From positions 1 through 57,622 of the IMG/VR virus record IMGVR_UViG_3300048837_002337: 57,622 bases of DNA. The stretch is one strand, 5' to 3'. The stretch's first letter is position 1. Each line of letters starts with the position of its first letter. The translations under genes and the position numbers were made by a program. Below the pieces are notes generated by a model. That model did no database searches, was not told the origin of the DNA, and saw only the letters and a list, made by a program, of their open reading frames with translations. This document shows positions 1-57,622 of the stretch, piece by piece. This stretch comes from a virus (taxonomy: Duplodnaviria; Caudoviricetes).

Positions 1-252
1 TCACTTGACCTTTCTGACCCTTCCAGCCTTGCGCAGGAGATCGAGCATGGGGTTGCTCTCGTTGAGCACTTTGTCGAGCGCTATTTCGGCCTTGGACGCG
101 AGATCGAGAATCGACGGTCGAGGCTGAGGCGTGTCGCCGACCTTCTCGCGAAGGTCATCTCTGACCTCATCGACGAAGTCCTCCCAGGCTTGAGAAATTC
201 CGCTCGCAAGATACCCGCGGTTCCGCCACGCCGTCCGCAGAAGTCTTTTCAT
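1..252 (-). CDS. Hypothetical protein, 83 aa (MKRLLRTAWRNRG...)
   Basis: ATG overlaps the integrase stop (ATGA at 249-252); helical, protein-like composition. Confidence 0.6.
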   Translation of the reverse strand: MKRLLRTAWRNRGYLASGISQAWEDFVDEVRDDLREKVGDTPQPRPSILDLASKAEIALDKVLNESNPMLDLLRKAGRVRKVK

Positions 253-1367
253 CTGGTCTTCCTCTCCATCGCCTCGACGGCGCTCTTCTGGTGGTCGGGG
301 TGGTGGTGGGCATAGACGCCTTCGAGCGTGTCCATGGAGACGCCAAAGAAGCCGCAGGCGTCCCATTTGTCGGCGCCGCGCTGCATCGCCCAGGTGATCG
401 CGGTATGGCGCAGGCTGTGAGGCGTCACGCCGGACAGGTCGATGGGGCTTTCGGCCTTGGCGGCCAGATCCTCGGCGATCTGGATCATGTTCGCCCAGCC
501 CTTCTTGATGTCGCCGATCCGGTTGCCCTCGTAGCTTTCCACCACCCAGCGGCAGCCCTTGGCCTTCCAGCGCCGCACATGCGCGAGAAACTGGCGCGGC
601 AGGCGCGCCGTCGGCTGGCGCTTCTTGGTGCGGCGTGCCTCGCGGCCGGCTCGGTAGAGCATGCCCTGTTCGGTGTCGACCCAGCCGTGATGCAGGGCGG
701 GGTGGTCGATGGCGAGCCCAAGCGTCGCGGTCCTGCGGGTGCCGGTGTAGAGCCCGGCCAGGATGAACTTGGAGAGATGCCGCCCGTCGATGCGGAGGTG
801 CCGAGTCGCGCGCAGCATCCAGGCCGCTTCGGTGCGGGTGAGCCAGCGTTCCTTTGGCGCGGGTTTCTCGGGTAGCGTCACCTGCGGCGCGGAGGTCAGG
901 TATCCCTCCTTGACGCAGTAGTTGAGTGCCGCCTGAAGCGTGCCGAGTTCGCGCCGGACAGTGCCAAGCCCGATCGGTTCGCGCCGCCCGTCCCGGTAGA
1001 TGCGCTCGCGGCTCGCGACATAGCGGCGGCATGTCGCCCCCTTGACCTCGGCCACAGGCAGGACACCCCAGAAGACATCGAGCGCGTCGATGGCATATCC
1101 GATGCGGGCCGGATCGGCCACATGCGGGGCGTGGTTCTCGCCGTAGATCGACAAGGCCTGCCCCACGGTCATGTCTTGGGGCGCAGCGGGACCACCAGGC
1201 CGGGTTCGACCTGCGGAGATGTAGCGCGCGAGAGCGATTTCAGCTTCGCCGCGGTCGCGAGCGCCGGTCGCGATCTCGATCCCGCCGGCGTCGAGGATGA
1301 CCCAGACGGGGCTGCGCCCCTTTCGTTTGCGCTGGTAGAGCCTTGCACCTTTGGACGGACGCGACAT
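249..1367 (-). CDS. int: Tyrosine recombinase / phage integrase
   Basis: Catalytic pattern YTGTR...HSLRH...Y (GVYAHH); 372 aa. Confidence 0.95.
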   Translation of the reverse strand: MSRPSKGARLYQRKRKGRSPVWVILDAGGIEIATGARDRGEAEIALARYISAGRTRPGGPAAPQDMTVGQALSIYGENHAPHVADPARIGYAIDALDVFWGVLPVAEVKGATCRRYVASRERIYRDGRREPIGLGTVRRELGTLQAALNYCVKEGYLTSAPQVTLPEKPAPKERWLTRTEAAWMLRATRHLRIDGRHLSKFILAGLYTGTRRTATLGLAIDHPALHHGWVDTEQGMLYRAGREARRTKKRQPTARLPRQFLAHVRRWKAKGCRWVVESYEGNRIGDIKKGWANMIQIAEDLAAKAESPIDLSGVTPHSLRHTAITWAMQRGADKWDACGFFGVSMDTLEGVYAHHHPDHQKSAVEAMERKTR

Positions 1368-1522
1368 GCTTCGATCAACTCCTCTAACTCGTCGGGGTTC
1401 AGGCGCCGGGAGCCGCCGATCTGGATGATGAAGCCTTTTTCCTCGGCGGCTCGTTCCAGCGCCCGTTTCGGCACCTCAAGGTGCCGCGCCGCCTGCTCGA
1501 TTGTCCAGAGTCTAGTCGTCAT
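1169..1522 (-). CDS. xis: Excisionase-like HTH protein; 3' end overlaps int by 199 nt
   Basis: MTTRLWTIEQAARHLEV... HTH_17-type N-terminus, directly upstream of int. Confidence 0.75.
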   Translation of the reverse strand: MTTRLWTIEQAARHLEVPKRALERAAEEKGFIIQIGGSRRLNPDELEELIEACRVRPKVQGSTSANERGAAPSGSSSTPAGSRSRPALATAAKLKSLSRATSPQVEPGLVVPLRPKT

Positions 1523-1790
1523 CGGAAAGGGCCTTCCAGTGTCTGCAAGCCGGCGACCGCGCCCGGATGTCTGTCGCACCTCCACCTGTCCAGACGCGCT
1601 GCATGAGGCCGCACTTCAGGTAGGTCTTCGACATCCTCTTGCGACGAAGATGGTCACAAGAACCGCAAGTCTCACCTTCAGGGCCAGACCCGGGCGGGGC
1701 TGCATAGCCCTGCGGTTCAGTGCCGCGCCGCCTTCTCAGCAGCATCCGCGCTTCTTCCTCGGTGACTTCGTTGCCGAACCTGTCGCGCAT
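1512..1790 (-). CDS. Hypothetical Cys-rich (probably Zn-binding) protein, 92 aa
   Basis: CGSC...KC...PAC pattern; lies in the leftward operon. Confidence 0.7.
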   Translation of the reverse strand: MRDRFGNEVTEEEARMLLRRRRGTEPQGYAAPPGSGPEGETCGSCDHLRRKRMSKTYLKCGLMQRVWTGGGATDIRARSPACRHWKALSDDD

Positions 1791-1817
1791 GGTCAGCGTC
1801 CCTAGTGCCGGCTCATC

Positions 1818-2087
1818 TCAGTTAACTCCGCAGCCGGAGTCGTCGTGCGGCTCTTCGCGGGTGCCATCCCTGAACTGCACGAGCGAGTCGATCATGCGGT
1901 TCAGACAGTCCTCGCAGATGCACCCCTCGCTGATGGTGTTGTTGATGAAATCGCCGTTCACGACCACGACCACGGACTTCACGGAATGGCCATTGCGGGC
2001 GGCCGCTTCCCTGATCTTTTCATCGAGAACCATGGCGGCCTTTACGACGTCCGGTTCCTGAAGTACGAACTTATGCCTGATCTTCAT
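1818..2087 (-). CDS. Hypothetical protein, 89 aa
   Basis: AAGGAG RBS; CICEDC motif. Confidence 0.7.
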   Translation of the reverse strand: MKIRHKFVLQEPDVVKAAMVLDEKIREAAARNGHSVKSVVVVVNGDFINNTISEGCICEDCLNRMIDSLVQFRDGTREEPHDDSGCGVN

Positions 2088-2118
2088 GCTGGTGTCTCCT
2101 TTCAGGGTTTCGGCAGGA

Positions 2119-2373
2119 TCATGCCGCCCCTGCCTCGTTGGCTTCCTCTTCCGGCTGCGCCTTGCGTTTCGGCTGGCGCGCCTCGATCAGCGTCCAGAGC
2201 CGTTCGAGGCGGTCGTCGTCCAGCTTCAGGAGGAACATGAACGGGTCGCGGTTCAGCCGTTCCCAGCAGGAGCCGCCGACCTGTCCCGGCTTCAGCACGC
2301 CCGCCTCTTCGAGGACGTGCTTGTCGAGGTTCATGAGGATGCGGCAGGCGTTGACGAACTCGTGCGCGGTCAT
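2119..2373 (-). CDS. Hypothetical protein, 84 aa (MTAHEFVNAC...)
   Basis: ATGA overlap with the exonuclease stop. Confidence 0.7.
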   Translation of the reverse strand: MTAHEFVNACRILMNLDKHVLEEAGVLKPGQVGGSCWERLNRDPFMFLLKLDDDRLERLWTLIEARQPKRKAQPEEEANEAGAA

Positions 2374-3194
2374 TCTGCGGCCTCCTGGGCGGCCTTGACG
2401 GGCGGGGTCTTGGCGTAATGCACCTTCGCCTCCGGCAGGCGGCCGTCGCGGATCAGGCGGGCGAGAATCTGGCGCGCAGCCTGGGCGTCTGCCATGGCCT
2501 CGTGCGCCTCGTCGAGCGGGATGCCGAAGTAGTCGCAAGCGACCTTCAGCTTCACGAAGCCGCCCCGCAGTTCAAGCCCCTCGTCCTTGTAGGGCTTCAG
2601 CGCCCGCATGACGCAGACGTTGGGCGTCTCCTCGAAGAGGTCGGGGCGCCCGGCGCGGCGCAGTTCAGCCCGCATCATCTTGGCGTCATGCTGGGCGTTG
2701 AAGCCGATCACGATCAGCCCGCCCTTGATATGGGCCTCGTACTCGTCGAGCACGGTCAGGACCGGCACGCCGTTCGCATCGAGGATGTCGGTCGAGAGCC
2801 CGTTGATCGCCTGCGCCTCGGGCGGCATGGTCCAGCCGTCGGGCTTGACCAGGTGGCGCACCGCCTCGATCTCCTCTCCGGCCGCGTCGCAGATGATGAA
2901 GGCGACGGCGGCGAGCCGCGGCTGGGACGGATCGTCGGCGGGCTTCTTGAAGTCGAAGAGGCCGGTCGTCTCGGTGTCGAGGACGAGGAAGGTCGGGGTC
3001 ATCGGGTCGATCCTTTCGTTGTGGGCCAGCCAGGCTGGCAGGGTGACGGTGACGGGATCGCCGCGCTGCGCGCCCGCGTCGAAGGCGATCAGGCGGCGCG
3101 GCAGTTCGCATTCCCGGCCGGAGGGCCGGGCGAAGGTGGCGGTTCTCTCGAACACGCCACCCATGCGCAGCCGGGCCTTAACCAGCCGCGGCAT
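2370..3194 (-). CDS. DEDDh 3'-5' exonuclease (DnaQ-like); domain starts at Met 3002, preceded in frame by a 64-aa module
   Basis: VLDTETTG, GFNAQHD and AHEAMADA motifs; AAAGGA RBS before ATG at 3002. Confidence 0.9.
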   Translation of the reverse strand: MPRLVKARLRMGGVFERTATFARPSGRECELPRRLIAFDAGAQRGDPVTVTLPAWLAHNERIDPMTPTFLVLDTETTGLFDFKKPADDPSQPRLAAVAFIICDAAGEEIEAVRHLVKPDGWTMPPEAQAINGLSTDILDANGVPVLTVLDEYEAHIKGGLIVIGFNAQHDAKMMRAELRRAGRPDLFEETPNVCVMRALKPYKDEGLELRGGFVKLKVACDYFGIPLDEAHEAMADAQAARQILARLIRDGRLPEAKVHYAKTPPVKAAQEAAE

Positions 3195-4350
3195 GGCCGG
3201 CGTTCTCGGCGGTGCGCGCCTGTTCGATCAGGAGCATGATCCGGTCGTAGAGGTCGGGCGCGTTCATCTTCAGTTGGTCGAGGTTTCCGGCGGTGTCGTG
3301 GTAGGTTTCGACAGCGTCGGCCATGCCGGTTTCTTCGAGATCCTTGGCGATGGCCATGAACAGGTCGCGCATCGGATCGCCGGCCGGTTCCGCCTCGTCC
3401 TCATCCTGCGTCGCGATGTCGGGGTCGGCCTGCTTCGGCTTCTCCTCGGCCTCGGCCTTGCTCTCCTGCGGCCTGGGCGCGGGCTTCTTCTCCTCGCGCG
3501 GCATCTGCGCGGGCTTCGGCTTGTCCTCGATCTGCGCGGCGCGCTTGTCGTCCTGCGTCTCGGCCTCGTCGACCTCGCCCTCGATGACCATGCCGTCATC
3601 GGGATTGAGGGCATAGGCGGCGTAGTCGACCGGCGTGTCGTCGGTGTCCATCGCCTCCATGAACTCGATCGACAGCGGCATCTCGCCCCGGTTCGCCAGC
3701 GCGCGGACGGCGGTCTTCGCCCACATGCGATCCTCATGGGTCGACCACGGGCTTTCGGCGGTCTTGTTGAACTTCTTCGCGGTGCGCCAGCCCTGCGAGA
3801 GGTCGCGGACCTTCAGGACTTCATCGGCTGGCAGGAAGACGAAGGCCTGCCCGTCCTTCAGGGTGACATGGCAATAGGCGCCCAGCTTGGTGCCCTTGCG
3901 CGGCCCCGGCTTGTGGCGCAGGTGCATGTTGGAGCCGTATTCGTAACTCCACAGTTCATCGTCGGAATAGACGACGTCGGCGTGCAGGCTGACCACCTGA
4001 CCGGAGCGGCGGGCCAGATCGGCGAAGCCCTTGTAGCCGATGATCAGTTGCACCTCGGTGATGCCCTTGCGGTTGTTCTTGAAGGGGATCAGGTAGGCGT
4101 GACCCAGGGGCGTGTTGGGTTCGAGGCCGAGGGCGGCGCAGTTCATCAGCGCGCCCAGCATCGACAGCGGCTGCACCTCCTGCAGCGAGGGCGTGGTGCG
4201 GATCGCATTGGCGACGACGCGCATCATGCGCTCGGGGTTCATGTGCCGCGCCGCGACGGCGGCAAGCTGGGTGCGGGCGTTCTCGTTGACGAGAAGTTCG
4301 CGGACGTCCTTGACCTGGCGCACCGGCGCCTTGCTCAACATGGTGCTCAT
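3178..4350 (-). CDS. recT: RecT-family single-strand annealing protein
   Basis: GLEPNTPLGHAYLIPF, QLIIGYKG and MWAKTAVR motifs. Confidence 0.93.
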   Translation of the reverse strand: MSTMLSKAPVRQVKDVRELLVNENARTQLAAVAARHMNPERMMRVVANAIRTTPSLQEVQPLSMLGALMNCAALGLEPNTPLGHAYLIPFKNNRKGITEVQLIIGYKGFADLARRSGQVVSLHADVVYSDDELWSYEYGSNMHLRHKPGPRKGTKLGAYCHVTLKDGQAFVFLPADEVLKVRDLSQGWRTAKKFNKTAESPWSTHEDRMWAKTAVRALANRGEMPLSIEFMEAMDTDDTPVDYAAYALNPDDGMVIEGEVDEAETQDDKRAAQIEDKPKPAQMPREEKKPAPRPQESKAEAEEKPKQADPDIATQDEDEAEPAGDPMRDLFMAIAKDLEETGMADAVETYHDTAGNLDQLKMNAPDLYDRIMLLIEQARTAENAGHAAAG

Positions 4351-5126
4351 CTGGAAACCTGTCTGGTGATGGTGGTGGTGCCGGGGATGGCCTTGCCGTC
4401 AAAATCCTTCGCGCGGACATGGGCGTTGGCGAGGCGCTGCAGCACGTCGCGCACCGCTGGCGCCTCGCGGAAGAACATGAAGACATGGGCGAGGTTGTCG
4501 ATCTGCGCCTCGCGCACCTCGACCAGGGCCACGGTGCGACCGCCACCCGAAGCGGAAGCGACGCCGACCGCGACCGGGCGCCCGGCGCGGGCGGATTCCT
4601 TCGCCGCTTCCTTGGCCAGCCGCTCGGCCTCGACCTCGCCGGCGATGTCGTTGCGCGCCGCCGCCTGCGCGGCCAGCCGCTCGGCCTCCTGGCGCTTGGC
4701 CTCGGCCTCTTCCCGCTCGCGCCGCGCCTTCTCCTCGGCCTCGCGCTTCTTGCGTATCTGCCAGGGATTGAGGAGTGCGAGCGCCTTGGTGATCGAGGCC
4801 TCAAGGATGTCTCTCGGGCGCCCGGCGGCGGTCTGCACCGCCTTCGCTGCCTCGTCGTGCGGGCGCTTGGCCTCGACGCGCCACGCCTCGACACCCTTCA
4901 ACTGCTTGCGCGCGCCGGCGATGTAGTCGGCCAGGTACTCGGCCTGCGCCTCGGAGGTGATCTCCTTGAGGTCCAGCCATTCGCCGCCGGCGTCAGCGAA
5001 GGCCTGCGCCGACTGGATCAGCGCGGCCAGTTGGTCGGGATCGTAGGGGGGCGGGCGGTTGTGGCCGACGGGGGCGGGCGCGTCCTCGCGCGGCTTGATG
5101 TCGGACGGCTTCACGGGGCTGTTCAT
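4347..5126 (-). CDS. Coiled-coil phage protein of the recombination module
   Basis: GHNRPP N-terminus and long E/A/K/R coiled coil; coupled to recT. Confidence 0.8.
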   Translation of the reverse strand: MNSPVKPSDIKPREDAPAPVGHNRPPPYDPDQLAALIQSAQAFADAGGEWLDLKEITSEAQAEYLADYIAGARKQLKGVEAWRVEAKRPHDEAAKAVQTAAGRPRDILEASITKALALLNPWQIRKKREAEEKARREREEAEAKRQEAERLAAQAAARNDIAGEVEAERLAKEAAKESARAGRPVAVGVASASGGGRTVALVEVREAQIDNLAHVFMFFREAPAVRDVLQRLANAHVRAKDFDGKAIPGTTTITRQVSR

Positions 5127-5446
5127 TCATCCTCTCCGATTTCCGAAAAATCCTCGTCATGCTCGATCTGCGCGCGCTCGCGGTATTCCAGAGGTCGCGC
5201 CGGGCGCGGGTCGCGGGCGGCGTAGTGATCCCTGGCAACCTCCTCAGACACGGGGCGCAGGGCGTAGATCGACGATGCGCCGTAGTATTCGGTGGCGTAT
5301 CTGTCGCCATCGGTCGGGATGTCGATCCGCAGCATCAGACCGCCGGCGACCTCCTCTTCCCGCGCGAGGCCGATCCGTTGGCGGTGGCCCATCAGTTCCA
5401 GCAGCACCCAGCCGAAGTCGCGCGGGGATTTGGCTTCTGTCGTCAT
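5123..5446 (-). CDS. Conserved phage hypothetical protein, 107 aa
   Basis: WVLLELMGHRQRIG...LRIDIP...YYGASSIY motif; GAGG RBS. Confidence 0.8.
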   Translation of the reverse strand: MTTEAKSPRDFGWVLLELMGHRQRIGLAREEEVAGGLMLRIDIPTDGDRYATEYYGASSIYALRPVSEEVARDHYAARDPRPARPLEYRERAQIEHDEDFSEIGEDE

Positions 5447-5448
5447 GT

Positions 5449-5835
5449 TCACATCCTCGGTGGGCGTTGCGGGGTCTTGGCGAGATCGACCGCAACCATG
5501 GTCGCGGCCATCACGTCGTCGGTTTCGGCGCGCCGGCAGAGCGCCAGGAAGTCGGTGCGGGCGATCGGGTTGAGCCTGATCCAGATCGGCGCGGCGTCGA
5601 TCTCGCGGCCCTCGATCCGGGCCACCCAGCGCTCGTCCTCGGTCAGTTCGCCCGTCTCCGGGTCTACGACCTGGCGGCACACGATCTCGACCGCCACCCA
5701 GGGCCCGCCCTTGACGTGCCGCATGCGATACCATCCCGCCTGCGGAATGCCGTCATGGCGCTCCGGCTCGCGCCCGGCGAGCGCATCGGCGTGCCACTGG
5801 TAGATTTGCCGGACGGTCGAGGGCTGGCGGATCAT
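5449..5835 (-). CDS. Hypothetical protein, 128 aa (MIRQPST...)
   Basis: PQAGWYRMRHVKGGPWV motif typical of alphaproteobacterial prophage early genes; coupled overlap. Confidence 0.75.
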   Translation of the reverse strand: MIRQPSTVRQIYQWHADALAGREPERHDGIPQAGWYRMRHVKGGPWVAVEIVCRQVVDPETGELTEDERWVARIEGREIDAAPIWIRLNPIARTDFLALCRRAETDDVMAATMVAVDLAKTPQRPPRM

Positions 5836-6032
5836 GGCGCGCGCCTCACCGCATAGTGCAGGCGTCCAGCGCGGGTGAACTGGCGCAGCGATGCCAGCGA
5901 CCAGTTCACCGCCCAGGACGGGGGCATCAAGCGGTCGTTGAAGTAGACCCAGCCGTCGTTGAGGATGTGGATCGAGGCAGCGGCCACGGTCGTGATCGCC
6001 TCGCCCTTCTCGAACTGCTTCTCGTTCACCAT
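5832..6032 (-). CDS. Hypothetical protein, 66 aa
   Basis: Tiles the operon with overlapping start and stop codons. Confidence 0.6.
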   Translation of the reverse strand: MVNEKQFEKGEAITTVAAASIHILNDGWVYFNDRLMPPSWAVNWSLASLRQFTRAGRLHYAVRRAP

Positions 6033-6247
6033 TTCCCGCGCCCTTCCTCGATCTGGTGGATGGTGATCGCGAGATTGCGGGCGCTCTTCTGCAGCGTGGC
6101 GCCCAGCGCCAGCAGGATGAAGAGCGCGACGGAGCCGCCGGCGAGGCCCTTGATGATCGCGACCCATGTGGCGCGCACGGCGTCGTCGACACGCTGCGCC
6201 CGGCGAAGCCGCTTCATCGCGTCCTGCATCTCGGAAGTCGTGGCCAT
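6026..6247 (-). CDS. Small single-TM protein, 73 aa
   Basis: Hydrophobic stretch WVAIIKGLAGGSVALFILLALG; GAAGG RBS. Confidence 0.65.
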   Translation of the reverse strand: MATTSEMQDAMKRLRRAQRVDDAVRATWVAIIKGLAGGSVALFILLALGATLQKSARNLAITIHQIEEGRGKW

Positions 6248-6249
6248 GG

Positions 6250-6498
6250 TCACACCTTCAGCATCTTGAGGAGTTCGCGCGCCGTGACGTGGTCCTCGGC
6301 GCGGGCGGAATAGGACAGCAGCGTGCGGCAGGCCTCGGCCAGGGCGGCGTCGGAATGCCCGGCCGGGCTCGCGATGCGGCAGCGCGCCGCATCGAGATCG
6401 CAGCCCCCGGCGGGGAATGGTCCATGGGAGGGGTGGCCGCCGGGGGCCTCGCCTGGCCGGAGCAGATCGGCCGTCGCGATGGTGTTGGGATGGGTCAT
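6250..6498 (-). CDS. First gene of the leftward (PL) operon, hypothetical, 82 aa
   Basis: GGAGG RBS immediately downstream of the PL promoter. Confidence 0.7.
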   Translation of the reverse strand: MTHPNTIATADLLRPGEAPGGHPSHGPFPAGGCDLDAARCRIASPAGHSDAALAEACRTLLSYSARAEDHVTARELLKMLKV

Positions 6499-6521
6499 GT
6501 CTGCCTCCAAGTGTCGCGAAG

Positions 6522-6582
6522 ATAATGCACAAGGCATAGAGACAAGTCAATACGAAACGCATAGACAATACAGATGGCATAG
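6522..6582 (-). promoter_or_regulatory. PL promoter with three 17-bp operators (OL)
   Basis: Minus-strand TTGACT(6550-6545)-N17-CATTAT(6527-6522). Operators TAATGC-N5-GCATAG 6523-6539, CAATAC-N5-GCATAG 6548-6564 and 6566-6582. Confidence 0.8.
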
Positions 6583-6678
6583 ATTGAGGGAATCAGTTGA
6601 AGAGGCTCGTTTTCTTTCAAATGATTGGCGGCAGTTCGGGCGCGATGGTCGCGCCGTGGTTTTGATCAGGAGTTCACG

Positions 6679-6987
6679 ATGAAGTATTTGGGGCTGCCGC
6701 TGCTGGCCGTAACCGTCGTCGCCTCGTGCACCTATGCCAATGTATCCTCGACGCCCGTTCTACTGCCTGACGGATCGACCGCGTACCGCTACACCGGTCG
6801 AGCCAACTACATTCACCAGCAGGCCGAGGCGGATCAGGTCATGGCTCAGACCTGTGCGGCGCAAGGCAAGACGCCGGTGATCGTGGCTCAGGATACAGCC
6901 ACAATCGGGGCGGGCGCCGTGTTCGGAAATGGCGTTGCGGCGCTGGGCGCCAACAGGCAGCAGGAAATCCTCTTCAGGTGTATCTGA
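6679..6987 (+). CDS. Small lipoprotein (102 aa), candidate superinfection-exclusion moron
   Basis: MKYLGLPLLAVTVVAS-C lipobox, AGGAG RBS, possible own promoter TTGAAG(6597)-N17-AATGAT(6620). Confidence 0.8.
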   Translation: MKYLGLPLLAVTVVASCTYANVSSTPVLLPDGSTAYRYTGRANYIHQQAEADQVMAQTCAAQGKTPVIVAQDTATIGAGAVFGNGVAALGANRQQEILFRCI

Positions 6988-6993
6988 CGACCG

Positions 6994-7641
6994 TCAGACT
7001 TTCCGCCCGATCCAGATCACCCGGCCGATGACGTCGAGATCCTGGGCGCTGACGTCAAAGGCGTCGTAGGCCGGATTGTCGGACTTCACCCGGTACATTC
7101 TGGTCGCCGGGTTGAAGTCGATCCGCTTCACCCTGAGCACGTCATCATAGCGCAGGATAAAAAGACCATCGTAGTTGATGTTGCGCTTGGTGCGGTCGAC
7201 CAGCAGGGTGTCGCCGTCGGTGAGCGTGGGCAGCATGGAATCGCCCTTGGCGCGGATCACGAGGAGATCGTCGCCGCGGGCGCTCGTGATCGAACGGACC
7301 CAATCCTCCCGAAAGGCCAGCTCGTAAAGCGGCTCCTCGACAGTGACGACCGACCCGGCGCCGGCGCTCGCTTCTATGTCGAAGACGTCGACGAGACGGA
7401 AACCTGGCGGGCTATCCAGGCCAGCGGTTTCGCCTGCGGCTCTGCCGTAGAGCAGCCATTCCGGTGAAACCCGAAAGGCGCGCGAGTAGACGAGCGCCAT
7501 TTCATCGTCATAGCTGCGCGTCCCGTTCTCGTGGGACAGGTAGGTTGGAGCCTTCCACCCGAAACGTGCTGCAGCCTCCGAGGCGGACTTGAATCCTGCC
7601 TCCTCTCTCGCCTGCCGCAGTCTGTCAGGTTTCCCGGTCAT
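6994..7641 (-). CDS. cI: CI-like repressor (XRE HTH + S24 autopeptidase)
   Basis: N-terminal HTH, ASAG cleavage site, GDSM catalytic Ser, VKR catalytic Lys. Confidence 0.95.
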   Translation of the reverse strand: MTGKPDRLRQAREEAGFKSASEAAARFGWKAPTYLSHENGTRSYDDEMALVYSRAFRVSPEWLLYGRAAGETAGLDSPPGFRLVDVFDIEASAGAGSVVTVEEPLYELAFREDWVRSITSARGDDLLVIRAKGDSMLPTLTDGDTLLVDRTKRNINYDGLFILRYDDVLRVKRIDFNPATRMYRVKSDNPAYDAFDVSAQDLDVIGRVIWIGRKV

Positions 7642-7663
7642 CCGCGGTGCCTAGCATGATCTT

Positions 7664-7707
7664 CTATGCAATGGGCATTGACCTATGCAATGCGTAGTGT
7701 ATAAGTT
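7664..7707 (+). promoter_or_regulatory. PR promoter with two 17-bp operators (OR)
   Basis: CTATGC-N5-GCATTG 7664-7680 and CTATGC-N5-GTAGTG 7683-7699, the reverse complement of the OL consensus; TTGACC 7678-7683 with TATAAGTT 7700-7707. Confidence 0.8.
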
Positions 7708-7712
7708 CCAGC

Positions 7713-7946
7713 ATGGAACAGATATTCGACATCTGGCCGACAACGGCCGCCCTCGCGTCGGACATGCAGGTGCCATATCCGACAGCCCAAGCCTGGAAGC
7801 GGCGCGGGTCGCTTCCGGCGCATTACGATCTTGACCTGATCGCCGCGGCCCGAACGCGAGGTCGCGAACTCTCGCTCGAAGAGATCGCGCGCGCCAGGTG
7901 CGCCACCCAGCACAACTGCGCAACATCCGACGAGGGGCGTGACTGA
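7713..7946 (+). CDS. cro: Cro-like HTH regulator
   Basis: Short HTH (ALASDMQVPYPTAQAWKRRGSLP) divergent from cI. Confidence 0.85.
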   Translation: MEQIFDIWPTTAALASDMQVPYPTAQAWKRRGSLPAHYDLDLIAAARTRGRELSLEEIARARCATQHNCATSDEGRD

Positions 7947-8287
7947 TGTTCATCTCGGGCGCCGACGGGGGTGAGGGGGGCCGCTTCAGGCTGCAATTCT
8001 CTGCCAGGTTCCAGGCAAAACCTTGCCGAAACGCACCGCCGCCCGACGAAGACCTCGACACTTTCGTGCGCGCGATGTGGAAGGCCTTTCCTGGCGCGCG
8101 CTCCGAGAACGAACTGGCCGACATGGTCGCCAACCACCTGACCACCGAGCGCCGCCGGATTACCAACCGCACCGTGCGCAACTGGCTCAGGAAGACCACC
8201 ACGCCGCATTTTCGCTACGTCACCCGCGTTCTGGCCGCCCTCGATGACGATCAGGTGGCGGCGATCCTGAAGGGGCGGCGGCCATGA
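7946..8287 (+). CDS. HTH protein in the CII position
   Basis: ITNRTVRNWLRKTTTP HTH-like segment; coupled to cro. Confidence 0.65.
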   Translation: MFISGADGGEGGRFRLQFSARFQAKPCRNAPPPDEDLDTFVRAMWKAFPGARSENELADMVANHLTTERRRITNRTVRNWLRKTTTPHFRYVTRVLAALDDDQVAAILKGRRP

Positions 8288-8556
8288 GCGCGCGCCCGAA
8301 CACCGATCCCGGGCGCGCGGGTCATCGCGCCACCTCCCTGTTGGACCTCGGGCGGGGGCAACCCCGCCCGCCTTTCGGGGAAAAACTTTTCCGGAATCTG
8401 CCTGCGGCACGACCCTTTCAACAGCCCGGGTCTGGCAGATCGCGCCGGGCCTTCTCGCTGTCGGTCCCGGCGCGCGCCGCGCCTCTGATCATTGTCTCAA
8501 CCTGCCGCGGCGGTTCGGTATCCGCCGGCCGCCGCGGTCTTTTCGGGGGCCGGTGA
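8284..8556 (+). CDS. Hypothetical protein, 90 aa
   Basis: Tiles between neighbours with 4-nt overlaps; low-complexity sequence. Confidence 0.4.
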   Translation: MSARPNTDPGRAGHRATSLLDLGRGQPRPPFGEKLFRNLPAARPFQQPGSGRSRRAFSLSVPARAAPLIIVSTCRGGSVSAGRRGLFGGR

Positions 8557-9188
8557 TGCGCGCCGACCCGAAATGCAGCGGTGTCGGGATCGGGATCGAG
8601 AACGTCGGCGGGGTGACGCGCCAGTATCAGGCGATCCTCTGCTCCGAGTGCGGACGCATAGAGAAGATCCACGGAACCGGCGGCTACTACCCGGAACACA
8701 CGCTGATGAAGATGGGACATCAGAAGGGCTGGTCCATGCACAAGCGGGGCAAGCATCGCTGCCCGGACTGCGTCGAGAAGCAGAAGCAAAAGACGGAGAA
8801 AGCCGTGACCGACATCAGGATTGTCAAGCCGTCGCCGTCGGAATGCCCGCCGCGCGAGATGCAGCCGCAAGACCGGCGGCGCATCTTCAAGGCCATCGAC
8901 GAGGTCTATGACACCGCGAACGGCCGCTATCTGCGGGGCTATGGCGACGCCTCGATCGCCAAGGATCTCGCCTGCCCGCGCAAGTGGGTCGAGATCGTCC
9001 GCGATGAGGCGTTCGGGCCTGCCGGCGAAGATCCGGAACTGGCCATGATCCGCACCGAGATCGGCCGCGTCGAGGCCGACGTCAAGCGCGCAGCCAATGA
9101 CTGCGTCGAGATCATGGCGACCGCCGAAACGAAGCTGAAGGCCCTGAGCGAGCGGTTGAGCGCTCTCGAAAAGGTCGCGCGCCGCTAG
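8553..9188 (+). CDS. Zn-finger and coiled-coil hypothetical protein
   Basis: CSECG...HRCPDC and a C-terminal coiled coil. Confidence 0.8.
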   Translation: MMRADPKCSGVGIGIENVGGVTRQYQAILCSECGRIEKIHGTGGYYPEHTLMKMGHQKGWSMHKRGKHRCPDCVEKQKQKTEKAVTDIRIVKPSPSECPPREMQPQDRRRIFKAIDEVYDTANGRYLRGYGDASIAKDLACPRKWVEIVRDEAFGPAGEDPELAMIRTEIGRVEADVKRAANDCVEIMATAETKLKALSERLSALEKVARR

Positions 9189-9209
9189 AGGGCGCGGAAG
9201 GAGGGACAG

Positions 9210-9488
9210 ATGGGACGCTATGCGACGAAGGATGAGGCTCTGGACGCGCTCGAAGCGGCGCGGGTCGAGTTCCTGGCCGCCGCCCGAACCTACATCGACC
9301 AGCACGACATCGGCGCCGAACTCACGATCGACGACGTCCGGACTGCGGTTCCGGTGCCGGAGGGCATCGACGGCCGCGTCATGGGCGCAGTCTTCCGCAA
9401 GAGCGACTGGGCGCCGGTCCGGTTCGTGAATTCCCGGCGCACCACCTGCCACAAGCGCCCGATCCGGGTGTTCCGGCGGGTCGCCTGA
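9210..9488 (+). CDS. Hypothetical protein, 92 aa
   Basis: GGAGGG RBS; DGRVMGAVF motif. Confidence 0.75.
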   Translation: MGRYATKDEALDALEAARVEFLAAARTYIDQHDIGAELTIDDVRTAVPVPEGIDGRVMGAVFRKSDWAPVRFVNSRRTTCHKRPIRVFRRVA

Positions 9489-9532
9489 GAAGACGCGGCC
9501 GCGGCGCGCAGCGGCGATCAGAGGAGACGGAG

Positions 9533-9865
9533 ATGCAGCATCCAGGCAATTCCCATTTCCTGATGGCGCTGGGCCGGCACGATGCCGGCGGCGTCGTCGA
9601 CACGGCCGACGAGGCTCTGCGCGAGGTCATCCGCGCTGTCCTCAACACCGGCAAGTCGGGCAACGTGACGATCAAGATGGTCGTCGCGAAGAACGGCGAC
9701 AAGGGCCTTGAAGTGTCCTGCGAGGTGGCCGCCAAGGCGCCGCGTCTGGCCTTCGGCAAGGCCTTCTACTTCACCAACGGCAATGACGACCTGGTCCGCG
9801 ACGCGCCCAGACTGAACCTGGAACCGACCGGACCCGCCGTCTTCAAGGGAGGTCGCGATGACTGA
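9533..9865 (+). CDS. Conserved phage protein (usual partner of DUF2303)
   Basis: AVLNTGKSGNVTIK...FYFTNGNDDLVRD; GAGGAG RBS. Confidence 0.8.
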   Translation: MQHPGNSHFLMALGRHDAGGVVDTADEALREVIRAVLNTGKSGNVTIKMVVAKNGDKGLEVSCEVAAKAPRLAFGKAFYFTNGNDDLVRDAPRLNLEPTGPAVFKGGRDD

Positions 9866-10730
9866 CGACATCACCGGAAACTTCGTCGACTCCATCATCG
9901 CGAACGCCGCGGCGCGGCTGGTGCGCAACGGCATGGAAGATGGCGGCGGGGCGTATGTCGTCGCTCCTGACGACTGGCGGGCGCACTCGCTCGAAGAGTT
10001 TCAGGACCGGCCCAACCGGGTCACGGCGACACAAACCTTCAAGGATGTGGCCTCGCTGGTGGCCTACCTGAAGCGCTACGGCGTCCCGCGCAGCCTGCTT
10101 GTGAAGAGCAGCCAGAAGGCCGCGGCCATCACGGCCACGCTCGACTATCACGACCCGGCCTTCAAGTGCATCGAGATCGAGGAGGCCGTCACGCTCGGCG
10201 AAGGCCTCGCCGCCGCTCCTAATGCCCTGGGTGCGCCGTCGTGGTGCTCCCACACGGCCACCTTCAAGGCCGCCTTCCATCCCAAGTACGAGGAGTGGCG
10301 CAACACCAACCGCAAGTACCTGTCGCAGATCGACACGGGCGAATTCCTCGAAGACCGCGCCGAGGACATCGTCGAGCCGGCGGGCGCCGACGTCATGGAC
10401 ATGGTGATGAAGTTCGAGGCGCTGAAGAAGGTCAACTTCGCCTCGTCCAGCCGCCTGCGCGACGGCAACATCCAGTTGCTCTATCAGGAAGAGAACGACA
10501 GCGCCCGCGGCGCGCTCACCATCCCCGAGAAGATCACGCTCCTGCTGCCGGTCTACGAGGGCATGGAGCCGGAGCGCATCACCGTGCGCCTGCGCTTCCG
10601 CATCATAGAGGCGCGGCTGAAGTTCATGTTCGTCATCGCCAACATCGAGGACTTGGAGCGCAAGGCCTTCCAGCGCTGCGAGGACGCCTTCCGCATGGGC
10701 ATGCCGGACGTCGACCTCCTGAAGGTCTGA
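9858..10730 (+). CDS. DUF2303 / YfdQ family protein
   Basis: TLDYH...F-LEDRAEDI...PVYEG...RLRFR pattern. Confidence 0.85.
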   Translation: MTDDITGNFVDSIIANAAARLVRNGMEDGGGAYVVAPDDWRAHSLEEFQDRPNRVTATQTFKDVASLVAYLKRYGVPRSLLVKSSQKAAAITATLDYHDPAFKCIEIEEAVTLGEGLAAAPNALGAPSWCSHTATFKAAFHPKYEEWRNTNRKYLSQIDTGEFLEDRAEDIVEPAGADVMDMVMKFEALKKVNFASSSRLRDGNIQLLYQEENDSARGALTIPEKITLLLPVYEGMEPERITVRLRFRIIEARLKFMFVIANIEDLERKAFQRCEDAFRMGMPDVDLLKV

Positions 10731-10744
10731 GCGGACACGAAAAC

Positions 10745-10767
10745 GGGGCCCGGGCCAACCGGGCCCC
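10745..10767. terminator. GC-rich hairpin (possible terminator or RNA stability element)
   Basis: GGGGCCCGG-GCCAA-CCGGGCCCC; short T run only on the minus strand. Confidence 0.45.
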
Positions 10768-10784
10768 CTACCAAGGGGCAGGAC

Positions 10785-11183
10785 ATGCAGAAGATCAGGG
10801 CTGCGGACGTCATTCCGACCGAACACGAGGAACAGGTGACGCTGGTCAACTGGTTCCGCTGGAAGTTCCCGGGCGTACTCATCCACGCGATTCCGAACGG
10901 CGCGCACCTCGCCGGCTCCACCCGCCTGCGCCAGGCGAAGGTGGTGCGGATGAAGCAGGAGGGGCTGGTTCCGGGCGTGCCGGATCTTCACGTCCCGGCC
11001 TGGGATCTCTGGATCGAGATGAAGCGCCGCAAGGGCGGGCGCCTGTCCGAGGATCAGCGCGAGCAGATCGCCTACCTGCAAAGCATCGGTGACACGGTCC
11101 TGATTGCCGAGGGCGTCGACGATGCCGTCGACCAGATCACCGCCCTGCGCGCCCGCCAGCGGGCCGAGGAGGCGCGGTCATGA
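10785..11183 (+). CDS. VRR-NUC domain nuclease
   Basis: EHEEQ...HAIPNG...GVPDL...WIEMK...SEDQ motif. Confidence 0.9.
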   Translation: MQKIRAADVIPTEHEEQVTLVNWFRWKFPGVLIHAIPNGAHLAGSTRLRQAKVVRMKQEGLVPGVPDLHVPAWDLWIEMKRRKGGRLSEDQREQIAYLQSIGDTVLIAEGVDDAVDQITALRARQRAEEARS

Positions 11184-11377
11184 GCTTCGACAGCCCCGAC
11201 CCGCATTTCGAGCGCAAGCTGGCCACGATCCGCGACAGCGAGGAACTGCGCTGGTTCAATCACTACCTGACCGAGTTCCGCAAGGCCGACGGCACCGGCG
11301 TCAGCGCCGACGAGATGAAGGCTGTCCTTCAGCGCGGCGCGCTCCTGCGCCGGAGCGAGGGGAGGGCGGCGGCATGA
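11180..11377 (+). CDS. Hypothetical protein, 65 aa
   Basis: ATGA-coupled; GGAGG RBS. Confidence 0.65.
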   Translation: MSFDSPDPHFERKLATIRDSEELRWFNHYLTEFRKADGTGVSADEMKAVLQRGALLRRSEGRAAA

Positions 11378-11634
11378 TCGGTCACAGGATGGGCGGAAAG
11401 TGCGCGATGCCGGGGTGCGATCAGCCGATCGCCCGCAACAACATCTCGACCGTCTGCCAGGATCACCAGCACACCGAATACTGCCGCTGCCGTGCCTGCG
11501 ACGGGCGCCCGAAACAGCCCTCCGCCAAGCCCGGCTGCAAGATCGTCCACATTCCCTACGCGACATCGAACAGCGGCGTGAACCTCGCCGCCCCCGTCAC
11601 CCTGCGCGCTGCACCCTGGGAGGAGAAGAGATGA
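11374..11634 (+). CDS. Cys/His-rich hypothetical protein, 86 aa
   Basis: CAMPGC...CQDH...CRCRAC; ATGA-coupled. Confidence 0.65.
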   Translation: MIGHRMGGKCAMPGCDQPIARNNISTVCQDHQHTEYCRCRACDGRPKQPSAKPGCKIVHIPYATSNSGVNLAAPVTLRAAPWEEKR

Positions 11635-11786
11635 TGGAGAAGGCCGAGATCATCACCGTCGAGGTGTCGCCCTACATCCTCGCGCAAGGCGAGCGCGCAC
11701 CCTGCGACCGGCCCGGCTATGCCGCGGTGAAGGACGGCGCGCAGGTCCATGTCGGCCGCCCGATCGAGCCGGTGCGGAAGGGCTGA
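11631..11786 (+). CDS. Hypothetical protein, 51 aa
   Basis: GAGGAG RBS; coupled overlap. Confidence 0.55.
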   Translation: MMEKAEIITVEVSPYILAQGERAPCDRPGYAAVKDGAQVHVGRPIEPVRKG

Positions 11787-11788
11787 CC

Positions 11789-12469
11789 ATGGCTGCGCCG
11801 TCCGCGAAAAACCTCTTCAAGGCCACGCGGCGCAAGGCCGATCCCCATCCTGAACTGATGGAGATCGAGGAGTCGCGTCGGCCGAAGGGCGCGCGGCGCG
11901 ATCTGGATTTCTATCCGACCGGCCAGCCGGACGCGATCCGCGCCCTTCTGGCGCGAGACGGCGAGCGCATTCAGGCCTGCGGGATGGTGTGGGAGCCGGC
12001 CGTCGGCGCCGGCGATCTGGCAAAGCCGATGATCGACGCCGGCCTGACGGTCGTCGGGTCGGATGTCGTGGATCGCGGCTGGCCCGATACGGCGGTCCGT
12101 TCCTTCTATGAATTCGAACGGGCAGAGGCCCCGGCGATCATCACCAATCCGCCCTACAGCGAGATCAACGCCCGCGACGGGCACGGCCGCTGGCTCAGGC
12201 ACACGCTCGCGCTGCCGGAGTGGGACTACTGCGCGCTTCTCCTGTCGTGGGACTGGCCCGCCGCCAAGCAGAACGGCCTGGGCGCGCTCCTCGACGAGAA
12301 CCCGTTTTCATACTGCTACCTGATGCGCTGGAAGCTGGACTTCACCGGCGAGGGAAGCCCGCCGCAGCGCAATGCCTGGTTCGTCTGGGATCGCCGCTGG
12401 ACGGGCAGGGAGCCGGCGTTCCGCTTCCTCGACCGCGTGGACGACCGGCAAGGGGAGATACCCCTGTGA
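11789..12469 (+). CDS. Orphan N6-adenine DNA methyltransferase
   Basis: DFYPT, WEPAVGAG (SAM binding) and ITNPPY (catalytic) motifs. Confidence 0.9.
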   Translation: MAAPSAKNLFKATRRKADPHPELMEIEESRRPKGARRDLDFYPTGQPDAIRALLARDGERIQACGMVWEPAVGAGDLAKPMIDAGLTVVGSDVVDRGWPDTAVRSFYEFERAEAPAIITNPPYSEINARDGHGRWLRHTLALPEWDYCALLLSWDWPAAKQNGLGALLDENPFSYCYLMRWKLDFTGEGSPPQRNAWFVWDRRWTGREPAFRFLDRVDDRQGEIPL

Positions 12470-12711
12470 TCCACACCCAGCGCCTGCACCTGCTGCCCCC
12501 GTGTCCCGCCACCGGCGTGATCCACCCGGCGGCGCTGCGCCTGTCACCGGAGCAGGCGGCCATCCTCGACCTCTGCGACCGCATCGAGGCCCTGACAGCC
12601 CGCGTCGCCACCCTCGAAGCCCTTCAGAACGGAGACGAACCATGTGGTTCTACGAATACCGCAACCTCGGGCGCTGGGCCCCTGCCGTTGTTCCGGAGCG
12701 TCCGGAGGTGA
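12466..12711 (+). CDS. Hypothetical protein, 81 aa
   Basis: GTGA overlap, GGGGAG RBS, short coiled coil. Confidence 0.55.
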   Translation: MIHTQRLHLLPPCPATGVIHPAALRLSPEQAAILDLCDRIEALTARVATLEALQNGDEPCGSTNTATSGAGPLPLFRSVRR

Positions 12712-12878
12712 CGCGGATCGCCGGCAAGATGCGCCTGAAGTGCGCGGTCGGCGTCGGCCAGGAGGTCCGCGCAACCCCCTGCAAGGTGCATCCGGCCCAT
12801 CACGTCCTGACCCTGGGCGCGCTCGCCGATCTCTACGGCGAGGACGGGCGCTTCCGCGCGACGACGAGGGAAGCGTGA
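12642..12878 (+). CDS. Hypothetical protein, 78 aa (MWFYEYRNLG...)
   Basis: GGAG RBS; coupled to the next gene. Confidence 0.55.
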   Translation: MWFYEYRNLGRWAPAVVPERPEVTRIAGKMRLKCAVGVGQEVRATPCKVHPAHHVLTLGALADLYGEDGRFRATTREA

Positions 12879-13681
12879 TGTCGATCTATCACTTCGCCCA
12901 TGTCTGGCAGAACTCGGACGCGAAGGGCAGCACCTTGTTGGTCCTTCTGGCGCTGGCTGAGGCGGCCGATGCCGAGGGCTTGGTACGGGCGAGCCGCCAG
13001 AGCATTGCCGACCGGGCGCGCGTGACGACCTCGACGGCCTATGCCGCCATGGCGGCGCTTTTCAAATCTGGCGAATTGATGCGCTACGATGCGGAGGCGC
13101 CGGATTCCGCGCTTTGCATCGTGGTGTGCAGCCGCGGCCGTGACAAAACAGAGGCGTGCGACATTCCGAATTCCGGAATCCGGAAATTCGAGGCCGACGA
13201 TGCGGGCTGCGATGTTTCCGATTTTCGGAATCTCGAAGAACGCGGCACGGCACCGCGCCAAACTGAGGAAAAAAATCACCCCTTCGACGCGGTGATGGAT
13301 GACGACGCCGAGTTCGACGATGGCGACCTCCTCGAAGACGTCATCAAGGCCGCTGCGCGGATGGGCCCGCCCGATGTCATTCATGAACCCCTCGTCGAGG
13401 CGGTCCAGATCGCGCCGCCGCCGCCGCCCCGTCGCATGATCCCCAAGCATCTGCCGCCGGGCGATCTCGGCCTGGTCCTGGCCGCACTCGGGGTCGAGGA
13501 GGACATGCGCGGCCCGCTCTTCTGGTACAGGCGCGAGCACCGCGCCGACCTCGACGCCGTCCTGGCCGGCCTCGGGCGCATCGGTGCGGCCGATCTGGCG
13601 CGGATGATCACCGAGAAGGGCGTCAAGGCGCCCGACCTCGACCGCGTCTCGACCATCCTGAAACTGCTGAAGCGGAGATAG
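12878..13681 (+). CDS. HTH_36-type replication-initiator-like protein
   Basis: N-terminal LLVLLALAEAAD...SRQSIADRARVT winged HTH typical of lambdoid initiators. Confidence 0.7.
   Translation: MSIYHFAHVWQNSDAKGSTLLVLLALAEAADAEGLVRASRQSIADRARVTTSTAYAAMAALFKSGELMRYDAEAPDSALCIVVCSRGRDKTEACDIPNSGIRKFEADDAGCDVSDFRNLEERGTAPRQTEEKNHPFDAVMDDDAEFDDGDLLEDVIKAAARMGPPDVIHEPLVEAVQIAPPPPPRRMIPKHLPPGDLGLVLAALGVEEDMRGPLFWYRREHRADLDAVLAGLGRIGAADLARMITEKGVKAPDLDRVSTILKLLKRR
13163..13232. repeat. Two imperfect palindromic iteron-like repeats, 52 bp apart
   Basis: ATTCCGAATTCCGGAATC (13163-13180) and TTTCCGATTTTCGGAATC (13215-13232), both preceded by TGCGA. Confidence 0.55.
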
Positions 13682-13690
13682 GGGCGCGCC

Positions 13691-14497
13691 GTGGCCGAAT
13701 ACTTCAAGCACGAGATCGCGAAGTGGAACGTCGCCACGGACGACCTGACGCTTGAGCAGGAGGCAGCTTACCATCGCGCCATTTCGCAGATCCGCCTCTA
13801 TGAACGGCCGTTCCGCGAAAACTATCGCGTCCTGGCCGGGCTCTGGCGCTGCAATGAGCGCAAGGCGAAGCGGCTTCTTGAGGAACTTGTCGCCGCCGGA
13901 AAGCTGCACCTGGAAGGCGGCTTCATCATTGATGAAAAGGCCGTGAATGATGCGTCGACTCTCCGTCAATTGCGAATTGACCGCGCATCGGCGGGCCGTC
14001 GGGGCGGGATCGAAAGCGGAAACACGCGCCGCAAGTCATTGGAAAACAACGAAACAGGGGAAGCACTTGCTTCAACCAGAGAAGAGAAGAGAAGAGAAGA
14101 TATAAGGAGTAGTCGGAGTAGTGCGCAGGCGCGCGAGGGCGAGGACGTTCCGGATCAGCCTGCCGAAGTGATCCCGCAAGGTCAGGCCGACGAGGCTTCC
14201 ATCGAACTCTACGAGCGCGTTCTCGCCGCCGTCGGGCTTCAGTCCCGGGGACAGTTGCCGGCCTACTGGATGCCGCCTTCCGCCATCTTCCATGTCGCCC
14301 GCTGGCGCGGCCTCGGCCTCTTCGACGACGAGATCGTCGAGGTGGCGCGCCAGTCCCGCCGCAAGCATCCCGAACCGCCAGGCGGGCCCAAGGCGCTCGA
14401 CCGCGCGATGCACATCACCGCCGGCGTCAAGAACTTGCCGAAACTCGAACCAAAGCCCGCAGCAGGAGGCGGATATGAACGACCAGCGACTACCTAA
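13691..14497 (+). CDS. DUF1376 / YdaU-like replication initiator
   Basis: YFKHEIAKW...TDDLTLEQEAAY...AGRRGG; internal palindrome GAAGCACTTGCTTC (14060-14073) and a (GAAGA)n run. Confidence 0.8.
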   Translation: MAEYFKHEIAKWNVATDDLTLEQEAAYHRAISQIRLYERPFRENYRVLAGLWRCNERKAKRLLEELVAAGKLHLEGGFIIDEKAVNDASTLRQLRIDRASAGRRGGIESGNTRRKSLENNETGEALASTREEKRREDIRSSRSSAQAREGEDVPDQPAEVIPQGQADEASIELYERVLAAVGLQSRGQLPAYWMPPSAIFHVARWRGLGLFDDEIVEVARQSRRKHPEPPGGPKALDRAMHITAGVKNLPKLEPKPAAGGGYERPATT

Positions 14498-14957
14498 AAA
14501 AACGACAGCCTCAGACGCATCATTCAGGCCGCAGCGCAAGGCACGACGTGAAGCCCTCGGGGTGCGTGTCGTCGCCATGATGGGGAACTACTGGCGCAAC
14601 GACGAGACGCCGGAAGCCATCAAGGCAATCGAGGTCGAAACCTGGCTCGACGTGCTTGAGGAATTCACCGACGACGAGATCCACGCGGCCTGGACGGAGT
14701 ACCAGCGCACCGGCCCCAGAACGGCCCGCGGCGCCCTCTACAAGCCCGATCCCGGCGCCCTCTACCACATCATCCAGAACCGCCGCGCCCCGGCCCGCGA
14801 AGCCGCCTACCGCCGCATGCTGGACGAGGAACTGGCCAAGAAGGCCAGAGAGGATGCCGAGCGCAAGGCCTCGGTTCCGACGCTCGAACGCGCCAAGCAG
14901 ATCATCGCCGAGGTGTCAGCCAAGCTGACGGACAAGCCGCAGGGGGAGGAAAAGTGA
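14475..14957 (+). CDS. Helicase loader/inhibitor-like protein (lambda P / G39P position)
   Basis: W-DVL---DEI--AW...P-P pattern; AGGAGG RBS; follows the initiator. Confidence 0.65.
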   Translation: MNDQRLPKKTTASDASFRPQRKARREALGVRVVAMMGNYWRNDETPEAIKAIEVETWLDVLEEFTDDEIHAAWTEYQRTGPRTARGALYKPDPGALYHIIQNRRAPAREAAYRRMLDEELAKKAREDAERKASVPTLERAKQIIAEVSAKLTDKPQGEEK

Positions 14958-15460
14958 ACGATCGCTTCAAATTCGCCATCTTCGACAGCGCCGGCTTCTG
15001 CAAGTGGCTGAAGTCGGCCCTGCCGGGCGAGTTGCGCATCTACCACGCCGGCAATCTCGGGGTCGACCGGGTCGACGACCAGGAACTGAACGTCCTGGCC
15101 GACCTCGTCCTGCTGATGACCGAACTGGGGGCGGTCACGACGACCCAGTACCGCCAGTACCTCAACATCATCGACGTCTGGGTCTACGTCGCCGTGCGCC
15201 GCAGGGGCGGGCTCCTGCCCAAGGCCATCGTCAACCGCTCGCTCACCTCGATCGAGTACCGGGCCCTGCGCGCCATCCGTGACCGCGACGCCGACATCTC
15301 CGCGGCCCGCGCCATCCGCGACGCGCTGTCCTCGACCCTCACCTCGTCCGACGTCGAGGCGCACCGCATCCTGGAAGGTCTGAAGGCGCGCAACTTCGTC
15401 GAGGAAGCGCCCGGCAAGGGCTGGCAACTGAGCGCGCCCGGGCTGCGCGTGATGACGTGA
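14954..15460 (+). CDS. Hypothetical protein with C-terminal winged-helix-like domain; candidate late activator
   Basis: AHRILEGLKARNFVE...WQLSAPG winged-helix-like end; last intact gene before terS. Confidence 0.7.
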   Translation: MNDRFKFAIFDSAGFCKWLKSALPGELRIYHAGNLGVDRVDDQELNVLADLVLLMTELGAVTTTQYRQYLNIIDVWVYVAVRRRGGLLPKAIVNRSLTSIEYRALRAIRDRDADISAARAIRDALSSTLTSSDVEAHRILEGLKARNFVEEAPGKGWQLSAPGLRVMT

Positions 15461-15479
15461 TCTGGAAGTCAGGAAGAAT

Positions 15480-15800
15480 ATGACCAAGCCATCGCCATAT
15501 CTCCTGCCGGACGGCAACGTGCAAATCGCTTTCTCGGGCGGGCGCACCTCGGCCTACATGCTGCACCACCTTCTCGAAGCGAACGGATCTCTGCCCGACC
15601 AGGCGGCCTGGTGGGAGCGAATGGAGGCTCTGGCCTCGGACCTGTCCAACGCGAAGGGCCAAACGCCGGGGCGCGGGGCGTGGTTCTCGAAGCGGTACAC
15701 CCGGCGCGAGATGCGCGAGTTCATGGAGCGGCAAGGAGACTGGGCGCTCTCCACCGAGGGCGTCCTATGTCAAGCCGATGACGGGGAGTGCATGGCATGA
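15480..15800 (+). pseudogene. PAPS-reductase-family (PP-loop) gene remnant with in-frame internal deletion
   Basis: AFSGGRTS PP-loop joined almost directly to a WWERME...CQADDGEC C-terminus; only 106 aa. Confidence 0.65.
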
Positions 15801-16330
15801 CCCGCAAGCGTGCCAACATCATGCTGATCGGCCAACAGCCCGGCGAAGAGGGCAGGGCGCTGAAGTATCGCCCGGAATTCTGCGACGCGGTCAGGCTCAT
15901 GGCCAACGAGGGCATGTTTCCGGAAGAGTGGTGCGCGCAGATCGGCGTCACCATGTCGACGCTCTTCAACTGGGCCAACACCTATCCTGACTTCGAGCGG
16001 GCGGTGAGCGAGGCCTGGCACATCCTCAACGCGCACTGGACGAAGAAGGCGCGCGAGATCGTGTCCCGCCCGGCGCTCTGGTCGGATCTGAAGGCCACCG
16101 TCTTCCTCGAAATCCTGCGCAAGCGCTTCCCTGAAACCTGGGGGAAGAACGCCCGCAACACCCAGGAGACGTTCGAGAACCGCAGGACCGAGATGGACGA
16201 GGAGGCCGGGCGCAGCTCCTCGCCGCTCTTCGACCAGGATTCGATCCGCCGCGCTGCGACCGAGGACATCGAGCGGCGCATCGCCGAACTGGAAGCCCGC
16301 CGCGAGGCCATGAAGGACAGGAAACCATGA
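15797..16330 (+). CDS. terS: Terminase small subunit
   Basis: KYRPEFC...IGVTMSTLFNWANTYPDF HTH typical of TerS; upstream of terL. Confidence 0.8.
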   Translation: MTRKRANIMLIGQQPGEEGRALKYRPEFCDAVRLMANEGMFPEEWCAQIGVTMSTLFNWANTYPDFERAVSEAWHILNAHWTKKAREIVSRPALWSDLKATVFLEILRKRFPETWGKNARNTQETFENRRTEMDEEAGRSSSPLFDQDSIRRAATEDIERRIAELEARREAMKDRKP

Positions 16331-16632
16331 GCGAGGAGGCACGGAAAATGGGATGCGTCGTTCAAATCTGGTTGGAGCGCGAGGAGGAGGACAAGCACAA
16401 GCGCTGGCCCTTCACCATCATCGAAACCGACTTCGAGGACTTTGCGGCCTTCCTCGAAGCCGTCGACGCCGACCGCCTCATCTGCGCCTCGCGCCTCGAC
16501 ACCACCTGGGGCGAGGGCAAGGGCGAACGTGTCGTCATGCGCCGGGTGCCGATTGCCTTTCGCGGCCGGTCCATGCAGCGCGCGGAACTGCCGACATGGT
16601 CGTTCGTCGAGGTGAAGGGAACCATCGAATGA
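16327..16632 (+). CDS. Hypothetical protein, 101 aa
   Basis: ATGA-coupled. Confidence 0.7.
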   Translation: MSEEARKMGCVVQIWLEREEEDKHKRWPFTIIETDFEDFAAFLEAVDADRLICASRLDTTWGEGKGERVVMRRVPIAFRGRSMQRAELPTWSFVEVKGTIE

Positions 16633-16892
16633 GCACCAAGGACTACACCTGGAAGGAGGTTTCCATGGGTATCAACCTGAGCCGCGAGGCGGTCGAGGAG
16701 CACCTGTTCCAGCGCATCCGCGATCCCTGGTGGCGCCGCCCGCTGGTCTGGGCGCGCATCCTGAAGCCGCGCTATCGCAAGATCACCCTGGGCGAGGCGT
16801 TGGGTCTGATGATCTACGGCGACGCCGCCGAGGTGCCGGACCAGTTCCAAGGGCTGCAGCGGCCGATCCTGGGCGAGGAGGGCGAGGAATGA
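16629..16892 (+). CDS. Hypothetical protein, 87 aa
   Basis: ATGA-coupled. Confidence 0.6.
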   Translation: MSTKDYTWKEVSMGINLSREAVEEHLFQRIRDPWWRRPLVWARILKPRYRKITLGEALGLMIYGDAAEVPDQFQGLQRPILGEEGEE

Positions 16893-17080
16893 CCGTCATC
16901 GCTCTCCTCCTCGTTGCCCTCTACCTCGCCGTCGCCTACGGCTGCTGGCTGCGCATCGGCGCCGTCACCCGCGGCAAGGAGATCGAGGACAAGCCCATGG
17001 CCATCGCGCTCGCGCTCGCCTGGCCGGTCCTGCTGGGCGTCATCATCGTGCGCGGCGTCGAGGGGGGGCATGGCCGGTGA
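16889..17080 (+). CDS. Small two-TM membrane protein, 63 aa
   Basis: Two hydrophobic helices; ATGA-coupled. Confidence 0.65.
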   Translation: MTVIALLLVALYLAVAYGCWLRIGAVTRGKEIEDKPMAIALALAWPVLLGVIIVRGVEGGHGR

Positions 17081-17390
17081 TGTCGAGCGCTTCCTGGCCG
17101 CGCTGCGGTCGGCGCATCCGGATATGGAGGCGCTGTTCCTGCGCGGCCAGTGCTATGCGCTCTGGCTCATCCTGCGCACGCTCTGGCCGGAGGCGCAGCC
17201 GCTCTACTCGGCGAGCGAGGGGCATGTCTACGTCCGCATCGCCGGGGGTGTCTACGACATCCGCGGGCGCCACCTGCGACTGCCGCGCGATCTGCGCCCG
17301 CTCGGCCACCGCGATTCCGACAAGCCGCACCGCTGGGGCCGACGGGACCGCCGCCGCCTCGTCGAAATCGGTGTAAGACGGATCTCGTGA
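17070..17390 (+). CDS. Small protein with Cys-His-Asp pattern, 106 aa
   Basis: GQCY...GHVY...YDIRG; GAGGGG RBS. Confidence 0.65.
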   Translation: MAGDVERFLAALRSAHPDMEALFLRGQCYALWLILRTLWPEAQPLYSASEGHVYVRIAGGVYDIRGRHLRLPRDLRPLGHRDSDKPHRWGRRDRRRLVEIGVRRIS

Positions 17391-17405
17391 CGCGGGGCAG
17401 GGCAG

Positions 17406-18959
17406 ATGACGATCCATCCATCCGAGATCGAGGAGCGTCTGAAACTCCTCGACGAGATCGACCGCAGGAAGGCCAAGGACAGTTTCCTCGCCTTCTACAT
17501 GCGGATGACCGGATTCCTGCCGCCCGACCACCTGCGCCTCGTGGCCAAGCTGTTGCAGTCGATGGAGGAGGACAAGGTCGACCGGGCGATGATCTTCGCG
17601 CCGCCCCGGCACGCCAAGACCCTGACCGCGACCATCCTATTCCCGGCCTGGCTGATGGGCCGGCACCCGACCACGGCGCTGATGAGCGTCGTCCACACCC
17701 AGGACTACGCCGGCAAGGTCGGCCGCAAGGTCCGCAACCTGCTGCGCTCGACCGCCTGGCCCTTCGACGAGGTCGGCCTGTCCGACGACAGCCAGGCCCG
17801 CGAGCACTGGACCACGCCGCACGGGGGCGAATACAACGGCTTCGGCGCCACCGCCGGCAACCAGCACGGCAACCCGGCCGAATGGCTCTTCATGGACGAC
17901 CTGGTGAAGGGCCGGAAGATCGCCATGTCGGCGCACATGCGCGACGAGGTCTGGGAGAACTACACCACCGACATGCTCTCGCGCCTTCAGGGCCGCGCCA
18001 AGCAGTTGATGACCTTCACCCGCTGGCACCAGGACGACCCGGCGGGCCGCATCCTGCCCGAGGACTTCGACGGCCGCACCGGCTGGTACAAGGACCGCAA
18101 CACCGGCGAGAAGTGGTTCGTGCTCTGCCTGCCGGCCGTCTGCGAGCGCGATGACGACCCGCTGGGGCGCGCCAAGGGCGACTGGCTCTGGCCGGATCGG
18201 TTCGGCGAGGACAAGCTGGGCGGCATGCAGAAGCGCGGCGGCTGGCGCTGGTCGGCGCTCTACCAGCAACGCCCGAGCCCGGAAGAAGGCCTCCTCTTCA
18301 CCAAGGACCACATCGGCTGGTACAACCCCGGCACCCTCGACCGCACCCGGCTGCAAATCTACGGCTCCTCGGACTATGCCGTCACCGCCGAGGCCGGCGC
18401 GCACGATCCGGATTACACCGTGCACCTGGTCTGGGGTGTCGACGATGACTGGAACCTCTACCTCCTCGATGGCTGGCGCGGGCGCACCGAGTCCGACGCC
18501 TGGGTGAGCGAGTTCTGCCGCCTGGTGCGGCTCTGGAAGCCCCTGCGCTGGTTCGAGGAACAGGGGCAGATCATCAAGGGCATCGGCCCCTTCCTGCGCC
18601 GCCAGATGGCGCTCGAACACGCCTATGTCGACCGGGTGCAACTGACCTCCTCGACCTCGAAGGAACAGCGCGCGCAGTCGCTCCTCGGCATGGCCGCGAT
18701 GGGCAAGATGCTGCTGCCGATGCGGGCCGGCCTGTCGAAGGACATGATCCTGCTGGTCGACGCCATCGAATCCGAACTGCTGCAATTCCCGACCGGCAAG
18801 CACGACGACACCGTCGACGCCGCCACCCTCTTCGGGCGCGGGCTCGACCGCATCATCGAGGGCGTCGCGCCGAAGCGGGGGCAGGCAAAGCCGGGCGGCG
18901 AAACGCTGGACGACCTCTTCGAGCGCCACGACGCCGAACTGCGCCGGCGCGAGGACTGA
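17406..18959 (+). CDS. terL: Terminase large subunit
   Basis: PPRHAKT Walker A, LFMDDL Walker B, TRWH coupling motif, HDDTVDA nuclease motif. Confidence 0.95.
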   Translation: MTIHPSEIEERLKLLDEIDRRKAKDSFLAFYMRMTGFLPPDHLRLVAKLLQSMEEDKVDRAMIFAPPRHAKTLTATILFPAWLMGRHPTTALMSVVHTQDYAGKVGRKVRNLLRSTAWPFDEVGLSDDSQAREHWTTPHGGEYNGFGATAGNQHGNPAEWLFMDDLVKGRKIAMSAHMRDEVWENYTTDMLSRLQGRAKQLMTFTRWHQDDPAGRILPEDFDGRTGWYKDRNTGEKWFVLCLPAVCERDDDPLGRAKGDWLWPDRFGEDKLGGMQKRGGWRWSALYQQRPSPEEGLLFTKDHIGWYNPGTLDRTRLQIYGSSDYAVTAEAGAHDPDYTVHLVWGVDDDWNLYLLDGWRGRTESDAWVSEFCRLVRLWKPLRWFEEQGQIIKGIGPFLRRQMALEHAYVDRVQLTSSTSKEQRAQSLLGMAAMGKMLLPMRAGLSKDMILLVDAIESELLQFPTGKHDDTVDAATLFGRGLDRIIEGVAPKRGQAKPGGETLDDLFERHDAELRRRED

Positions 18960-18972
18960 CCCTCTCGCCCCT

Positions 18973-19008
18973 GTTTCGCCGCACGAGCGCAAGCCGGCTT
19001 CCTATGGT
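18973..19008 (+). promoter_or_regulatory. Putative late promoter (portal)
   Basis: GTTTCGCCGCAC-N18-TATGGT; same motif and spacing at 23274 and 44922. Confidence 0.75.
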
Positions 19009-19026
19009 CCACCTCGCAACGGAAAC

Positions 19027-21279
19027 ATGCGGGCGGGCTTCATGGTCAAGCGGGACATCGTGTCATCGACACAGGCGGGGCGCGACGGCGCGGAGATTGT
19101 CCCGGCCGAGAACATCCGCGAATTGACCCTGCCCGAGATCCCCGAAACCTCCGACGAGGCGGAAGAGCGCGGCCCGGATGAGGAGTGGGTCTTCTGGTCG
19201 CGCCAGATCAGTGCCGGCTTGGTCGGCGAACGCCGCTTCCGCCAGGAAGCCCTGGCCAGCGAGATGACCTATTTCGGCCCCGACAACGACGTCGGCGAGG
19301 GCAAGGCCGACGAGGTGTCGAAGGAAAACCGCATCGACGACAAGACCTCCTACATCCACTCCAACATCGACGTCCTGAAGCCGCTCATCTTCTCGGAAAC
19401 CCCGCAGCCGGTCGTGCGCCGGCGCTACCATGGCGACGGGCGGGCCGATGAAACCGACCTGATGGCGGCCGAGGCGGGCCAGCGGCTCGCCACCTACCTG
19501 CTCGACACCGAACCCTTCGACGAGGCGATGAAAGGCGCCCGCGATGACTGGCTCATCGCCGGGCGCGGCACCGCCCGCGTCGTCTACAAGGCCGATTTCG
19601 TGCAGGAGGTGGTCGACGGGATCGTCGTCGAGAAGCGCCGCAACGAGCGCGTGTGTCCGCGCCACGTCGAATGGCGCCGCTTCCTCACCGCACCGGGGCA
19701 TTCCTGGTACGACACGCCTTGGATCGCCATCGAGGTGATGATGACGCGGTCCAAGGTGGAGAAGCGCTTTCCGGACCACGCCCCCAAGTTCACCTATGAC
19801 AAGAAGGGCCTGGTCGACGCCGACCGGGCGCATGGCGACGAGGACCGCGACAAGGGCGGATTCAGCGCGCCCACCGAGGAGAGCGGCGACCCCGGCAACA
19901 ACCCCTTCGACACCGCCCCGGTCTGGGAAATCTGGAACCGCGAGAACAAGAGCACGATCTGGTGGTCGGGCTCCTGCAAGGGCGTCGTGCTCGACAAGGT
20001 CTCCGACATGCTGGGGCTGGAAGAGTTCTTCCCGATGGCGCGGCCGCTGACCGCCACCACCCGCGGCCAGGCGATGACGCCCCGGCCCGACATCCGCTAC
20101 TACGAGAAGCGCGCGCAGGAGATCAAGAAGGCCTCCGACAAGATCGACAGCATCCTCTCGGCGCTCTCCGTCTCCGGCCTGATCCCGGCCACCCTGACCG
20201 ACGAGTTGAAGAAGCTCTTCGACGGCGCCAACAAGATCATCCCGGTACAGTCGTGGATCACCTTCATGGAGAAGGGCGGCGTCGCCAACCTGATCCAGTG
20301 GCTGCCGCTCGAACCGATGATCCAGGCGCTCAACGCGCTGGTGCTGATGCGCGAGCAGTCGAAGCAGACGATGTTCGAGTATTCCGGCGTCTCCGACATC
20401 ATGCGGGCCCAGGGCGATCCCAACGAAACCGCCACCGCGCAGCGCATGAAGGGCAACTATGCCGGGCTGCGCCTCTCCGACCGCCAGCGCACGATGGCGA
20501 TCTTCGCGCTCGACACGCTGCGGCTCATGGTCGAGATCGCGCTAGAGCATTTCGAGCCCGACTATCTCTTCGACATCCTCGGCCTCGACATCCCGCGCAC
20601 CGAGGCCGAACGCCTGGCCGAGATCCAGCGCCGCCAGCAGATCATGGCGCTGCACGCGCAGAAGGTGCAGTTGCACCAGGCCGCGACGATGATGGCGCAG
20701 CAGGAACAGCAGGCCGGCCAGCAACCCAGCATCAACCCGGGCCCGCCGCCGGAGGAGCCGAAGTTCGAGCGCCTGCCGGAAACCTCCTGGGAACTGGTGC
20801 ACGCGCGCCTGAAGACCGACCTCGGGCGCAAGATCACCATCTCCATCGAGACGGATTCCACCATCCTCGCCGACGAACAGGCCGACAAGGAAGCCCGGAT
20901 CGAATTCCTCGGCGCCTTCGCCACCTTCGTGCAGCAACTGATGCCGCTGGTCGGCACCGGCCAGTTCGACCTCAAGACGATCAAGGAACTCCTCCTCTTC
21001 GGCATCCGCGGCTTCCCGAAGAGCCGCACCCTCGAAGGCATGATCGCCTCGCTGCCCGACGAGCCCCAGGGCGCGCCCTCCGAGGATACCCAAGTCACCG
21101 TCGCCAAGATCAAGGGCCAGATCGACAAGGAGATCGAGGCGATGCGGTCGAGCGACAAGGAGAAGGACCGTCAGCACGAGTTGCGCCTGAAGGGCGTCGA
21201 TCTGATGGAAGGCCTCGCCGACAAGGCCCACGAGGACGCCAGCCCGAAGAACGCCCCCACCCCAGCAAAAGGCAAGTGA
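19027..21279 (+). CDS. Portal protein (P22-like size); start may be 19042
   Basis: About 750 aa directly after terL; ETATAQ motif and Q-rich C-terminal barrel region. Confidence 0.88.
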   Translation: MRAGFMVKRDIVSSTQAGRDGAEIVPAENIRELTLPEIPETSDEAEERGPDEEWVFWSRQISAGLVGERRFRQEALASEMTYFGPDNDVGEGKADEVSKENRIDDKTSYIHSNIDVLKPLIFSETPQPVVRRRYHGDGRADETDLMAAEAGQRLATYLLDTEPFDEAMKGARDDWLIAGRGTARVVYKADFVQEVVDGIVVEKRRNERVCPRHVEWRRFLTAPGHSWYDTPWIAIEVMMTRSKVEKRFPDHAPKFTYDKKGLVDADRAHGDEDRDKGGFSAPTEESGDPGNNPFDTAPVWEIWNRENKSTIWWSGSCKGVVLDKVSDMLGLEEFFPMARPLTATTRGQAMTPRPDIRYYEKRAQEIKKASDKIDSILSALSVSGLIPATLTDELKKLFDGANKIIPVQSWITFMEKGGVANLIQWLPLEPMIQALNALVLMREQSKQTMFEYSGVSDIMRAQGDPNETATAQRMKGNYAGLRLSDRQRTMAIFALDTLRLMVEIALEHFEPDYLFDILGLDIPRTEAERLAEIQRRQQIMALHAQKVQLHQAATMMAQQEQQAGQQPSINPGPPPEEPKFERLPETSWELVHARLKTDLGRKITISIETDSTILADEQADKEARIEFLGAFATFVQQLMPLVGTGQFDLKTIKELLLFGIRGFPKSRTLEGMIASLPDEPQGAPSEDTQVTVAKIKGQIDKEIEAMRSSDKEKDRQHELRLKGVDLMEGLADKAHEDASPKNAPTPAKGK

Positions 21280-21281
21280 CC

Positions 21282-21548
21282 ATGTTTCACATGAAACGGA
21301 ACGAGAACAAACCGACCTGGAACGCCGCGCAGAGACTGATGGACAGCTTCCACGGCATCCGCCTGCGCTCCGGCCTCTACCTGCCGCAACCCGGCGCCGG
21401 CGTGCAGCGCGCCGCCCTGCGCCTCGCTGCCCACCGGGATGCACAGGCCAAGCGCCTGGCGAACACCGCCCCCCTGTGGGCGTCCATCCCCGAGTCCCGC
21501 CAGGTGCGCCGCGCCCGGATGCGCAATGCCATGAAGCGCCTGCGCTGA
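21282..21548 (+). CDS. Basic hypothetical protein, 88 aa
   Basis: Starts 2 nt after the portal stop; SRQVRRAR motif. Confidence 0.6.
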   Translation: MFHMKRNENKPTWNAAQRLMDSFHGIRLRSGLYLPQPGAGVQRAALRLAAHRDAQAKRLANTAPLWASIPESRQVRRARMRNAMKRLR

Positions 21549-21582
21549 CCCCACCACCCACCCCCAGAGGAGCACCCCGAAG

Positions 21583-22014
21583 ATGACCACCCAAGGCGAA
21601 TACCGCGTCGGCATCGACTTCAACCCGTCCGGCGACGACATGGTCGGCCAGATCAAGCGCGCCGCCGCCGATCTGATCGACCTCGTCGGCACGATCGACA
21701 GCAGCGGCCCGATGGACGGCGAGAAGGCGCGCCTGAAGGCGCTGGCGCAAACCCACATCGAGGACGCCGCCATGTGGGCGGTGAAGGCCGCGACCAAGAA
21801 GGCACCGCCGGTCGCCTTCGACGTGCCAGCCGCGGGACGCCCCGACGAGAGCGACCCGTTCCTGCAGGCGGTGCGCGAGGCCCTGGCGTCGCCCGCAGGC
21901 CAGCGCGGCGCCGATGAGGACCACATCCGCGCCCATCTGCGCCGCCGCGGCTTCCTCGCCGTCGCCGATGCGGATCTCGACACCGCCATCGCCACCATCA
22001 AGCTGAAGGGCTGA
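21583..22014 (+). CDS. Acb2/Tad1-like helical-hairpin protein with extra C-terminal domain
   Basis: GEYRVGIDFNPSG...RLKALAQTHIEDAAMWAVKA; GAGGAG RBS. Confidence 0.75.
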   Translation: MTTQGEYRVGIDFNPSGDDMVGQIKRAAADLIDLVGTIDSSGPMDGEKARLKALAQTHIEDAAMWAVKAATKKAPPVAFDVPAAGRPDESDPFLQAVREALASPAGQRGADEDHIRAHLRRRGFLAVADADLDTAIATIKLKG

Positions 22015-22017
22015 CCC

Positions 22018-22263
22018 ATGGAAGACCGTGAAGCCATCGAAATGATGACCCGCTGCATGGAAGCAATCCGCGGCCAGCGGCGGCACATCCAGGCCATTGA
22101 GCCGCAGGCTGAGGCCTTCCGCGTGATTTCGAAGATCGTCGGGCTGATCCCAGGTCCAAGCCAGGGCTACGGCGAAGACCTCGCCTGGATGCTCGAAAAG
22201 CGCATCAAGGAGCTTAAGGCCAACGAGGCCGACGGCAACATCAAGTGCGAGCCGGAGGGCTGA
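22018..22263 (+). CDS. Hypothetical helical protein, 81 aa
   Basis: GAAGGG RBS; tiles the cluster. Confidence 0.7.
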   Translation: MEDREAIEMMTRCMEAIRGQRRHIQAIEPQAEAFRVISKIVGLIPGPSQGYGEDLAWMLEKRIKELKANEADGNIKCEPEG

Positions 22264-22266
22264 GAG

Positions 22267-22743
22267 ATGCGGGCCGTCGATCTGTCGAAAGCGGACTTCG
22301 AGCGCGTCTTCGGCCCGCGCGAGCCGATGGAGGCGGGAACGCGCAAGCGCTCCTGCCGCTCCTGCGGCGGCTGGCACGACCTCAACAAGCCCTGGCCGCA
22401 CAACTGCCGCCCGCCGGCGCCGCCGAAGAACCCGGATCTTGCCACGCCGCAGATCGCGCCACCGTTCCAGGCCTTCAAGACCGGGGAACTGGACGGCGCC
22501 GAGATCATCACCAACCGGCACGAGAAGCGCGAGTACATGGAGCGCCACGACCTCGTCGAGTACGACGCCGGCGTGAAGCCCGACAACCCGTCCGAGCGTG
22601 AGATCGAGCGCGAGTACGTCCAGGACTTCAAGCGCTTCATGGAAACCGACCCGCTCAACATCGAGCCGATCGACCGCGTCGGCGAGATGGACAACGACGG
22701 GGCAGGGGACATCACCGTCGACGACATCGAGGTGGCAAAATGA
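22267..22743 (+). CDS. Conserved head-module protein with CxxC..H..C motif
   Basis: CRSCGGWH...WPHNC; ITNRHEKREYM motif typical of genes between portal and scaffold. Confidence 0.75.
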   Translation: MRAVDLSKADFERVFGPREPMEAGTRKRSCRSCGGWHDLNKPWPHNCRPPAPPKNPDLATPQIAPPFQAFKTGELDGAEIITNRHEKREYMERHDLVEYDAGVKPDNPSEREIEREYVQDFKRFMETDPLNIEPIDRVGEMDNDGAGDITVDDIEVAK

Positions 22744-23042
22744 GCCGGGGCAAGCCGCAGGACATCCTGCCCAGACGACCAGGCGAAACCGACCGCGAGC
22801 GCCGCTTCCGCGAAACCATCAACCTGCATTGCGGCAAGGCGGTGGCGACGCTCGACGAGTTCATCCAGTTGCGCACGGCGGATTCCGCGCCCGCCCGCGC
22901 CCGGCACATCGCGCGCGGCCACATCGTCGATTTCGCGATCAAGGCGCTCTACGCCTATTCCCTCACGGTCGCGGTCGACGACAAGACAGGAGAGACAGAT
23001 GAAGCGCCTGAAGGACTACAAGCCCGAACCCATCGCGCCTGA
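22740..23042 (+). CDS. Hypothetical helical-hairpin protein; possible divergent Acb2/Tad1 paralogue
   Basis: ATGA-coupled; ARARHIARGHIVDFAIKALYA aligns with the 21583 protein. Confidence 0.6.
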   Translation: MSRGKPQDILPRRPGETDRERRFRETINLHCGKAVATLDEFIQLRTADSAPARARHIARGHIVDFAIKALYAYSLTVAVDDKTGETDEAPEGLQARTHRA

Positions 23043-23259
23043 CCCCGAGCAGATCGCGAAACTCGACAAGACCCGCTCGAAGACCGGCGTCCGCGTCGGC
23101 ATCGGCACCGCCGCCTGGGCGCTCGACTGCGCGCTCTCCGGCCTCACCATGAAGCGGGCGGGATGGGTCGGCGCCAAGATCCTCGTCCTCGGCACGCAGC
23201 CCGGAAAGATCACGCTCACCGACGAGGACATCCGCGCCCAGGACTGGGTCATCGCCTGA
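22999..23259 (+). CDS. DUF2829 / Tad2-like protein, 86 aa
   Basis: AL...G..MKRAGW...EDIRAQDWVI signature; AGGAG RBS. Confidence 0.7.
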   Translation: MKRLKDYKPEPIAPDPEQIAKLDKTRSKTGVRVGIGTAAWALDCALSGLTMKRAGWVGAKILVLGTQPGKITLTDEDIRAQDWVIA

Positions 23260-23273
23260 CCGCCCGCAAGGGG

Positions 23274-23309
23274 GTTTCGCCGCACAGGGACAGAACGCCC
23301 GGCCATCGT
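23274..23309 (+). promoter_or_regulatory. Putative late promoter (scaffold/capsid)
   Basis: GTTTCGCCGCAC-N18-CATCGT. Confidence 0.75.
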
Positions 23310-23322
23310 TGCCGGGCGTTTT
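23294..23322 (+). terminator. Intrinsic terminator-like hairpin overlapping the late promoter
   Basis: AACGCCCGGC-CATCGTT-GCCGGGCGTT followed by TT. Confidence 0.55.
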
Positions 23323-23348
23323 CACATCCCCACGCGAAGGAACCAGCC

Positions 23349-24542
23349 ATGAGCGGCACCGAAGACACCCAGAAGGACATCGACCTTTCCATCGAGGACG
23401 ACGAGGACGACGACCTGTCCGCAGTCATCCGCAAGGCGATCTCCGAACAGGAAGAGCAGGCCGAGGCCAAGGATGACGCCGGCCTCGACGCCCCCCTCGA
23501 CGACGCCCCCGACACCCGCAAGACGGTGAGCCAGGAAGACGGGCTCGAACTCGCCGACAAGGCGCGCTTCTCCTCGAAGCGGGCCGAGAAGGCGCTGCAG
23601 GACCAGATCGACGCAGGAGGGAAGACCGATGACCAGACGCCGCCCGCTGACGCTGCCAAGGCACCTGCCAAGGCCGAGGGAGCGGAAGGCGAGACGGCGC
23701 AAACGCAAGGCGCGGCTGACGACCTGACCAAGGCGTCGCCCGACACCCTCCTCGATGGCCTCGATGAGGGCCGCAAGGGCGAGATCGCCCGCCGCCTCGG
23801 CGCCGCCGACAAGGTCATGGACCTCTTCAAGGGCCGCGACGAGGAACTGAAGATCCACGGCGTCAGCGCGCAGCAGGCGATGGAACGGCTGCTCTACCTC
23901 AACTCCTTCGCCCAGCAGAAGCCCGACGAATACCTCGCCTGGGTGGCGCAGCAGGTGGGCGGGTCGGAGCCGCAGAAGGTGCTGGAACGCGCCGCCAAGC
24001 TGCACGGCTACAGGCTGGTGAAGGAGGCCGACGAGGACGACATCTTCGCCGATCCCGACGCCAAGCCCGCGCCCGCGAAGACCGACTTCGGCCCCGACAA
24101 CCCGGCCGAGGTGTCGCGTCGCGCCGCCGAACGCTCGCTCTCCGACTTCGTGAATGCCAAGGACGAGTCCGGCCGGCTGAAGCATCCGAACTTCCAGGCG
24201 CTGCATCCGCGCATCGCGCAGATGGCGGCCGAACACGTCCGCACCACCGGCAACTACGTCACCGGCGACGACCTGGCGCGCTTCTACGGCGAGGCCGAGG
24301 CCGAGATGCGCAAGACCTTCGGCGACGCCGATCCGGCGCCTCAGCCCGCGAAAGACACATCTGCCGCACAGCCCGCACAGCCCGTGGCAGACAAGACCCA
24401 GACACAGGCGGCAGACCCGCAGGCCAAGGCCCGGGCAGCCAGCAAGAACATTGACGGAGGTGGCCAGGGTGCCAGCCGTCGCCCCGCGCTGTCGGAAGAC
24501 GCCGATCTTGAGGATGTCATCAGACATCACGCCGGCCTCTGA
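23349..24542 (+). CDS. Scaffolding protein
   Basis: Acidic, low-complexity, helical 397 aa directly before the capsid gene; AAGGA RBS. Confidence 0.8.
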   Translation: MSGTEDTQKDIDLSIEDDEDDDLSAVIRKAISEQEEQAEAKDDAGLDAPLDDAPDTRKTVSQEDGLELADKARFSSKRAEKALQDQIDAGGKTDDQTPPADAAKAPAKAEGAEGETAQTQGAADDLTKASPDTLLDGLDEGRKGEIARRLGAADKVMDLFKGRDEELKIHGVSAQQAMERLLYLNSFAQQKPDEYLAWVAQQVGGSEPQKVLERAAKLHGYRLVKEADEDDIFADPDAKPAPAKTDFGPDNPAEVSRRAAERSLSDFVNAKDESGRLKHPNFQALHPRIAQMAAEHVRTTGNYVTGDDLARFYGEAEAEMRKTFGDADPAPQPAKDTSAAQPAQPVADKTQTQAADPQAKARAASKNIDGGGQGASRRPALSEDADLEDVIRHHAGL

Positions 24543-24584
24543 CCAACCCGGCTGACCGCGGGCCCGCTTATGGAAGGATAGATC

Positions 24585-25544
24585 ATGAGCAACCCGAACT
24601 GGGGCGAAGTGGCGACGGCGACCCTGGCGCACCGCCGCAAGAAGATCGCCGACGCGGTCAGCCGCAACAACATCCTGTTCTACGAACTGAAGCGCCGGGG
24701 CCGCATGCGCACCATCGGCGGCGGGCGCACGATCACCACGCCGCTGATGATGGGGGACGAGAATGCCAACTTCCAGTGGTACATTGGGCGCGAAACGCTC
24801 AATGTCGCCGGCCAGGAAGTCCTGACCTCGGCGGAATTCCCGTGGAAGCAGTATGCCTGCGGCGTCTCGCTGTCGGGCCTCGAAATGCTGCAGAACGACG
24901 GCGCCGAACAAGTCATCTCGATGATGCGGGCTCGCACCATGCACGCCGAGAAGACGATCCAGAACCAGCTTCATTCGGCTGGCCATGGCGACGGCACCGC
25001 CTCCGGCGGCAAGGTCTTCGGCGGCCTCTCGCTCCTCGTCTCCTCGACGGCGGGCGCGACCGTGGGCGGGATCAACTCCGGCACCGCGACCTGGTGGGAC
25101 AACCAGCGCAACGCCATCGGCGGCGTCGCCCCCGACAAGGCGACGATCTACGGTGACATGCTGGACCTGTTCCTCGACACCTGCCGCGGCTCCGACAAGC
25201 CCAACCTGATCATCTCGGATAACGAGTGGTATTCCACCTTCTCCCAGGCCCTGCAGGCGCAACAGCGCTTCATGGACAAGGCCCTGGCGTCGGCGGGCTT
25301 CCCGAACCTCATGTTCGAGACGGTTCCGGTCGTGGCAGACGGCGGCCAGGGCGGCTATGCGCCGGCCGGCATGAAGTTCCTCAACCTCGAAACCATCGAG
25401 ATGATCATGCACAAGAACCGCAACAACGTGGTGCTTGGCGGCCCGCGCCGTCCTCTGACCGAGGACTCGGACACGATCATCATGGCCGGGATGGGCAACT
25501 TCGTGAACGACAACCGGAAATTGAACGGCATCCTGACCCTCTGA
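24585..25544 (+). CDS. Major capsid protein
   Basis: 319 aa; IADAVSRNN...GGRTI..P...AEFPWKQ...QAQQRF pattern; strong codon bias. Confidence 0.9.
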   Translation: MSNPNWGEVATATLAHRRKKIADAVSRNNILFYELKRRGRMRTIGGGRTITTPLMMGDENANFQWYIGRETLNVAGQEVLTSAEFPWKQYACGVSLSGLEMLQNDGAEQVISMMRARTMHAEKTIQNQLHSAGHGDGTASGGKVFGGLSLLVSSTAGATVGGINSGTATWWDNQRNAIGGVAPDKATIYGDMLDLFLDTCRGSDKPNLIISDNEWYSTFSQALQAQQRFMDKALASAGFPNLMFETVPVVADGGQGGYAPAGMKFLNLETIEMIMHKNRNNVVLGGPRRPLTEDSDTIIMAGMGNFVNDNRKLNGILTL

Positions 25545-25561
25545 CCGAGGGCTGAAACACC

Positions 25562-25591
25562 GGCCGGGGGCGGCACCGCCCCTGGCCTTTT
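25562..25591 (+). terminator. Rho-independent terminator after the capsid gene
   Basis: GGCCGGGGGCGG/CCGCCCCTGGCC stem followed by TTTT. Confidence 0.75.
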
Positions 25592-25612
25592 CTCCATCAT
25601 CGGGACAGACCC

Positions 25613-26422
25613 ATGCAACCCTTCACCACCCCCCTCGTCAACATCCAGAACCAGCAGGCGCAGCGCCGCACCGGCGTCGGCTACGCCCGCGACTATTCCG
25701 ACATCGACCTGTCCGGCGATCTGCGCTCGGTCAGTTCCCGCGGCGGGCTCAACGTCCAGTTCTTCTGGATGCGGGTCCAGACCAAGAGCCGCAACGCCCG
25801 CACCAACGGGCGCATGGAAACCCGCCTCTGCGTGGCGCTGCAGCCGAAGGGCGATTCCAAGACCATCGCCACCCGCTTCATCACCGAACCGCAGGCGCAG
25901 CGCGAATTCCCGATCGAATGGGCGCAGTTCAAGGAGTACCAGGAGACGCCGACCGCCGGCACGCCGCTGCACGAACTGCCCGGCATTTCGCAGTCCCAGA
26001 TCGCGCTCCTCGCGCTCCACGGGCTGCGCAGCGTCGAGGATCTGGCCGAGGTGCCCGAGGACGTCGTCTCGCAGATCGGCTACGACGCCACCCAGGCCCG
26101 CAAGATCGCCACGCACTGGCTGTCGCGCCGCGAGGTCAACCTGCCGCTCATCTCGGCGGCCGAGGTGCAGGCCCGCGCCGACATCGAGAGCAAGACCCTG
26201 CGCGACCAGATCGCCGCCCTCGAACACCAGATCGCGGTCCTGAGCGCCGCGCAGCAGGTGCAGGCCGGCGCGACGGCAGGGGCGGCCTCCACCGGCGTGA
26301 TCGAGGTCGCGAACGAAGCCCCGACCGCCCGCGAGGTGCCCTTCGAATTCGGCCCCTCCGACGTCGTCGCCGGGTCCGACGACCTCAACGCGGGCGCCGA
26401 TCCCGACCCCCTGGCAGACTGA
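25613..26422 (+). CDS. Conserved head-module protein with HhH-like motif and coiled coil
   Basis: GTPLHELPGI...GLRSVEDLAEV. Confidence 0.75.
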   Translation: MQPFTTPLVNIQNQQAQRRTGVGYARDYSDIDLSGDLRSVSSRGGLNVQFFWMRVQTKSRNARTNGRMETRLCVALQPKGDSKTIATRFITEPQAQREFPIEWAQFKEYQETPTAGTPLHELPGISQSQIALLALHGLRSVEDLAEVPEDVVSQIGYDATQARKIATHWLSRREVNLPLISAAEVQARADIESKTLRDQIAALEHQIAVLSAAQQVQAGATAGAASTGVIEVANEAPTAREVPFEFGPSDVVAGSDDLNAGADPDPLAD

Positions 26423-26431
26423 GAGGTCATC

Positions 26432-27376
26432 ATGGCGCGATCCATCCTTCAGATCGCCCAGGAAGCCGCGGAGCGGGACAAGACGGCGCCCGCTCCGGCG
26501 CAGCTTTTCGGCACCAATGACCGCATCGCCCGCATCCTGCGGGTCGCTGCCAAGGACACCTGCCGCGACCTGATGCGGCAGACGGCCTGGATGGGCCTGT
26601 CCGAGTTCCAGAGCACCTGGGTGCTGGCGCTTGAGGCCGGCAAATACGCCTATCCGCTGCCCGAGGACTACCTGCGCTCGATCGTCAACACCGAACACCG
26701 CAACGGCTGGCCGATGGGGCTGATCGGCCCGGCGACGCCGCAGGTGTGGTCGGCCTGGCTCGCCAACGCGCAGACCGTGGCAACGCCGCTGGGCTGGCGC
26801 ATCCGCAACAACATCCTCTTCATCGACCCGACGCCGACGGCGGCCGAACTGGTGACGATGGAGTACATCTCCCGCTACCTCGTCGTCTCCGAGATCGAGG
26901 CGGGCGACTATGACGCCTCGGTGCCGCCGAACGCGATCTCGCCGACGGTGCCGCGCGACGGCGTGATCACCGGCGATGCTTCCGAACTGGTCTACGAGGA
27001 CACCGGGTCCGAATTCGCCTATGGCGCCGCGCCCGGCTGGGATGCCGCCGTCTGGGCGGCCGAACTCTCCGACATCCTGAAGCGGATCAACCCGCTCTCG
27101 CTCGCCGCCCCGGCGCCGCAGGTGCGCCGCGCCGAATTCACCGCCGACGCCGACAAGCCCGCCTTCGAGGACGATTACGTCCTCTCGCTGGGGATGACCT
27201 ACCGCCTGCGCCGCGCGCTCGGCAAACCCTATGTCGAGCATGCGGCCGAGTACGAGGCCGAACTGGACACCAAGATCGGCACCGACGCCGGCCATGCGCG
27301 CCCGTTCCACATCGGATCGCGTGAAACCATCGACGACGTCGTCCCGCTCGGCGGCGGCACCTGGATGGTGTCCTGA
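26432..27376 (+). CDS. Head-tail adaptor protein
   Basis: SILQIAQEAA start, YPLPEDY, FIDPTP motifs; position after the capsid gene. Confidence 0.75.
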   Translation: MARSILQIAQEAAERDKTAPAPAQLFGTNDRIARILRVAAKDTCRDLMRQTAWMGLSEFQSTWVLALEAGKYAYPLPEDYLRSIVNTEHRNGWPMGLIGPATPQVWSAWLANAQTVATPLGWRIRNNILFIDPTPTAAELVTMEYISRYLVVSEIEAGDYDASVPPNAISPTVPRDGVITGDASELVYEDTGSEFAYGAAPGWDAAVWAAELSDILKRINPLSLAAPAPQVRRAEFTADADKPAFEDDYVLSLGMTYRLRRALGKPYVEHAAEYEAELDTKIGTDAGHARPFHIGSRETIDDVVPLGGGTWMVS

Positions 27377-28839
27377 TGCGGCGCCAGGCGCAGATGCGCG
27401 CCGCGCGCGGGCAGGGCTATGGCGTGGGACGGGAAGTCAGCCTTCCCCTGCCCACGAACGGCATTCATGTAAATGGCAAAAATGCTGAAATATCAAACGT
27501 CTATGCGTCGGAGTTGAACAACTTTCGCACCGACGGCATTGACCTCGAACTGCGCCGCTCGGTGTCCTACGGGCCCGGCGACGAGATCGCCCTGCAGCGC
27601 ATCCCCTACGAATTCGGGGCGACGCCGGCCTATATCGAACTGCGCTTCGACCGGGCGCAATGCCTCGGCGCCGAACTGATGCGGCCCTTCTACGCCGATG
27701 CGATGGTCGGCTATCTCTCCGGCACCGCCATTCTCGCCGACGGCCACGGCGACCCCGTCTCCTGGAACGGCACCGCCTTCGCGACCTCGGCCTTCACCAC
27801 CGGCACCTCCGTGTCGCCGGCCGATCTCGACGGGATCGTCGTCCACCATGACCGCGTGTTCCTGTGGAAGACCGGGGGCGATCTCGAATTCTACTATGGC
27901 GATGTCGGCGCCGTCACCGGCGCGCTCACCCGCTTCCCGCTCGGGCGGCTCGGCAACATCACCGGGCGCCTGCAGATGATGATGCAGGTGACGATGGACG
28001 CGGGCCAGAACTCCAACGACGCGCTCTGCATCTTCACCACCACCGGCGACGTGGTGATCTACGAGGGCCTGAACCCGGGCGACGCGAACGACTGGAATCT
28101 GGTATCCCGGCTGCGGGTGGCGCCGCCGCTCACCCGCTACGGCACGACGCGGGTCGGCTCCGACGTCTGGTTCCTGACCGCGAACGGCGTCGCCTCGATC
28201 CTCAACACCATCTCCCAGGGCGTCCTCGCGCTGGTCAGCCCCTTCACCCGCCCGATCGCCGCCGATGTGCGCGCGCTGGTCGCGGCGGGCGGGCTCGAAT
28301 GGGGGCTGCACGCGACCGCCGACGGCTCGGCGGTCCTCATCAACGGCTATGATCCGGTCGCCGGCACCGGCACGCAATTCGTCTACGACAGCGAAAGCCA
28401 GGCCTGGACCACCTCGGATCTTCCGGCCCGGTTCTGGCACAACCTCGACCTGACCACCGAATTCACCCATGGCGACGGCCGCCTCGGCACGGTCGCCGCG
28501 GTGCAGGGCGGCGGCGAGAGCATCACCGCACGCTGGGCGACAAGCTGGATGCGGCTCGGCGGCGGCGAACTTGCCTACATCAAGCCCACGATCATCGCCA
28601 AGGGCGCGCTCGCGGTGACGGTGACGGTGCTGTCCAACCACGACGAAACCGCCTCCGACATCGCCGAAGCGGTGCAGGCGGTGACGATCCAGCCCGACAA
28701 CACCCCCGACGCCGGCGGCGGCCTCGTCTCGCTCGACGAGGAGATCGGCGTCGACGCCGTCGGCGACAGCTACAAACTCATCATCGAGATCACCGCGCAA
28801 TGGGCGAAGATCGTGAACCTGACGGCGGGCGTGATCTGA
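27376..28839 (+). CDS. Tail nozzle/hub protein (P22 gp10 / T7 gp12-like)
   Basis: 487 aa beta-rich (HHDRVFL, GDVVIYEG); position after the adaptor. Confidence 0.75.
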   Translation: MRRQAQMRAARGQGYGVGREVSLPLPTNGIHVNGKNAEISNVYASELNNFRTDGIDLELRRSVSYGPGDEIALQRIPYEFGATPAYIELRFDRAQCLGAELMRPFYADAMVGYLSGTAILADGHGDPVSWNGTAFATSAFTTGTSVSPADLDGIVVHHDRVFLWKTGGDLEFYYGDVGAVTGALTRFPLGRLGNITGRLQMMMQVTMDAGQNSNDALCIFTTTGDVVIYEGLNPGDANDWNLVSRLRVAPPLTRYGTTRVGSDVWFLTANGVASILNTISQGVLALVSPFTRPIAADVRALVAAGGLEWGLHATADGSAVLINGYDPVAGTGTQFVYDSESQAWTTSDLPARFWHNLDLTTEFTHGDGRLGTVAAVQGGGESITARWATSWMRLGGGELAYIKPTIIAKGALAVTVTVLSNHDETASDIAEAVQAVTIQPDNTPDAGGGLVSLDEEIGVDAVGDSYKLIIEITAQWAKIVNLTAGVI

Positions 28840-29315
28840 CCCCGCCACCCCCCCGCATCGTCGACGGCGTGCTTTACGGCGCCGATGTGCCGGTCGCGCG
28901 CTGGGTCGAACGCCGCGTCGCCGGCTACACGCTCCACGGCGGCGAGCGCGCCCTGGGCGTGCTGAGGGGCGAGAAACTGGTCGCGGGCGTCATCTACGAC
29001 CGCTTCAACGGCATCCACATCGAGGCCACCATCGCCGCCGAAGCGGGCTCGGCCTGGGCCCGGCGCGCGGTGCTGCGCCACCTCTTCGGCTACCCGTTTC
29101 ACCAGTTGGGCTGCCTGGCGATTTCCGTGGTCGTTCCCTCGACGAACCTGGCCAGCCTGAACCTCGCGACCAAGCTGGGTTTCACCCCGGAGGCCATCGT
29201 CAGGTTCGCCGCACACGACGGGTCGTCGTTGGTAGTGCTCAAGATGTTCCGCGACAACTGCAAATGGATCGGCGATCATGGGCAAGAAGAGCAGCAAGGC
29301 ACCGGCGGCGCCTGA
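28800..29315 (+). CDS. GNAT-fold acetyltransferase-like tail-module protein (start uncertain)
   Basis: VAGVIY...FGYPFHQLG...NLASLNLATKLGFTPE GNAT motif. Confidence 0.8.
   Translation: MGEDREPDGGRDLTPPPPRIVDGVLYGADVPVARWVERRVAGYTLHGGERALGVLRGEKLVAGVIYDRFNGIHIEATIAAEAGSAWARRAVLRHLFGYPFHQLGCLAISVVVPSTNLASLNLATKLGFTPEAIVRFAAHDGSSLVVLKMFRDNCKWIGDHGQEEQQGTGGA
29203..29238 (+). promoter_or_regulatory. Variant late promoter upstream of the ejection genes
   Basis: GGTTCGCCGCAC-N18-TAGTGC, 40 nt before ATG 29278. Confidence 0.5.
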
Positions 29316-30345
29316 TCCGCAGAAGACCGCAGCGGCCGAAGCGCAGTACAACCGCCTCGACACCTACAGCCCGACCGGCTCCGGCGAGCGCTACGGCTAC
29401 ACCGATGCGAGCGGCAACTTCGTGCAGGGCGTGGCGCCGACCGGCATGCAGTCGGCGGTCAAGATCCTTGAGAGCCCGCAGGAGGCGCTTCTGCGCTCGA
29501 TGCTGGAACCGGCCTCGATCTCGCTCACCCAGCGCGTCATCGACGACAACGTCGCCGGCATGCCGGATGCGGCGCGCGTCCAGGACCGCTCCGACGTCGC
29601 CTCCGACATCTTCAACCGCAACTTCTCGCTGATGAAGCCCGCCATCGAGCAGGGCCAGACCCGGCTCCTCACCAACCTGCAGTCGCGCGGCATCCCGATC
29701 GGCTCCGAGGCCTTCAGCGAGGCCTATGGCGCGCAGCAGCGCGAAACCGAGGACACCATCTCGCGCCTTGCGCAGGATGCGAACGTCGCGGCGGGCCAGG
29801 AACAGTCGCGCCAGTTCGGCCTCGACTCCGCGGCGCGCCAGGGCTCCATCGCCGAACTGGTGGCGGCCCTCGGCGGCGGCTACAACCCGCCCTCGCCGGT
29901 GCCCTCCGGCAATGCGCCCAGCATCAACTACTCCGGCATGGTCAACCAGAAGTACCAGGCCGACCTCAACGCCTACAATTCGGCGCAGCAGAGCAAGGCG
30001 CAGTCGGCCGGCGCCCTCGGCTCGATCGCGGGCGGGCTCCTGATGAAGTCGACGCGGACCTCGAAGAGCCTGCACGGGCAGGTCAACATCACCGCCGCCG
30101 CCGATGCCATCCAGAAGATGCCGCTCCTCGTCTGGCGCTACCTCGAAAGCCAGCGCCCGCCGGGCGACCGCGGCGATGTCCACATCGGGCCGATGGCCGA
30201 GGCCTTCCACGGCCTCACCGGGCTGGGCGACGACAAGACCATCTCGGTGATCGACTTCCTCGGCCTTCTCGCCGCGGCGCTGCAGCACACGCTCCTCCGG
30301 GTGCAGATGCTTGAGGCGAAGGAGATGGCGGGGAGGGTGCACTGA
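29278..30345 (+). CDS. Ejection/pilot protein with C-terminal Peptidase_S74 (intramolecular chaperone) domain
   Basis: MGKKSSKAPAAPDP start, Q/A/G-rich body, then S-TRTS-K...WRY...HIGPMAE...coiled coil. Confidence 0.8.
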   Translation: MGKKSSKAPAAPDPQKTAAAEAQYNRLDTYSPTGSGERYGYTDASGNFVQGVAPTGMQSAVKILESPQEALLRSMLEPASISLTQRVIDDNVAGMPDAARVQDRSDVASDIFNRNFSLMKPAIEQGQTRLLTNLQSRGIPIGSEAFSEAYGAQQRETEDTISRLAQDANVAAGQEQSRQFGLDSAARQGSIAELVAALGGGYNPPSPVPSGNAPSINYSGMVNQKYQADLNAYNSAQQSKAQSAGALGSIAGGLLMKSTRTSKSLHGQVNITAAADAIQKMPLLVWRYLESQRPPGDRGDVHIGPMAEAFHGLTGLGDDKTISVIDFLGLLAAALQHTLLRVQMLEAKEMAGRVH

Positions 30346-31049
30346 TGAACCTGCTTGGCAAGATGGGCGGCGGCGCGTCCGGCGGCATGCCCCGCCCGGT
30401 CCCGCGGCCCTCCTCCTTCGACATGCCCGGCCAGGAACGCACAGCCGGCGGCCTCTTCGGCTCCATGTCCTCGCAGCAGCGCTACGACCTCGCCCGCTCG
30501 ATGCTGGAACAGGGCATGGCGCAAGCCTCCGGCTCGACCAGCCCGCTCCTGCAGTTCCTCGCCCCGGTCGTGGGCGCGATGGGCATGGGGCGTCTGGAAG
30601 CCAAGCACGGCGCCGCCCGCGACGCCGAGATCGCCGCGATGACCGGGAAGCTGAACGGCGGCCAGCCGCTCGACCCGGCGATGCAGGGCTATGCCGACAT
30701 CCTCAACAACGAGAACGCGCCCGAGTACCTGCGCACGCTGGCGAAGGAACGGCTTCTCGAAACCATGCGGCCCTCGAAGGCGGGCGGCGGCGGCTCGGCC
30801 GCGCCCGGGCGCGCGCCCTCGAACACCGACGCGCTTCTCGCCTCGATGTTCTACAACGCCGGGCTTGAGACGAGCGACGGCGGCGTCGCGATCACGCCCG
30901 CCGAACAGGCCCGCATCGACGCCGTGACCCGCGCCCGCAGCCGGTCCAGCAGCGTCTCCTACGACTACGGGGCGCCTTCCGTCGGCTCCGAGAGCGACCC
31001 GCTGATGATCTCGCCCACCCCCGACAACGATCCGCTTGGAATCCGCTGA
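30345..31049 (+). CDS. Second ejection protein
   Basis: G/A/M-rich; ends DNDPLGIR; coupled on both sides. Confidence 0.7.
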   Translation: MNLLGKMGGGASGGMPRPVPRPSSFDMPGQERTAGGLFGSMSSQQRYDLARSMLEQGMAQASGSTSPLLQFLAPVVGAMGMGRLEAKHGAARDAEIAAMTGKLNGGQPLDPAMQGYADILNNENAPEYLRTLAKERLLETMRPSKAGGGGSAAPGRAPSNTDALLASMFYNAGLETSDGGVAITPAEQARIDAVTRARSRSSSVSYDYGAPSVGSESDPLMISPTPDNDPLGIR

Positions 31050-34000
31050 TGGCTGACCTGACGATTGCCGACGTTCGCGCCAAGTTCCCGCAGTACGACG
31101 ACCTGTCGGACCAGCAGCTTGCGGACGCGGTGCACCAGAAGTTCTACGCCGACGTGCCGCGCCCTGACTTCTACGCCCGGATCGGCCTCGCGGTGGCGCC
31201 CTCGGCCGCCAATCCGACCGCGGCCCCGGAAGACACCGCCGGCTTCTCCTCGGATCTCCTCGCGGCAATGGGTGGTAGCACCCCGGCACCGCCCAGGACG
31301 CCCGCCCCGGCGCAGATCGACGCGCCCGCCGCGCGCCCGATGCAGCCCGGAAGCCTCATCGAGGCGATGACCGGGCATGACGCGGCCCCGGTGATCGACC
31401 GGACCCGCCCGCCGAGCCCGCCCGTGCGCCCGCGCGAGGGCGGGCTCGAATTCGGCATGATGGGTGGTGCCTCGCCGGAGACGGAGGCCTGGGCGCGGCG
31501 CGAGATCGCACGTCAGGAGGCCGAACGCATTGATTTGGTTCGACCGAAGGACTCCCCCGGCATTGCCCCGGCATTGCAGCGGCAAGCCACCACCGCCGCG
31601 CCGGACCCGTTCGCGGGCGAGGGCATGGGCGATATGGCCGCCCGTCGTGGCCAGCAGTTCGCGCGCGGCGCCACCACCGTCATCGCCTCGGTGCCGGAGG
31701 CGCTGGAACTTCTCGGCCGCGACATCGTGCGCACGCGCCTGCCGACCTTCAACCAGGCCGGCGCGGCGCTGTCGGCCGAGCGCGAAACCCTTCTCGGGAT
31801 CATCGAGGCCGAGGGCGCGGAGAGCCAGCGCGGCCGTGCCGCCGCGTTGCGGCTGCAGGCGGTCGATGGCGAACTGATCCGCGCCGCCCGCCTCGTCCAG
31901 GAGGACGCGGCGCGCCTCGAAATCCCGCTCGAAGACACCAAGGGCTTCAAGGCCGGGAAGGCGCTGCGCGCCGCCTCCGAGGAGACGTTCGGGACGCCCG
32001 ACCCGCGCGACACCGGCTTCTGGGCCAAGCTGGCCGAGGGCGGCGGCAGCGTCGCGGGCTTCGCCGGCGCCTCGCTTCTCGGCGCCCCCCTGGGCCCCGG
32101 CGGCGTCCTCCTCAGCGGCGGGCTGACGGGTGCCGCGACGAATTCTTCGCAACTATACCAGGAGGCCATCCAGGCGGGTGCGGACGAGGAAACCGCCCTG
32201 CGCGCGGCGCGCATCGGCGGCCTCGTCGGCTCCTCCGAGGTGCTGCCGATCGGGCGGGCGCTGAAACTCCTGCCCAAGGGCATGCGCAACAAGGTCGGCG
32301 GCTTCTTCTTCAAGCGCCTCACCCATATCGCGGAATCGGCCGGCGAGGAAGCGGCGCAGGAATTTGCGATGCAGGTGGCCAACAACTGGGTTGCCAAGGG
32401 GTTGTATGACCCGGAGCGCGGCTGGTTCGATGGTGCAGGCGAAAGCGCCCTGATCGGCGCCATCCTCGGCGGCGGCATGGGTGCCATCGGCTCCGCGCGT
32501 GGCGAGGGCAAGGCCGACCAACTGCCCATGCGCACGCCGGACGAACCGCGCGAGCGGCAACCGCAGCAACCGCCCGCGCCGCTGACCGACCCGCTCCTGG
32601 CGGCGATGGGCGCTCCGGCACCTGAAGCCCCGGCTCCTGCGCAGCCCGCGCCCGCGCAACCGCAGGCCCCGGCTCCGGAGGCGGCACCGGTCCAGCCCGC
32701 GGCTACAACAAAGGCGCCGGAAGCAGCACCCGCGGCGCCGGAAGCCCAGCCGCAGGCCGATGCCGGCCGCTACGAGATCATGGACGAGGTCGAGACGGTC
32801 GACGGCGAGACGCGCCCGACCGGTCGCAAGGTCCGCATCGACATGGAGACAGGACAGGCGTCCGTGGTGGACGCCAACGAGGCCGCGGCGGGTTCCGACG
32901 CTGCAGGCGCGCCTGGTGGCGCTGATGCTGGTCAGCAAGGCCAGGAGAGCCAGCCGCAGGGCAGGGAGGCGAAAGGGGTGACGTCGCCCGCGCCCGCGGC
33001 TGGCGGCGCGCGCCCGGCGCCGCAGCGCAAGTTCCTCTCCCACGAGGAGACGCTGGCCATCGAAACCGACCCCGACACCTTCCAGTACAAGGGCGGATCG
33101 GACACCGAGGGCGTCACCAGCGCCCTCAAGGGCGTCAGCCGCTTCGATCCCAACCGCGCCGGCCAAGTGGTGATCTTCGAGACGAAGGACGGCCGCCGCA
33201 TCGTCGCCGACGGCCACCAGCGCACCGGGCTCGCCCGCCGCATGGCGGATGCCGGGCAGGAGGATGTCGGCGGCATGGCGGCGGTGATCTACCGCGAGGC
33301 CGACGGCTACACGCCCGAGGAGGTGATGGCGCTCGCCGCGCTGAAGAACATCGGCGAGGGCTCCGGTTCGGCGGTCGATGCCGCCCGCGTCCTGCGCAGC
33401 CGCAGCGAGACGATCGAGGATCTGGGCCTGCCGCCGAATTCCGCCCTGGTGCGCGATGCCGAGGGGCTGCGCCGCCTCTCCGTCGACGCCTTCGGCATGG
33501 TGGTGAACGGGGCGGCGAGCGAGCAGCACGGCGCCATCGTCGGCCGCGCGGTGCCGAACCAGGAGGTGCAGGCCAATATCCTCGGCCTGCTTTCCCGGCT
33601 GAAGCCCGCGAACGCCTTCCAGGCCGAAACCATCGCCCGCCAGGCGGCGGCCGAGACGACCACCGAGACGCAGGACTCGCTGTTCGGCCCCGAGGAGATC
33701 GCCACCAGCCTCTACCTCGAACGCGCCAAGGTGCTCGACGGCGCCGTGAAGGCGATCCGCGACGACATCCGCACCCTGACCGACCGCGCCGATGCGATCA
33801 CCGGCGCCGGTAACGTGCTGGCGAAGGACGAAAACACCCGCCGACTGGACGCAGACGCGAAATTGCGCGACTATCTGACGTCCCAGGCCAACATGAAGGG
33901 GCCAATCAGCGATGCACTCGGACAAGCAGCCCGCGCCGTCAAGGACGGAACGCCCGTCGCAGCGGCAACTCGACGCTTTGTCGAAGATGTCCGCAGAGCG

Positions 34001-37000
34001 CTTGAAGGCGATGGGACAGGAGGCCAAGCGTCTTCGGGAGGAAGAGGCGAGCCTGAAGGCCAGCCGCGCCAAGAGCCGGTAAGCCCGCCCGAGGGCGATC
34101 TGCTGGCCGCCATGGGGGCGACGCCGCAGACGCAGACGCCCGCCGCGAAGCCCGAACCGGATCTTCTCGCCGCGATGGGGGCGGCACCGGCGAAAAACCC
34201 GGAGCCGGATGCGAAGGCGAAGGCCGAGGCCCAGGTCAAGGCGAAGCAGTCGAAGATGGGCACGACGACGCCGCAGGGCGACGCCGGTCCGCTCTTCAAC
34301 GCGCAAGCCGACATCGAGGACGCCAAACCCGCGCTCGCGACGACAGCCGCCGTGCGTCGCGCCGCTCTCATCGACGAACACACCAAGGGCCCGGAAACCC
34401 CGCCGGAGGAATTCGCCGACCTCTTCGACCAGCCCGAAGGGCAGAAGCTGATCGCGAAGATGGAGGGCAAGACCCCGAAGGAGCGCCGCGCCATCGCCGA
34501 TGACTGGGTGCTGAAGACGGGTCGCAAGGCCGGATCAGAACACCTCGTCGTCTTCGACGCGCAGGGCGTGCCGGTCATCATCGCCCGCGGCGGTCGCGCC
34601 TCCATCTGGGTGCCGGAATGGGCCTATTTTGCCGGCGACGCCGGCGATCTCGGCTATGCGACCCACAACCACCCCGGCGACGGCGGGCTGTCGGCGCAAG
34701 ACCTCGTCTCGATGATGGCGATGCAGATCGAGATCAAGGCGATGGGGCACGCGGACGTCGTCCACGGGGCCAAGCCGGGTCCGGTCAAGCCCAGGAACGG
34801 GCTGCCGCCGCACAGCGAACGCACGCTCACCTTCAGCGAGGCGATCCGCTATGGCGCCGACCGCGTCCACGCCGGACTTCAGGACCGCATCAATGGCCTG
34901 ACGGGAGACGCCTTCACGCAGAGGGCGGCGCTCTACAAGCGGGCGCACTATGCCATCCTCAACGTCATCCTTCACCGGATGGGCATCATCGAATACACTG
35001 GCGACGCCGACAGGGTGATCGCCGAAGCGGGAGTTCAGGTCGATGACTTCATCGAAACAGTCGAAGCGGTCGTTCTTGATGGGTTTGGACGGGCCGGATT
35101 CCTTGTCTCCGAGATCCGAGATCACCTCCGCGCTGGAAAGCCTGAAGGCGATGGAGCCGACACCGGCGGTCGAGGCCGAGCGGAAGCGGCTGAACCGGCT
35201 GATGGAGACGGCGACCGAGGCGGGCGGGTTCGCCAGGACGGCAAGCCAGAGGTAAAGGACGACTTCGGCGCCGCGCTCGATGACCTCTTCGGCGCGAAGC
35301 CGGAGAAGCCCGCGCGCTCGAAATCAGACATCGCGAAAGACCTGGGCGACATCTTCGGCGAGGATGGCGACCTCTTCAACATGCCGGAACAGCCGAAATC
35401 CGGCCTGACGGCGCGCGAGCGGGCCGAGATCGAGGCGCGCCAGCGGCAAAGCAAGATCCGCCGCGCCAACCAGACCCGGGTCGAGGACGACCTGCAAAGC
35501 CTCTTCGGTCACGACCGCCAGGGCAACCTGTTCGGCGAGGGCGACATCGACGAGGCCAAGTACGCGCGCGCTGCGCCGGTCTTCAAGGAGGCCCTGGCCG
35601 ACATCGACGTCGCGAACACGCCGCGCAAGGACGTCTTCATCGCCATGATCCGCCCGCTCATCGCGGCCGGGCTCAATCGCCAGGCGATCGAGAACATGCG
35701 CCCCTACTTTGAGCGCTTCTTGAACGACGTCGACCGTGGTATCATCTCTCTTGCGAAGGGAACGGAAGATGCACAACGCACCGACGGCAATCTGGAACGC
35801 GATCGCGGAGACGCAGCCGCTCAAGACGGCCTGGGCAAAGCAGATGTTCCCGCTGCCGGAAGACCTGATGGAAAAGGCGCTGGAACGGGAAGAGGCGCGC
35901 CTGATCAAGGAGACGGGCGACAGCCGGGTGGCGAGCGCCTACCTTCTGGTGATGCCGCTCCTGTGGGAACAGAAGGCAATCCGCCGGTTCAAGGAAGCCG
36001 GGGGGCCGGGAAACAGCCTGCCGATGGTGGAAACCGCGCAGCAGGCCGCAATCCTCGCGAGCCGGGAATATCCCCTGACGAAAGCGCAACTGAAGCTACT
36101 GTCCGACATGCTCAGGACGGCCCCGAACTAAAGGGCCGCGCCGCCGCGCAACGCGCCGCCGACGAGCGGGCCCGGCGCGGCATCAAGCTGGGCGACGAGG
36201 AGGACGTGCGGGCCACCCTGCCGCTCCTCAAGCCCGAACAGCAGGACGACGTCGTCAAGATCGAGCGCCGCTTCGCCAAGCCGGACGGCCACGGCATGAT
36301 GCTGACCAACGGCACCGGCACCGGCAAGACCTATTCCGGCGGCGGTGTGATCAAGCGCTTCGCCCAGGCCGGCAAGACCAACATCCTCGTCATCGCCCCC
36401 TCCCAGGGCATCCTCGACCACTGGGCCGAGGCGCTGCACGATCTCGGGCTGAAGGCGAGCAAGCTGGACGACACGAAGACGGCCGGCGAGGGGATCGTGC
36501 TGACCACCTACGCCAACGTCGGCAAAAACCGCGCGCTGGCCTCGCGCGAATGGGATTTGATCGTTTCCGACGAGGCCCACAAGTTGAGCCAGAACGCGCA
36601 AGGCGACGCCACCTCGGCGCTCGACACGCTCCGCGCCATCTCGCACCGGCCGTCCGACCTCTGGCGCAAGTCCGAGATGATGCGCGCCGCGGAATGGGAC
36701 CGGCTGCGGGCGATGAAGGACGGCGAGGCCAAGACCGCGCTCGCCCATCGCCTCTACGAACAGCGCAAGCAGGACGTCGAACGGCTCTCGCAGCGCCCGC
36801 GCGCGAAGGTGCTCTTCCTCTCGGCCACGCCCTTCGCCTACGTCAAGAACACCGACTATGCCGAAGGCTACCTCTTCGACTATCCGAAGGATGGCCATGT
36901 CGGGAACAGCCGCCAGGGCGGGCAAGCGCTCTTCATGGTGGAGAACTTCGGCTACCGCATCCGCTATCACAAACTGACCCGGCCGGACGCGAACGTCGAC

Positions 37001-40000
37001 ACCGGCGTCTTCGAGCGCGAGTTCCACGAGAAGCTGAAGCGCGAGGGCGTGCTGTCGGGCCGTCACCTCGATGTCGAACCGGACTACGAGCGCCGCTTCG
37101 TGCAGACCGAGGACGCGCAGGGCACGCTGATCGACGACATCCTCAAGTTCATCCGCGAACAGGCCTACGGGCAGGGGCCGGACAAGGACGCCTATGCGGC
37201 GCTTCTGACCTCTGTCGGGAAAAGTTTCAACTATCTCAAGCGCATGCAGCTTCTGGAAGCGATCAAGGCGAAGATCGCGCAGCAGGACATCGACAAGCAT
37301 CTGGCCATGGGCCGGAAGGTCGTCCTGTTCCATGATTTCAACCGGGGGGGCGGATTTAACCCCTTCGCGCCGCACGACGAGGCGGCGCTTGAAGGCTATG
37401 CGAAACTGCTCGCGGCGCGCCCAGAGGTCGCCGATCTGAACTTCCGCGGCTACCTGCCGCCGGTCCAGGAACTGAAGCAGCGCTACGGCAAGCGCGCTGT
37501 GATCTACAACGGCACGATCCCGAACAAGGAGCGCGACAAGGCGAAGACGGCCTTCAACACCGACGGCTCCGGCACCGACATCATGATCGTGCAATCGGCC
37601 GCCGGCGAGGCCGGGATTTCGCTCCACGACATCAGCGGCGGCCACCAGCGCGTGCTGATCAACCTCGGCATGCCGACCCGGCCGACGACGGCGCTGCAGG
37701 AGGAGGGCCGCATCCGCCGCGAGGGCTCCGTCTCCGACGCGCTCTTCCACTACTACACCATCGGCACCACCTGGGAGCGCCAGGCCTTCGCCCGCAAGAT
37801 CGCTGAACGCTCCGGCACGGTCGAGAACCTGGCGCTGGGCAACGAGGCGCGCACCATCCGCGACGCCTTCATCGACGCCTATGAGGAGGCTTCGCCCTGG
37901 GCCCCGGGCGAGGGTGACGGCAAGGGCGGCAAGGAGCGCGACCGGGCGGTCGCCAAGGCCTCGCCCTACGAGATCGCCAAGACCCACTACTTCGGGCGCA
38001 TGAAGACGGCGGGCCGGCGCGACCAGCGCCAGGGCATCGACTTCTACCCGACGCCGGAACCGCTCGCCTTCAAGATGGTGGAATGGGCGCAGATCCGGCC
38101 CTACGAGCGCGTCCTGGAACCCAGCGCGGGCGATGGCTCGATCGCGCGCTACTTCCCCGACCACTCCGACCGCACCATCGTGGAGCCGTCGGTGGAACTC
38201 CTGTCCAAGGCGGAACTCCGGGCGATCGGCGCGCGGGCGGTAAACTCGACCTTCGAGGCCTATCACGTCGTCAACAAGCATCATGCGATCATCATGAACC
38301 CGCCCTTCGGCTCGGGCGGCAAGACGGCGATCGAGCATCTGGCCAAGGCCGCCACCCATCTCAGGCCCGGGGGGCGCATTGTGGCGCTCATCCCGACAGG
38401 GCCGGCGGCCGACAAGCGCTTCGATGCCTGGTGGGACAGTGACGAAAGCGAAGGCCTGTGGCGTTCCGCCGAGGTTGCGCTTCCTGCCGTCACCTTCGAG
38501 AAGGCCGGGACGGCGGTCGCCGCGCGCATCCTCATCATCGACAAGGTCGATCCGGTCGCCAGCGACCTCCTCGGCTCCACCAGCCGCATCAACATGACCG
38601 GCGCGCAGAGCATCGGCCAGTTCTTCGACCGCCTCGAAGGCATCGCGGCTCCGGCCCGGCCGAAGGCAGCGCGCGAGGCGGTGGAAGAACTCCTCGACGA
38701 GCAGGAAGAGGCCAACCCGGCCCTGGCCGCGCCCGAACGCCCGGCCCAGCCGCTGCCGGATCAGGGCTTCAGCCTGGCGCAGACCACGCACGGCAAGACC
38801 GGCGAGGCGCTGTTCGTCGCCACCGCCACCGCGCGCGTCAGCGACGAGGCCTTCAAGGCCACGGTCGCGGTCGCGAAGCGTCACGGCGGCTGGTACTCGT
38901 CCTTCCGCGGCAAGGGCGCGGTTCCCGGCTACCAGTTCAAGAGCGAGGCGCAGCGCCAGGCCTTCCTCGACGACATGGGGAAGCCGACGACCGGGCTGCA
39001 GGAAGAGGCCGCCGGCTTTGCCCGGCCGGTCTTCTTCTCGCCGCTCCTGCGCGCGGTCGAAGGCGCCAAGCAGGCCCGCGCACCGGCGAAGGACTGGAAG
39101 GCGATCATCGCCAAGCTGCCGGGCGTGAAGAAGGCGGAAATGGAGTGGACCGGCGTTCTCGACTGGCTCGACACCGCCGACGGCCAGGTCGAACGCGCCG
39201 ACATCGTGGCCTTCCTGCGCGCCAACCAGATCGAGATCATCGAGGAGCGCCAGACCGAGGAGGGCGAGGACTTCGATCCGGACGAACAGGCGGCCGAGGA
39301 GGCGCTGGGGCACGACCTCATCGAGGAGCCGGACTTCGAAATCTCCGATGGCGAGCCGCTCTATCCGGACGACTGGGACGACGAGGCGGAGTTCTATCTC
39401 GACGAGGCGCGGGAAACGCTGGCCGAGGAGGCGATGGAGGACTGGGACGAGGAGGAGATGGGCGAATTCGATCCCGCGTCGATCGCCGATGACGAGGTCA
39501 TGGACCTCGCCAGGCAGATCGCCGAGGAGCGCTACGAGCCGCATGAGTATTCCGTCACGCTCTACGACCGCAACGGCGATGCCTCCTACGACGGCTACTG
39601 GAACGCCGACGACCGCAGCTATTACTTCCCCGCCCTGTCGGACGAGAACATCGACCACAGCGATGCGCTGAACCTCGCCACCGCGCCGATCATGGAGGCC
39701 CGCCAGAAACAGGTCGAGGAGAAGCTGAAGGAGTTGCTGGCCGAGCACAAGGCCAGCCAGGAGCGCCAGAGGGCCGAGGACGGCTTCGCGGTGGTCGGGT
39801 CGGCGCGGTGGCGCACCTACACCCAGGGCGGCGGCGAGAACTACCAGGAGGTGCTGCTGCGCATCCCGCTCCTGCACAAGATCGGCAAGAACCGGACTGT
39901 GCCCGTGCAGGACGTGGCGGAACTCAAGCGGATCGAATCCGAGATGGACCGCCTCATCAAGGAGAAGGGAACCCGTGTAAAGTACACCGAAGAGTACATG

Positions 40001-43000
40001 GCCCTGCAACGGCAGTCGACGGCGCTCACCGATGGCGTGATGGGCAAAATCCCCTTCGTGCAGTCCTCGCACTTCAGCCGCACCAACGTCGTCGTGCATG
40101 CGCGGATCAAGGACCGCCAGGACAAGGCCGGCAACCGCGTGCTCTTCATCGAGGAAATCCAGTCCGACCTGGCCTCGAAATGGCGGGAGAACACCGAGAG
40201 TGTCGAGGTCACACTTCGCAGACGCGCCCTTGAGGAGGCGTTCGAGAATCTGGCGGCAGCCGACAGGGAGGACTGGAACATCCTCGAAAACGCCGTGTCG
40301 GAACATGCCAGGGCAGCCGGCGCGAACACATGGAAGGCTTCGGTGAATGAGTTTTTGGGGAACTCCACCCCGAGCGAGCCGGACTATTTCCACAGCGACA
40401 AGACGCGCGCCGCTGTAGCCTCGTTCAATGCCGATCCGAAGGTGCAGCGCGCGGTCGAGCGGATGAAGCGCAGGGGAGGCGAGAGGACGCAGTTGAGGGG
40501 TGAACTGACCGCCCTCGGCACCGAGAAGCGCATCGACCCGATGGTGCCGCAATCGCCCTTCTCCGACCCGGAACAGTACACCGTCATGGTCAAGCGGCTC
40601 CTGCGCGAGGCGGCGGCCAGGGGCTACGGCAAGATCGCCTGGACGCCCGGCTACATGCAGGCCGAGCGCTGGAACAACGCCGCGCAAAGCGTTGTGTCGC
40701 GGATCGAATGGGAGCCCTCGACGTCCGGCACCGCGGGCGCGTCCCGCGACGTGCTCTTCCTCATGGCCGGCGGCGGCAGGGAATTTTCCGCAACGGTCGA
40801 CGCCGAGGGCAAGATCCTCGCGACCGATGCCGAACCGTTCCAGGGCAAGACCCTGCAGGCGATCATCGGGCCTTCGCTGGCCAAGCAGGTGCTTGGCGAG
40901 GAGAAGGGCAACGTCGGCGGGCAGAAGATCGTGCTGCCGGATTCCGGCTATGCCATCGCCTATGACGGCCACATCCGCCGCGCCGTCGACAAGCTGACCC
41001 GCGTCCACGGCGTCAAGGCCGAGCCCGACACCTCGATCTACGACCTGATCACCGACCGGCTGGGCGCGCGCTCGACCTATCTCGAAGGCCTGACCACCGA
41101 GGAGATCATCGACCGCATCGCCAATGTCGAGCCAGCCCGCACCGAGCGGCTGCGCAACCTTCTGCGCGAAGACCCGACCAACGAGCCCTATATCCGCTCC
41201 ATCGCCACGGAGCCGATTTCCGACGCCGCTTTCGTGCGCCTCTTCCGCGACAGGATGGAGGACGGCCCGCAAGTCTGGTCGGTCGAGATCAACGACGCGC
41301 TGCGTGCCGCGGCGACCGAGCCGATGCCGCTTTTCCAGCGCCAGGCGCTGCGCCGCACCAGGCCGGTTTCGCGGGAAACCATCCGCCGCATGATGCCCAG
41401 GCTCAGGGCCGAACTGGACCGCCTCGATCTGAAGCGCGTGCACCTCTTCGAGGTCGACCCGGCGCGCTATCCGATGGGCGGGCAGGACGACTGGCAGGGT
41501 CTCGTCCAGCACGGCGAGAACGGCGATCTGGAAATCATCATCGGCGCCTCGCTCGATCCGATGAAGACGATCCATCACGAGGTTATCCACATCCTGCGGG
41601 GGATGAACCTGTTCACGCCCGAGGAGTGGCGCGCGCTCGAACTATCGGCCGCGCGCAAGTGGGTGAAGGAATTCGACATCGTCGCGCGCTATCCAAACCT
41701 CACGCCCTCCGAGCAGATCGAGGAGGCCATCGCCGAGGCCTTCGCCGAGGCCGTGGCGACGAAGAAGGCGCCCGCCGGGTCGGCCGTCATCCGCGCCTTC
41801 AACAAGATCGCGCGGCTCCTCAAGGCCATCGCCAACGTCTTCCGCGGCGCGGGCTTCAACACCGTCGAGGACGTTTTCGGGCGGGTGATCGCGGGCGAAC
41901 TCAGCCGCCGCAACGCCGCCAACACCGGCGCCCTGGCGATGCAGCGCGGCAGCAAGGCACAAGCCGCCCGTGTTCCGAACCGCCAGGCCCGCGCCCACAT
42001 GGCAACCGCCATGGGCGGCAACGCGGCCCATATCCCCGACCGGCGCGTCTGGGAGGAACTGACCCGCACCGGGGCGCCGATCTGGCAGCGCCTGCGCCAG
42101 GGCGCCGGGGCCGCGCATGACGCCGTCGACAAGGCGCGGATCAAGATGCAGGACCGTTTCCTGCCCGTGCTCCGGGCCCAGGAGGCGGTGGTGCGCACGA
42201 CCGGCGCCACCCTCAGCGCGGACCAGAACGCCTACCTGAAGGAAACCACCTTCTCCGGCAAGGTCGGCCGCCACCTCTTCGAGATCGACGAGGAATACAC
42301 CAAGCCGATCATCGACATCATCGCGAAGACCAAGGGCGCGCTGACCTCGGAGGCCGTCGGCGAATGGCTCTACGCCCGCCATGCGATCGAGCGCAACGCG
42401 CGCATCGCCGCCATCAACCCGCGCATGCCGGACGGCGGGTCGGGGATGACGGATGCCGAGGCGCAGCAGATCCTCGCCGATGCCGCCGCGGGCCCCTTCG
42501 CGGCCGATCTGGACCGGATCGGCACCCTGATCGACGGGCTGCGCGAGCGGACGCTGAAACTGCGCGAGGATGCGGGCCTGATCACGCATCGCGAGGCGAA
42601 CCTGTGGCGCCACCAGTACCGGCACTATGTCCCGCTCAAGGGCTTTTCCGAGACGGATCACAGCGAAGCCGTGCTCGACATCGCCGGGGTCGGGCGCCGC
42701 TTCAACACCCGCGGGGCCGAGTCGCGCCGCGCGCTGGGGCGTCGGTCGGAGGCCTTCAACCCGCTTCAGGCGGCGATCACCCAGGCGCAGGAAGTGTCCA
42801 TCCGCGCCGAGAAGAACCGGGTCGGCCAGGCGCTCTACAATCTGGCAAAGGATTTCCCGTCCAAGGCGCTATGGTCGGTGAAGAAGCCGAAGATGAAGCA
42901 GGTCTACAACCGCACGACCGGCCTCGTCGAAAGCCGTCTCGAAGATCCGGTATCGCTCCTGATGGACCCGAACGAAATGGCGGTGAAGATTTCCGGCAAG

Positions 43001-44674
43001 GAGGTGCGCATCGTCTTCCACGATCCGCGCCTGGCACAGGCCGCCGGCAGCGTCGGCGCCGACCAGATCGGCTGGTTCGTCGGCTTCATGTCGATGGCCT
43101 CCCGCTTCTTCAGTTCCATCAACACGATGCTCGACCCGGAATTCGTGGTGCGCAACGCGGCCAGGGACATGACGGCCGCGCAACTGAACATCCGCAACTT
43201 CGGCGAGGCCGACCGCAACGCCATCGCGAAGGCGATGATCCGGAACTGGCCCAAGGCCTTCGTCGGCGCCTTCCGGGGCCAGGGCTACAAGGCCGACAGC
43301 ACCTGGACGCGCTACTATCGCGAATTCGAGAAGGCCGGCGCCAAGGTGTCGTTCTGGAAGCTGGAACAGCCCGAGGCGGGCAAGTCGGATCTCGACAAGC
43401 GCATCCGCCTGGCCGGCGGCTCGCGCCTGGGACCGGTCAGCCGCTTCGTGCGCCTCTCGACCCGCGACAATCCCGTGCTGGGCTTCATCGAGCGGACCAA
43501 CCTCGCGGTCGACAACGCCGTGCGCCTCGCCGCCTTCGTCGCCGCCCGCCAGCGCGGGTGGAGCGCCCAGGACGCCGCGGCCCTCTCGAAGAACCTCACG
43601 GTCAACTTCAACCGCCGCGGCGAATGGGGGGCGACGATCAACGCGCTCTATCCCTTCGCCAATGCCGCCACCCAGGGCTCGCAGGTGCTCCTGCGCGCGA
43701 TCACGCACAAGCGCATGGCCAAATATACCATTGGCCTCATTGCCTTGGGTGTCATTCTTGATGCAGTCAACGCGGGCCTTTCCGGCGAGGATGACGACGG
43801 CGAACTGGCTTATGACAAGATCCCCGACTTCAAGAACCAGACCAACATGGTGGTGATGCTGGGGCCCGACTCCGACAACGGCGCGACGCTCTGGATGCCC
43901 TACGGCTGGAACCTCTTCCCCTACATCGGCCAGCAGATCGGCAAGGTGCGGCGCGGGGTGAAGGGGATGGACGAGGCGCTGGGTGATGTCGCCACCGCCT
44001 TCTTCACCGCCTTCTCGCCGATCCAGGGCGGGTCGCTTCAGTCTGTCATCACGCCCACCATGCTCGACCCGATCAACGAGATGGCGATGAACGAGGACTG
44101 GCTGGGCCGCCCGATCCGGCCGGAGAACGCCTATTCCGACTACGGGCCCGACGCCTACAAGTTCTTCGGCGGCGCCTCGGAGGCCTCGAAACTCCTCGCC
44201 GACACGATGAACCGCGCCACCGGCGGCACCATCGGCGAGAGCGGCGCGGTCGACATCTCGCCGGAGTACATCGACCACTTCTTCGGCTTCATCACCGGCG
44301 GGGCAGGGCGCTTCGTCGGCCGCGTGTCCGACCTGGTGGCGAAGGCCGCGGCGGGGAATTTCGAGGAGATCGAGCAAAGGGATGTTCCCGTCGCGCGCTC
44401 GCTCTACTATGAAACCGGAGACTGGCTCGACCGCGACCGCTACTATCGCTTCCGCGACGAGGTCAGGGAAGCCAATGCCGCGGCGAAGGCCTATCAGGAG
44501 GCGGGGGACAGGGTGCCGGATCATGTGAAGCGGCTCGCGGCGCTCTATCCGACGATGCTGCAGGCCGAACGGGCGATCAAGGCGATGAAGAAGGCCGGTT
44601 CCCAGGACCAGGGCAAGGTGTTCATCGCCTTCAACCGTCGCTTCCTCTCGGTGATGGGGAAGCAGGGTGAGTAA
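31049..44674 (+). CDS. 4541-aa polyvalent internal-virion/ejection protein (DarB-like): ParB-like, JAB/MPN, SF2 helicase, N6-MTase, LPD-like, HExxH peptidase and LPD38-like domains
   Basis: DGHQR (~33210), E...HNHP...S..D (~34540-34700), GTGTGKT (~36310), DEAH (~36570), SATP, QEEGR (~37700), EPSAGDG/NPPF (~38120-38310), IEEIQSD (~40150), HEVIH...EE (~41580-41725). Confidence 0.92.
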   Translation: MADLTIADVRAKFPQYDDLSDQQLADAVHQKFYADVPRPDFYARIGLAVAPSAANPTAAPEDTAGFSSDLLAAMGGSTPAPPRTPAPAQIDAPAARPMQPGSLIEAMTGHDAAPVIDRTRPPSPPVRPREGGLEFGMMGGASPETEAWARREIARQEAERIDLVRPKDSPGIAPALQRQATTAAPDPFAGEGMGDMAARRGQQFARGATTVIASVPEALELLGRDIVRTRLPTFNQAGAALSAERETLLGIIEAEGAESQRGRAAALRLQAVDGELIRAARLVQEDAARLEIPLEDTKGFKAGKALRAASEETFGTPDPRDTGFWAKLAEGGGSVAGFAGASLLGAPLGPGGVLLSGGLTGAATNSSQLYQEAIQAGADEETALRAARIGGLVGSSEVLPIGRALKLLPKGMRNKVGGFFFKRLTHIAESAGEEAAQEFAMQVANNWVAKGLYDPERGWFDGAGESALIGAILGGGMGAIGSARGEGKADQLPMRTPDEPRERQPQQPPAPLTDPLLAAMGAPAPEAPAPAQPAPAQPQAPAPEAAPVQPAATTKAPEAAPAAPEAQPQADAGRYEIMDEVETVDGETRPTGRKVRIDMETGQASVVDANEAAAGSDAAGAPGGADAGQQGQESQPQGREAKGVTSPAPAAGGARPAPQRKFLSHEETLAIETDPDTFQYKGGSDTEGVTSALKGVSRFDPNRAGQVVIFETKDGRRIVADGHQRTGLARRMADAGQEDVGGMAAVIYREADGYTPEEVMALAALKNIGEGSGSAVDAARVLRSRSETIEDLGLPPNSALVRDAEGLRRLSVDAFGMVVNGAASEQHGAIVGRAVPNQEVQANILGLLSRLKPANAFQAETIARQAAAETTTETQDSLFGPEEIATSLYLERAKVLDGAVKAIRDDIRTLTDRADAITGAGNVLAKDENTRRLDADAKLRDYLTSQANMKGPISDALGQAARAVKDGTPVAAATRRFVEDVRRALEGDGTGGQASSGGRGEPEGQPRQEPVSPPEGDLLAAMGATPQTQTPAAKPEPDLLAAMGAAPAKNPEPDAKAKAEAQVKAKQSKMGTTTPQGDAGPLFNAQADIEDAKPALATTAAVRRAALIDEHTKGPETPPEEFADLFDQPEGQKLIAKMEGKTPKERRAIADDWVLKTGRKAGSEHLVVFDAQGVPVIIARGGRASIWVPEWAYFAGDAGDLGYATHNHPGDGGLSAQDLVSMMAMQIEIKAMGHADVVHGAKPGPVKPRNGLPPHSERTLTFSEAIRYGADRVHAGLQDRINGLTGDAFTQRAALYKRAHYAILNVILHRMGIIEYTGDADRVIAEAGVQVDDFIETVEAVVLDGFGRAGFLVSEIRDHLRAGKPEGDGADTGGRGRAEAAEPADGDGDRGGRVRQDGKPEVKDDFGAALDDLFGAKPEKPARSKSDIAKDLGDIFGEDGDLFNMPEQPKSGLTARERAEIEARQRQSKIRRANQTRVEDDLQSLFGHDRQGNLFGEGDIDEAKYARAAPVFKEALADIDVANTPRKDVFIAMIRPLIAAGLNRQAIENMRPYFERFLNDVDRGIISLAKGTEDAQRTDGNLERDRGDAAAQDGLGKADVPAAGRPDGKGAGTGRGAPDQGDGRQPGGERLPSGDAAPVGTEGNPPVQGSRGAGKQPADGGNRAAGRNPREPGISPDESATEATVRHAQDGPELKGRAAAQRAADERARRGIKLGDEEDVRATLPLLKPEQQDDVVKIERRFAKPDGHGMMLTNGTGTGKTYSGGGVIKRFAQAGKTNILVIAPSQGILDHWAEALHDLGLKASKLDDTKTAGEGIVLTTYANVGKNRALASREWDLIVSDEAHKLSQNAQGDATSALDTLRAISHRPSDLWRKSEMMRAAEWDRLRAMKDGEAKTALAHRLYEQRKQDVERLSQRPRAKVLFLSATPFAYVKNTDYAEGYLFDYPKDGHVGNSRQGGQALFMVENFGYRIRYHKLTRPDANVDTGVFEREFHEKLKREGVLSGRHLDVEPDYERRFVQTEDAQGTLIDDILKFIREQAYGQGPDKDAYAALLTSVGKSFNYLKRMQLLEAIKAKIAQQDIDKHLAMGRKVVLFHDFNRGGGFNPFAPHDEAALEGYAKLLAARPEVADLNFRGYLPPVQELKQRYGKRAVIYNGTIPNKERDKAKTAFNTDGSGTDIMIVQSAAGEAGISLHDISGGHQRVLINLGMPTRPTTALQEEGRIRREGSVSDALFHYYTIGTTWERQAFARKIAERSGTVENLALGNEARTIRDAFIDAYEEASPWAPGEGDGKGGKERDRAVAKASPYEIAKTHYFGRMKTAGRRDQRQGIDFYPTPEPLAFKMVEWAQIRPYERVLEPSAGDGSIARYFPDHSDRTIVEPSVELLSKAELRAIGARAVNSTFEAYHVVNKHHAIIMNPPFGSGGKTAIEHLAKAATHLRPGGRIVALIPTGPAADKRFDAWWDSDESEGLWRSAEVALPAVTFEKAGTAVAARILIIDKVDPVASDLLGSTSRINMTGAQSIGQFFDRLEGIAAPARPKAAREAVEELLDEQEEANPALAAPERPAQPLPDQGFSLAQTTHGKTGEALFVATATARVSDEAFKATVAVAKRHGGWYSSFRGKGAVPGYQFKSEAQRQAFLDDMGKPTTGLQEEAAGFARPVFFSPLLRAVEGAKQARAPAKDWKAIIAKLPGVKKAEMEWTGVLDWLDTADGQVERADIVAFLRANQIEIIEERQTEEGEDFDPDEQAAEEALGHDLIEEPDFEISDGEPLYPDDWDDEAEFYLDEARETLAEEAMEDWDEEEMGEFDPASIADDEVMDLARQIAEERYEPHEYSVTLYDRNGDASYDGYWNADDRSYYFPALSDENIDHSDALNLATAPIMEARQKQVEEKLKELLAEHKASQERQRAEDGFAVVGSARWRTYTQGGGENYQEVLLRIPLLHKIGKNRTVPVQDVAELKRIESEMDRLIKEKGTRVKYTEEYMALQRQSTALTDGVMGKIPFVQSSHFSRTNVVVHARIKDRQDKAGNRVLFIEEIQSDLASKWRENTESVEVTLRRRALEEAFENLAAADREDWNILENAVSEHARAAGANTWKASVNEFLGNSTPSEPDYFHSDKTRAAVASFNADPKVQRAVERMKRRGGERTQLRGELTALGTEKRIDPMVPQSPFSDPEQYTVMVKRLLREAAARGYGKIAWTPGYMQAERWNNAAQSVVSRIEWEPSTSGTAGASRDVLFLMAGGGREFSATVDAEGKILATDAEPFQGKTLQAIIGPSLAKQVLGEEKGNVGGQKIVLPDSGYAIAYDGHIRRAVDKLTRVHGVKAEPDTSIYDLITDRLGARSTYLEGLTTEEIIDRIANVEPARTERLRNLLREDPTNEPYIRSIATEPISDAAFVRLFRDRMEDGPQVWSVEINDALRAAATEPMPLFQRQALRRTRPVSRETIRRMMPRLRAELDRLDLKRVHLFEVDPARYPMGGQDDWQGLVQHGENGDLEIIIGASLDPMKTIHHEVIHILRGMNLFTPEEWRALELSAARKWVKEFDIVARYPNLTPSEQIEEAIAEAFAEAVATKKAPAGSAVIRAFNKIARLLKAIANVFRGAGFNTVEDVFGRVIAGELSRRNAANTGALAMQRGSKAQAARVPNRQARAHMATAMGGNAAHIPDRRVWEELTRTGAPIWQRLRQGAGAAHDAVDKARIKMQDRFLPVLRAQEAVVRTTGATLSADQNAYLKETTFSGKVGRHLFEIDEEYTKPIIDIIAKTKGALTSEAVGEWLYARHAIERNARIAAINPRMPDGGSGMTDAEAQQILADAAAGPFAADLDRIGTLIDGLRERTLKLREDAGLITHREANLWRHQYRHYVPLKGFSETDHSEAVLDIAGVGRRFNTRGAESRRALGRRSEAFNPLQAAITQAQEVSIRAEKNRVGQALYNLAKDFPSKALWSVKKPKMKQVYNRTTGLVESRLEDPVSLLMDPNEMAVKISGKEVRIVFHDPRLAQAAGSVGADQIGWFVGFMSMASRFFSSINTMLDPEFVVRNAARDMTAAQLNIRNFGEADRNAIAKAMIRNWPKAFVGAFRGQGYKADSTWTRYYREFEKAGAKVSFWKLEQPEAGKSDLDKRIRLAGGSRLGPVSRFVRLSTRDNPVLGFIERTNLAVDNAVRLAAFVAARQRGWSAQDAAALSKNLTVNFNRRGEWGATINALYPFANAATQGSQVLLRAITHKRMAKYTIGLIALGVILDAVNAGLSGEDDDGELAYDKIPDFKNQTNMVVMLGPDSDNGATLWMPYGWNLFPYIGQQIGKVRRGVKGMDEALGDVATAFFTAFSPIQGGSLQSVITPTMLDPINEMAMNEDWLGRPIRPENAYSDYGPDAYKFFGGASEASKLLADTMNRATGGTIGESGAVDISPEYIDHFFGFITGGAGRFVGRVSDLVAKAAAGNFEEIEQRDVPVARSLYYETGDWLDRDRYYRFRDEVREANAAAKAYQEAGDRVPDHVKRLAALYPTMLQAERAIKAMKKAGSQDQGKVFIAFNRRFLSVMGKQGE
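33912..34082 (+). CDS. Nested +1-frame gene A, 56 aa (MHSDKQPAPSRTERPSQRQLDALSKMSAERLKAMGQEAKRLREEEASLKASRAKSR)
   Basis: GAAGGGG RBS. By hand count the +1 frame has GC3 47/56 while the host frame has only 29/56 over the same codons. Not listed in the ORF track. Confidence 0.6.
   Translation: MHSDKQPAPSRTERPSQRQLDALSKMSAERLKAMGQEAKRLREEEASLKASRAKSR
35043..35255 (+). CDS. Nested +1-frame gene B, 70 aa
   Basis: GGGAG RBS 9 nt upstream; amphipathic helices; host frame degrades to a G/D/R linker. Confidence 0.65.
   Translation: MTSSKQSKRSFLMGLDGPDSLSPRSEITSALESLKAMEPTPAVEAERKRLNRLMETATEAGGFARTASQR
35769..36131 (+). CDS. Nested +1-frame gene C, 120 aa (MHNAPTAIWNAIAE...)
   Basis: GAAGGGA RBS; globular helical composition (W, L, M, E, K); host frame is G/R/D/A low-complexity here. 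Confidence 0.75.
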   Translation: MHNAPTAIWNAIAETQPLKTAWAKQMFPLPEDLMEKALEREEARLIKETGDSRVASAYLLVMPLLWEQKAIRRFKEAGGPGNSLPMVETAQQAAILASREYPLTKAQLKLLSDMLRTAPN

Positions 44675-44948
44675 CCGGGACGCCTCGATGGCCCTGGCTC
44701 TGGCCATGATCCTCCTGTCGATGGGCCTGGCCTACAAGGCCGGCGTCGCCGCGGGCCTGCGCCAGGCGCCGGAGCACTTCGCCCACAAGGCCTCGATCGC
44801 GGCCTCCGACGCGGCCTTCTGGGAGCGGATGGACGCCACCTTCGGCCAGACCGACACCTGCGCGGCGATCTACGATCTGGTCGCGGATGACCTGGTCGGA
44901 TCGGAGTACGCGCCCGGAGCGGTTTCGCCGCACAGCGATGAGCGCTGA
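44667..44948 (+). CDS. Small protein with N-terminal TM/signal segment, 93 aa
   Basis: GTG overlaps the giant gene's stop; MALALAMILLSMGLAY. Confidence 0.6.
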   Translation: MSNRDASMALALAMILLSMGLAYKAGVAAGLRQAPEHFAHKASIAASDAAFWERMDATFGQTDTCAAIYDLVADDLVGSEYAPGAVSPHSDER

Positions 44949-44957
44949 CGACATAGT
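44922..44957 (+). promoter_or_regulatory. Putative late promoter (decoration/fibre operon)
   Basis: GTTTCGCCGCAC-N18-CATAGT. Confidence 0.75.
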
Positions 44958-45008
44958 CGGCCCTGCGTAGCGCCCGGCAAGGTTCCCGGGCGGAACCTTT
45001 GCAGGGGA

Positions 45009-45899
45009 ATGACCATGAGCAAACACGACAGCATCGCGCATACGCTCGTCTCGGCGGTGAGCGCCGGCGCCAGCTTCACTGTCTCCTATCCGTCGGGCAA
45101 ATCGGCAGACGACTACCTCGGCGGCAGCGATCACATGATCGTCACGCACACGATCCGCACGCTCTTCGCCAAGTCGGGCGATTTCTCGGTGGCCTTCGGC
45201 GCCTCGAACATCACCGTGACGATGGCCTCCGGCCTGGCGCTGCCGGCGGGCGCGGTGATCTATCTCAACGTCGACCGCGCCGAGCGGGATGATCCGACCA
45301 CGCTTGCGGACACCTCGAAGATGGCCGAGATGACGCTGGTCAAGATCGGCCTCGGGGCACCGGCGACGGCGGATGCCGATGGCGTCTGCGCCTCGCAGGC
45401 GCTCAATACCGGCGTCGACGGGGTGATCGCCGGGGCGCTGGCCGCGGACGGTGTCGCCACCTTCGACAAGCCGCGCAACGTCGTGGCGGCGTGGACCAAC
45501 GCGGCGGTGATCACCGTCACCGGCACCGACGAGTACGGCGAAACCGTGGTCGAGTCCTCGGCCTCCGGTACGTCCTTCACCGGCAAGAAGGCCTTCAAGA
45601 CCGTGACCCAGGTCCGTGTCTCGGCCAACGTGACCGGCCTCACCGTCGGCTCTGGCGTCGTCCTCGGCCTGCCGTGCTTCCTCGCCGATGTCGCCGACGT
45701 GGTGAAGGAGATCATGGACGGCGTCGCGCCGACGGCCGGCACCTTCGTGGCGGGCGACAACACGACCGCGACCGCGACCACCGGAGATGTGCGCGGCACG
45801 CTCTCGCCGAACAGCGCGCCGAACGGCTCGCGCGTCTACGAGGTGATCGCGGCCGTCCGCTCTGCCGCCTACACGGGCGCCGCGCAATACGCCGGCTGA
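45009..45899 (+). CDS. Virion structural (decoration-like) protein
   Basis: A/T/G/V beta-rich; PRNV...GTDEYG...GKKAFK...TGDVRGT; own promoter and downstream hairpin. Confidence 0.7.
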   Translation: MTMSKHDSIAHTLVSAVSAGASFTVSYPSGKSADDYLGGSDHMIVTHTIRTLFAKSGDFSVAFGASNITVTMASGLALPAGAVIYLNVDRAERDDPTTLADTSKMAEMTLVKIGLGAPATADADGVCASQALNTGVDGVIAGALAADGVATFDKPRNVVAAWTNAAVITVTGTDEYGETVVESSASGTSFTGKKAFKTVTQVRVSANVTGLTVGSGVVLGLPCFLADVADVVKEIMDGVAPTAGTFVAGDNTTATATTGDVRGTLSPNSAPNGSRVYEVIAAVRSAAYTGAAQYAG

Positions 45900-45906
45900 T
45901 CTGACG

Positions 45907-45931
45907 CAGGCGGCGGGATGACCGCCGCCTG
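45907..45931 (+). terminator. Hairpin after the structural gene
   Basis: CAGGCGGCGG-GATGA-CCGCCGCCTG; weak U tract. Confidence 0.5.
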
Positions 45932-45965
45932 ACCCTTTCCCGACAGCGCCAGAGGCCCGCACAGC

Positions 45966-47141
45966 ATGCCATTCAACGGAACATCGAAGCGGCTTGAACG
46001 CATCTGGGCCTTCGTCGACCAGTTCATTGCTGGCGAGAACGCGGAGCGAGCCGATTTCGACGTCGTCTTCAATGACGTGGTCAATTCCACCAATGACGCC
46101 GTGGCCTATCTCGAAGGCCTCATCGCCGCGATCAACATCACCGATGCCCGCTTCCTCGGCCTGAAGGCCACGGCGCCGACGACCAGGAACGATGCCTCGG
46201 CGCTGCAGGACGGCGACCAGTATGTCAGTTCCGCCGCCGCCGACCTGGGCGTGATCTATGTCCGCAACTCCGGCGCCTGGATACGGGCGACCGACTACAC
46301 CGCGCCAAGCACCTTCTTCAAGACGCTTCTCGGGGCCGCAGATGCCGCAACGCTGCGCGGGCTCATCGGGCTCGGCAGCGCCGCCACCTCTGCCTCATCG
46401 GCCTTCGCCACATCGGCGCAGGGCACGAAGGCAGACGCCGCGGTACAGGCGCCCGGCGGGATCGCCAACACGATCACCGACTGGAACGACGTCCAGACCT
46501 CCGGCACCGGCTTCTATATCGGCGACGCCGCTGCGGCCAATACGCCGACGGCGCACACCTACACCGGCTACTACATCAAGGCCAATGCGACGAACGGCAT
46601 TCTCATGGCCTTCAGCCCCTCGACTGCGGTCGCGTACAGGCGCTTCTACACAGCGGGCGTCTGGGGCTCCTGGTCAGAGGTGCCGCACGGCGCGGCGCTT
46701 CTCGAACTTCAGGCGCTGGTCCGCACCCGCGGCGATCTCGTCGTCGGCGGCGCCTCGGCCTGGGAACGGCTGGCGATCGGCGCGGCGGATCAGGCGCTTT
46801 ATTCGAACGGAACTGATGCGGGTTGGCAAACCGCCTACCGCTGCCGCGCATGGGTGAAGTTTCAGGTCTCGGCGGGCACGCCCAGCATACTTGCGTCTGG
46901 GAATGTGGCGTCGATCACCGACAACGGCGTCGGGGATTACACGGTGAATTTCCAGACCGCTTTACCGGATGCGAACTATGCCGTCGCAGCGATGTGCTCG
47001 AACAGCGCTTCGAACAGTTCGGTGGTTCTGTTCGACAGCGGCAATCTTCCGACTGCATCTGCGTACCGCTTCACGGCGCGGAATGCGAACACCGGGGGTG
47101 CGCTCGATCCGAGCATCGTCAGTCTCGTTTTCTTCAGGTGA
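45966..47141 (+). CDS. Tail fibre protein
   Basis: APTTRND..LQDGD anchor, knob-like middle, RAWVKF...NVASITDNGVGDYTVNF tip. Confidence 0.85.
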   Translation: MPFNGTSKRLERIWAFVDQFIAGENAERADFDVVFNDVVNSTNDAVAYLEGLIAAINITDARFLGLKATAPTTRNDASALQDGDQYVSSAAADLGVIYVRNSGAWIRATDYTAPSTFFKTLLGAADAATLRGLIGLGSAATSASSAFATSAQGTKADAAVQAPGGIANTITDWNDVQTSGTGFYIGDAAAANTPTAHTYTGYYIKANATNGILMAFSPSTAVAYRRFYTAGVWGSWSEVPHGAALLELQALVRTRGDLVVGGASAWERLAIGAADQALYSNGTDAGWQTAYRCRAWVKFQVSAGTPSILASGNVASITDNGVGDYTVNFQTALPDANYAVAAMCSNSASNSSVVLFDSGNLPTASAYRFTARNANTGGALDPSIVSLVFFR

Positions 47142-47148
47142 GGGTGCC

Positions 47149-47661
47149 ATGCAAGTGATCGTCTTTGACAACGGGAACGGCGTTTCGGTGCTGCACCCTA
47201 CCGCTGACGCCAACCTGGACCAGGTGGAGGCGCGGGTGGTTCCTGCCGAAGCTGCGCGGATCAGGATCGAGGCAAGCAACCTGCCGGATCGCGCAACGCG
47301 AGATCGCTGGCGTCTCTCTGGCGGAGTGATCGAGATCGGACCGGAGGACTTGGGTCAGAGACGGGCCGCCGCCATCCTTGAAAAGGGGGCATTCTGCTCG
47401 ATGCTCAAGCCGACGCGCGCCAACATTCTGTCGGTGAGCGAGGCAGTTCAAGCGGCGCGGGGCGACTGGCCGGCGACCTTCGCGGCCTTCACCGCGTCTC
47501 TGCCAGAGGACGTGGCGGCCGACGCGCAGATCAAGTGGGCGGCGGCAACCGAGATCCACTATGCCGATCCGCTCCTGCAGGCGCTCGCCCTGCATTGGGC
47601 GAATGGAGATCAGGCCGCGGCGACGGCGGTCCTCGATCAGATATTCGGGATAGCGCCATGA
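47149..47661 (+). CDS. Tail fibre assembly chaperone-like protein
   Basis: LPDRATRDRW motif; directly after the fibre gene. Confidence 0.7.
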   Translation: MQVIVFDNGNGVSVLHPTADANLDQVEARVVPAEAARIRIEASNLPDRATRDRWRLSGGVIEIGPEDLGQRRAAAILEKGAFCSMLKPTRANILSVSEAVQAARGDWPATFAAFTASLPEDVAADAQIKWAAATEIHYADPLLQALALHWANGDQAAATAVLDQIFGIAP

Positions 47662-47981
47662 GCCGGCGCGATCTCTGGCCTCTGATGGTCTTCATGGCCA
47701 CTGGCACGCTGACCGCGGCGATGTATCTCGCCTTCGCGGTCGGATACATCGTCCACGGGCGCCTGCCGGCCTGGGCGCAGCCGCTCTGGAAGTACAGCTA
47801 CGGCGCTGTCTTCGTGCTGGCCGATGTCCTCTACAACCTGACGATCGGCTCGCTGATGTGGATCGAGCGACCGACTTTCGAGACATTCACCGCCCGGCTC
47901 ACCCGCAAGAAGGAAACCCACGCCTTCGCGCGCTGGCTTTGCGAGTGCCTGTCGATCTTCGACCCCAACCATTGCCGATAG
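47658..47981 (+). CDS. Membrane-associated conserved phage protein, 107 aa
   Basis: Two hydrophobic segments; D..N...ETFTAR...LC..L..FDPNHC motif. Confidence 0.7.
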   Translation: MSRRDLWPLMVFMATGTLTAAMYLAFAVGYIVHGRLPAWAQPLWKYSYGAVFVLADVLYNLTIGSLMWIERPTFETFTARLTRKKETHAFARWLCECLSIFDPNHCR

Positions 47982-47990
47982 GAGGCCGCC

Positions 47991-48215
47991 ATGGCTGAAG
48001 TCACACTTGCGCAGAACGACACCGGCAACACCGCCGCCCTCACCGAGGACAATGTCTTCGCCGTGACCAAGGGGGCGGTCCTCTTCTCGACCGATGCCGG
48101 GACCACCTGGATTCAATGGTCCGAGGGCGAGAAGGTCATCTTCGCCACCGGGCGCCAGGTCTACTGGAAGAACGAGCGCACCAAGGAAGCCACCTTCAAG
48201 TACATGGCGATCTGA
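47991..48215 (+). CDS. Small beta-rich protein, 74 aa
   Basis: AGGAGG RBS. Confidence 0.7.
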   Translation: MAEVTLAQNDTGNTAALTEDNVFAVTKGAVLFSTDAGTTWIQWSEGEKVIFATGRQVYWKNERTKEATFKYMAI

Positions 48216-48694
48216 TGGGCATCCTGTCGAAACTTCTGGGGCGCCCCGCGCCCGCCGCAGCCGAAGCCGTCGAGGAGATCGAGCGCCGCGGCGCCATGGT
48301 GTGCCTGGCCGGCGATACCTGGCGGATCGAGCCCGCGCCCAAGGTGGTGCAGATCAAGATCGCCTCCACCGCCGACCCGGCGGATTTCACCCGCCAACTG
48401 GTGGGCGAGATGCAGCGCCGGGGCGTGCCGATGCGCTACCTCGAACGCATGATCGACGCCGTCGGCACGAAGATCGGGCCGAACGTGGATCTTGTCTTCC
48501 ACGCCTGGAAGAGCCCGGAGCGCGATCACCGCATCTACCAGCGCCGCATCGTCATGGAACCGAACCCGGGCACGGGCGCGATGGAGCCGCATGAACGGAT
48601 GCTCCTGGTGGAAATCGTCGATGGCGACGAGGAGATGGCCATTCGCAGGGCCAGGCAACTGATGAAGGGAGAAGACAATGGCGTTCATCCTTGA
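48215..48694 (+). CDS. Hypothetical protein, 159 aa
   Basis: TGATG coupling with the previous gene. Confidence 0.65.
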   Translation: MGILSKLLGRPAPAAAEAVEEIERRGAMVCLAGDTWRIEPAPKVVQIKIASTADPADFTRQLVGEMQRRGVPMRYLERMIDAVGTKIGPNVDLVFHAWKSPERDHRIYQRRIVMEPNPGTGAMEPHERMLLVEIVDGDEEMAIRRARQLMKGEDNGVHP

Positions 48695-49052
48695 CGCTGC
48701 GCTCGACGCCGGGCTGAACCGCGCGCTCGACACCGTGGAAAACATGTACATCTGCTCGCAGGAGCCGACGACCTTCACCGAGGCCTCGTCGACCTACAAG
48801 CTGGGCACCAAGGCGACACCGACTATCGCGGCGGCGGCCAACGGCACGCCGAACGGGCGGTCGCGCTCGATCCAGACCTTCACCGACGGCACGGTCGACG
48901 CGAGCGGCACCGCGACACACTGGGCGCTCACCGACAACAGCCTGAGCGAACTGGACGTCACCGGCGCGCTCTCGGCGTCGCAGGCCGTCACCTCCGGAAA
49001 CTCCTGGTCCCTGACCGGGGCGGTCGCGATCCGGTTCGCCGACGCCGCCTGA
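48678..49052 (+). CDS. Small beta-rich fibre-associated protein, 124 aa
   Basis: CSQEPTT...SGTATHWAL...SQAVTSGN motif; GGGAG RBS. Confidence 0.75.
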   Translation: MAFILDAALDAGLNRALDTVENMYICSQEPTTFTEASSTYKLGTKATPTIAAAANGTPNGRSRSIQTFTDGTVDASGTATHWALTDNSLSELDVTGALSASQAVTSGNSWSLTGAVAIRFADAA

Positions 49053-49073
49053 TCCTCCCGGGGAGGCGCGCCC

Positions 49074-51734
49074 ATGGCGTTGCAGTATGTCGGCGGCGCC
49101 ACAGCCTCCAAGGCCGGAAGCACCAGCGGCACCAGCACGATCAACCTGACAGCCCTGACCGGCGGCATCGCAAGTGCCGCCGCTGCGGGCGATCTGGTCA
49201 TTGCGCTGTTCGTCACCGGGTCGAATACCGACCGCACGCTGTCGATCACGGATGGCTCGACGGACTACACGCTGATCGCGTCGGAGCTTTACTCCAACGG
49301 ATCGACCAGCGACACGAACCTGCGCGCCGCCTACAAGTTCATGGGGGTGACGCCGGACACGAGCGTCACATTCGGGGCCACGGGGAACAACCAGGACGCG
49401 GGCGCGATGATCGTCCACGTCTGGCGCGGCGTCGATCCGACAACCCCGCTGGACGTGGCGGCCGTCACAGCGACCGGGACAGGGACGGCGCGCCCCAACC
49501 CGGCGGCGATCACGCCAACGACGACGGGCGCCGTGGTCATCGTCGCCTGTGGCGGCGGGTCCGGCACCAGCACGACCTTCACGATGTCGGGCCTGTCGAA
49601 TTTCCTGACCATCGCGCAGGCGGACAGCTTCGACGCGACGGCGGGCATGGGATCGTTCGCCTGGACCTCCGGTTCGTATGACCCTGCCGCCTCGACGACC
49701 GGCAACACCAACGCCGGGAATAGCTGGGCCGCGATCACGCTGGCGCTGCGTCCGGCGGTTTTCGATGAGGTGGCCGCTGACGGCGTCACCGTTTCTCCCT
49801 CGGTCCCGACCGCGACCATCGGGCAGAACCATCAACTGAGCATCGGCGGCGGCGATGCGACCGCCTCGGTCAACGTGCTGACCACGGGTAAGTCGGCAAC
49901 CGACATCACCACGCCGTTCCAACTGACCACGGCCTCGATCACGGTGACGGCCGGGCGGCCGGTCCTGATCGCGATCAGCGCAGAATATGTGAGCGGGTTC
50001 GATAACCCGCCCTTGTCGCTCACGATCTCGGGCGCGGGCCAGACCTGGACGGAACTCGCGAAGACCCAGATCGACGCGGGCGACCCGGAGTGGGGGCATT
50101 GCCACCTGTGGACCTCCGACGCGGCCAGCGGCGGGTCTGGTGCGCTCACCATCACCTTCCCCGAAGGGGTCGATGACTACGCCTATTCGATCATCGAGAT
50201 CGAGCCCTCCGCGGGCGCCGAAGCCGCCATTGGCACGGCCGACATCTCGGCGGGTGGCGGAACGGCGACGAGCATCAGCGACACGATCAGCGCGGTCGGG
50301 GCGAGCGACTACCAGATCGCCTACACAGGTGTTCGGGCAGACGGCACGACACAGGTCACGCCCCGGTCGGGCTGGACCGACGTCTCGGAAGTCATTCAGC
50401 TTGAGGCAAGTTGGTCCTCGATCGTCCACCTGCAAATCTCGCCGCAGGGCGGGGATACCACGGCCTCGGCAAGCTTCGACGGCTCGCCGAGCGAAAGCCG
50501 CATCATCACGGTCCCGATCACGGTTACGGGCGGCGGTGGTGACGGCCTCACCGTCACCACCCATGTCGCAGATGCCACGATCGCGCATCTCGAAGGCTTC
50601 ACCGCGCCCGAAGTGGTCATCAGCCCGTCGGTCGGCACCGCCTCGATCAGCCAGAACCATGCGCTGGCCGGAGACGCCCAGGCGGTCCAGCCGACCGTTC
50701 CGGCCGCTCCCATCTCACAGACTCATGCCCTCGCCGGGACCGGACTGACCGTCGACGCCAGCATCGGCGCGGCCTCGATCTCCCAGGTGCACGCGCTCGC
50801 CGGATCTTCGGTGGTCGTGCAGCCCTCCGTGCCGACGGCCGCCCTGGCGCAGGCACATGCGCTCGCAGCCGGCGACGCCTCGATCTCGGCCATGGTCGCA
50901 GAGGCGCAGATCGCGCAGAACCATGCTCTGGCCGGCGTGGGCGCTGACGTCTCCGGCGCGGTCGGCGACGGGACGATCTCGACCTCCGACCCGATCACCG
51001 CCTCGCCGGTGACGATCTACGCGGCCGTCGACGCGGCCAGCATCGCCCAGGCGCACGGGCTGGCCGCGCAAGGCGTCGCCGTGCAGCCCGCGACTGACGC
51101 CGCAACAATCACCCAGGCGCATGCGCTCGCCGCCACGGGCCTTGCCAGCCTCGCCTCGGTGCCCGATGCCAGCATCGCGACCGGCTACGGTCTTGCGGGC
51201 GCAGGTGTCTCCGTCGCACCCAGCGTCGAGGGCGCGCAGATCGCGCAGGCGCACGCGCTCGCCGGTGCGGGCGTGACCGTTGCGGGCGAGATCGGACCGG
51301 CCTCGATCGCACAGAACCACGGCCTTGCCGGCGTCGGGATCGTCGTTCAGCCGTCGGTTCCGACCGCTCCCGTCGGCGTCCTGGCGCATGAGATCGCGGC
51401 AGACGGGGTCGCCTCAAGCCTGTCGGTCGAAGCGGCCACCATCGCCGCCCTGTCCAATCTCGCGGCGAGCGGGCTGCTGGTTCAGCCCTCGGTCGGCGCC
51501 GCGGCGATCACGCAGAACCACGGTTTCGCCGCATCGGAGGCGCTGGTTGCGGCATTTGTGGAACAGGCTGCCATGGCGCAGGTTCACCAGTTTTCCGGGG
51601 TCGAGGCCCTGGTGTCGATCTCGGTCGGCGAGGCCTGGCTTGATGGGCTTCCCGGCCTGCCGGCATCGGGCTTCCTTCACGACAAGCGCAACACAGGCAA
51701 GAAGTTCCGCAGGATCATGACGAGCCGTAGATGA
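49074..51734 (+). CDS. 886-aa fibre/adhesin with two N-terminal beta domains and ~22-aa QxHxLA repeats
   Basis: GGGAGG RBS; about 14 repeats such as SQNHALAGDAQAVQPTVPAAPI in the C-terminal half. Confidence 0.8.
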   Translation: MALQYVGGATASKAGSTSGTSTINLTALTGGIASAAAAGDLVIALFVTGSNTDRTLSITDGSTDYTLIASELYSNGSTSDTNLRAAYKFMGVTPDTSVTFGATGNNQDAGAMIVHVWRGVDPTTPLDVAAVTATGTGTARPNPAAITPTTTGAVVIVACGGGSGTSTTFTMSGLSNFLTIAQADSFDATAGMGSFAWTSGSYDPAASTTGNTNAGNSWAAITLALRPAVFDEVAADGVTVSPSVPTATIGQNHQLSIGGGDATASVNVLTTGKSATDITTPFQLTTASITVTAGRPVLIAISAEYVSGFDNPPLSLTISGAGQTWTELAKTQIDAGDPEWGHCHLWTSDAASGGSGALTITFPEGVDDYAYSIIEIEPSAGAEAAIGTADISAGGGTATSISDTISAVGASDYQIAYTGVRADGTTQVTPRSGWTDVSEVIQLEASWSSIVHLQISPQGGDTTASASFDGSPSESRIITVPITVTGGGGDGLTVTTHVADATIAHLEGFTAPEVVISPSVGTASISQNHALAGDAQAVQPTVPAAPISQTHALAGTGLTVDASIGAASISQVHALAGSSVVVQPSVPTAALAQAHALAAGDASISAMVAEAQIAQNHALAGVGADVSGAVGDGTISTSDPITASPVTIYAAVDAASIAQAHGLAAQGVAVQPATDAATITQAHALAATGLASLASVPDASIATGYGLAGAGVSVAPSVEGAQIAQAHALAGAGVTVAGEIGPASIAQNHGLAGVGIVVQPSVPTAPVGVLAHEIAADGVASSLSVEAATIAALSNLAASGLLVQPSVGAAAITQNHGFAASEALVAAFVEQAAMAQVHQFSGVEALVSISVGEAWLDGLPGLPASGFLHDKRNTGKKFRRIMTSRR

Positions 51735-53119
51735 AGAAAAAAGACGACATCATCCTCGCGAAGAACAGGAACGCGCAGTTCGGTTCGGTGCTCTGGAAGG
51801 GCGGCGTGTCAGCGCCTGTTCCGCCTGCGTTCCTCGACGCCGTCATCGTCCGCGCGGTTGCGTCCGATTGGGGCGGGTCGTCGCTGGTCGGCGAGGGGGT
51901 CACCCTAGCGCCGGTTTCCACATCCCCAACGCTGTCCGGCGACGCGCTGGTATTCGATGGCACCGCGGACGTCCTGACGGGGGCGGTTGATTTTGACCTG
52001 AACAGCAAGGCGCTTTTGGTCTGCGGCAAGGCGACGGGGGTCGACAACGCATCCGATGCCCTTGTGACCCTGACCGGCGGCCTTGGGTCGATCAACCTAG
52101 AAGCGCAGACCATCGGAACCTTCAAAGGCCGAATGCGGTCTGTCGCGGGCTACGGCTTCGGGGCAACGCTGGTCAACCCGGCTGACGGGCTGAACGCGGT
52201 CGAGGACATGCTGAACAAGCGCGCGGTCTATGTGTGGAAGTTCGGCACCACGCAGGCAAAGATCACGTCCGGCGCCTATGGGGCCGCGACGACGACCATG
52301 ACCGAAATCGCGCGGGCCATCACCTCGATGACGATTGGCCGCAACGCCACGACGAACTACCTTGGCGGCGAGTTTTACGAGTTGATGGTGCTGGACACCA
52401 CAGACGACGCCGTAATCGCATCGGCGGCGGAATATCTCCGGTCCCTCTACACCGCCGACGCAGCATATATAACGGCCCTGCTGGACGGGAATATTTCAAA
52501 CTGCGGCGACAGCATTTCCGTGGGCGTCGGGGCGACCGGGTCAAACTCCTGGGCGCAACAGACGGCGCGGAACTTCACCTGTTCGCGGACAAACTACGGC
52601 TTTGCCGGTGCGCAGGTGTCGCCGTTCGGCCTGACGCCAGGCGTGGACGACAGCCAGATCGCCGCTTGCTGGTCGCGGGTCACGGCGACGGCCGGAAACT
52701 TCAGCGGCAACGTCGCCGCGTTCCTGTTCGCCGGCACCAACGACTACGGAAACGGAGATGTCCCGCTCGGGACGATCGCCGACACCGACGAGATGACGTT
52801 CTACGGCGCCCTGAATGTGGGCTGGACAGCCTTCCTGGCCAATGCGCCCGCCGCCATGCCGCTGTTCATCTTCACCCCGATCTACCGGACGACCGAGACT
52901 GCCAATGGCGCGGGCCTGACGCTGGAGGACTACCGGGCGGCCATCCGCGCCTGGGTGACGGCCAAGGCCAGCGCGCGGATCAAGCTGGTCGAAATGTCCG
53001 GGTCCGGCATCACCGACGCTGACCTGACCGATGGCCTGCACCCGTCCGACGCCGGGCACGCGAAAATCACCGCCGCCGCCACGCCGCAGATCGCGGCCTT
53101 CTACGGGATCGCTCGATGA
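51731..53119 (+). CDS. Lectin-like N-terminus plus SGNH/GDSL hydrolase (candidate polysaccharide deacetylase spike)
   Basis: GDSIS, AGTND and DGLHP blocks. Confidence 0.85.
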   Translation: MKKKDDIILAKNRNAQFGSVLWKGGVSAPVPPAFLDAVIVRAVASDWGGSSLVGEGVTLAPVSTSPTLSGDALVFDGTADVLTGAVDFDLNSKALLVCGKATGVDNASDALVTLTGGLGSINLEAQTIGTFKGRMRSVAGYGFGATLVNPADGLNAVEDMLNKRAVYVWKFGTTQAKITSGAYGAATTTMTEIARAITSMTIGRNATTNYLGGEFYELMVLDTTDDAVIASAAEYLRSLYTADAAYITALLDGNISNCGDSISVGVGATGSNSWAQQTARNFTCSRTNYGFAGAQVSPFGLTPGVDDSQIAACWSRVTATAGNFSGNVAAFLFAGTNDYGNGDVPLGTIADTDEMTFYGALNVGWTAFLANAPAAMPLFIFTPIYRTTETANGAGLTLEDYRAAIRAWVTAKASARIKLVEMSGSGITDADLTDGLHPSDAGHAKITAAATPQIAAFYGIAR

Positions 53120-53463
53120 TGACAAAGACCTCTTTCGTGGACTCCATCCTGGCCTGGCTCTCGACCGACCCGGGGAAAGCGGTGATCGCCGGCGGCCTCG
53201 GTGGCGTCGTCCGCTGGCTGACCCTGCGCCACAGTCTCGCCGAGGGTATCGTCACCATCGTGATCGGCGGCATATGCGCGATGTTCCTGGGGCCTCTGAC
53301 AACCCCGATCCTCGAACCAACCATCGGCAAGATCGCACCCGTGGGCAACGCGGCCGGGCTTGGCGCCTTCATCGTCGGCATGGCCGGGGTCAGCCTGTCG
53401 GGCCTGATCATGGACATCTTCGAGCGCAAGCGCCGGGGGGCCAACGATGTCGACAAGGATTAA
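53116..53463 (+). CDS. Holin (three TM segments)
   Basis: Three hydrophobic helices and a basic C-terminus; upstream of the endolysin. Confidence 0.75.
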   Translation: MMTKTSFVDSILAWLSTDPGKAVIAGGLGGVVRWLTLRHSLAEGIVTIVIGGICAMFLGPLTTPILEPTIGKIAPVGNAAGLGAFIVGMAGVSLSGLIMDIFERKRRGANDVDKD

Positions 53464-53584
53464 GCGCGAGGCGCGCGTCTGGGCCATCGTGGCGCTGATG
53501 ACGGCATCCTACCTGGCCGGCTCGGCGAACAGCGATTGCTGGGGCTGGCTCGATCGCTTCACCATCGAAAGGGGCGCGCAATGA
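53447..53584 (+). CDS. Small single-TM protein, 45 aa (MSTRIKREARVWAIVALMTASYLAG...)
   Basis: Translated by hand; overlaps the holin end and is ATGA-coupled to the endolysin. Confidence 0.5.
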   Translation: MSTRIKREARVWAIVALMTASYLAGSANSDCWGWLDRFTIERGAQ

Positions 53585-54204
53585 TCCCGTCGGACTTCAA
53601 GGGCAAGGCCAAGCGTCTCGATCAATGGGACTTCGGGCGCATCGGTCGCCTGCTGGGCGTCGGGGAGGACGAGATCCGCGCCGTGGCCGAGGTCGAGACG
53701 CGCGGCGGCGGCTTTGATGCTCTCGGCCGCCCGAAGATGCTCTTCGAGCCGCACATCTTCTGGCGTGAACTCGGCGAGATCAAGCGCGCCAGGGCGGAAC
53801 GGGCCGGGCTTGCCTATCGCAAGTGGGGCAGCGCGCCCTATCCGCGGGACAGCTATCCGCGCCTGGCGGCGGCGATCAGGATCGACCGGCCCGCCGCGCT
53901 GCGGTCGGCCTCCTGGGGCCTCGGGCAGATCATGGGCTTCAACTGCCGCCTCGCGGGCTATGGCACCGCCGAGGAGATGATCGCGGACTTCCTCGATGAC
54001 GAGGAGCGGCACCTGGTCGCGATGGTGGAATTCATCGAGGCGACCGGCCTCGACGACGACCTGCGCCGCCACGACTGGACCGGATTCGCGCGCGGCTACA
54101 ACGGGCCGGGCTACGCGAAGCACGGCTACCACACAGACCTCGCCGCCGCCTTCGCCAAATGGTCGAAGCGCGCCGACACGCCGGAACCGAAGGGGGGCGC
54201 CTGA
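53581..54204 (+). CDS. Endolysin, N-acetylmuramidase (DUF3380 type)
   Basis: AVAEVETRGGGF...LFEPHIF...SASWGLGQIMGFN...FARGYNGPGY. Confidence 0.93.
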   Translation: MIPSDFKGKAKRLDQWDFGRIGRLLGVGEDEIRAVAEVETRGGGFDALGRPKMLFEPHIFWRELGEIKRARAERAGLAYRKWGSAPYPRDSYPRLAAAIRIDRPAALRSASWGLGQIMGFNCRLAGYGTAEEMIADFLDDEERHLVAMVEFIEATGLDDDLRRHDWTGFARGYNGPGYAKHGYHTDLAAAFAKWSKRADTPEPKGGA

Positions 54205-54461
54205 TGCCGGACACGATCAAACTGGACATTCCGAAAGATGCGGCCGTGCGCGCGCTCATCGCGGATCTGCGCAAGATGTTCGACGGGCTGGCCGCGATGG
54301 GGCTCAAGGCGCACCGCATCGAGGATGCGATCAAGAAGCTGAACGACCAGGCGCTTGAGATCGAGCACCTGAAATCTGATCCGCCCTACATCGTCGGCCG
54401 CCGGGATGGGTGGGATGCTGCTTTCGCCTCTGGCGTTCCGGGTGAAGAGGGGGCCGCATGA
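54204..54461 (+). CDS. Hypothetical protein inside the lysis cassette, 85 aa
   Basis: TGATG and ATGA coupling on both sides. Confidence 0.65.
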   Translation: MPDTIKLDIPKDAAVRALIADLRKMFDGLAAMGLKAHRIEDAIKKLNDQALEIEHLKSDPPYIVGRRDGWDAAFASGVPGEEGAA

Positions 54462-54781
54462 TGTTCGGACTTCTCCCAAACCCGACGATGATCCTGGGCG
54501 GCGCGCTTCTTCTCGTGACCGCCTATGCCGTGGTCGACACCCGCGCCTACCACCGGGGCGAAGCCGCCTGCGAGGGCCGTCACGCCGCCGCCCTGGCGCG
54601 TGCGCAGGCCGATACGATCCGCGCCGCCGACCTGGCCAGCCGCATCGAGGCCGAGCGCCTGGCGACCGAGGAAGAAGCCGAGCGCCTGGCGCTCGAATTG
54701 GAGGATGCCGCCCATGCGGACCCTGATGCTGACCGCCAGTGCCTGTCTGCTGACAGCGTGCGGCGGCTCAACCTTCGCTGA
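54458..54781 (+). CDS. Rz: i-spanin
   Basis: N-terminal TM, coiled coil and C-terminal Cys. Confidence 0.85.
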   Translation: MMFGLLPNPTMILGGALLLVTAYAVVDTRAYHRGEAACEGRHAAALARAQADTIRAADLASRIEAERLATEEEAERLALELEDAAHADPDADRQCLSADSVRRLNLR

Positions 54782-54965
54782 GGCACCGAAGCGCCCCGCG
54801 CCGCCGCCGTCGATGACGCAGGCCTGCAGCGCGCCCCAGCGGCTTCCGGAGCGCGCCCTGAGCCAGTCGGAAGTGGAAACCCTCTGGGGCCGCGACCGTG
54901 GTGCCCTGCGCGCCTGCGGCGGGCGTCATGGGGCGTTAGCGGGCTGGGTGGTGCAGGTGCCGTAG
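54714..54965 (+). CDS. Rz1: o-spanin lipoprotein (overlapping type)
   Basis: LLTA-C lipobox, Pro-rich, two further Cys; GGAGG RBS. Confidence 0.85.
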   Translation: MRTLMLTASACLLTACGGSTFAEAPKRPAPPPSMTQACSAPQRLPERALSQSEVETLWGRDRGALRACGGRHGALAGWVVQVP

Positions 54966-54972
54966 AGGCACG

Positions 54973-55614
54973 TCACCCGTCCTTCCCTTCGCGGATGGCG
55001 GCGCGGTCCAGCCGCTCGATCTCGGCGAGGATCAGCGCGCCGGCCTTGACTAGCATCCGACGCAACGGGCCGTACTTTAGCCAGGACTTCGCCCATGTCC
55101 TTGGCCATAGGTATTCGATGGCTTGTCTGGACCAGACGCCAGAGCCCAGCAGGGCATAGCAGGCTGCGGCGGTTGCCAACTCGCCTATGTCGTGAGCGTC
55201 GTCGTGTTCAGGGGTCCACCCTTCTGCGCTGATCTGCCGTGCGCGTTCGGTCAACACATCACGCGCGGCGTCTGTAGCCACGGCCTGCGCCACATCGGGC
55301 GCGGCTGCCAGCGCGGCCTCGGCCTTCTCGGCGCGGGCCTCCGACTCCTTCACCCGCTCGACCAGTTCCGACACGAGGGAGCGGGATGCGGCGATGAAGC
55401 GGGCGTTGGCCACCAGATCAGGTGAACCTACACCCGGCGGATAATCATCATACACACACGCCCATCCTTCCGATTTGCTGGCATATGACGGTCGTGGAAA
55501 CGGCCCAACTCGATGGCACACACCGCACGACGTTCTGACCGTTTCCATCTGCCAAGGCCCCTCGGTCGTGCCTTCCATCGCCTCCTCGGCGCGCTTGATC
55601 AGGTCATCGGTCAT
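54973..55614 (-). CDS. Ead/Ea22-like composite phage protein
   Basis: TEGPW...NARFIAA module plus ERARQISAEGWTPEHDD...LVKAGALILAEIERLDR module. Confidence 0.8.
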   Translation of the reverse strand: MTDDLIKRAEEAMEGTTEGPWQMETVRTSCGVCHRVGPFPRPSYASKSEGWACVYDDYPPGVGSPDLVANARFIAASRSLVSELVERVKESEARAEKAEAALAAAPDVAQAVATDAARDVLTERARQISAEGWTPEHDDAHDIGELATAAACYALLGSGVWSRQAIEYLWPRTWAKSWLKYGPLRRMLVKAGALILAEIERLDRAAIREGKDG

Positions 55615-55871
55615 TTCAGGGCCTCATATGCTGCGAGGGCTCGCAGAAGCGGTTGCCTCACGCGAAATTCGAATACGTCAGGGCGCTTGGCCTGCGTCGG
55701 CAACTCGTCAAAAGCTCGAAAGGCTCGCAGCGCCTCCACCAGCGCCACCAGTTCCGGGGCGTCGCGGCGGATGTATGTCTCTACCGTTCCCTGCCCATTG
55801 ACGTGCCAGCCGCCAGCGTTGGTCTTCCCGTTCCAGAGCCAAGCCTTGATCCGTTCCGGCATGTCGCTCAT
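55611..55871 (-). CDS. Hypothetical protein, 86 aa (MSDMPERIKAW...)
   Basis: AGGAGG RBS; PERI.AW...YIRRD motif. Confidence 0.7.
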   Translation of the reverse strand: MSDMPERIKAWLWNGKTNAGGWHVNGQGTVETYIRRDAPELVALVEALRAFRAFDELPTQAKRPDVFEFRVRQPLLRALAAYEALK

Positions 55872-55893
55872 TCCGTCCTCCTGTTCAGGCGCT

Positions 55894-56082
55894 TCACTGT
55901 CTCGGTCCCTGATGGTCGCGAAGATTCTGCCCCATTTTGTCCACGAGCAGCGATCTGCTATGCCGATCAATCTGCGCTCGCTCGAACGGCGAGACGTAAT
56001 CGCCCCGACGGTCACGGCACCATTTGCACTGGCATCCGCCGCAGGTGCATTCGTTCTCCCAGCCGCAAAGCTCGCACAGCAT
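55894..56082 (-). CDS. Cys-rich small protein, 62 aa
   Basis: CELCG..ECTCGGCQCKWC; GAGGAGG RBS. Confidence 0.5.
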   Translation of the reverse strand: MLCELCGWENECTCGGCQCKWCRDRRGDYVSPFERAQIDRHSRSLLVDKMGQNLRDHQGPRQ

Positions 56083-56151
56083 CACCCTGTCCTCCTCATC
56101 TGAGCCTCTTGCAGCGCGTGGTCGCCCCACTGGATGGTCATGCCTCGGCCA

Positions 56152-57270
56152 TCATGCTTCACCCCCGAAAAGGTCCATCTGCATCGGCGCCGCAGTCTCC
56201 ATCGGTGGCGTCCAGATCCAAGGCCCGGAGGCCGTGGGAAGATGCGAGAGAGCGGAACGCATGGCCTGCTGCCAGAGGACAAACTCCGTTTCCGAGCAGT
56301 CGCAGAGCGCGTGACCTGGCGGCCAGCCCATGAGCCATTCGACGAAGATCTGGTTCAGCCGCCGCTTGTCCCGCGACTTCAACAGCCGCCGCCACGTCCC
56401 GCGCCCATGCGAGGCAATCACCGAGGCTCGTAGCTGGCGCCAGATACGGAGCAGTTGCGAGAGTGTCGGCCCATCCGGACCGGTCGCCGGGGCCGGGTGG
56501 GAAAAGCCCTGTTCCGCGGCGTAGTGCAGAATGTCCATGCGGGTCTTGCCATCCGCCCGCGTCACGCTGTCCGGTGACGATCTCTTGACGTTCTGCGCCG
56601 CTGGCGTCGGCCATTGCGCCGTCTGTGCCGGAAGCGGTATCCCGCCCGCCCCGAAGGTCTGGTTCGGCCCGCCCTTCTCCGCGTCCGATGCGCGGGGCGT
56701 TGACCATTGCATCGCCTGCCCCGATAGTTTCGGCTCCCCGCGGCTGTTGATCTTGCCCTTGGCACGATCCGGCGCGTCGTCCGACACTGGCGTTTGCCAC
56801 AGCCCCCGCGCCAATTCCTCCGCCTTCCGCGAGAAGTCCGAGTTGCCTGCCGCGCTGTTGCCGTTCTGTGCCGGCGTTCCGGCCATCGGCGTGGGCCACT
56901 TCTTCTCGGCCACAGTTGCTAGGCTGTCCGACTGCGCCGCCGTGTTGTGTGTCGCCCCTTGTGCATGATAATCCCGCGTTGCTGCGGTGGGCCACATCGC
57001 CGCCGCTGCGCCCAGACTCAGCCCGAAGCCGTTTCCCGTGTAGTGCTTGCCCTTGGCCAGCGTTTGCGACCTGACATCCTTTTGCCGCTCCTCTATCTCC
57101 TCCGCCGTCCACCCCTCGCGCGTGCTGAATGTCGTAGCGGTGGGCCACGATGAAGACCCGGAGCCGTTCATGCGGCGCGCCAACTTCAGACGCCGAGAAT
57201 AGGCCAGCCGCAGGCGTCCAGCCCATGTCCCATAAGTCTCGCAACACGGTTTCAAGGCCGAGGCTGACAT
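56152..57270 (-). CDS. Overprinted +1-frame beta chain of the C5-MTase (start uncertain; frame open from 57594)
   Basis: Six W[PQS]T repeats, RRLNQIFVEWLMGWP (motif IX-like) and C-terminal QMDLF. Confidence 0.75.
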   Translation of the reverse strand: MSASALKPCCETYGTWAGRLRLAYSRRLKLARRMNGSGSSSWPTATTFSTREGWTAEEIEERQKDVRSQTLAKGKHYTGNGFGLSLGAAAAMWPTAATRDYHAQGATHNTAAQSDSLATVAEKKWPTPMAGTPAQNGNSAAGNSDFSRKAEELARGLWQTPVSDDAPDRAKGKINSRGEPKLSGQAMQWSTPRASDAEKGGPNQTFGAGGIPLPAQTAQWPTPAAQNVKRSSPDSVTRADGKTRMDILHYAAEQGFSHPAPATGPDGPTLSQLLRIWRQLRASVIASHGRGTWRRLLKSRDKRRLNQIFVEWLMGWPPGHALCDCSETEFVLWQQAMRSALSHLPTASGPWIWTPPMETAAPMQMDLFGGEA

Positions 57271-57622
57271 GCCCGGCGACGTTTTCGAGGAAGACCCATT
57301 CCGGCTCGACTTCGCGGACGATGCGGGCAACGTCTGGCCAGAGGTGGCGTTCGTCGTCTGCCCCCTTCCGCTGTCCCGCGGCGCTGAAAGGCTGACAAGG
57401 GTATCCTGCGATGATGGTGTCGATCGCTCCCCGGAAAGGACGCCCGTCGAAGGTGGTGACATCATCCCAGATCGGGGCGGGAGCGAAGTATCCGGCGCGC
57501 TGGCCTGCGATGATGGACTGTCTGGGGTAGTCCTCCCATTCGACAAAGCAGCGGGTGTGGAATCCGGGTTCTGCGAGCATGAGGCCAAGATCAAGGCCAG
57601 CGCCTCCTGCGCAGAGGGATAG
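56159..57622 (-). CDS. C5-cytosine DNA methyltransferase, alpha chain (5' end beyond the window)
   Basis: Frame reads LSLCAGGAGLDLG (motif I) from 57622; GYPCQ (IV), LENV (VI), HERLR (VIII), LLGNGV (X); no motif IX in this frame. Confidence 0.93.
   Translation of the reverse strand, partial: LSLCAGGAGLDLGLMLAEPGFHTRCFVEWEDYPRQSIIAGQRAGYFAPAPIWDDVTTFDGRPFRGAIDTIIAGYPCQPFSAAGQRKGADDERHLWPDVARIVREVEPEWVFLENVAGHVSLGLETVLRDLWDMGWTPAAGLFSASEVGAPHERLRVFIVAHRYDIQHARGVDGGGDRGAAKGCQVANAGQGQALHGKRLRAESGRSGGDVAHRSNAGLSCTRGDTQHGGAVGQPSNCGREEVAHADGRNAGTERQQRGRQLGLLAEGGGIGAGAVANASVGRRAGSCQGQDQQPRGAETIGAGDAMVNAPRIGRGEGRAEPDLRGGRDTASGTDGAMADASGAERQEIVTGQRDAGGWQDPHGHSALRRGTGLFPPGPGDRSGWADTLATAPYLAPATSLGDCLAWARDVAAAVEVAGQAAAEPDLRRMAHGLAARSRALRLLGNGVCPLAAGHAFRSLASSHGLRALDLDATDGDCGADADGPFRG

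Follow-up and report, generated by a model that had tools for sequence, protein, structure and literature searches.

At least two, and probably three, small genes predicted in the +1 frame within the spacers of a giant DarB-like phage gene

In the lambda-type spanins, the small gene Rz1 lies in the +1 frame inside the larger phage gene Rz, carries its own start signals, and encodes a product functionally linked to that of Rz. Overprinted genes are also known from phiX174 (B in A, E in D, and K), where the nested gene is usually young, arose de novo, and saves space in a tiny genome. The P1 virion protein DarB is a helicase-methylase, and small accessory Dar, Hdf and Ulx proteins are needed for packaging. 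An 'embedded class' of spanin genes is described in PMC9144972, which also reports that mass spectrometry found a DarB-like protein of 4515 aa in virions of phage JC1, and the spanins of phage Parlo are named as embedded class in PMC6606913. The passages of these two papers and of PMC10386132 reached by a term search mention no nested alternative-frame genes, and those reached in PMC5512222 mention no overlapping, frameshifted or alternative-frame genes in polyvalent genes. No account of such nested genes in a giant gene was found in the literature searched.

The window analysed here is a stretch of 57,622 nucleotides of viral DNA (IMGVR_UViG_3300048837_002337), in which a giant gene, part of the virion module of a podovirus-like prophage, encodes a polyvalent DarB-like protein. 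It follows the terminase, portal, major head, tail and virion structural genes. The product is a multidomain giant with an LPD-type domain and a helicase: Pfam matched LPD38 at aa 4254-4448 (E 3.4e-43, 148 bits vs a cut-off of 27) and ResIII at aa 1727-1849 (48.2 bits vs a cut-off of 22.5), together with Helicase_C. A putative methylase-like region scored 17.5-20.4 bits with Pfam MTS, under the cut-off of 23, and relatives carry PF05175. The LPD38 domain, SF2 helicase and place in the virion module, and perhaps the methylase-like region, are shared with the polyvalent proteins (Iyer et al. 2017, PMC5512222) and with the DarB-like proteins of Bcep22-like and Parlo-like podophages. The host gene has at least 1340 giant relatives. 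GenBank gives relatives the name 'DarB-like antirestriction protein'. Its G+C content is 67%. The features of the locus are as follows.

31049..44674, + strand: host gene, giant polyvalent DarB-like, 4541 aa (ORF listing; Pfam; virion-module position)
33895..33901, + strand: SD-like GAAGGGG, 10 nt 5' of the ORF1 ATG (sequence)
33912..34082, + strand: ORF1, a probable nested gene in the +1 frame, 56 aa, product basic with pI 10.6 (open frame, GC3 dip)
35029..35033, + strand: SD-like GGGAG, 9 nt 5' of the ORF2 ATG (sequence)
35043..35255, + strand: ORF2, 70 aa, +1 frame, predicted nested gene for a small helical-hairpin protein (conservation, pN/pS, module co-occurrence)
35256..35768, + strand: host-frame module separating ORF2 from ORF3, its host codon bias normal (not flagged in sliding windows)
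35755..35761, + strand: SD-like GAAGGGA, 8 nt 5' of the ORF3 ATG (sequence)
35769..36131, + strand: ORF3, 120 aa, +1 frame, predicted nested gene whose globular, seven-helix product belongs to an undescribed family (conservation, pN/pS, fold)
36227..37846, + strand: SF2 (ResIII/SNF2-like) helicase domain, host frame, always 3' of ORF3 (Pfam)
43808..44392, + strand: LPD38 domain, host frame (Pfam profile)

The domain labels of the initial annotation were sustained by Pfam for the helicase, whereas 'ParB-like' and 'JAB' came from motifs only, a DGHQR motif and an HNHPx6SxxD motif, which we take to resemble those of the ParB-like and JAB/MPN families. The module 5' of ORF1, labelled ParB-like (32969-33910), gave no Pfam match and no PDB sequence match at E ≤ 1, nor did the module 5' of ORF2, labelled JAB (34400-35041).

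All three ORFs lie wholly inside the larger gene, on the same strand and in another frame, as embedded overlapping genes do. The start coordinate of the giant gene leaves 2 on division by 3 and those of the ORFs leave 0, in agreement with the single +1 frame initially described for the three ATG-initiated ORFs; a longer GTG-start version of ORF3 (35736..36131) also exists. The G+C content by codon position was followed in sliding windows of 120 nt along the giant gene. The host third-position G+C (GC3) fell from 0.87 to 0.44-0.56, and did so only over the three ORFs. Host codons ending in A or T number 27/56 over ORF1, exactly as an earlier hand count had given, 31/70 over ORF2 and 67/120 over ORF3, compared with 591/4541 gene-wide. 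Position 1 of the host frame was more G+C-rich than position 3 in four stretches, three of which correspond to the ORFs (33899-34108, 35009-35278 and 35729-36178); the remaining one, at 32519-32968, was rejected as a nested gene, being a Pro/Ala-rich low-complexity stretch and a compositional artefact. Among the same-strand alternative-frame ORFs of at least 50 aa in the giant gene, only ORF1, ORF2 and ORF3 passed a filter for coding-like G+C periodicity. The GC3 drop recurs in homologues, in 15/15 loci for ORF3 (p 7e-5 to 1e-28), 8/8 for ORF2 and 8/10 for ORF1 at p<0.005. Two further claims, that the host frame turns largely into linker and that an SD-like sequence precedes each ORF, were likewise borne out: G/R/D/A/P/E/Q make up 73-79% of the host reading over the ORFs vs 56% gene-wide, hydrophobic residues over ORF3 amount to 7% of the host reading and 31% of the nested protein, and GAAGGGG, GGGAG and GAAGGGA are present.

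Sequence comparisons strongly support ORF3 as a real gene. In 18/18 loci it is enclosed by an ORF of 2263-5383 aa in the -1 frame, with aligned ATG and stop and 41-69% identity over the full length. In every giant-gene locus examined it is nested, starts at the same ATG and follows a GGAG-type site, which holds for these 18/18 loci, for 34/40 metagenome loci and for 3/3 cultured phages inspected (Parlo, 45A6 and Skulduggery). In nearly every locus a GGAG/GAGG-type site precedes the aligned ATG by 7-13 nt, and conservation extends down to genomes of 49-58% G+C. The closest 14 of 105 pairs had nested-frame pN/pS of 0.06-0.73, against 1.0-2.9 for the host frame. The closest pair (L027/L028) showed nested pN of.011 and pS of.190 (pN/pS 0.06), and host pN of.064 and pS of.022. 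Differences by codon position were.387/.337/.485 in the nested frame and.379/.314/.567 in a host-only control stretch, and tblastn bit scores for the nested vs host frame were 168 vs 78 and 148 vs 47. The host frame over ORF3 is nevertheless kept open by selection: it was open in all 27 loci tested, where the chance expected per locus is 0.0013-0.26, and T at the third position was found in 1.7-11% of nested codons vs 6.6-22% of host codons.

An AF2 model of ORF3 from 37 sequences (pLDDT 91.9, pTM 0.86) has seven helices, in line with the initial description of the nested products as helical, and gave no Foldseek match at E ≤ 0.001. No Pfam or PHROG match was found for the families of the three ORFs; TnpV (PF14198) matched 0/37 members of the ORF3 family at E ≤ 1 and none of the three nested proteins, and ORF3 is either of another family or too remote from TnpV for a match. 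A profile search with ORF3 yielded 457 cluster representatives at E ≤ 1e-3, and the best 150 of these were mostly proteins of ~115-130 aa in which residues 1-120 form the domain, up to a maximum length of 566 aa; none of these 150 was a giant protein with the ORF3 domain in frame. Outside the giant genes, the domain heads unrelated proteins with variable C-termini and is an ordinary in-frame domain of non-overlapped proteins (L053-type and L055-type). No fusion partner was informative on function.

ORF2 is well supported as a nested gene by comparison of its homologues. Its three closest pairs showed pN/pS of 0.40-0.46 in the nested frame and 1.1-1.8 in the host frame, and tblastn at seven loci gave nested-frame E-values of 3e-11 to 3e-4, with the host frame at 0.002 or worse. 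GGAG/GAGG-type sites precede the ATG in the ORF2 homologues printed, and the host frame was open in 12/12 loci (expected chance per locus 0.03-0.46). The contrast between codon positions is weak overall (.472/.424/.481), and the helical hairpin is modelled with moderate confidence only (pLDDT 66.6). The host-frame module at 35256..35768 is absent from four loci (L019, L020, L024 and L029), in which the ORF2 stop lies just 5' of the ORF3 ATG with a gap of 67-94 nt.

ORF1 is a probable nested gene on the evidence of its open frame and composition. In 13/13 loci with the KG.IS[DE]AL motif the +1 frame stays free of stops for 60-69 codons, an openness expected by chance in some of them (P 0.03-0.68), and in the mean of these 13 loci the host GC3 dips between that motif and the ORF1 stop, matching the ORF bounds. 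A conserved host motif contains both the start codon and the SD-like site, which therefore provides no independent evidence, and the conserved C-terminal end of a host domain shares the first ~35 codons of ORF1. Up to codon 33, selection acts on the host frame: among 8 printed pairs, host pN/pS was 0.45-0.58 in four and 0.72-1.41 in the other four, and nested pN/pS was 0.79-1.92. No nested-frame purifying signal was found by pN/pS, and past codon 33 both frames are ambiguous. The initial proposal of selected +1 genes overprinted on linkers is thereby strongly supported for ORF3, supported well for ORF2, and only suggested for ORF1; homologues keep the +1 frame open for all three, with pN/pS below 1 in the closest pairs for ORF3 and ORF2.

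The simplest alternative is that no nested genes exist and that chance open frames and a compositional shadow in a 67% G+C gene imitate them. ORF length alone has no significance at this G+C content because +1 stretches of at least 45 aa are numerous in the giant gene and its relatives; alternative-frame similarity alone also means little because off-frame tblastn matches are frequent along the whole giant gene, and the Pro/Ala-rich stretch shows that a false positional G+C signal can arise. For ORF1, whose openness is not unlikely in some loci and whose pN/pS is uninformative, this alternative is opposed by the coincidence of the GC3 dip with the ORF bounds. For ORF3 and ORF2, it conflicts with the conserved ATG, SD and stop, with nested pN/pS below 1 where the host frame has 1 or more, and with a confident fold and conservation in genomes of much lower G+C; a chance frame is refuted for ORF3 by its start, SD and stop, its pN/pS and its fold, and as a general account we find chance very improbable. 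Programmed frameshifting, by which the segments would be read as parts of the giant protein (+1 in and back out) or a +1 shift would give a truncated isoform ending at the nested stop, could appeal to the longer proteins that carry an ORF3-like domain in frame (L053-type and L055-type). However, in L013/L017, L049 and Parlo a nested-frame stop occurs only 1-2 codons 5' of the conserved ATG, so there is no room to shift in; the SD and ATG are conserved, no in-frame giant is among the best 150 of the 457 profile matches, and the mechanism is hardly credible here.

The +1 frames might instead be relics, remodelled from an ancestral frame by compensating frameshifts and no longer translated. Out-of-frame gene remodelling has reportedly been documented in bacteria, and the older, genome-like codon usage of the nested frame would suit it, but purifying selection on that frame is ongoing between close relatives (nested pN/pS 0.06 for L027/L028), and start, SD and stop are kept in dozens of diverged loci, which leaves this reading scarcely plausible. 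It is also extremely unlikely that the 'giant gene' is not one gene and that separate module genes flank ordinary small genes with the host frame open by accident. The -1 frame of a high-G+C gene can indeed stay open by chance; in this window P reaches 0.26 for ORF3 and 0.46 for ORF2. Against this, none of the 27 ORF3 loci tested has a stop in the host frame, although the expectation per locus drops to 0.0013 at its lowest, the nested genes are poor in codons ending in T, and nowhere among the nested loci does the host frame stop or restart.

We therefore regard it as likely that at least two, and probably three, real small genes lie in the +1 frame within the spacers of the 4,541-codon gene, the host frame there being spacer. 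Complete small genes would span the spacers between enzymatic modules and, since every one of them comes with a Shine-Dalgarno-like site, a start ATG and a stop, could be translated independently from the shared late mRNA, as Rz1 is inside Rz. The amino-acid information over these stretches would be carried by the nested frame, and the host frame would be a low-complexity G/R/D/A/P spacer with the sole requirement to remain open, which it does because the nested genes avoid T-ending codons. The view of the nested proteins as young overprinted partners has to be corrected: since the ORF3 domain occurs in frame elsewhere and the nested reading has genome-typical codon usage, the host-frame linker appears to be the derived reading and the nested reading the older one. 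Most likely, once-separate module genes were fused into one polypeptide via read-through of the intervening small genes.

As initially proposed, each nested ORF keeps company with its neighbouring module. Of the loci with the preceding host domain 13/14 have ORF2, of those without it 0/16; ORF1 is open in 13/13 loci with the KG.IS[DE]AL motif, and the ORF3-type helicase was found in exactly the same 8 phage records as ORF3. Helicase motif I lies ~35-60 host codons 3' of the ORF3 stop in 22/28 loci, and an inserted module comes first in six. Co-occurrence of ORF1 and ORF2 is partly automatic because both physically overlap the end of their own host domain. Gene callers miss the nested genes, as had been anticipated: all eight GenBank phage records list the giant CDS alone under the ORF3 match. 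The arrangement is kept by many related phages and missed by annotation.

Because the small gene never separates from its neighbour module (for ORF3, the helicase-methylase part), its product may well work with that module, a functional link to which we give somewhat less than an even chance. Possible roles are those of a helper, an adaptor or a regulator, acting at assembly or once injection has taken place. More tentative still is a general 'helper-in-the-linker' arrangement, in which each module of the giant injected proteins would be welded to the out-of-frame gene of its own small partner (chaperone, adaptor or regulator), with ORF3 founding a new fold for the DarB-like helicase-methylase module; if true, module and helper would be inseparable when domains shuffle between phages. 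The initial annotation proposed effector-immunity or chaperone cassettes, in which the nested protein, while still in the producing cell, would bind the injected neighbour domain to silence it or hold it unfolded. Strict co-occurrence with the module and small, helical predicted products agree with this, and the position recalls chaperone-effector and toxin-immunity gene pairs, in which the partner gene lies beside its module. Nevertheless, no immunity, antitoxin or chaperone family or fold was matched and no fusion partner points to one, the overlap with host-domain ends weakens the co-occurrence for ORF1 and ORF2, and the variable proteins headed by the ORF3 domain suit an adaptor as well as an inhibitor. 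It is also doubtful why an already-lysing cell would need immunity, and we consider such cassettes improbable.

P1 DarB with its small separate helpers may serve as a working model for the role of the nested proteins. Unlike the nested ORFs, the P1 helpers are ordinary separate genes, and they are set beside ORF1, ORF2 and ORF3 by role, not by sequence. Like phiX174 and other viral overlapping genes, the locus shows same-strand dual coding in which one frame has a biased, disordered-looking composition; unlike in phiX174, it is the spacer of the large gene that appears to be derived, and the genome is not under a limit of size. The locus resembles Rz1-in-Rz in having a predicted complete small +1 gene inside a same-strand phage gene, with its own start signals and both readings retained. 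In contrast to Rz1-in-Rz, up to three genes would be nested in one host gene, the host reading is a low-complexity spacer rather than a functional segment, and the nested proteins are predicted to be soluble and helical, not lipoproteins, with a nested reading that appears to be the older of the two.

The window is a complete provirus record of 57.6 kb with a G+C content of 63-72%, in which virion genes recognized with PHROGs lie upstream of a giant ORF, and three small ORFs are nested within the latter.

17406-18959, large terminase (PHROGs)
19027-21279, portal (PHROGs)
24585-25544, major head protein (PHROGs)
upstream of the giant ORF, tail protein, amidase (PHROGs)
29278-30345, virion structural protein (PHROGs)
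31049-44674, + strand, giant ORF of 13.6 kb, product P0001 (4541 aa)
33912-34082, + strand, ORF1 (56 aa)
35043-35255, + strand, ORF2 (70 aa)
35769-36131, + strand, ORF3 (120 aa)

Pfam searches placed an SF2 helicase at residues 1727-2266 of P0001 and LPD38 at its C-terminus, and a methylase-like region scored under the cut-off. The helicase region is common to at least 1340 database proteins, which range in length from 2497 to 7947 aa (E ≤ 1e-20), and relatives from cultured phages are named 'DarB-like antirestriction protein' or 'PLxRFG protein' in GenBank. Giant DarB-like or polyvalent genes are carried by cultured phages of Pseudomonas, Serratia, Klebsiella, Vibrio and Ruegeria, and each appears as one single gene in every annotation seen. 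In phage JC1, mass spectrometry detected a 4515-aa DarB-like protein in virions (PMC9144972). Together with the gene position after the structural genes and the DarB-like relatives, this makes the inferred label 'virion or ejection protein' reasonable for P0001. The labels 'ParB-like' and 'JAB', which the initial annotation gave to the host modules preceding ORF1 and ORF2, had no match in Pfam or PDB sequence searches. Six close relatives of the giant protein (P0028, P0029, P0040, P0052, P0071 and P0118) match Pfam Hom_end or LAGLIDADG_3 at a helicase query coverage of about 90%, which suggests a putative intein within the helicase of these phages. P0001 has four copies of the motif (D/P)LLAAMG in its spacers, the last two shortly past the ORF1 stop; similar motifs were present in only 6 of 21 homologues checked, and a role in docking or cleavage is possible.

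31256-31273, (D/P)LLAAMG, residue 70
32594-32611, (D/P)LLAAMG, residue 516
34100-34117, (D/P)LLAAMG, residue 1018
34163-34180, (D/P)LLAAMG, residue 1039

The coordinates bear out that all three nested ORFs start with ATG and share one frame, +1 relative to the giant gene. The T of the ORF3 ATG falls at position 3 of an Asp codon in the host frame. Over the whole giant gene, G+C at the three host codon positions is 0.69/0.48/0.87, and in 120-nt windows over 33899-34108, 35009-35278 and 35729-36178 values drop to 0.38-0.68 at position 3 and climb to 0.78-0.93 at position 1, so the reported loss of third-position bias extends over all three ORFs. The hand count of 27 A/T-ending host codons among 56 over ORF1 was exact; the corresponding values are 31/70 for ORF2, 67/120 for ORF3 and 591/4541 gene-wide. 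ORF1-3 were the only same-strand alternative-frame ORFs within the giant gene to pass a coding-periodicity filter. The sole further flagged stretch (32519-32968) encodes Pro/Ala/Gln-rich low complexity of the host protein; it was rejected as a +1 gene, being a trivial effect of CCN/GCN codons with no coding-like +1 ORF within it. ORF length is no proof of coding at the G+C content of the window, and neither runs of positional G+C in relatives of lower G+C nor raw off-frame tblastn, in which controls matched in every frame, had discriminating power. In 60-codon windows, which have a high noise floor, ORF3 alone was distinct, and over ORF1 the host frame outscored the nested one. The minus strand opposite the + genes holds many antisense ORFs with a third-position G+C of 0.9-0.98, which is the expected mirror of sense codon bias and no sign of genes. 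A scan of 33500-36400 returned no sigma-70 promoter (0 sites). Directly past the ORF3 stop a terminator-like hairpin lies on the minus strand (36135-36152; one site, against a mean of 2.8 in shuffled sequences), and it is probably due to chance.

Relatives of ORF3 were collected from viral contigs, reference genomes and metagenomes by back-translated pattern searches. Three partial matches at contig ends (L010, L030 and L070) were dropped before counting, as were the duplicate loci (L017=L013, L021=L020, L026=L027, L037=L036, L054=L053, L065=L064 and L069=L067) and, likewise, L032/L033, which are close to L031. At 18 of 18 loci of one set (about 15 distinct), full-length homologues with 41-69% identity were present. 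They share the end point and an aligned ATG, preceded at 7-13 nt by a GGAG/GAGG-type site, except that in L012 the match runs from residue 8 on, within a frame open upstream of it. At all 18 loci the homologue is enclosed by an ORF of 2263-5383 aa in the -1 frame as seen from the nested gene. Nesting was also found at 34 of 40 metagenome loci, seven of these being short contigs with the host frame open to both ends. In tblastn the nested frame scores about twice as high as the host frame (168 versus 78 bits, for example).

Pairwise differences at the three nested codon positions of ORF3 were.387/.337/.485, so that the host third position is the least variable; a host-only control gave.379/.314/.567. 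The nested pattern is that of an ordinary gene. Nei-Gojobori means (pN/pS) were.360/.541 for the nested and.432/.323 for the host frame. Of the 105 pairs, the 14 closest had pN/pS of 0.06-0.73 in the nested and 1.0-2.9 in the host frame, the dN/dS below 1 anticipated for a selected +1 gene. On this comparative evidence, ORF3 is a real gene.

The host frame is maintained across it as well. If the nested protein sequence is fixed and codons are drawn according to usage in the host gene itself, an open -1 frame over ORF3 is expected with a probability of 0.0013-0.26 per locus, and the frame was open at 27 of 27 loci (a calculation that leaves out L066, with an artefactual P=0.0000, L067 and L068). 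The nested genes are poor in T-ending codons, from which alone host-frame stops can arise (1.7-11% versus 6.6-22% in the host). The open frame against this expectation and the codon depletion mark real dual coding, in which the nested frame bears the protein sequence and the host needs continuity only. The linker-like host translation described by the initial annotation is evident over ORF3, where G/R/D/A/P/E/Q make up 79% of residues and hydrophobic residues 7%, a composition that suits a predicted flexible spacer.

For the ORF3 family (37 sequences), AlphaFold2 predicted a seven-helix globule (pLDDT 91.9, pTM 0.86), to which Foldseek found no match in PDB or BFVD at E ≤ 0.001, and the ESM Atlas gave no usable match. 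Pfam and PHROGs searches with the ORF1-3 peptides produced nothing usable (a single match to DUF5595, E 0.072, under the cut-off), and in Pfam searches the 37 ORF3 relatives had scattered chance matches, none convincing, TnpV included. Searched with the family profile, a set of 1.84 billion representatives yielded 457 clusters at E ≤ 1e-3, of which 281 also reached E ≤ 1e-10. Among the best 150 listed, most proteins measure about 115-130 aa and have the domain at residues 1-120; the maximum length is 566 aa. The 23 close database proteins are unnamed and lie on short contigs (P0024, for example, on one of 10.9 kb), as expected if the nested ORF is called only on contigs that truncate the giant gene.

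Homologues of ORF2, sharing the frame of ORF3, were detected at 7 of 15 loci and at 7 further metagenome loci. In an alignment of 13 homologues, the ATG lies 10-20 codons ahead of a conserved GLDG(P/L)DS.SP(R/K) motif; a C-terminal ATE.GG motif is followed shortly by the stop, and GGAG/GAGG-type sites occur upstream. The nested frame gave tblastn E-values of 3e-11 to 3e-4 (host frame, 0.002 or worse), and in the closest pairs its pN/pS was 0.40-0.46, likewise below 1, against 1.1-1.8 for the host frame. Host GC3 was depressed over ORF2 at 8 of 8 loci, and the host frame was open at 12 of 12 (expectation 0.03-0.46). The overall codon-position contrast was small, and the 5' part of ORF2 overlaps the conserved host motif RLGRAGF. 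AlphaFold2 predicted a helical hairpin with moderate confidence (pLDDT 66.6). The predicted co-occurrence with the adjacent domain held, since ORF2 was found at 13 of 14 loci with the preceding host domain and at none of 16 without it. In L019, L020, L024 and L029 its stop lies 67-94 nt ahead of ORF3, resembling two adjacent small genes, whereas in the window the two are kept apart by a 513-nt host-frame module.

The start codon of ORF1 lies within KG.IS[DE]AL, a conserved motif of the host frame, where a host domain ends. At 13 of 13 loci with this motif the +1 frame runs for 60-69 codons without a stop (expectation 0.03-0.68 per locus), and its translation has a basic tail. Mean host GC3 across these loci is 0.72-0.90 upstream, drops to 0.42-0.65 from the motif to the nested stop, and then returns to 0.72-0.85. 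The drop was significant within single loci in 8 of 10 cases (p<0.005). Against ORF1 as a gene, nested pN/pS over the first 33 codons was 0.79-1.92. There, host pN/pS was 0.45-0.58 in four of eight printed pairs and 0.72-1.41 in the other four; by this measure the host frame is the selected one, and the rest is ambiguous. The two frames had equal tblastn scores, and synonymous identity was barely raised (.57 vs.52). Since pN/pS loses power under double constraint, we grade ORF1 as a probable nested gene.

In a tblastn search of 50,697 phage records, ORF3 matched 8 records from six phages, namely Ruegeria 45A6, Serratia Parlo, Pseudomonas Skulduggery, Klebsiella vB_KpnP_ZX1, Vibrio 1.232.O and Vibrio D274. 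In all eight the giant CDS is the only annotation beneath the match, so gene callers had indeed missed the nested genes. In each of three phages checked, the match lies by coordinates in the +1 frame of the giant CDS, with ORF, ATG and SD present. The helicase region of the window as query retrieved the identical eight records at both E ≤ 1e-30 and E ≤ 1e-8, in agreement with the proposed co-occurrence of nested gene and module. The position ascribed to ORF3, ahead of the helicase, is a close one at 22 of 28 loci, where helicase motif I follows within about 35-60 host codons of the ORF3 stop. The other six (L019, L020, L024, L029, L038 and L052) have an extra host-frame module in between, so ORF3 is not always directly beside the helicase. 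This module opens with LTPAQQLAAIR, and some copies have KVVDADGKPLV.YHGT.

The ORF3 domain also occurs in frame, without overlap, in other proteins. L053 (5620-6864 and neighbours) encodes a 414-aa protein with an ORF3-type domain on an island that also encodes an integrase, a VapE-like protein and an SNF2 helicase; this helicase shares only generic SF2 motifs with that of the window. L055 has a 454-aa ORF with the domain in frame. Ordinary database proteins of 288-566 aa (P0148, P0153, P0156, P0180, P0233 and P0250) carry it in frame at the N-terminus, and their C-termini vary, with a membrane region, with acidic repeats or, in one protein, with a second copy plus DUF6794. Pfam searches of ten longer ORF3-domain proteins detected DUF6794 in that one only. 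The third-position bias of the nested frame is genome-typical and that of the host frame is not. Together with the in-frame domains elsewhere, this indicates that the ORF3 domain is older than the overlap and the giant-gene spacer the derived reading. Most simply, the spacer would have arisen by fusion of module genes across small genes lying between them.

These comparisons show small nested genes that have start signals of their own, evolve under purifying selection and lie inside a spacer whose frame is kept open. They would be initiated independently on late mRNA, and each product may be functionally tied to the adjacent module. Reading of the nested segments by frameshifting from the host frame is unlikely, as some loci have a nested-frame stop 1-2 codons ahead of the ATG. 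The conserved N-terminal domain and variable tail of the free ORF3-domain proteins suggest a role in binding or as an adaptor rather than as an enzyme. In phage P1, small Dar proteins are required for DarB loading, and by analogy we favour a candidate role of the ORF3 product as helper to, or adaptor for, the helicase-methylase module. The proposal of the initial annotation that the nested proteins are inhibitors or immunity proteins of the adjacent domain is a possible but less likely reading.

In full-text literature searches no report of nesting within polyvalent or DarB-like genes turned up, and term searches in Iyer et al. 2017 (PMC5512222) and in the JC1 (PMC9144972), Parlo (PMC6606913) and PhiGT1 (PMC10386132) papers likewise yielded none. 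If the nested genes are expressed, phage gene catalogues would have overlooked a family of at least 457 sequence clusters with a confident predicted fold unlike any known, and knock-outs or fitness screens of 'DarB-like' genes would strike two to four genes together. The nested genes offer a handle on how half-megadalton proteins are readied for packaging and injection. Their expression would also make them a clear case of overprinting that runs opposite to the usual direction, with a spacer from a gene fusion written over an older gene. Same-strand embedded genes are themselves a known kind, and the overlaps of Rz1 in Rz and of phiX174 are likewise of this type.

Follow-up and report, generated by a model that had tools for sequence, protein, structure and literature searches.

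Among the spanin genes of lambda-like phages there is an embedded class, in which Rz contains the whole of Rz1 in its +1 frame and the two products act together. Where overprinting follows the classic pattern, the younger product is usually the nested one, and it is usually disordered. The giant DarB-like or polyvalent proteins are thought to enter the host by injection and to defeat its defences, and DarB of phage P1 relies on separate small accessory proteins (DarA and others). The embedded spanin class is mentioned in the main text of the JC1 paper (PMC9144972), and PMC2268670 counts among the origins of overlap the case of two contiguous genes, read in different frames, that lose the stop codon separating them. 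Neither 'overlapping' nor 'frameshift' occurs in the main text of the article on polyvalent proteins by Iyer et al. (2017, PMC5512222).

The locus described here was analysed within a window of 57,622 nucleotides of viral DNA (Duplodnaviria; Caudoviricetes), comprising positions 1 to 57,622 of the IMG/VR record IMGVR_UViG_3300048837_002337. Its features are listed below; the nested gene is referred to as N and the reading frame that surrounds it as the host frame.

31049..44674, plus strand: host gene, a DarB-like polyvalent virion protein of 4541 aa (from the ORF, Pfam and the annotation of relatives)
35543..35767, plus strand: upstream helical domain of the host protein, referred to as U, ending at the start of N
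35721..35723, plus strand: last N-frame stop 5' of the ATG; the open stretch of the N frame begins at 35724, 15 codons upstream of the ATG
35755..35761, plus strand: Shine-Dalgarno-like GAAGGGA, 7 nt 5' of the N ATG
35768..36130, plus strand: host-frame linker overprinted by N (host residues about 1574-1694; from composition and conservation)
35769..36131, plus strand: gene N, ATG to TAA, 120 aa, +1 frame of the host ORF, predicted seven-helix protein
36227..37846, plus strand: SF2 / SNF2-like helicase of the host protein (residues 1727-2266), with Walker A from nt 36311

A nested gene of 120 aa had been proposed in a first-pass annotation, and the ORF was recovered as described, with a translation identical to the peptide quoted there. 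It begins with an ATG at 35769, ends with a TAA at 36129-36131, and lies in the +1 frame of host ORF 31049..44674 because (35769-31049) mod 3 = 1. The GAAGGGA that had been taken for its ribosome-binding site is present, and the interval from the TAA to Walker A (GTGTGKT), given as about 180 nt, was measured at 180 nt.

The host protein consists of a ParB-like N-terminal part, the SF2 helicase, an NPPF methylase, a zincin HExxH motif and a C-terminal LPD38; the ParB-like, NPPF and HExxH labels were read from the translation without a tool match, and Pfam returned LPD38 (3.4e-43), ResIII (1.5e-12), Helicase_C (3.4e-06) and a weak MTS match. Phage relatives of the gene are annotated as DarB-like or PLxRFG. 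The gene sits in a virion module, with head/tail genes on one side and a tail fibre on the other (the flanking genes are terminase, portal, capsid, tail and tail-fibre), and the combination by which DarB-like polyvalent virion proteins are recognised (SF2 helicase, DNA methylase and LPD within a virion or late module) was found in full. Giant proteins of this type occupy roughly one fifth of these phage genomes; in phage ZX1, the giant protein accounts for 19% of the genome (PMC9505181, main text). A second conserved +1-frame ORF, referred to as B (35043..35255), appears to fill another linker of the host protein, and the nested ORF at 34618..35046 (142 aa, +2 frame) gave no match in any fetched locus except the window's own copy.

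Like P1 DarB and other polyvalent proteins as described in the main text of PMC5512222, the host protein joins a helicase to an N6-adenine methylase and has LPD domains and a place in the virion module; unlike P1 DarB, its helicase precedes its methylase, and the putative accessory gene, N, is contained in the giant gene itself. An accessory role, like that of the separate proteins on which DarB relies, is what is proposed for N below. The locus resembles Rz/Rz1 in that a phage late gene wholly contains, on the same strand and in its +1 frame, a second gene with its own start; in both cases this inner gene is conserved in many phages and can routinely be overlooked. Unlike Rz1, N is not a lipoprotein, and its host is a 4541-aa polyvalent protein; moreover, the nested frame is here the conserved and, by prediction, folded one, and the host frame is a freely drifting spacer.

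The AlphaFold (AF2) model of N has a pLDDT of 90.5, a pTM of 0.85 and seven helices, with a helix from residue 3, so that the folded helical protein expected from the first reading was borne out and disorder was not predicted. That helix, together with a translation that holds no Cys and no signal-peptide-like segment, led to the rejection of N as an Rz1-type o-spanin. Searches with N found no curated family in Pfam, PHROGs or NCBIfam. The best E was 0.15 for the N profile against the PDB, and 0.97 (PDB) and 0.57 (BFVD) for Foldseek with the model; a wide structure search with VIA-align reached a best Z of 4.1, and a search of the ESM Atlas gave no usable match. None of the LPD families in Pfam was matched by N, and 1 of 102 family members matched LPD3 at E 0.012. 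A confident fold is predicted, and these searches gave no significant match to a known family or fold. The C-terminal half of N is weakly similar to the N-terminal helical domain of PrmC/HemK (PF17827), and, as a further parallel, a methylase lies downstream of N in the host protein. PrmC_N was matched by 3 of the 102 N-family members (best E 0.0015), and HemK (2b3t/1t43) by the profile at E 0.18 against the PDB; all of these scores are below every threshold, and HemK was not among the 50 structure matches listed. Identity with PrmC_N/HemK was not accepted, significance not having been reached, and the similarity is kept as a lead only.

An open N frame alone proves nothing in this window, because its GC content is 67% and long shadow ORFs are also present. 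When the host peptide was fixed and the codons were redrawn, the N frame was open in 91% of 2000 trials, and shadow ORFs of 261 and 344 aa occur elsewhere in the same host gene, with tblastn matches in relatives even for these. On such grounds N might have arisen by chance as a shadow ORF in a GC-rich gene, or be a relic in decay, and make no functional protein; we give this almost no credence. In two phages of 46% GC (L004, L006), the probability of an open N frame given the host peptide was 0.003, and control shadow ORFs (X and Y) behaved in the opposite way to N and failed the tests that N passes. In addition, GC by codon position takes the N-frame phase exactly across 35700-36180, where host codon positions 1/2/3 have GC of 0.85/0.69/0.42, versus 0.69/0.48/0.87 over the whole gene. 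N is lifted above chance by this phase switch, by the confident predicted fold and by the comparative data, which include 248 clusters of homologues and the frame comparisons that follow.

Mean amino-acid identity was 0.394 in the N frame, 0.256 in the host frame and 0.290 in the untranslated third frame, and identity was higher in the N frame than in the host frame for 434 of 435 pairs. Differences between close pairs numbered 100/99/211 at N codon positions 1/2/3, and those between L019 and L022 numbered 0/1/18. At strain level, contigs from four DNA runs were compared, and a 12.6-kb metagenome contig spans the region with 0 gaps. Outside N, host position 3 takes 9 of the 9 upstream differences listed among near-identical metagenome contigs and 11 of the 14 downstream; inside N, 10 of 16 differences are at the third position of N codons, the first of host codons. 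Judged by these substitutions, purifying selection acts on the N frame, and the host frame over N behaves as a freely drifting spacer that is kept without stops. The first-pass proposal of a real gene nested directly before the SF2 helicase is upheld by these comparative data, whereas the regulation of the helicase-methylase module that was also proposed there is putative; we regard 35769..36131, as far as sequence can tell, as close to certain to be a genuine same-strand overlapping gene.

The host-frame linker over N reads GTEDAQRTDGNLERDRGDAAAQDG... and contains 21% Gly and 7% hydrophobic residues; its sequence is unconserved and Gly/Asp/Arg-rich, yet it is open in every nested locus. Both frames were open in 47/47 nested loci and in 80/80 loci sampled from the helicase side, with 1-21 stops in the third frame. 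Given the N peptide, the probability of an open host frame was 0.26 in the window, at most 0.16 in the other 22 loci, 0-0.003 in L003-L006 and L015, and about 0 at low GC. The openness of the host frame is no by-product of the N peptide. Because the host frame is kept stop-free, the part upstream of N stays joined to the helicase-methylase part.

The same measurements bear on whether the giant ORF is one protein at all, or instead an upstream gene, N, and a helicase-methylase gene, with a 'linker' that is not translated as such. Conservation of the host-frame peptide below that of the third frame, the wrong GC phase over N and the chance openness of 0.26 in the window would all suit such a division. 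We nevertheless consider it very unlikely, since the host frame is unbroken in all nested and helicase-sampled loci, down to 38% GC, and its chance of being open is at most 0.003 per locus in the five loci named above. Furthermore, neither a start codon nor a Shine-Dalgarno (SD) sequence for a separate helicase gene was seen, by reading, past the stop of N, and a related giant protein from a clade without N, JC1 gp69, is present in virions with 51 unique peptides (PMC9144972, main text).

Translation start signals of its own, which mark an embedded gene, accompany N: the ATG is present in 30/30 loci and in 80/80 helicase-sampled loci, and a 4-nt SD core, starting at -16 to -7 in 28 of the 30, was found in 74 of the 80. 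An N-frame stop lies 0-5 codons upstream of the ATG in 19 of the 80 helicase-sampled loci and abuts it in 8 (as TAA-ATG in L040-L046). No sigma-70-like internal promoter was found across 34800-36600 in a scan by consensus match only. Alternatively, programmed +1 ribosomal frameshifting from the host frame could yield a truncated isoform ending in U-N. U-type domains are indeed fused in frame to N in P0030, P0032, P0043, P0044 and the L033 ORF, and the AF2 model of P0032, a natural U-N-X protein, has a single continuous helix across the U/N junction (Foldseek with this model was empty or sub-threshold). Against this stand the N-frame stops just before the ATG, the invariance of an ATG preceded by an SD, and upstream sequences in which no shared slippery motif was visible by reading; we consider frameshifting very unlikely indeed, and a frameshifted alternative C-terminus was rejected on account of these stops and the lack of a conserved slippery site. 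The natural fusions indicate that the N domain can work in cis.

Sampling from the N side found 47 of 49 loci to be nested in the +1 frame with an ATG and an open host frame (the window, six named phages, 21 IMG/VR loci, 7 of 9 genome loci and 12 further IMG/VR loci). Cultured phages with N include Pseudomonas phage Skulduggery, which grows on P. fluorescens SBW25, and Ruegeria phage 45A6. Homologues of N numbered 23 close and 248 clustered sequences, mostly of about 120 aa and beginning at residue 1; N encodes a conserved helical protein of about 120-140 aa. At two Bradyrhizobium loci in islands (L033, L035), N lies in an ordinary, non-overlapping ORF, and the host-type frame is closed, staying open near the match for no more than 44 and 110 codons; the N domain is therefore real in an ordinary frame. 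It is also found at the N terminus of unrelated architectures (TM segments, acidic repeats, a ParB-like tail, tandem N-N). A tblastn search of a plasmid collection with N gave no match. N is absent from the annotation at that place in all 8 phage records that carry it, and no description of it was found in the main texts of the literature searched on polyvalent, DarB-like and PLxRFG proteins, on phage Skulduggery or on overprinting; the ORF is likewise unmentioned in the main texts of PMC9144972, PMC5512222, PMC9505181 and PMC13299392.

As with overprinted genes (phiX174 B/K/E and RNA-virus overlaps; reviews PMC8227390 and PMC2268670), one stretch here specifies two proteins, and the product of one frame is compositionally biased and probably disordered. 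Unlike classic overprinting, the nested domain is the one with ordinary-frame relatives elsewhere, and it is the giant gene's reading over N that looks secondary. As to how the overlap originated, we give about even chances to the view that the N coding sequence is the older one and that the giant frame later read across it, as opposed to N being born de novo.

Sampling of IMG/VR from the helicase side gave an N-profile match in 80/80 loci (E 1e-15 to 1e-46; GC 0.38-0.69), with N in the +1 frame and the host frame open across it in all 80; these were the best 80 of 431 in a ranking whose query also contained the linker, and more distant helicases beyond them may be without N. The helicase clade and N occurred in the same 8/8 phage records (tblastn of the helicase domain, E<=1e-20). 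The distance between N and Walker A is at most about 90 codons in 28 of 31 loci; in the other 3, N lies further upstream, ahead of the U domain. The ZX1 giant protein differs from those of other Lastaviruses (PMC9505181, main text), and ZX1 is the only one of these named phages among the N matches. By this co-occurrence, N always accompanies one clade of SF2 helicase. The earlier expectation that homologues always precede helicase-methylase modules held on the helicase side and for the position near Walker A, but the N domain also occurs elsewhere, and in three loci it precedes U.

Our best reading, to which we assign an even chance, is that N is a small protein with an initiation site of its own, tied genetically to the SF2 helicase-methylase module and probably acting as a partner of that module. 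N may, however, be a real separate protein without physical relation to that module, acting as a further effector, such as a factor for anti-defence or takeover; its place in the linker would then reflect no more than the tolerance of a disordered spacer for overprinting, and its inheritance with the helicase no more than adjacency. We consider this effector role rather unlikely, although several observations favour it. The N domain is found with other partners and in chromosomal islands without an adjoining helicase (in Bradyrhizobium, islands with an integrase or PrimPol), so that the helicase is not necessarily what N acts on; N stands ahead of U, not beside the helicase, in the three loci mentioned; and ORF B appears to occupy a linker of its own. 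What speaks against an unrelated effector is the tie to one helicase clade in all cases from both samples (the best 80 of 431, and the eight phage records) and the closeness to Walker A even though the upstream domains vary. Complex prediction with N and the host segment of U, linker and helicase (795 aa; two alignments) gave a score of 0.00 and counts neither for nor against binding. It is from genetic linkage only that we infer a partner role for N.

Under the partner reading, internal initiation on the late mRNA of the giant gene would very probably release N as a free 13-kDa protein. N could then serve, with a likelihood that we place slightly short of even, as a non-covalent partner, chaperone or assembly-time regulator of the helicase-methylase module of the giant protein; being embedded in the interdomain linker, it would be inseparable from that module when polyvalent modules are shuffled.

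For the family, N is an unlisted conserved extra protein, represented by hundreds of sequence clusters, and an unknown player for functional studies of these giant proteins. Linker mutations or truncations in the giant gene will also affect the second gene, N. The locus is a clean case of a constrained nested frame within a passive giant-frame spacer, useful for testing methods of overlapping-gene detection, and N is directly testable, since start and stop knock-outs can be silent in the host frame. In the window and in Skulduggery, the T of the N ATG forms the third base of a host Asp codon, and turning the invariant Trp-9 codon of N into a stop would alter the third base of a host Leu codon. 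More speculatively, and with less likelihood than the partner role itself, interdomain linkers of giant polyvalent phage proteins may conceal accessory genes that act in trans, N among them and probably also ORF B (35043..35255), and the giant gene may have arisen by read-through of an older small gene lying in another frame. If this is true, N and B would be free small proteins built firmly into the module that they serve, module exchange between phages would carry the helper along with the enzyme, and read-through would have fused two genes without the loss of the one between them.

The window, a provirus record of 57.6 kb, was rated complete and encodes a large terminase, a portal, a major head protein, a tail protein, an amidase, a virion protein and a tail fibre. 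The two overlapping features considered first are as follows.

31049..44674, + strand: giant ORF, 4541 codons, flanked by the virion protein and tail fibre genes
35769..36131, + strand: nested ORF N, ATG at 35769 to TAA at 36131, 120 aa, in the +1 frame of the giant ORF

Pfam placed an SF2/SNF2-type helicase at residues 1727-2266 of the giant protein, a weak methylase match and LPD38 at its C-terminus; an NPPF motif was read by eye in the translation, and named relatives are annotated as 'DarB-like antirestriction' or 'PLxRFG protein'. It is a polyvalent virion protein as the class is defined by Iyer et al. 2017 (PMC5512222). Cysteine is absent from both the 4541-aa giant protein and N.

The first-pass annotation had described the nested ORF exactly, in its coordinates, its 120-aa length, its GAAGGGA motif, which lies 7 nt 5' of the ATG, and its TAA about 180 nt before Walker A (180 nt as measured). 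On the window data alone, N is not beyond chance. The DNA is 67% GC, the same gene has shadow ORFs of 261 and 344 aa in other frames, and the N frame was open in 91% of 2000 trials in which the window's host peptide was fixed and its codons were redrawn. Because both shadow ORFs also yield tblastn matches in related loci, an alternative-frame match alone is no evidence. The first real signal is compositional: GC at codon positions 1/2/3 is 0.69/0.48/0.87 for the entire giant gene and 0.85/0.69/0.42 at host positions over 35700-36180, which is the normal pattern moved into the N frame.

When the N peptide was searched by tblastn against 50,697 phage records, 8 records representing six phages were returned (Ruegeria 45A6, Pseudomonas Skulduggery, Klebsiella ZX1, Serratia Parlo, Vibrio 1.232.O and Vibrio D274). 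Each match falls inside the giant CDS as annotated, offset by 1 mod 3, and a separate gene is annotated at that position in none of the eight. Queries from two other N members recovered the identical closed phage set, and the helicase domain, at E<=1e-20, retrieves exactly these 8 records from the collection. A sample of 49 loci was then assembled from the N side (the window and the six named phages, 9 loci from genomes, and 21 plus a further 12 from IMG/VR). The nested layout, an ORF of about 115-138 aa that begins with ATG beneath a host frame unbroken over thousands of codons, was found in 47, including L026, which ends at the contig edge after 30 codons; the third frame contains 1-19 stops. 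A second sample consisted of the best 80 of 431 IMG/VR stretches encoding a helicase relative, scanned with helicase-motif patterns, and about 20 of its contigs overlap the N-side set. All of these best 80 matched the N profile (E 1e-15 to 1e-46), though the ranking query contained the linker; in all, N is in the +1 frame, begins with ATG and is crossed by an open host frame. Of the 80, which span 0.38-0.69 in GC and hold 70 distinct N peptides, 74 have an SD core.

The frames were compared over 435 pairs from 30 loci, excluding the near-identical L011, L014, L020, L026 and L031, as well as L033 and L035, where N does not overlap another frame. Identity averaged 0.394 for the N frame, against 0.256 for the host frame and 0.290 for the third, and was higher for the N frame than for the host frame in 434 of the 435. 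The seven closest pairs differ at N codon positions 1/2/3 by 100/99/211 (0/1/18 for L019 versus L022). Control shadow ORFs within the helicase and methylase gave the reverse pattern, with the host frame more conserved; for one of these controls, ORF X, stops interrupt the shadow frame in 22 of the 23 subject loci. A single 12.6-kb contig covers 35400-36498 with 19 differences and no gaps. Strain-level variation agrees with the between-locus comparison on the frame selected: among the differences listed, 8 further ones lying outside the tallies, host position 3 accounts for 9/9 upstream and 11/14 downstream of N, and 10 of 16 within N fall at N position 3, 5 at position 2 and 1 at position 1. 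The host frame is nevertheless maintained open over N, being open in 26% of synonymous recodings of the N peptide in the window, in at most 16% in each of 22 other loci tested and in 0-0.3% in L003-L006 and L015. Its reading there is 21% Gly and 7% hydrophobic, and the few conserved host residues, such as LExD, are dictated by residues invariant in N (WNxI, for example).

The homologue search proposed in the first-pass annotation was productive. A 5.8-billion-protein collection yielded 23 unnamed homologues of 119-129 aa without Pfam domains, and an exhaustive representative search gave 248 clusters at E<=1e-3 (78 at E<=1e-10), the majority about 120 aa long and aligned from residue 1. The AlphaFold2 model, built from a 24-row alignment, predicts seven helices (pLDDT 90.5, pTM 0.85), consistent with the folded helical protein anticipated there. 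Family, structure and language-model searches returned no neighbour; the N-terminal domain of HemK/PrmC was the sole recurrent weak lead and was sub-threshold. The N domain also occurs in ordinary, non-overlapping ORFs within chromosomal islands of two Bradyrhizobium genomes.

L033, 5842..6582: U-N plus an extension, U being the giant-protein helical domain that ends where N starts
L035, 5977..7122: N plus a 260-aa extension

Here the host-type frame is closed, with no more than 44 and 110 open codons around the match, and in L033 N is joined in frame behind the U homologue. Neighbouring genes encode a tyrosine integrase, or a PrimPol-DUF3631 protein together with a deaminase and SNF2. These ORFs look like captured pieces of phage giant genes that have lost the frame difference. 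Further in-frame U-N proteins are P0030, P0032, P0043 and P0044. Other architectures (P0113, P0169, P0170, P0131, P0067 and P0033) comprise tandem N-N, N-U followed by the start of another linker, and N with predicted membrane segments, with acidic repeats or with a tail resembling the ParB-region C-terminus of the giant protein.

Such in-frame fusions could suggest that N is reached by programmed frameshifting. However, among the best 80 of 431 helicase relatives an N-frame stop lies 0-5 codons 5' of the ATG in 19 and abuts it in 8 (TAA-ATG in L040-L046), which leaves no room for entry, and no shared slippery motif was seen on reading the loci; frameshifting was therefore rejected. The invariant ATG, the constant spacing of the SD core and this closure of the N frame ahead of the ATG are best explained by internal initiation.

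The chances are about even that an N coding sequence was there first and the giant ORF later came to run through it, since the folded domain, found elsewhere in an ordinary frame, is the nested one, and the giant-frame reading lacks conservation and is in the wrong GC phase. One known route to overlap, according to PMC2268670, is stop-codon loss between contiguous genes in different frames. No unfused intermediate was present among the loci examined. Embedded phage genes are already known, for example Rz1 inside Rz, which N resembles in being embedded in another phage gene. N itself appears undescribed, no description having been found in the accessible text of the literature searched.

A second nested ORF lies upstream.

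35043..35255, + strand: ORF B, ATG-started, 70 aa, in the +1 frame of the giant ORF

It overlies another low-complexity host linker with a GC-phase anomaly (34949-35308), and its motif, GLDG(P/L)DS.SP(R/K).EI ... ATE.GG(F/Y/L)-stop, is common to L012, L013/L014/L026, L016, L029, L023 and L009/L031. Both frames are open in 9/9 loci, B-frame identity is the higher in 6/9, and neither Pfam nor the phage collection gave a match; in L012, L013 and L023, B is immediately 5' of N in the same frame. B is probably a second overprinted gene, as a candidate. A third stretch with lowered host GC3 (0.61-0.66), at 33809..34168, overlies a Pro/Ala/Gly-rich spacer with a repeated DLLAAMG motif, and no + strand ORF of at least 60 aa was found in it.

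The upstream neighbour of N is variable (U, another helical domain, or others). Downstream, the helicase N-terminus follows N in 28 of 31 loci; in L012, L013 and L023, N precedes either U or some other domain, with the helicase coming after it within about 1.3 kb. In L007, about 90 codons past the N stop, an unrelated stretch with the look of an intein-type insertion splits Walker A immediately after TNGTGTGK. Among the N matches, ZX1 alone is a Lastavirus, and according to PMC9505181 its giant protein is unlike those of the other three Lastaviruses. It follows that N moves together with this helicase-methylase module. The main rival, that N is an unrelated effector merely occupying a permissive spacer, is considered less likely; the preferred reading, at a little under even odds, makes N a non-covalent partner of the module. 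As such a partner, N would act as a chaperone or assembly-time regulator made from the giant gene's own late mRNA. P1 DarB requires small accessory proteins, and the role proposed for N may be analogous to theirs.
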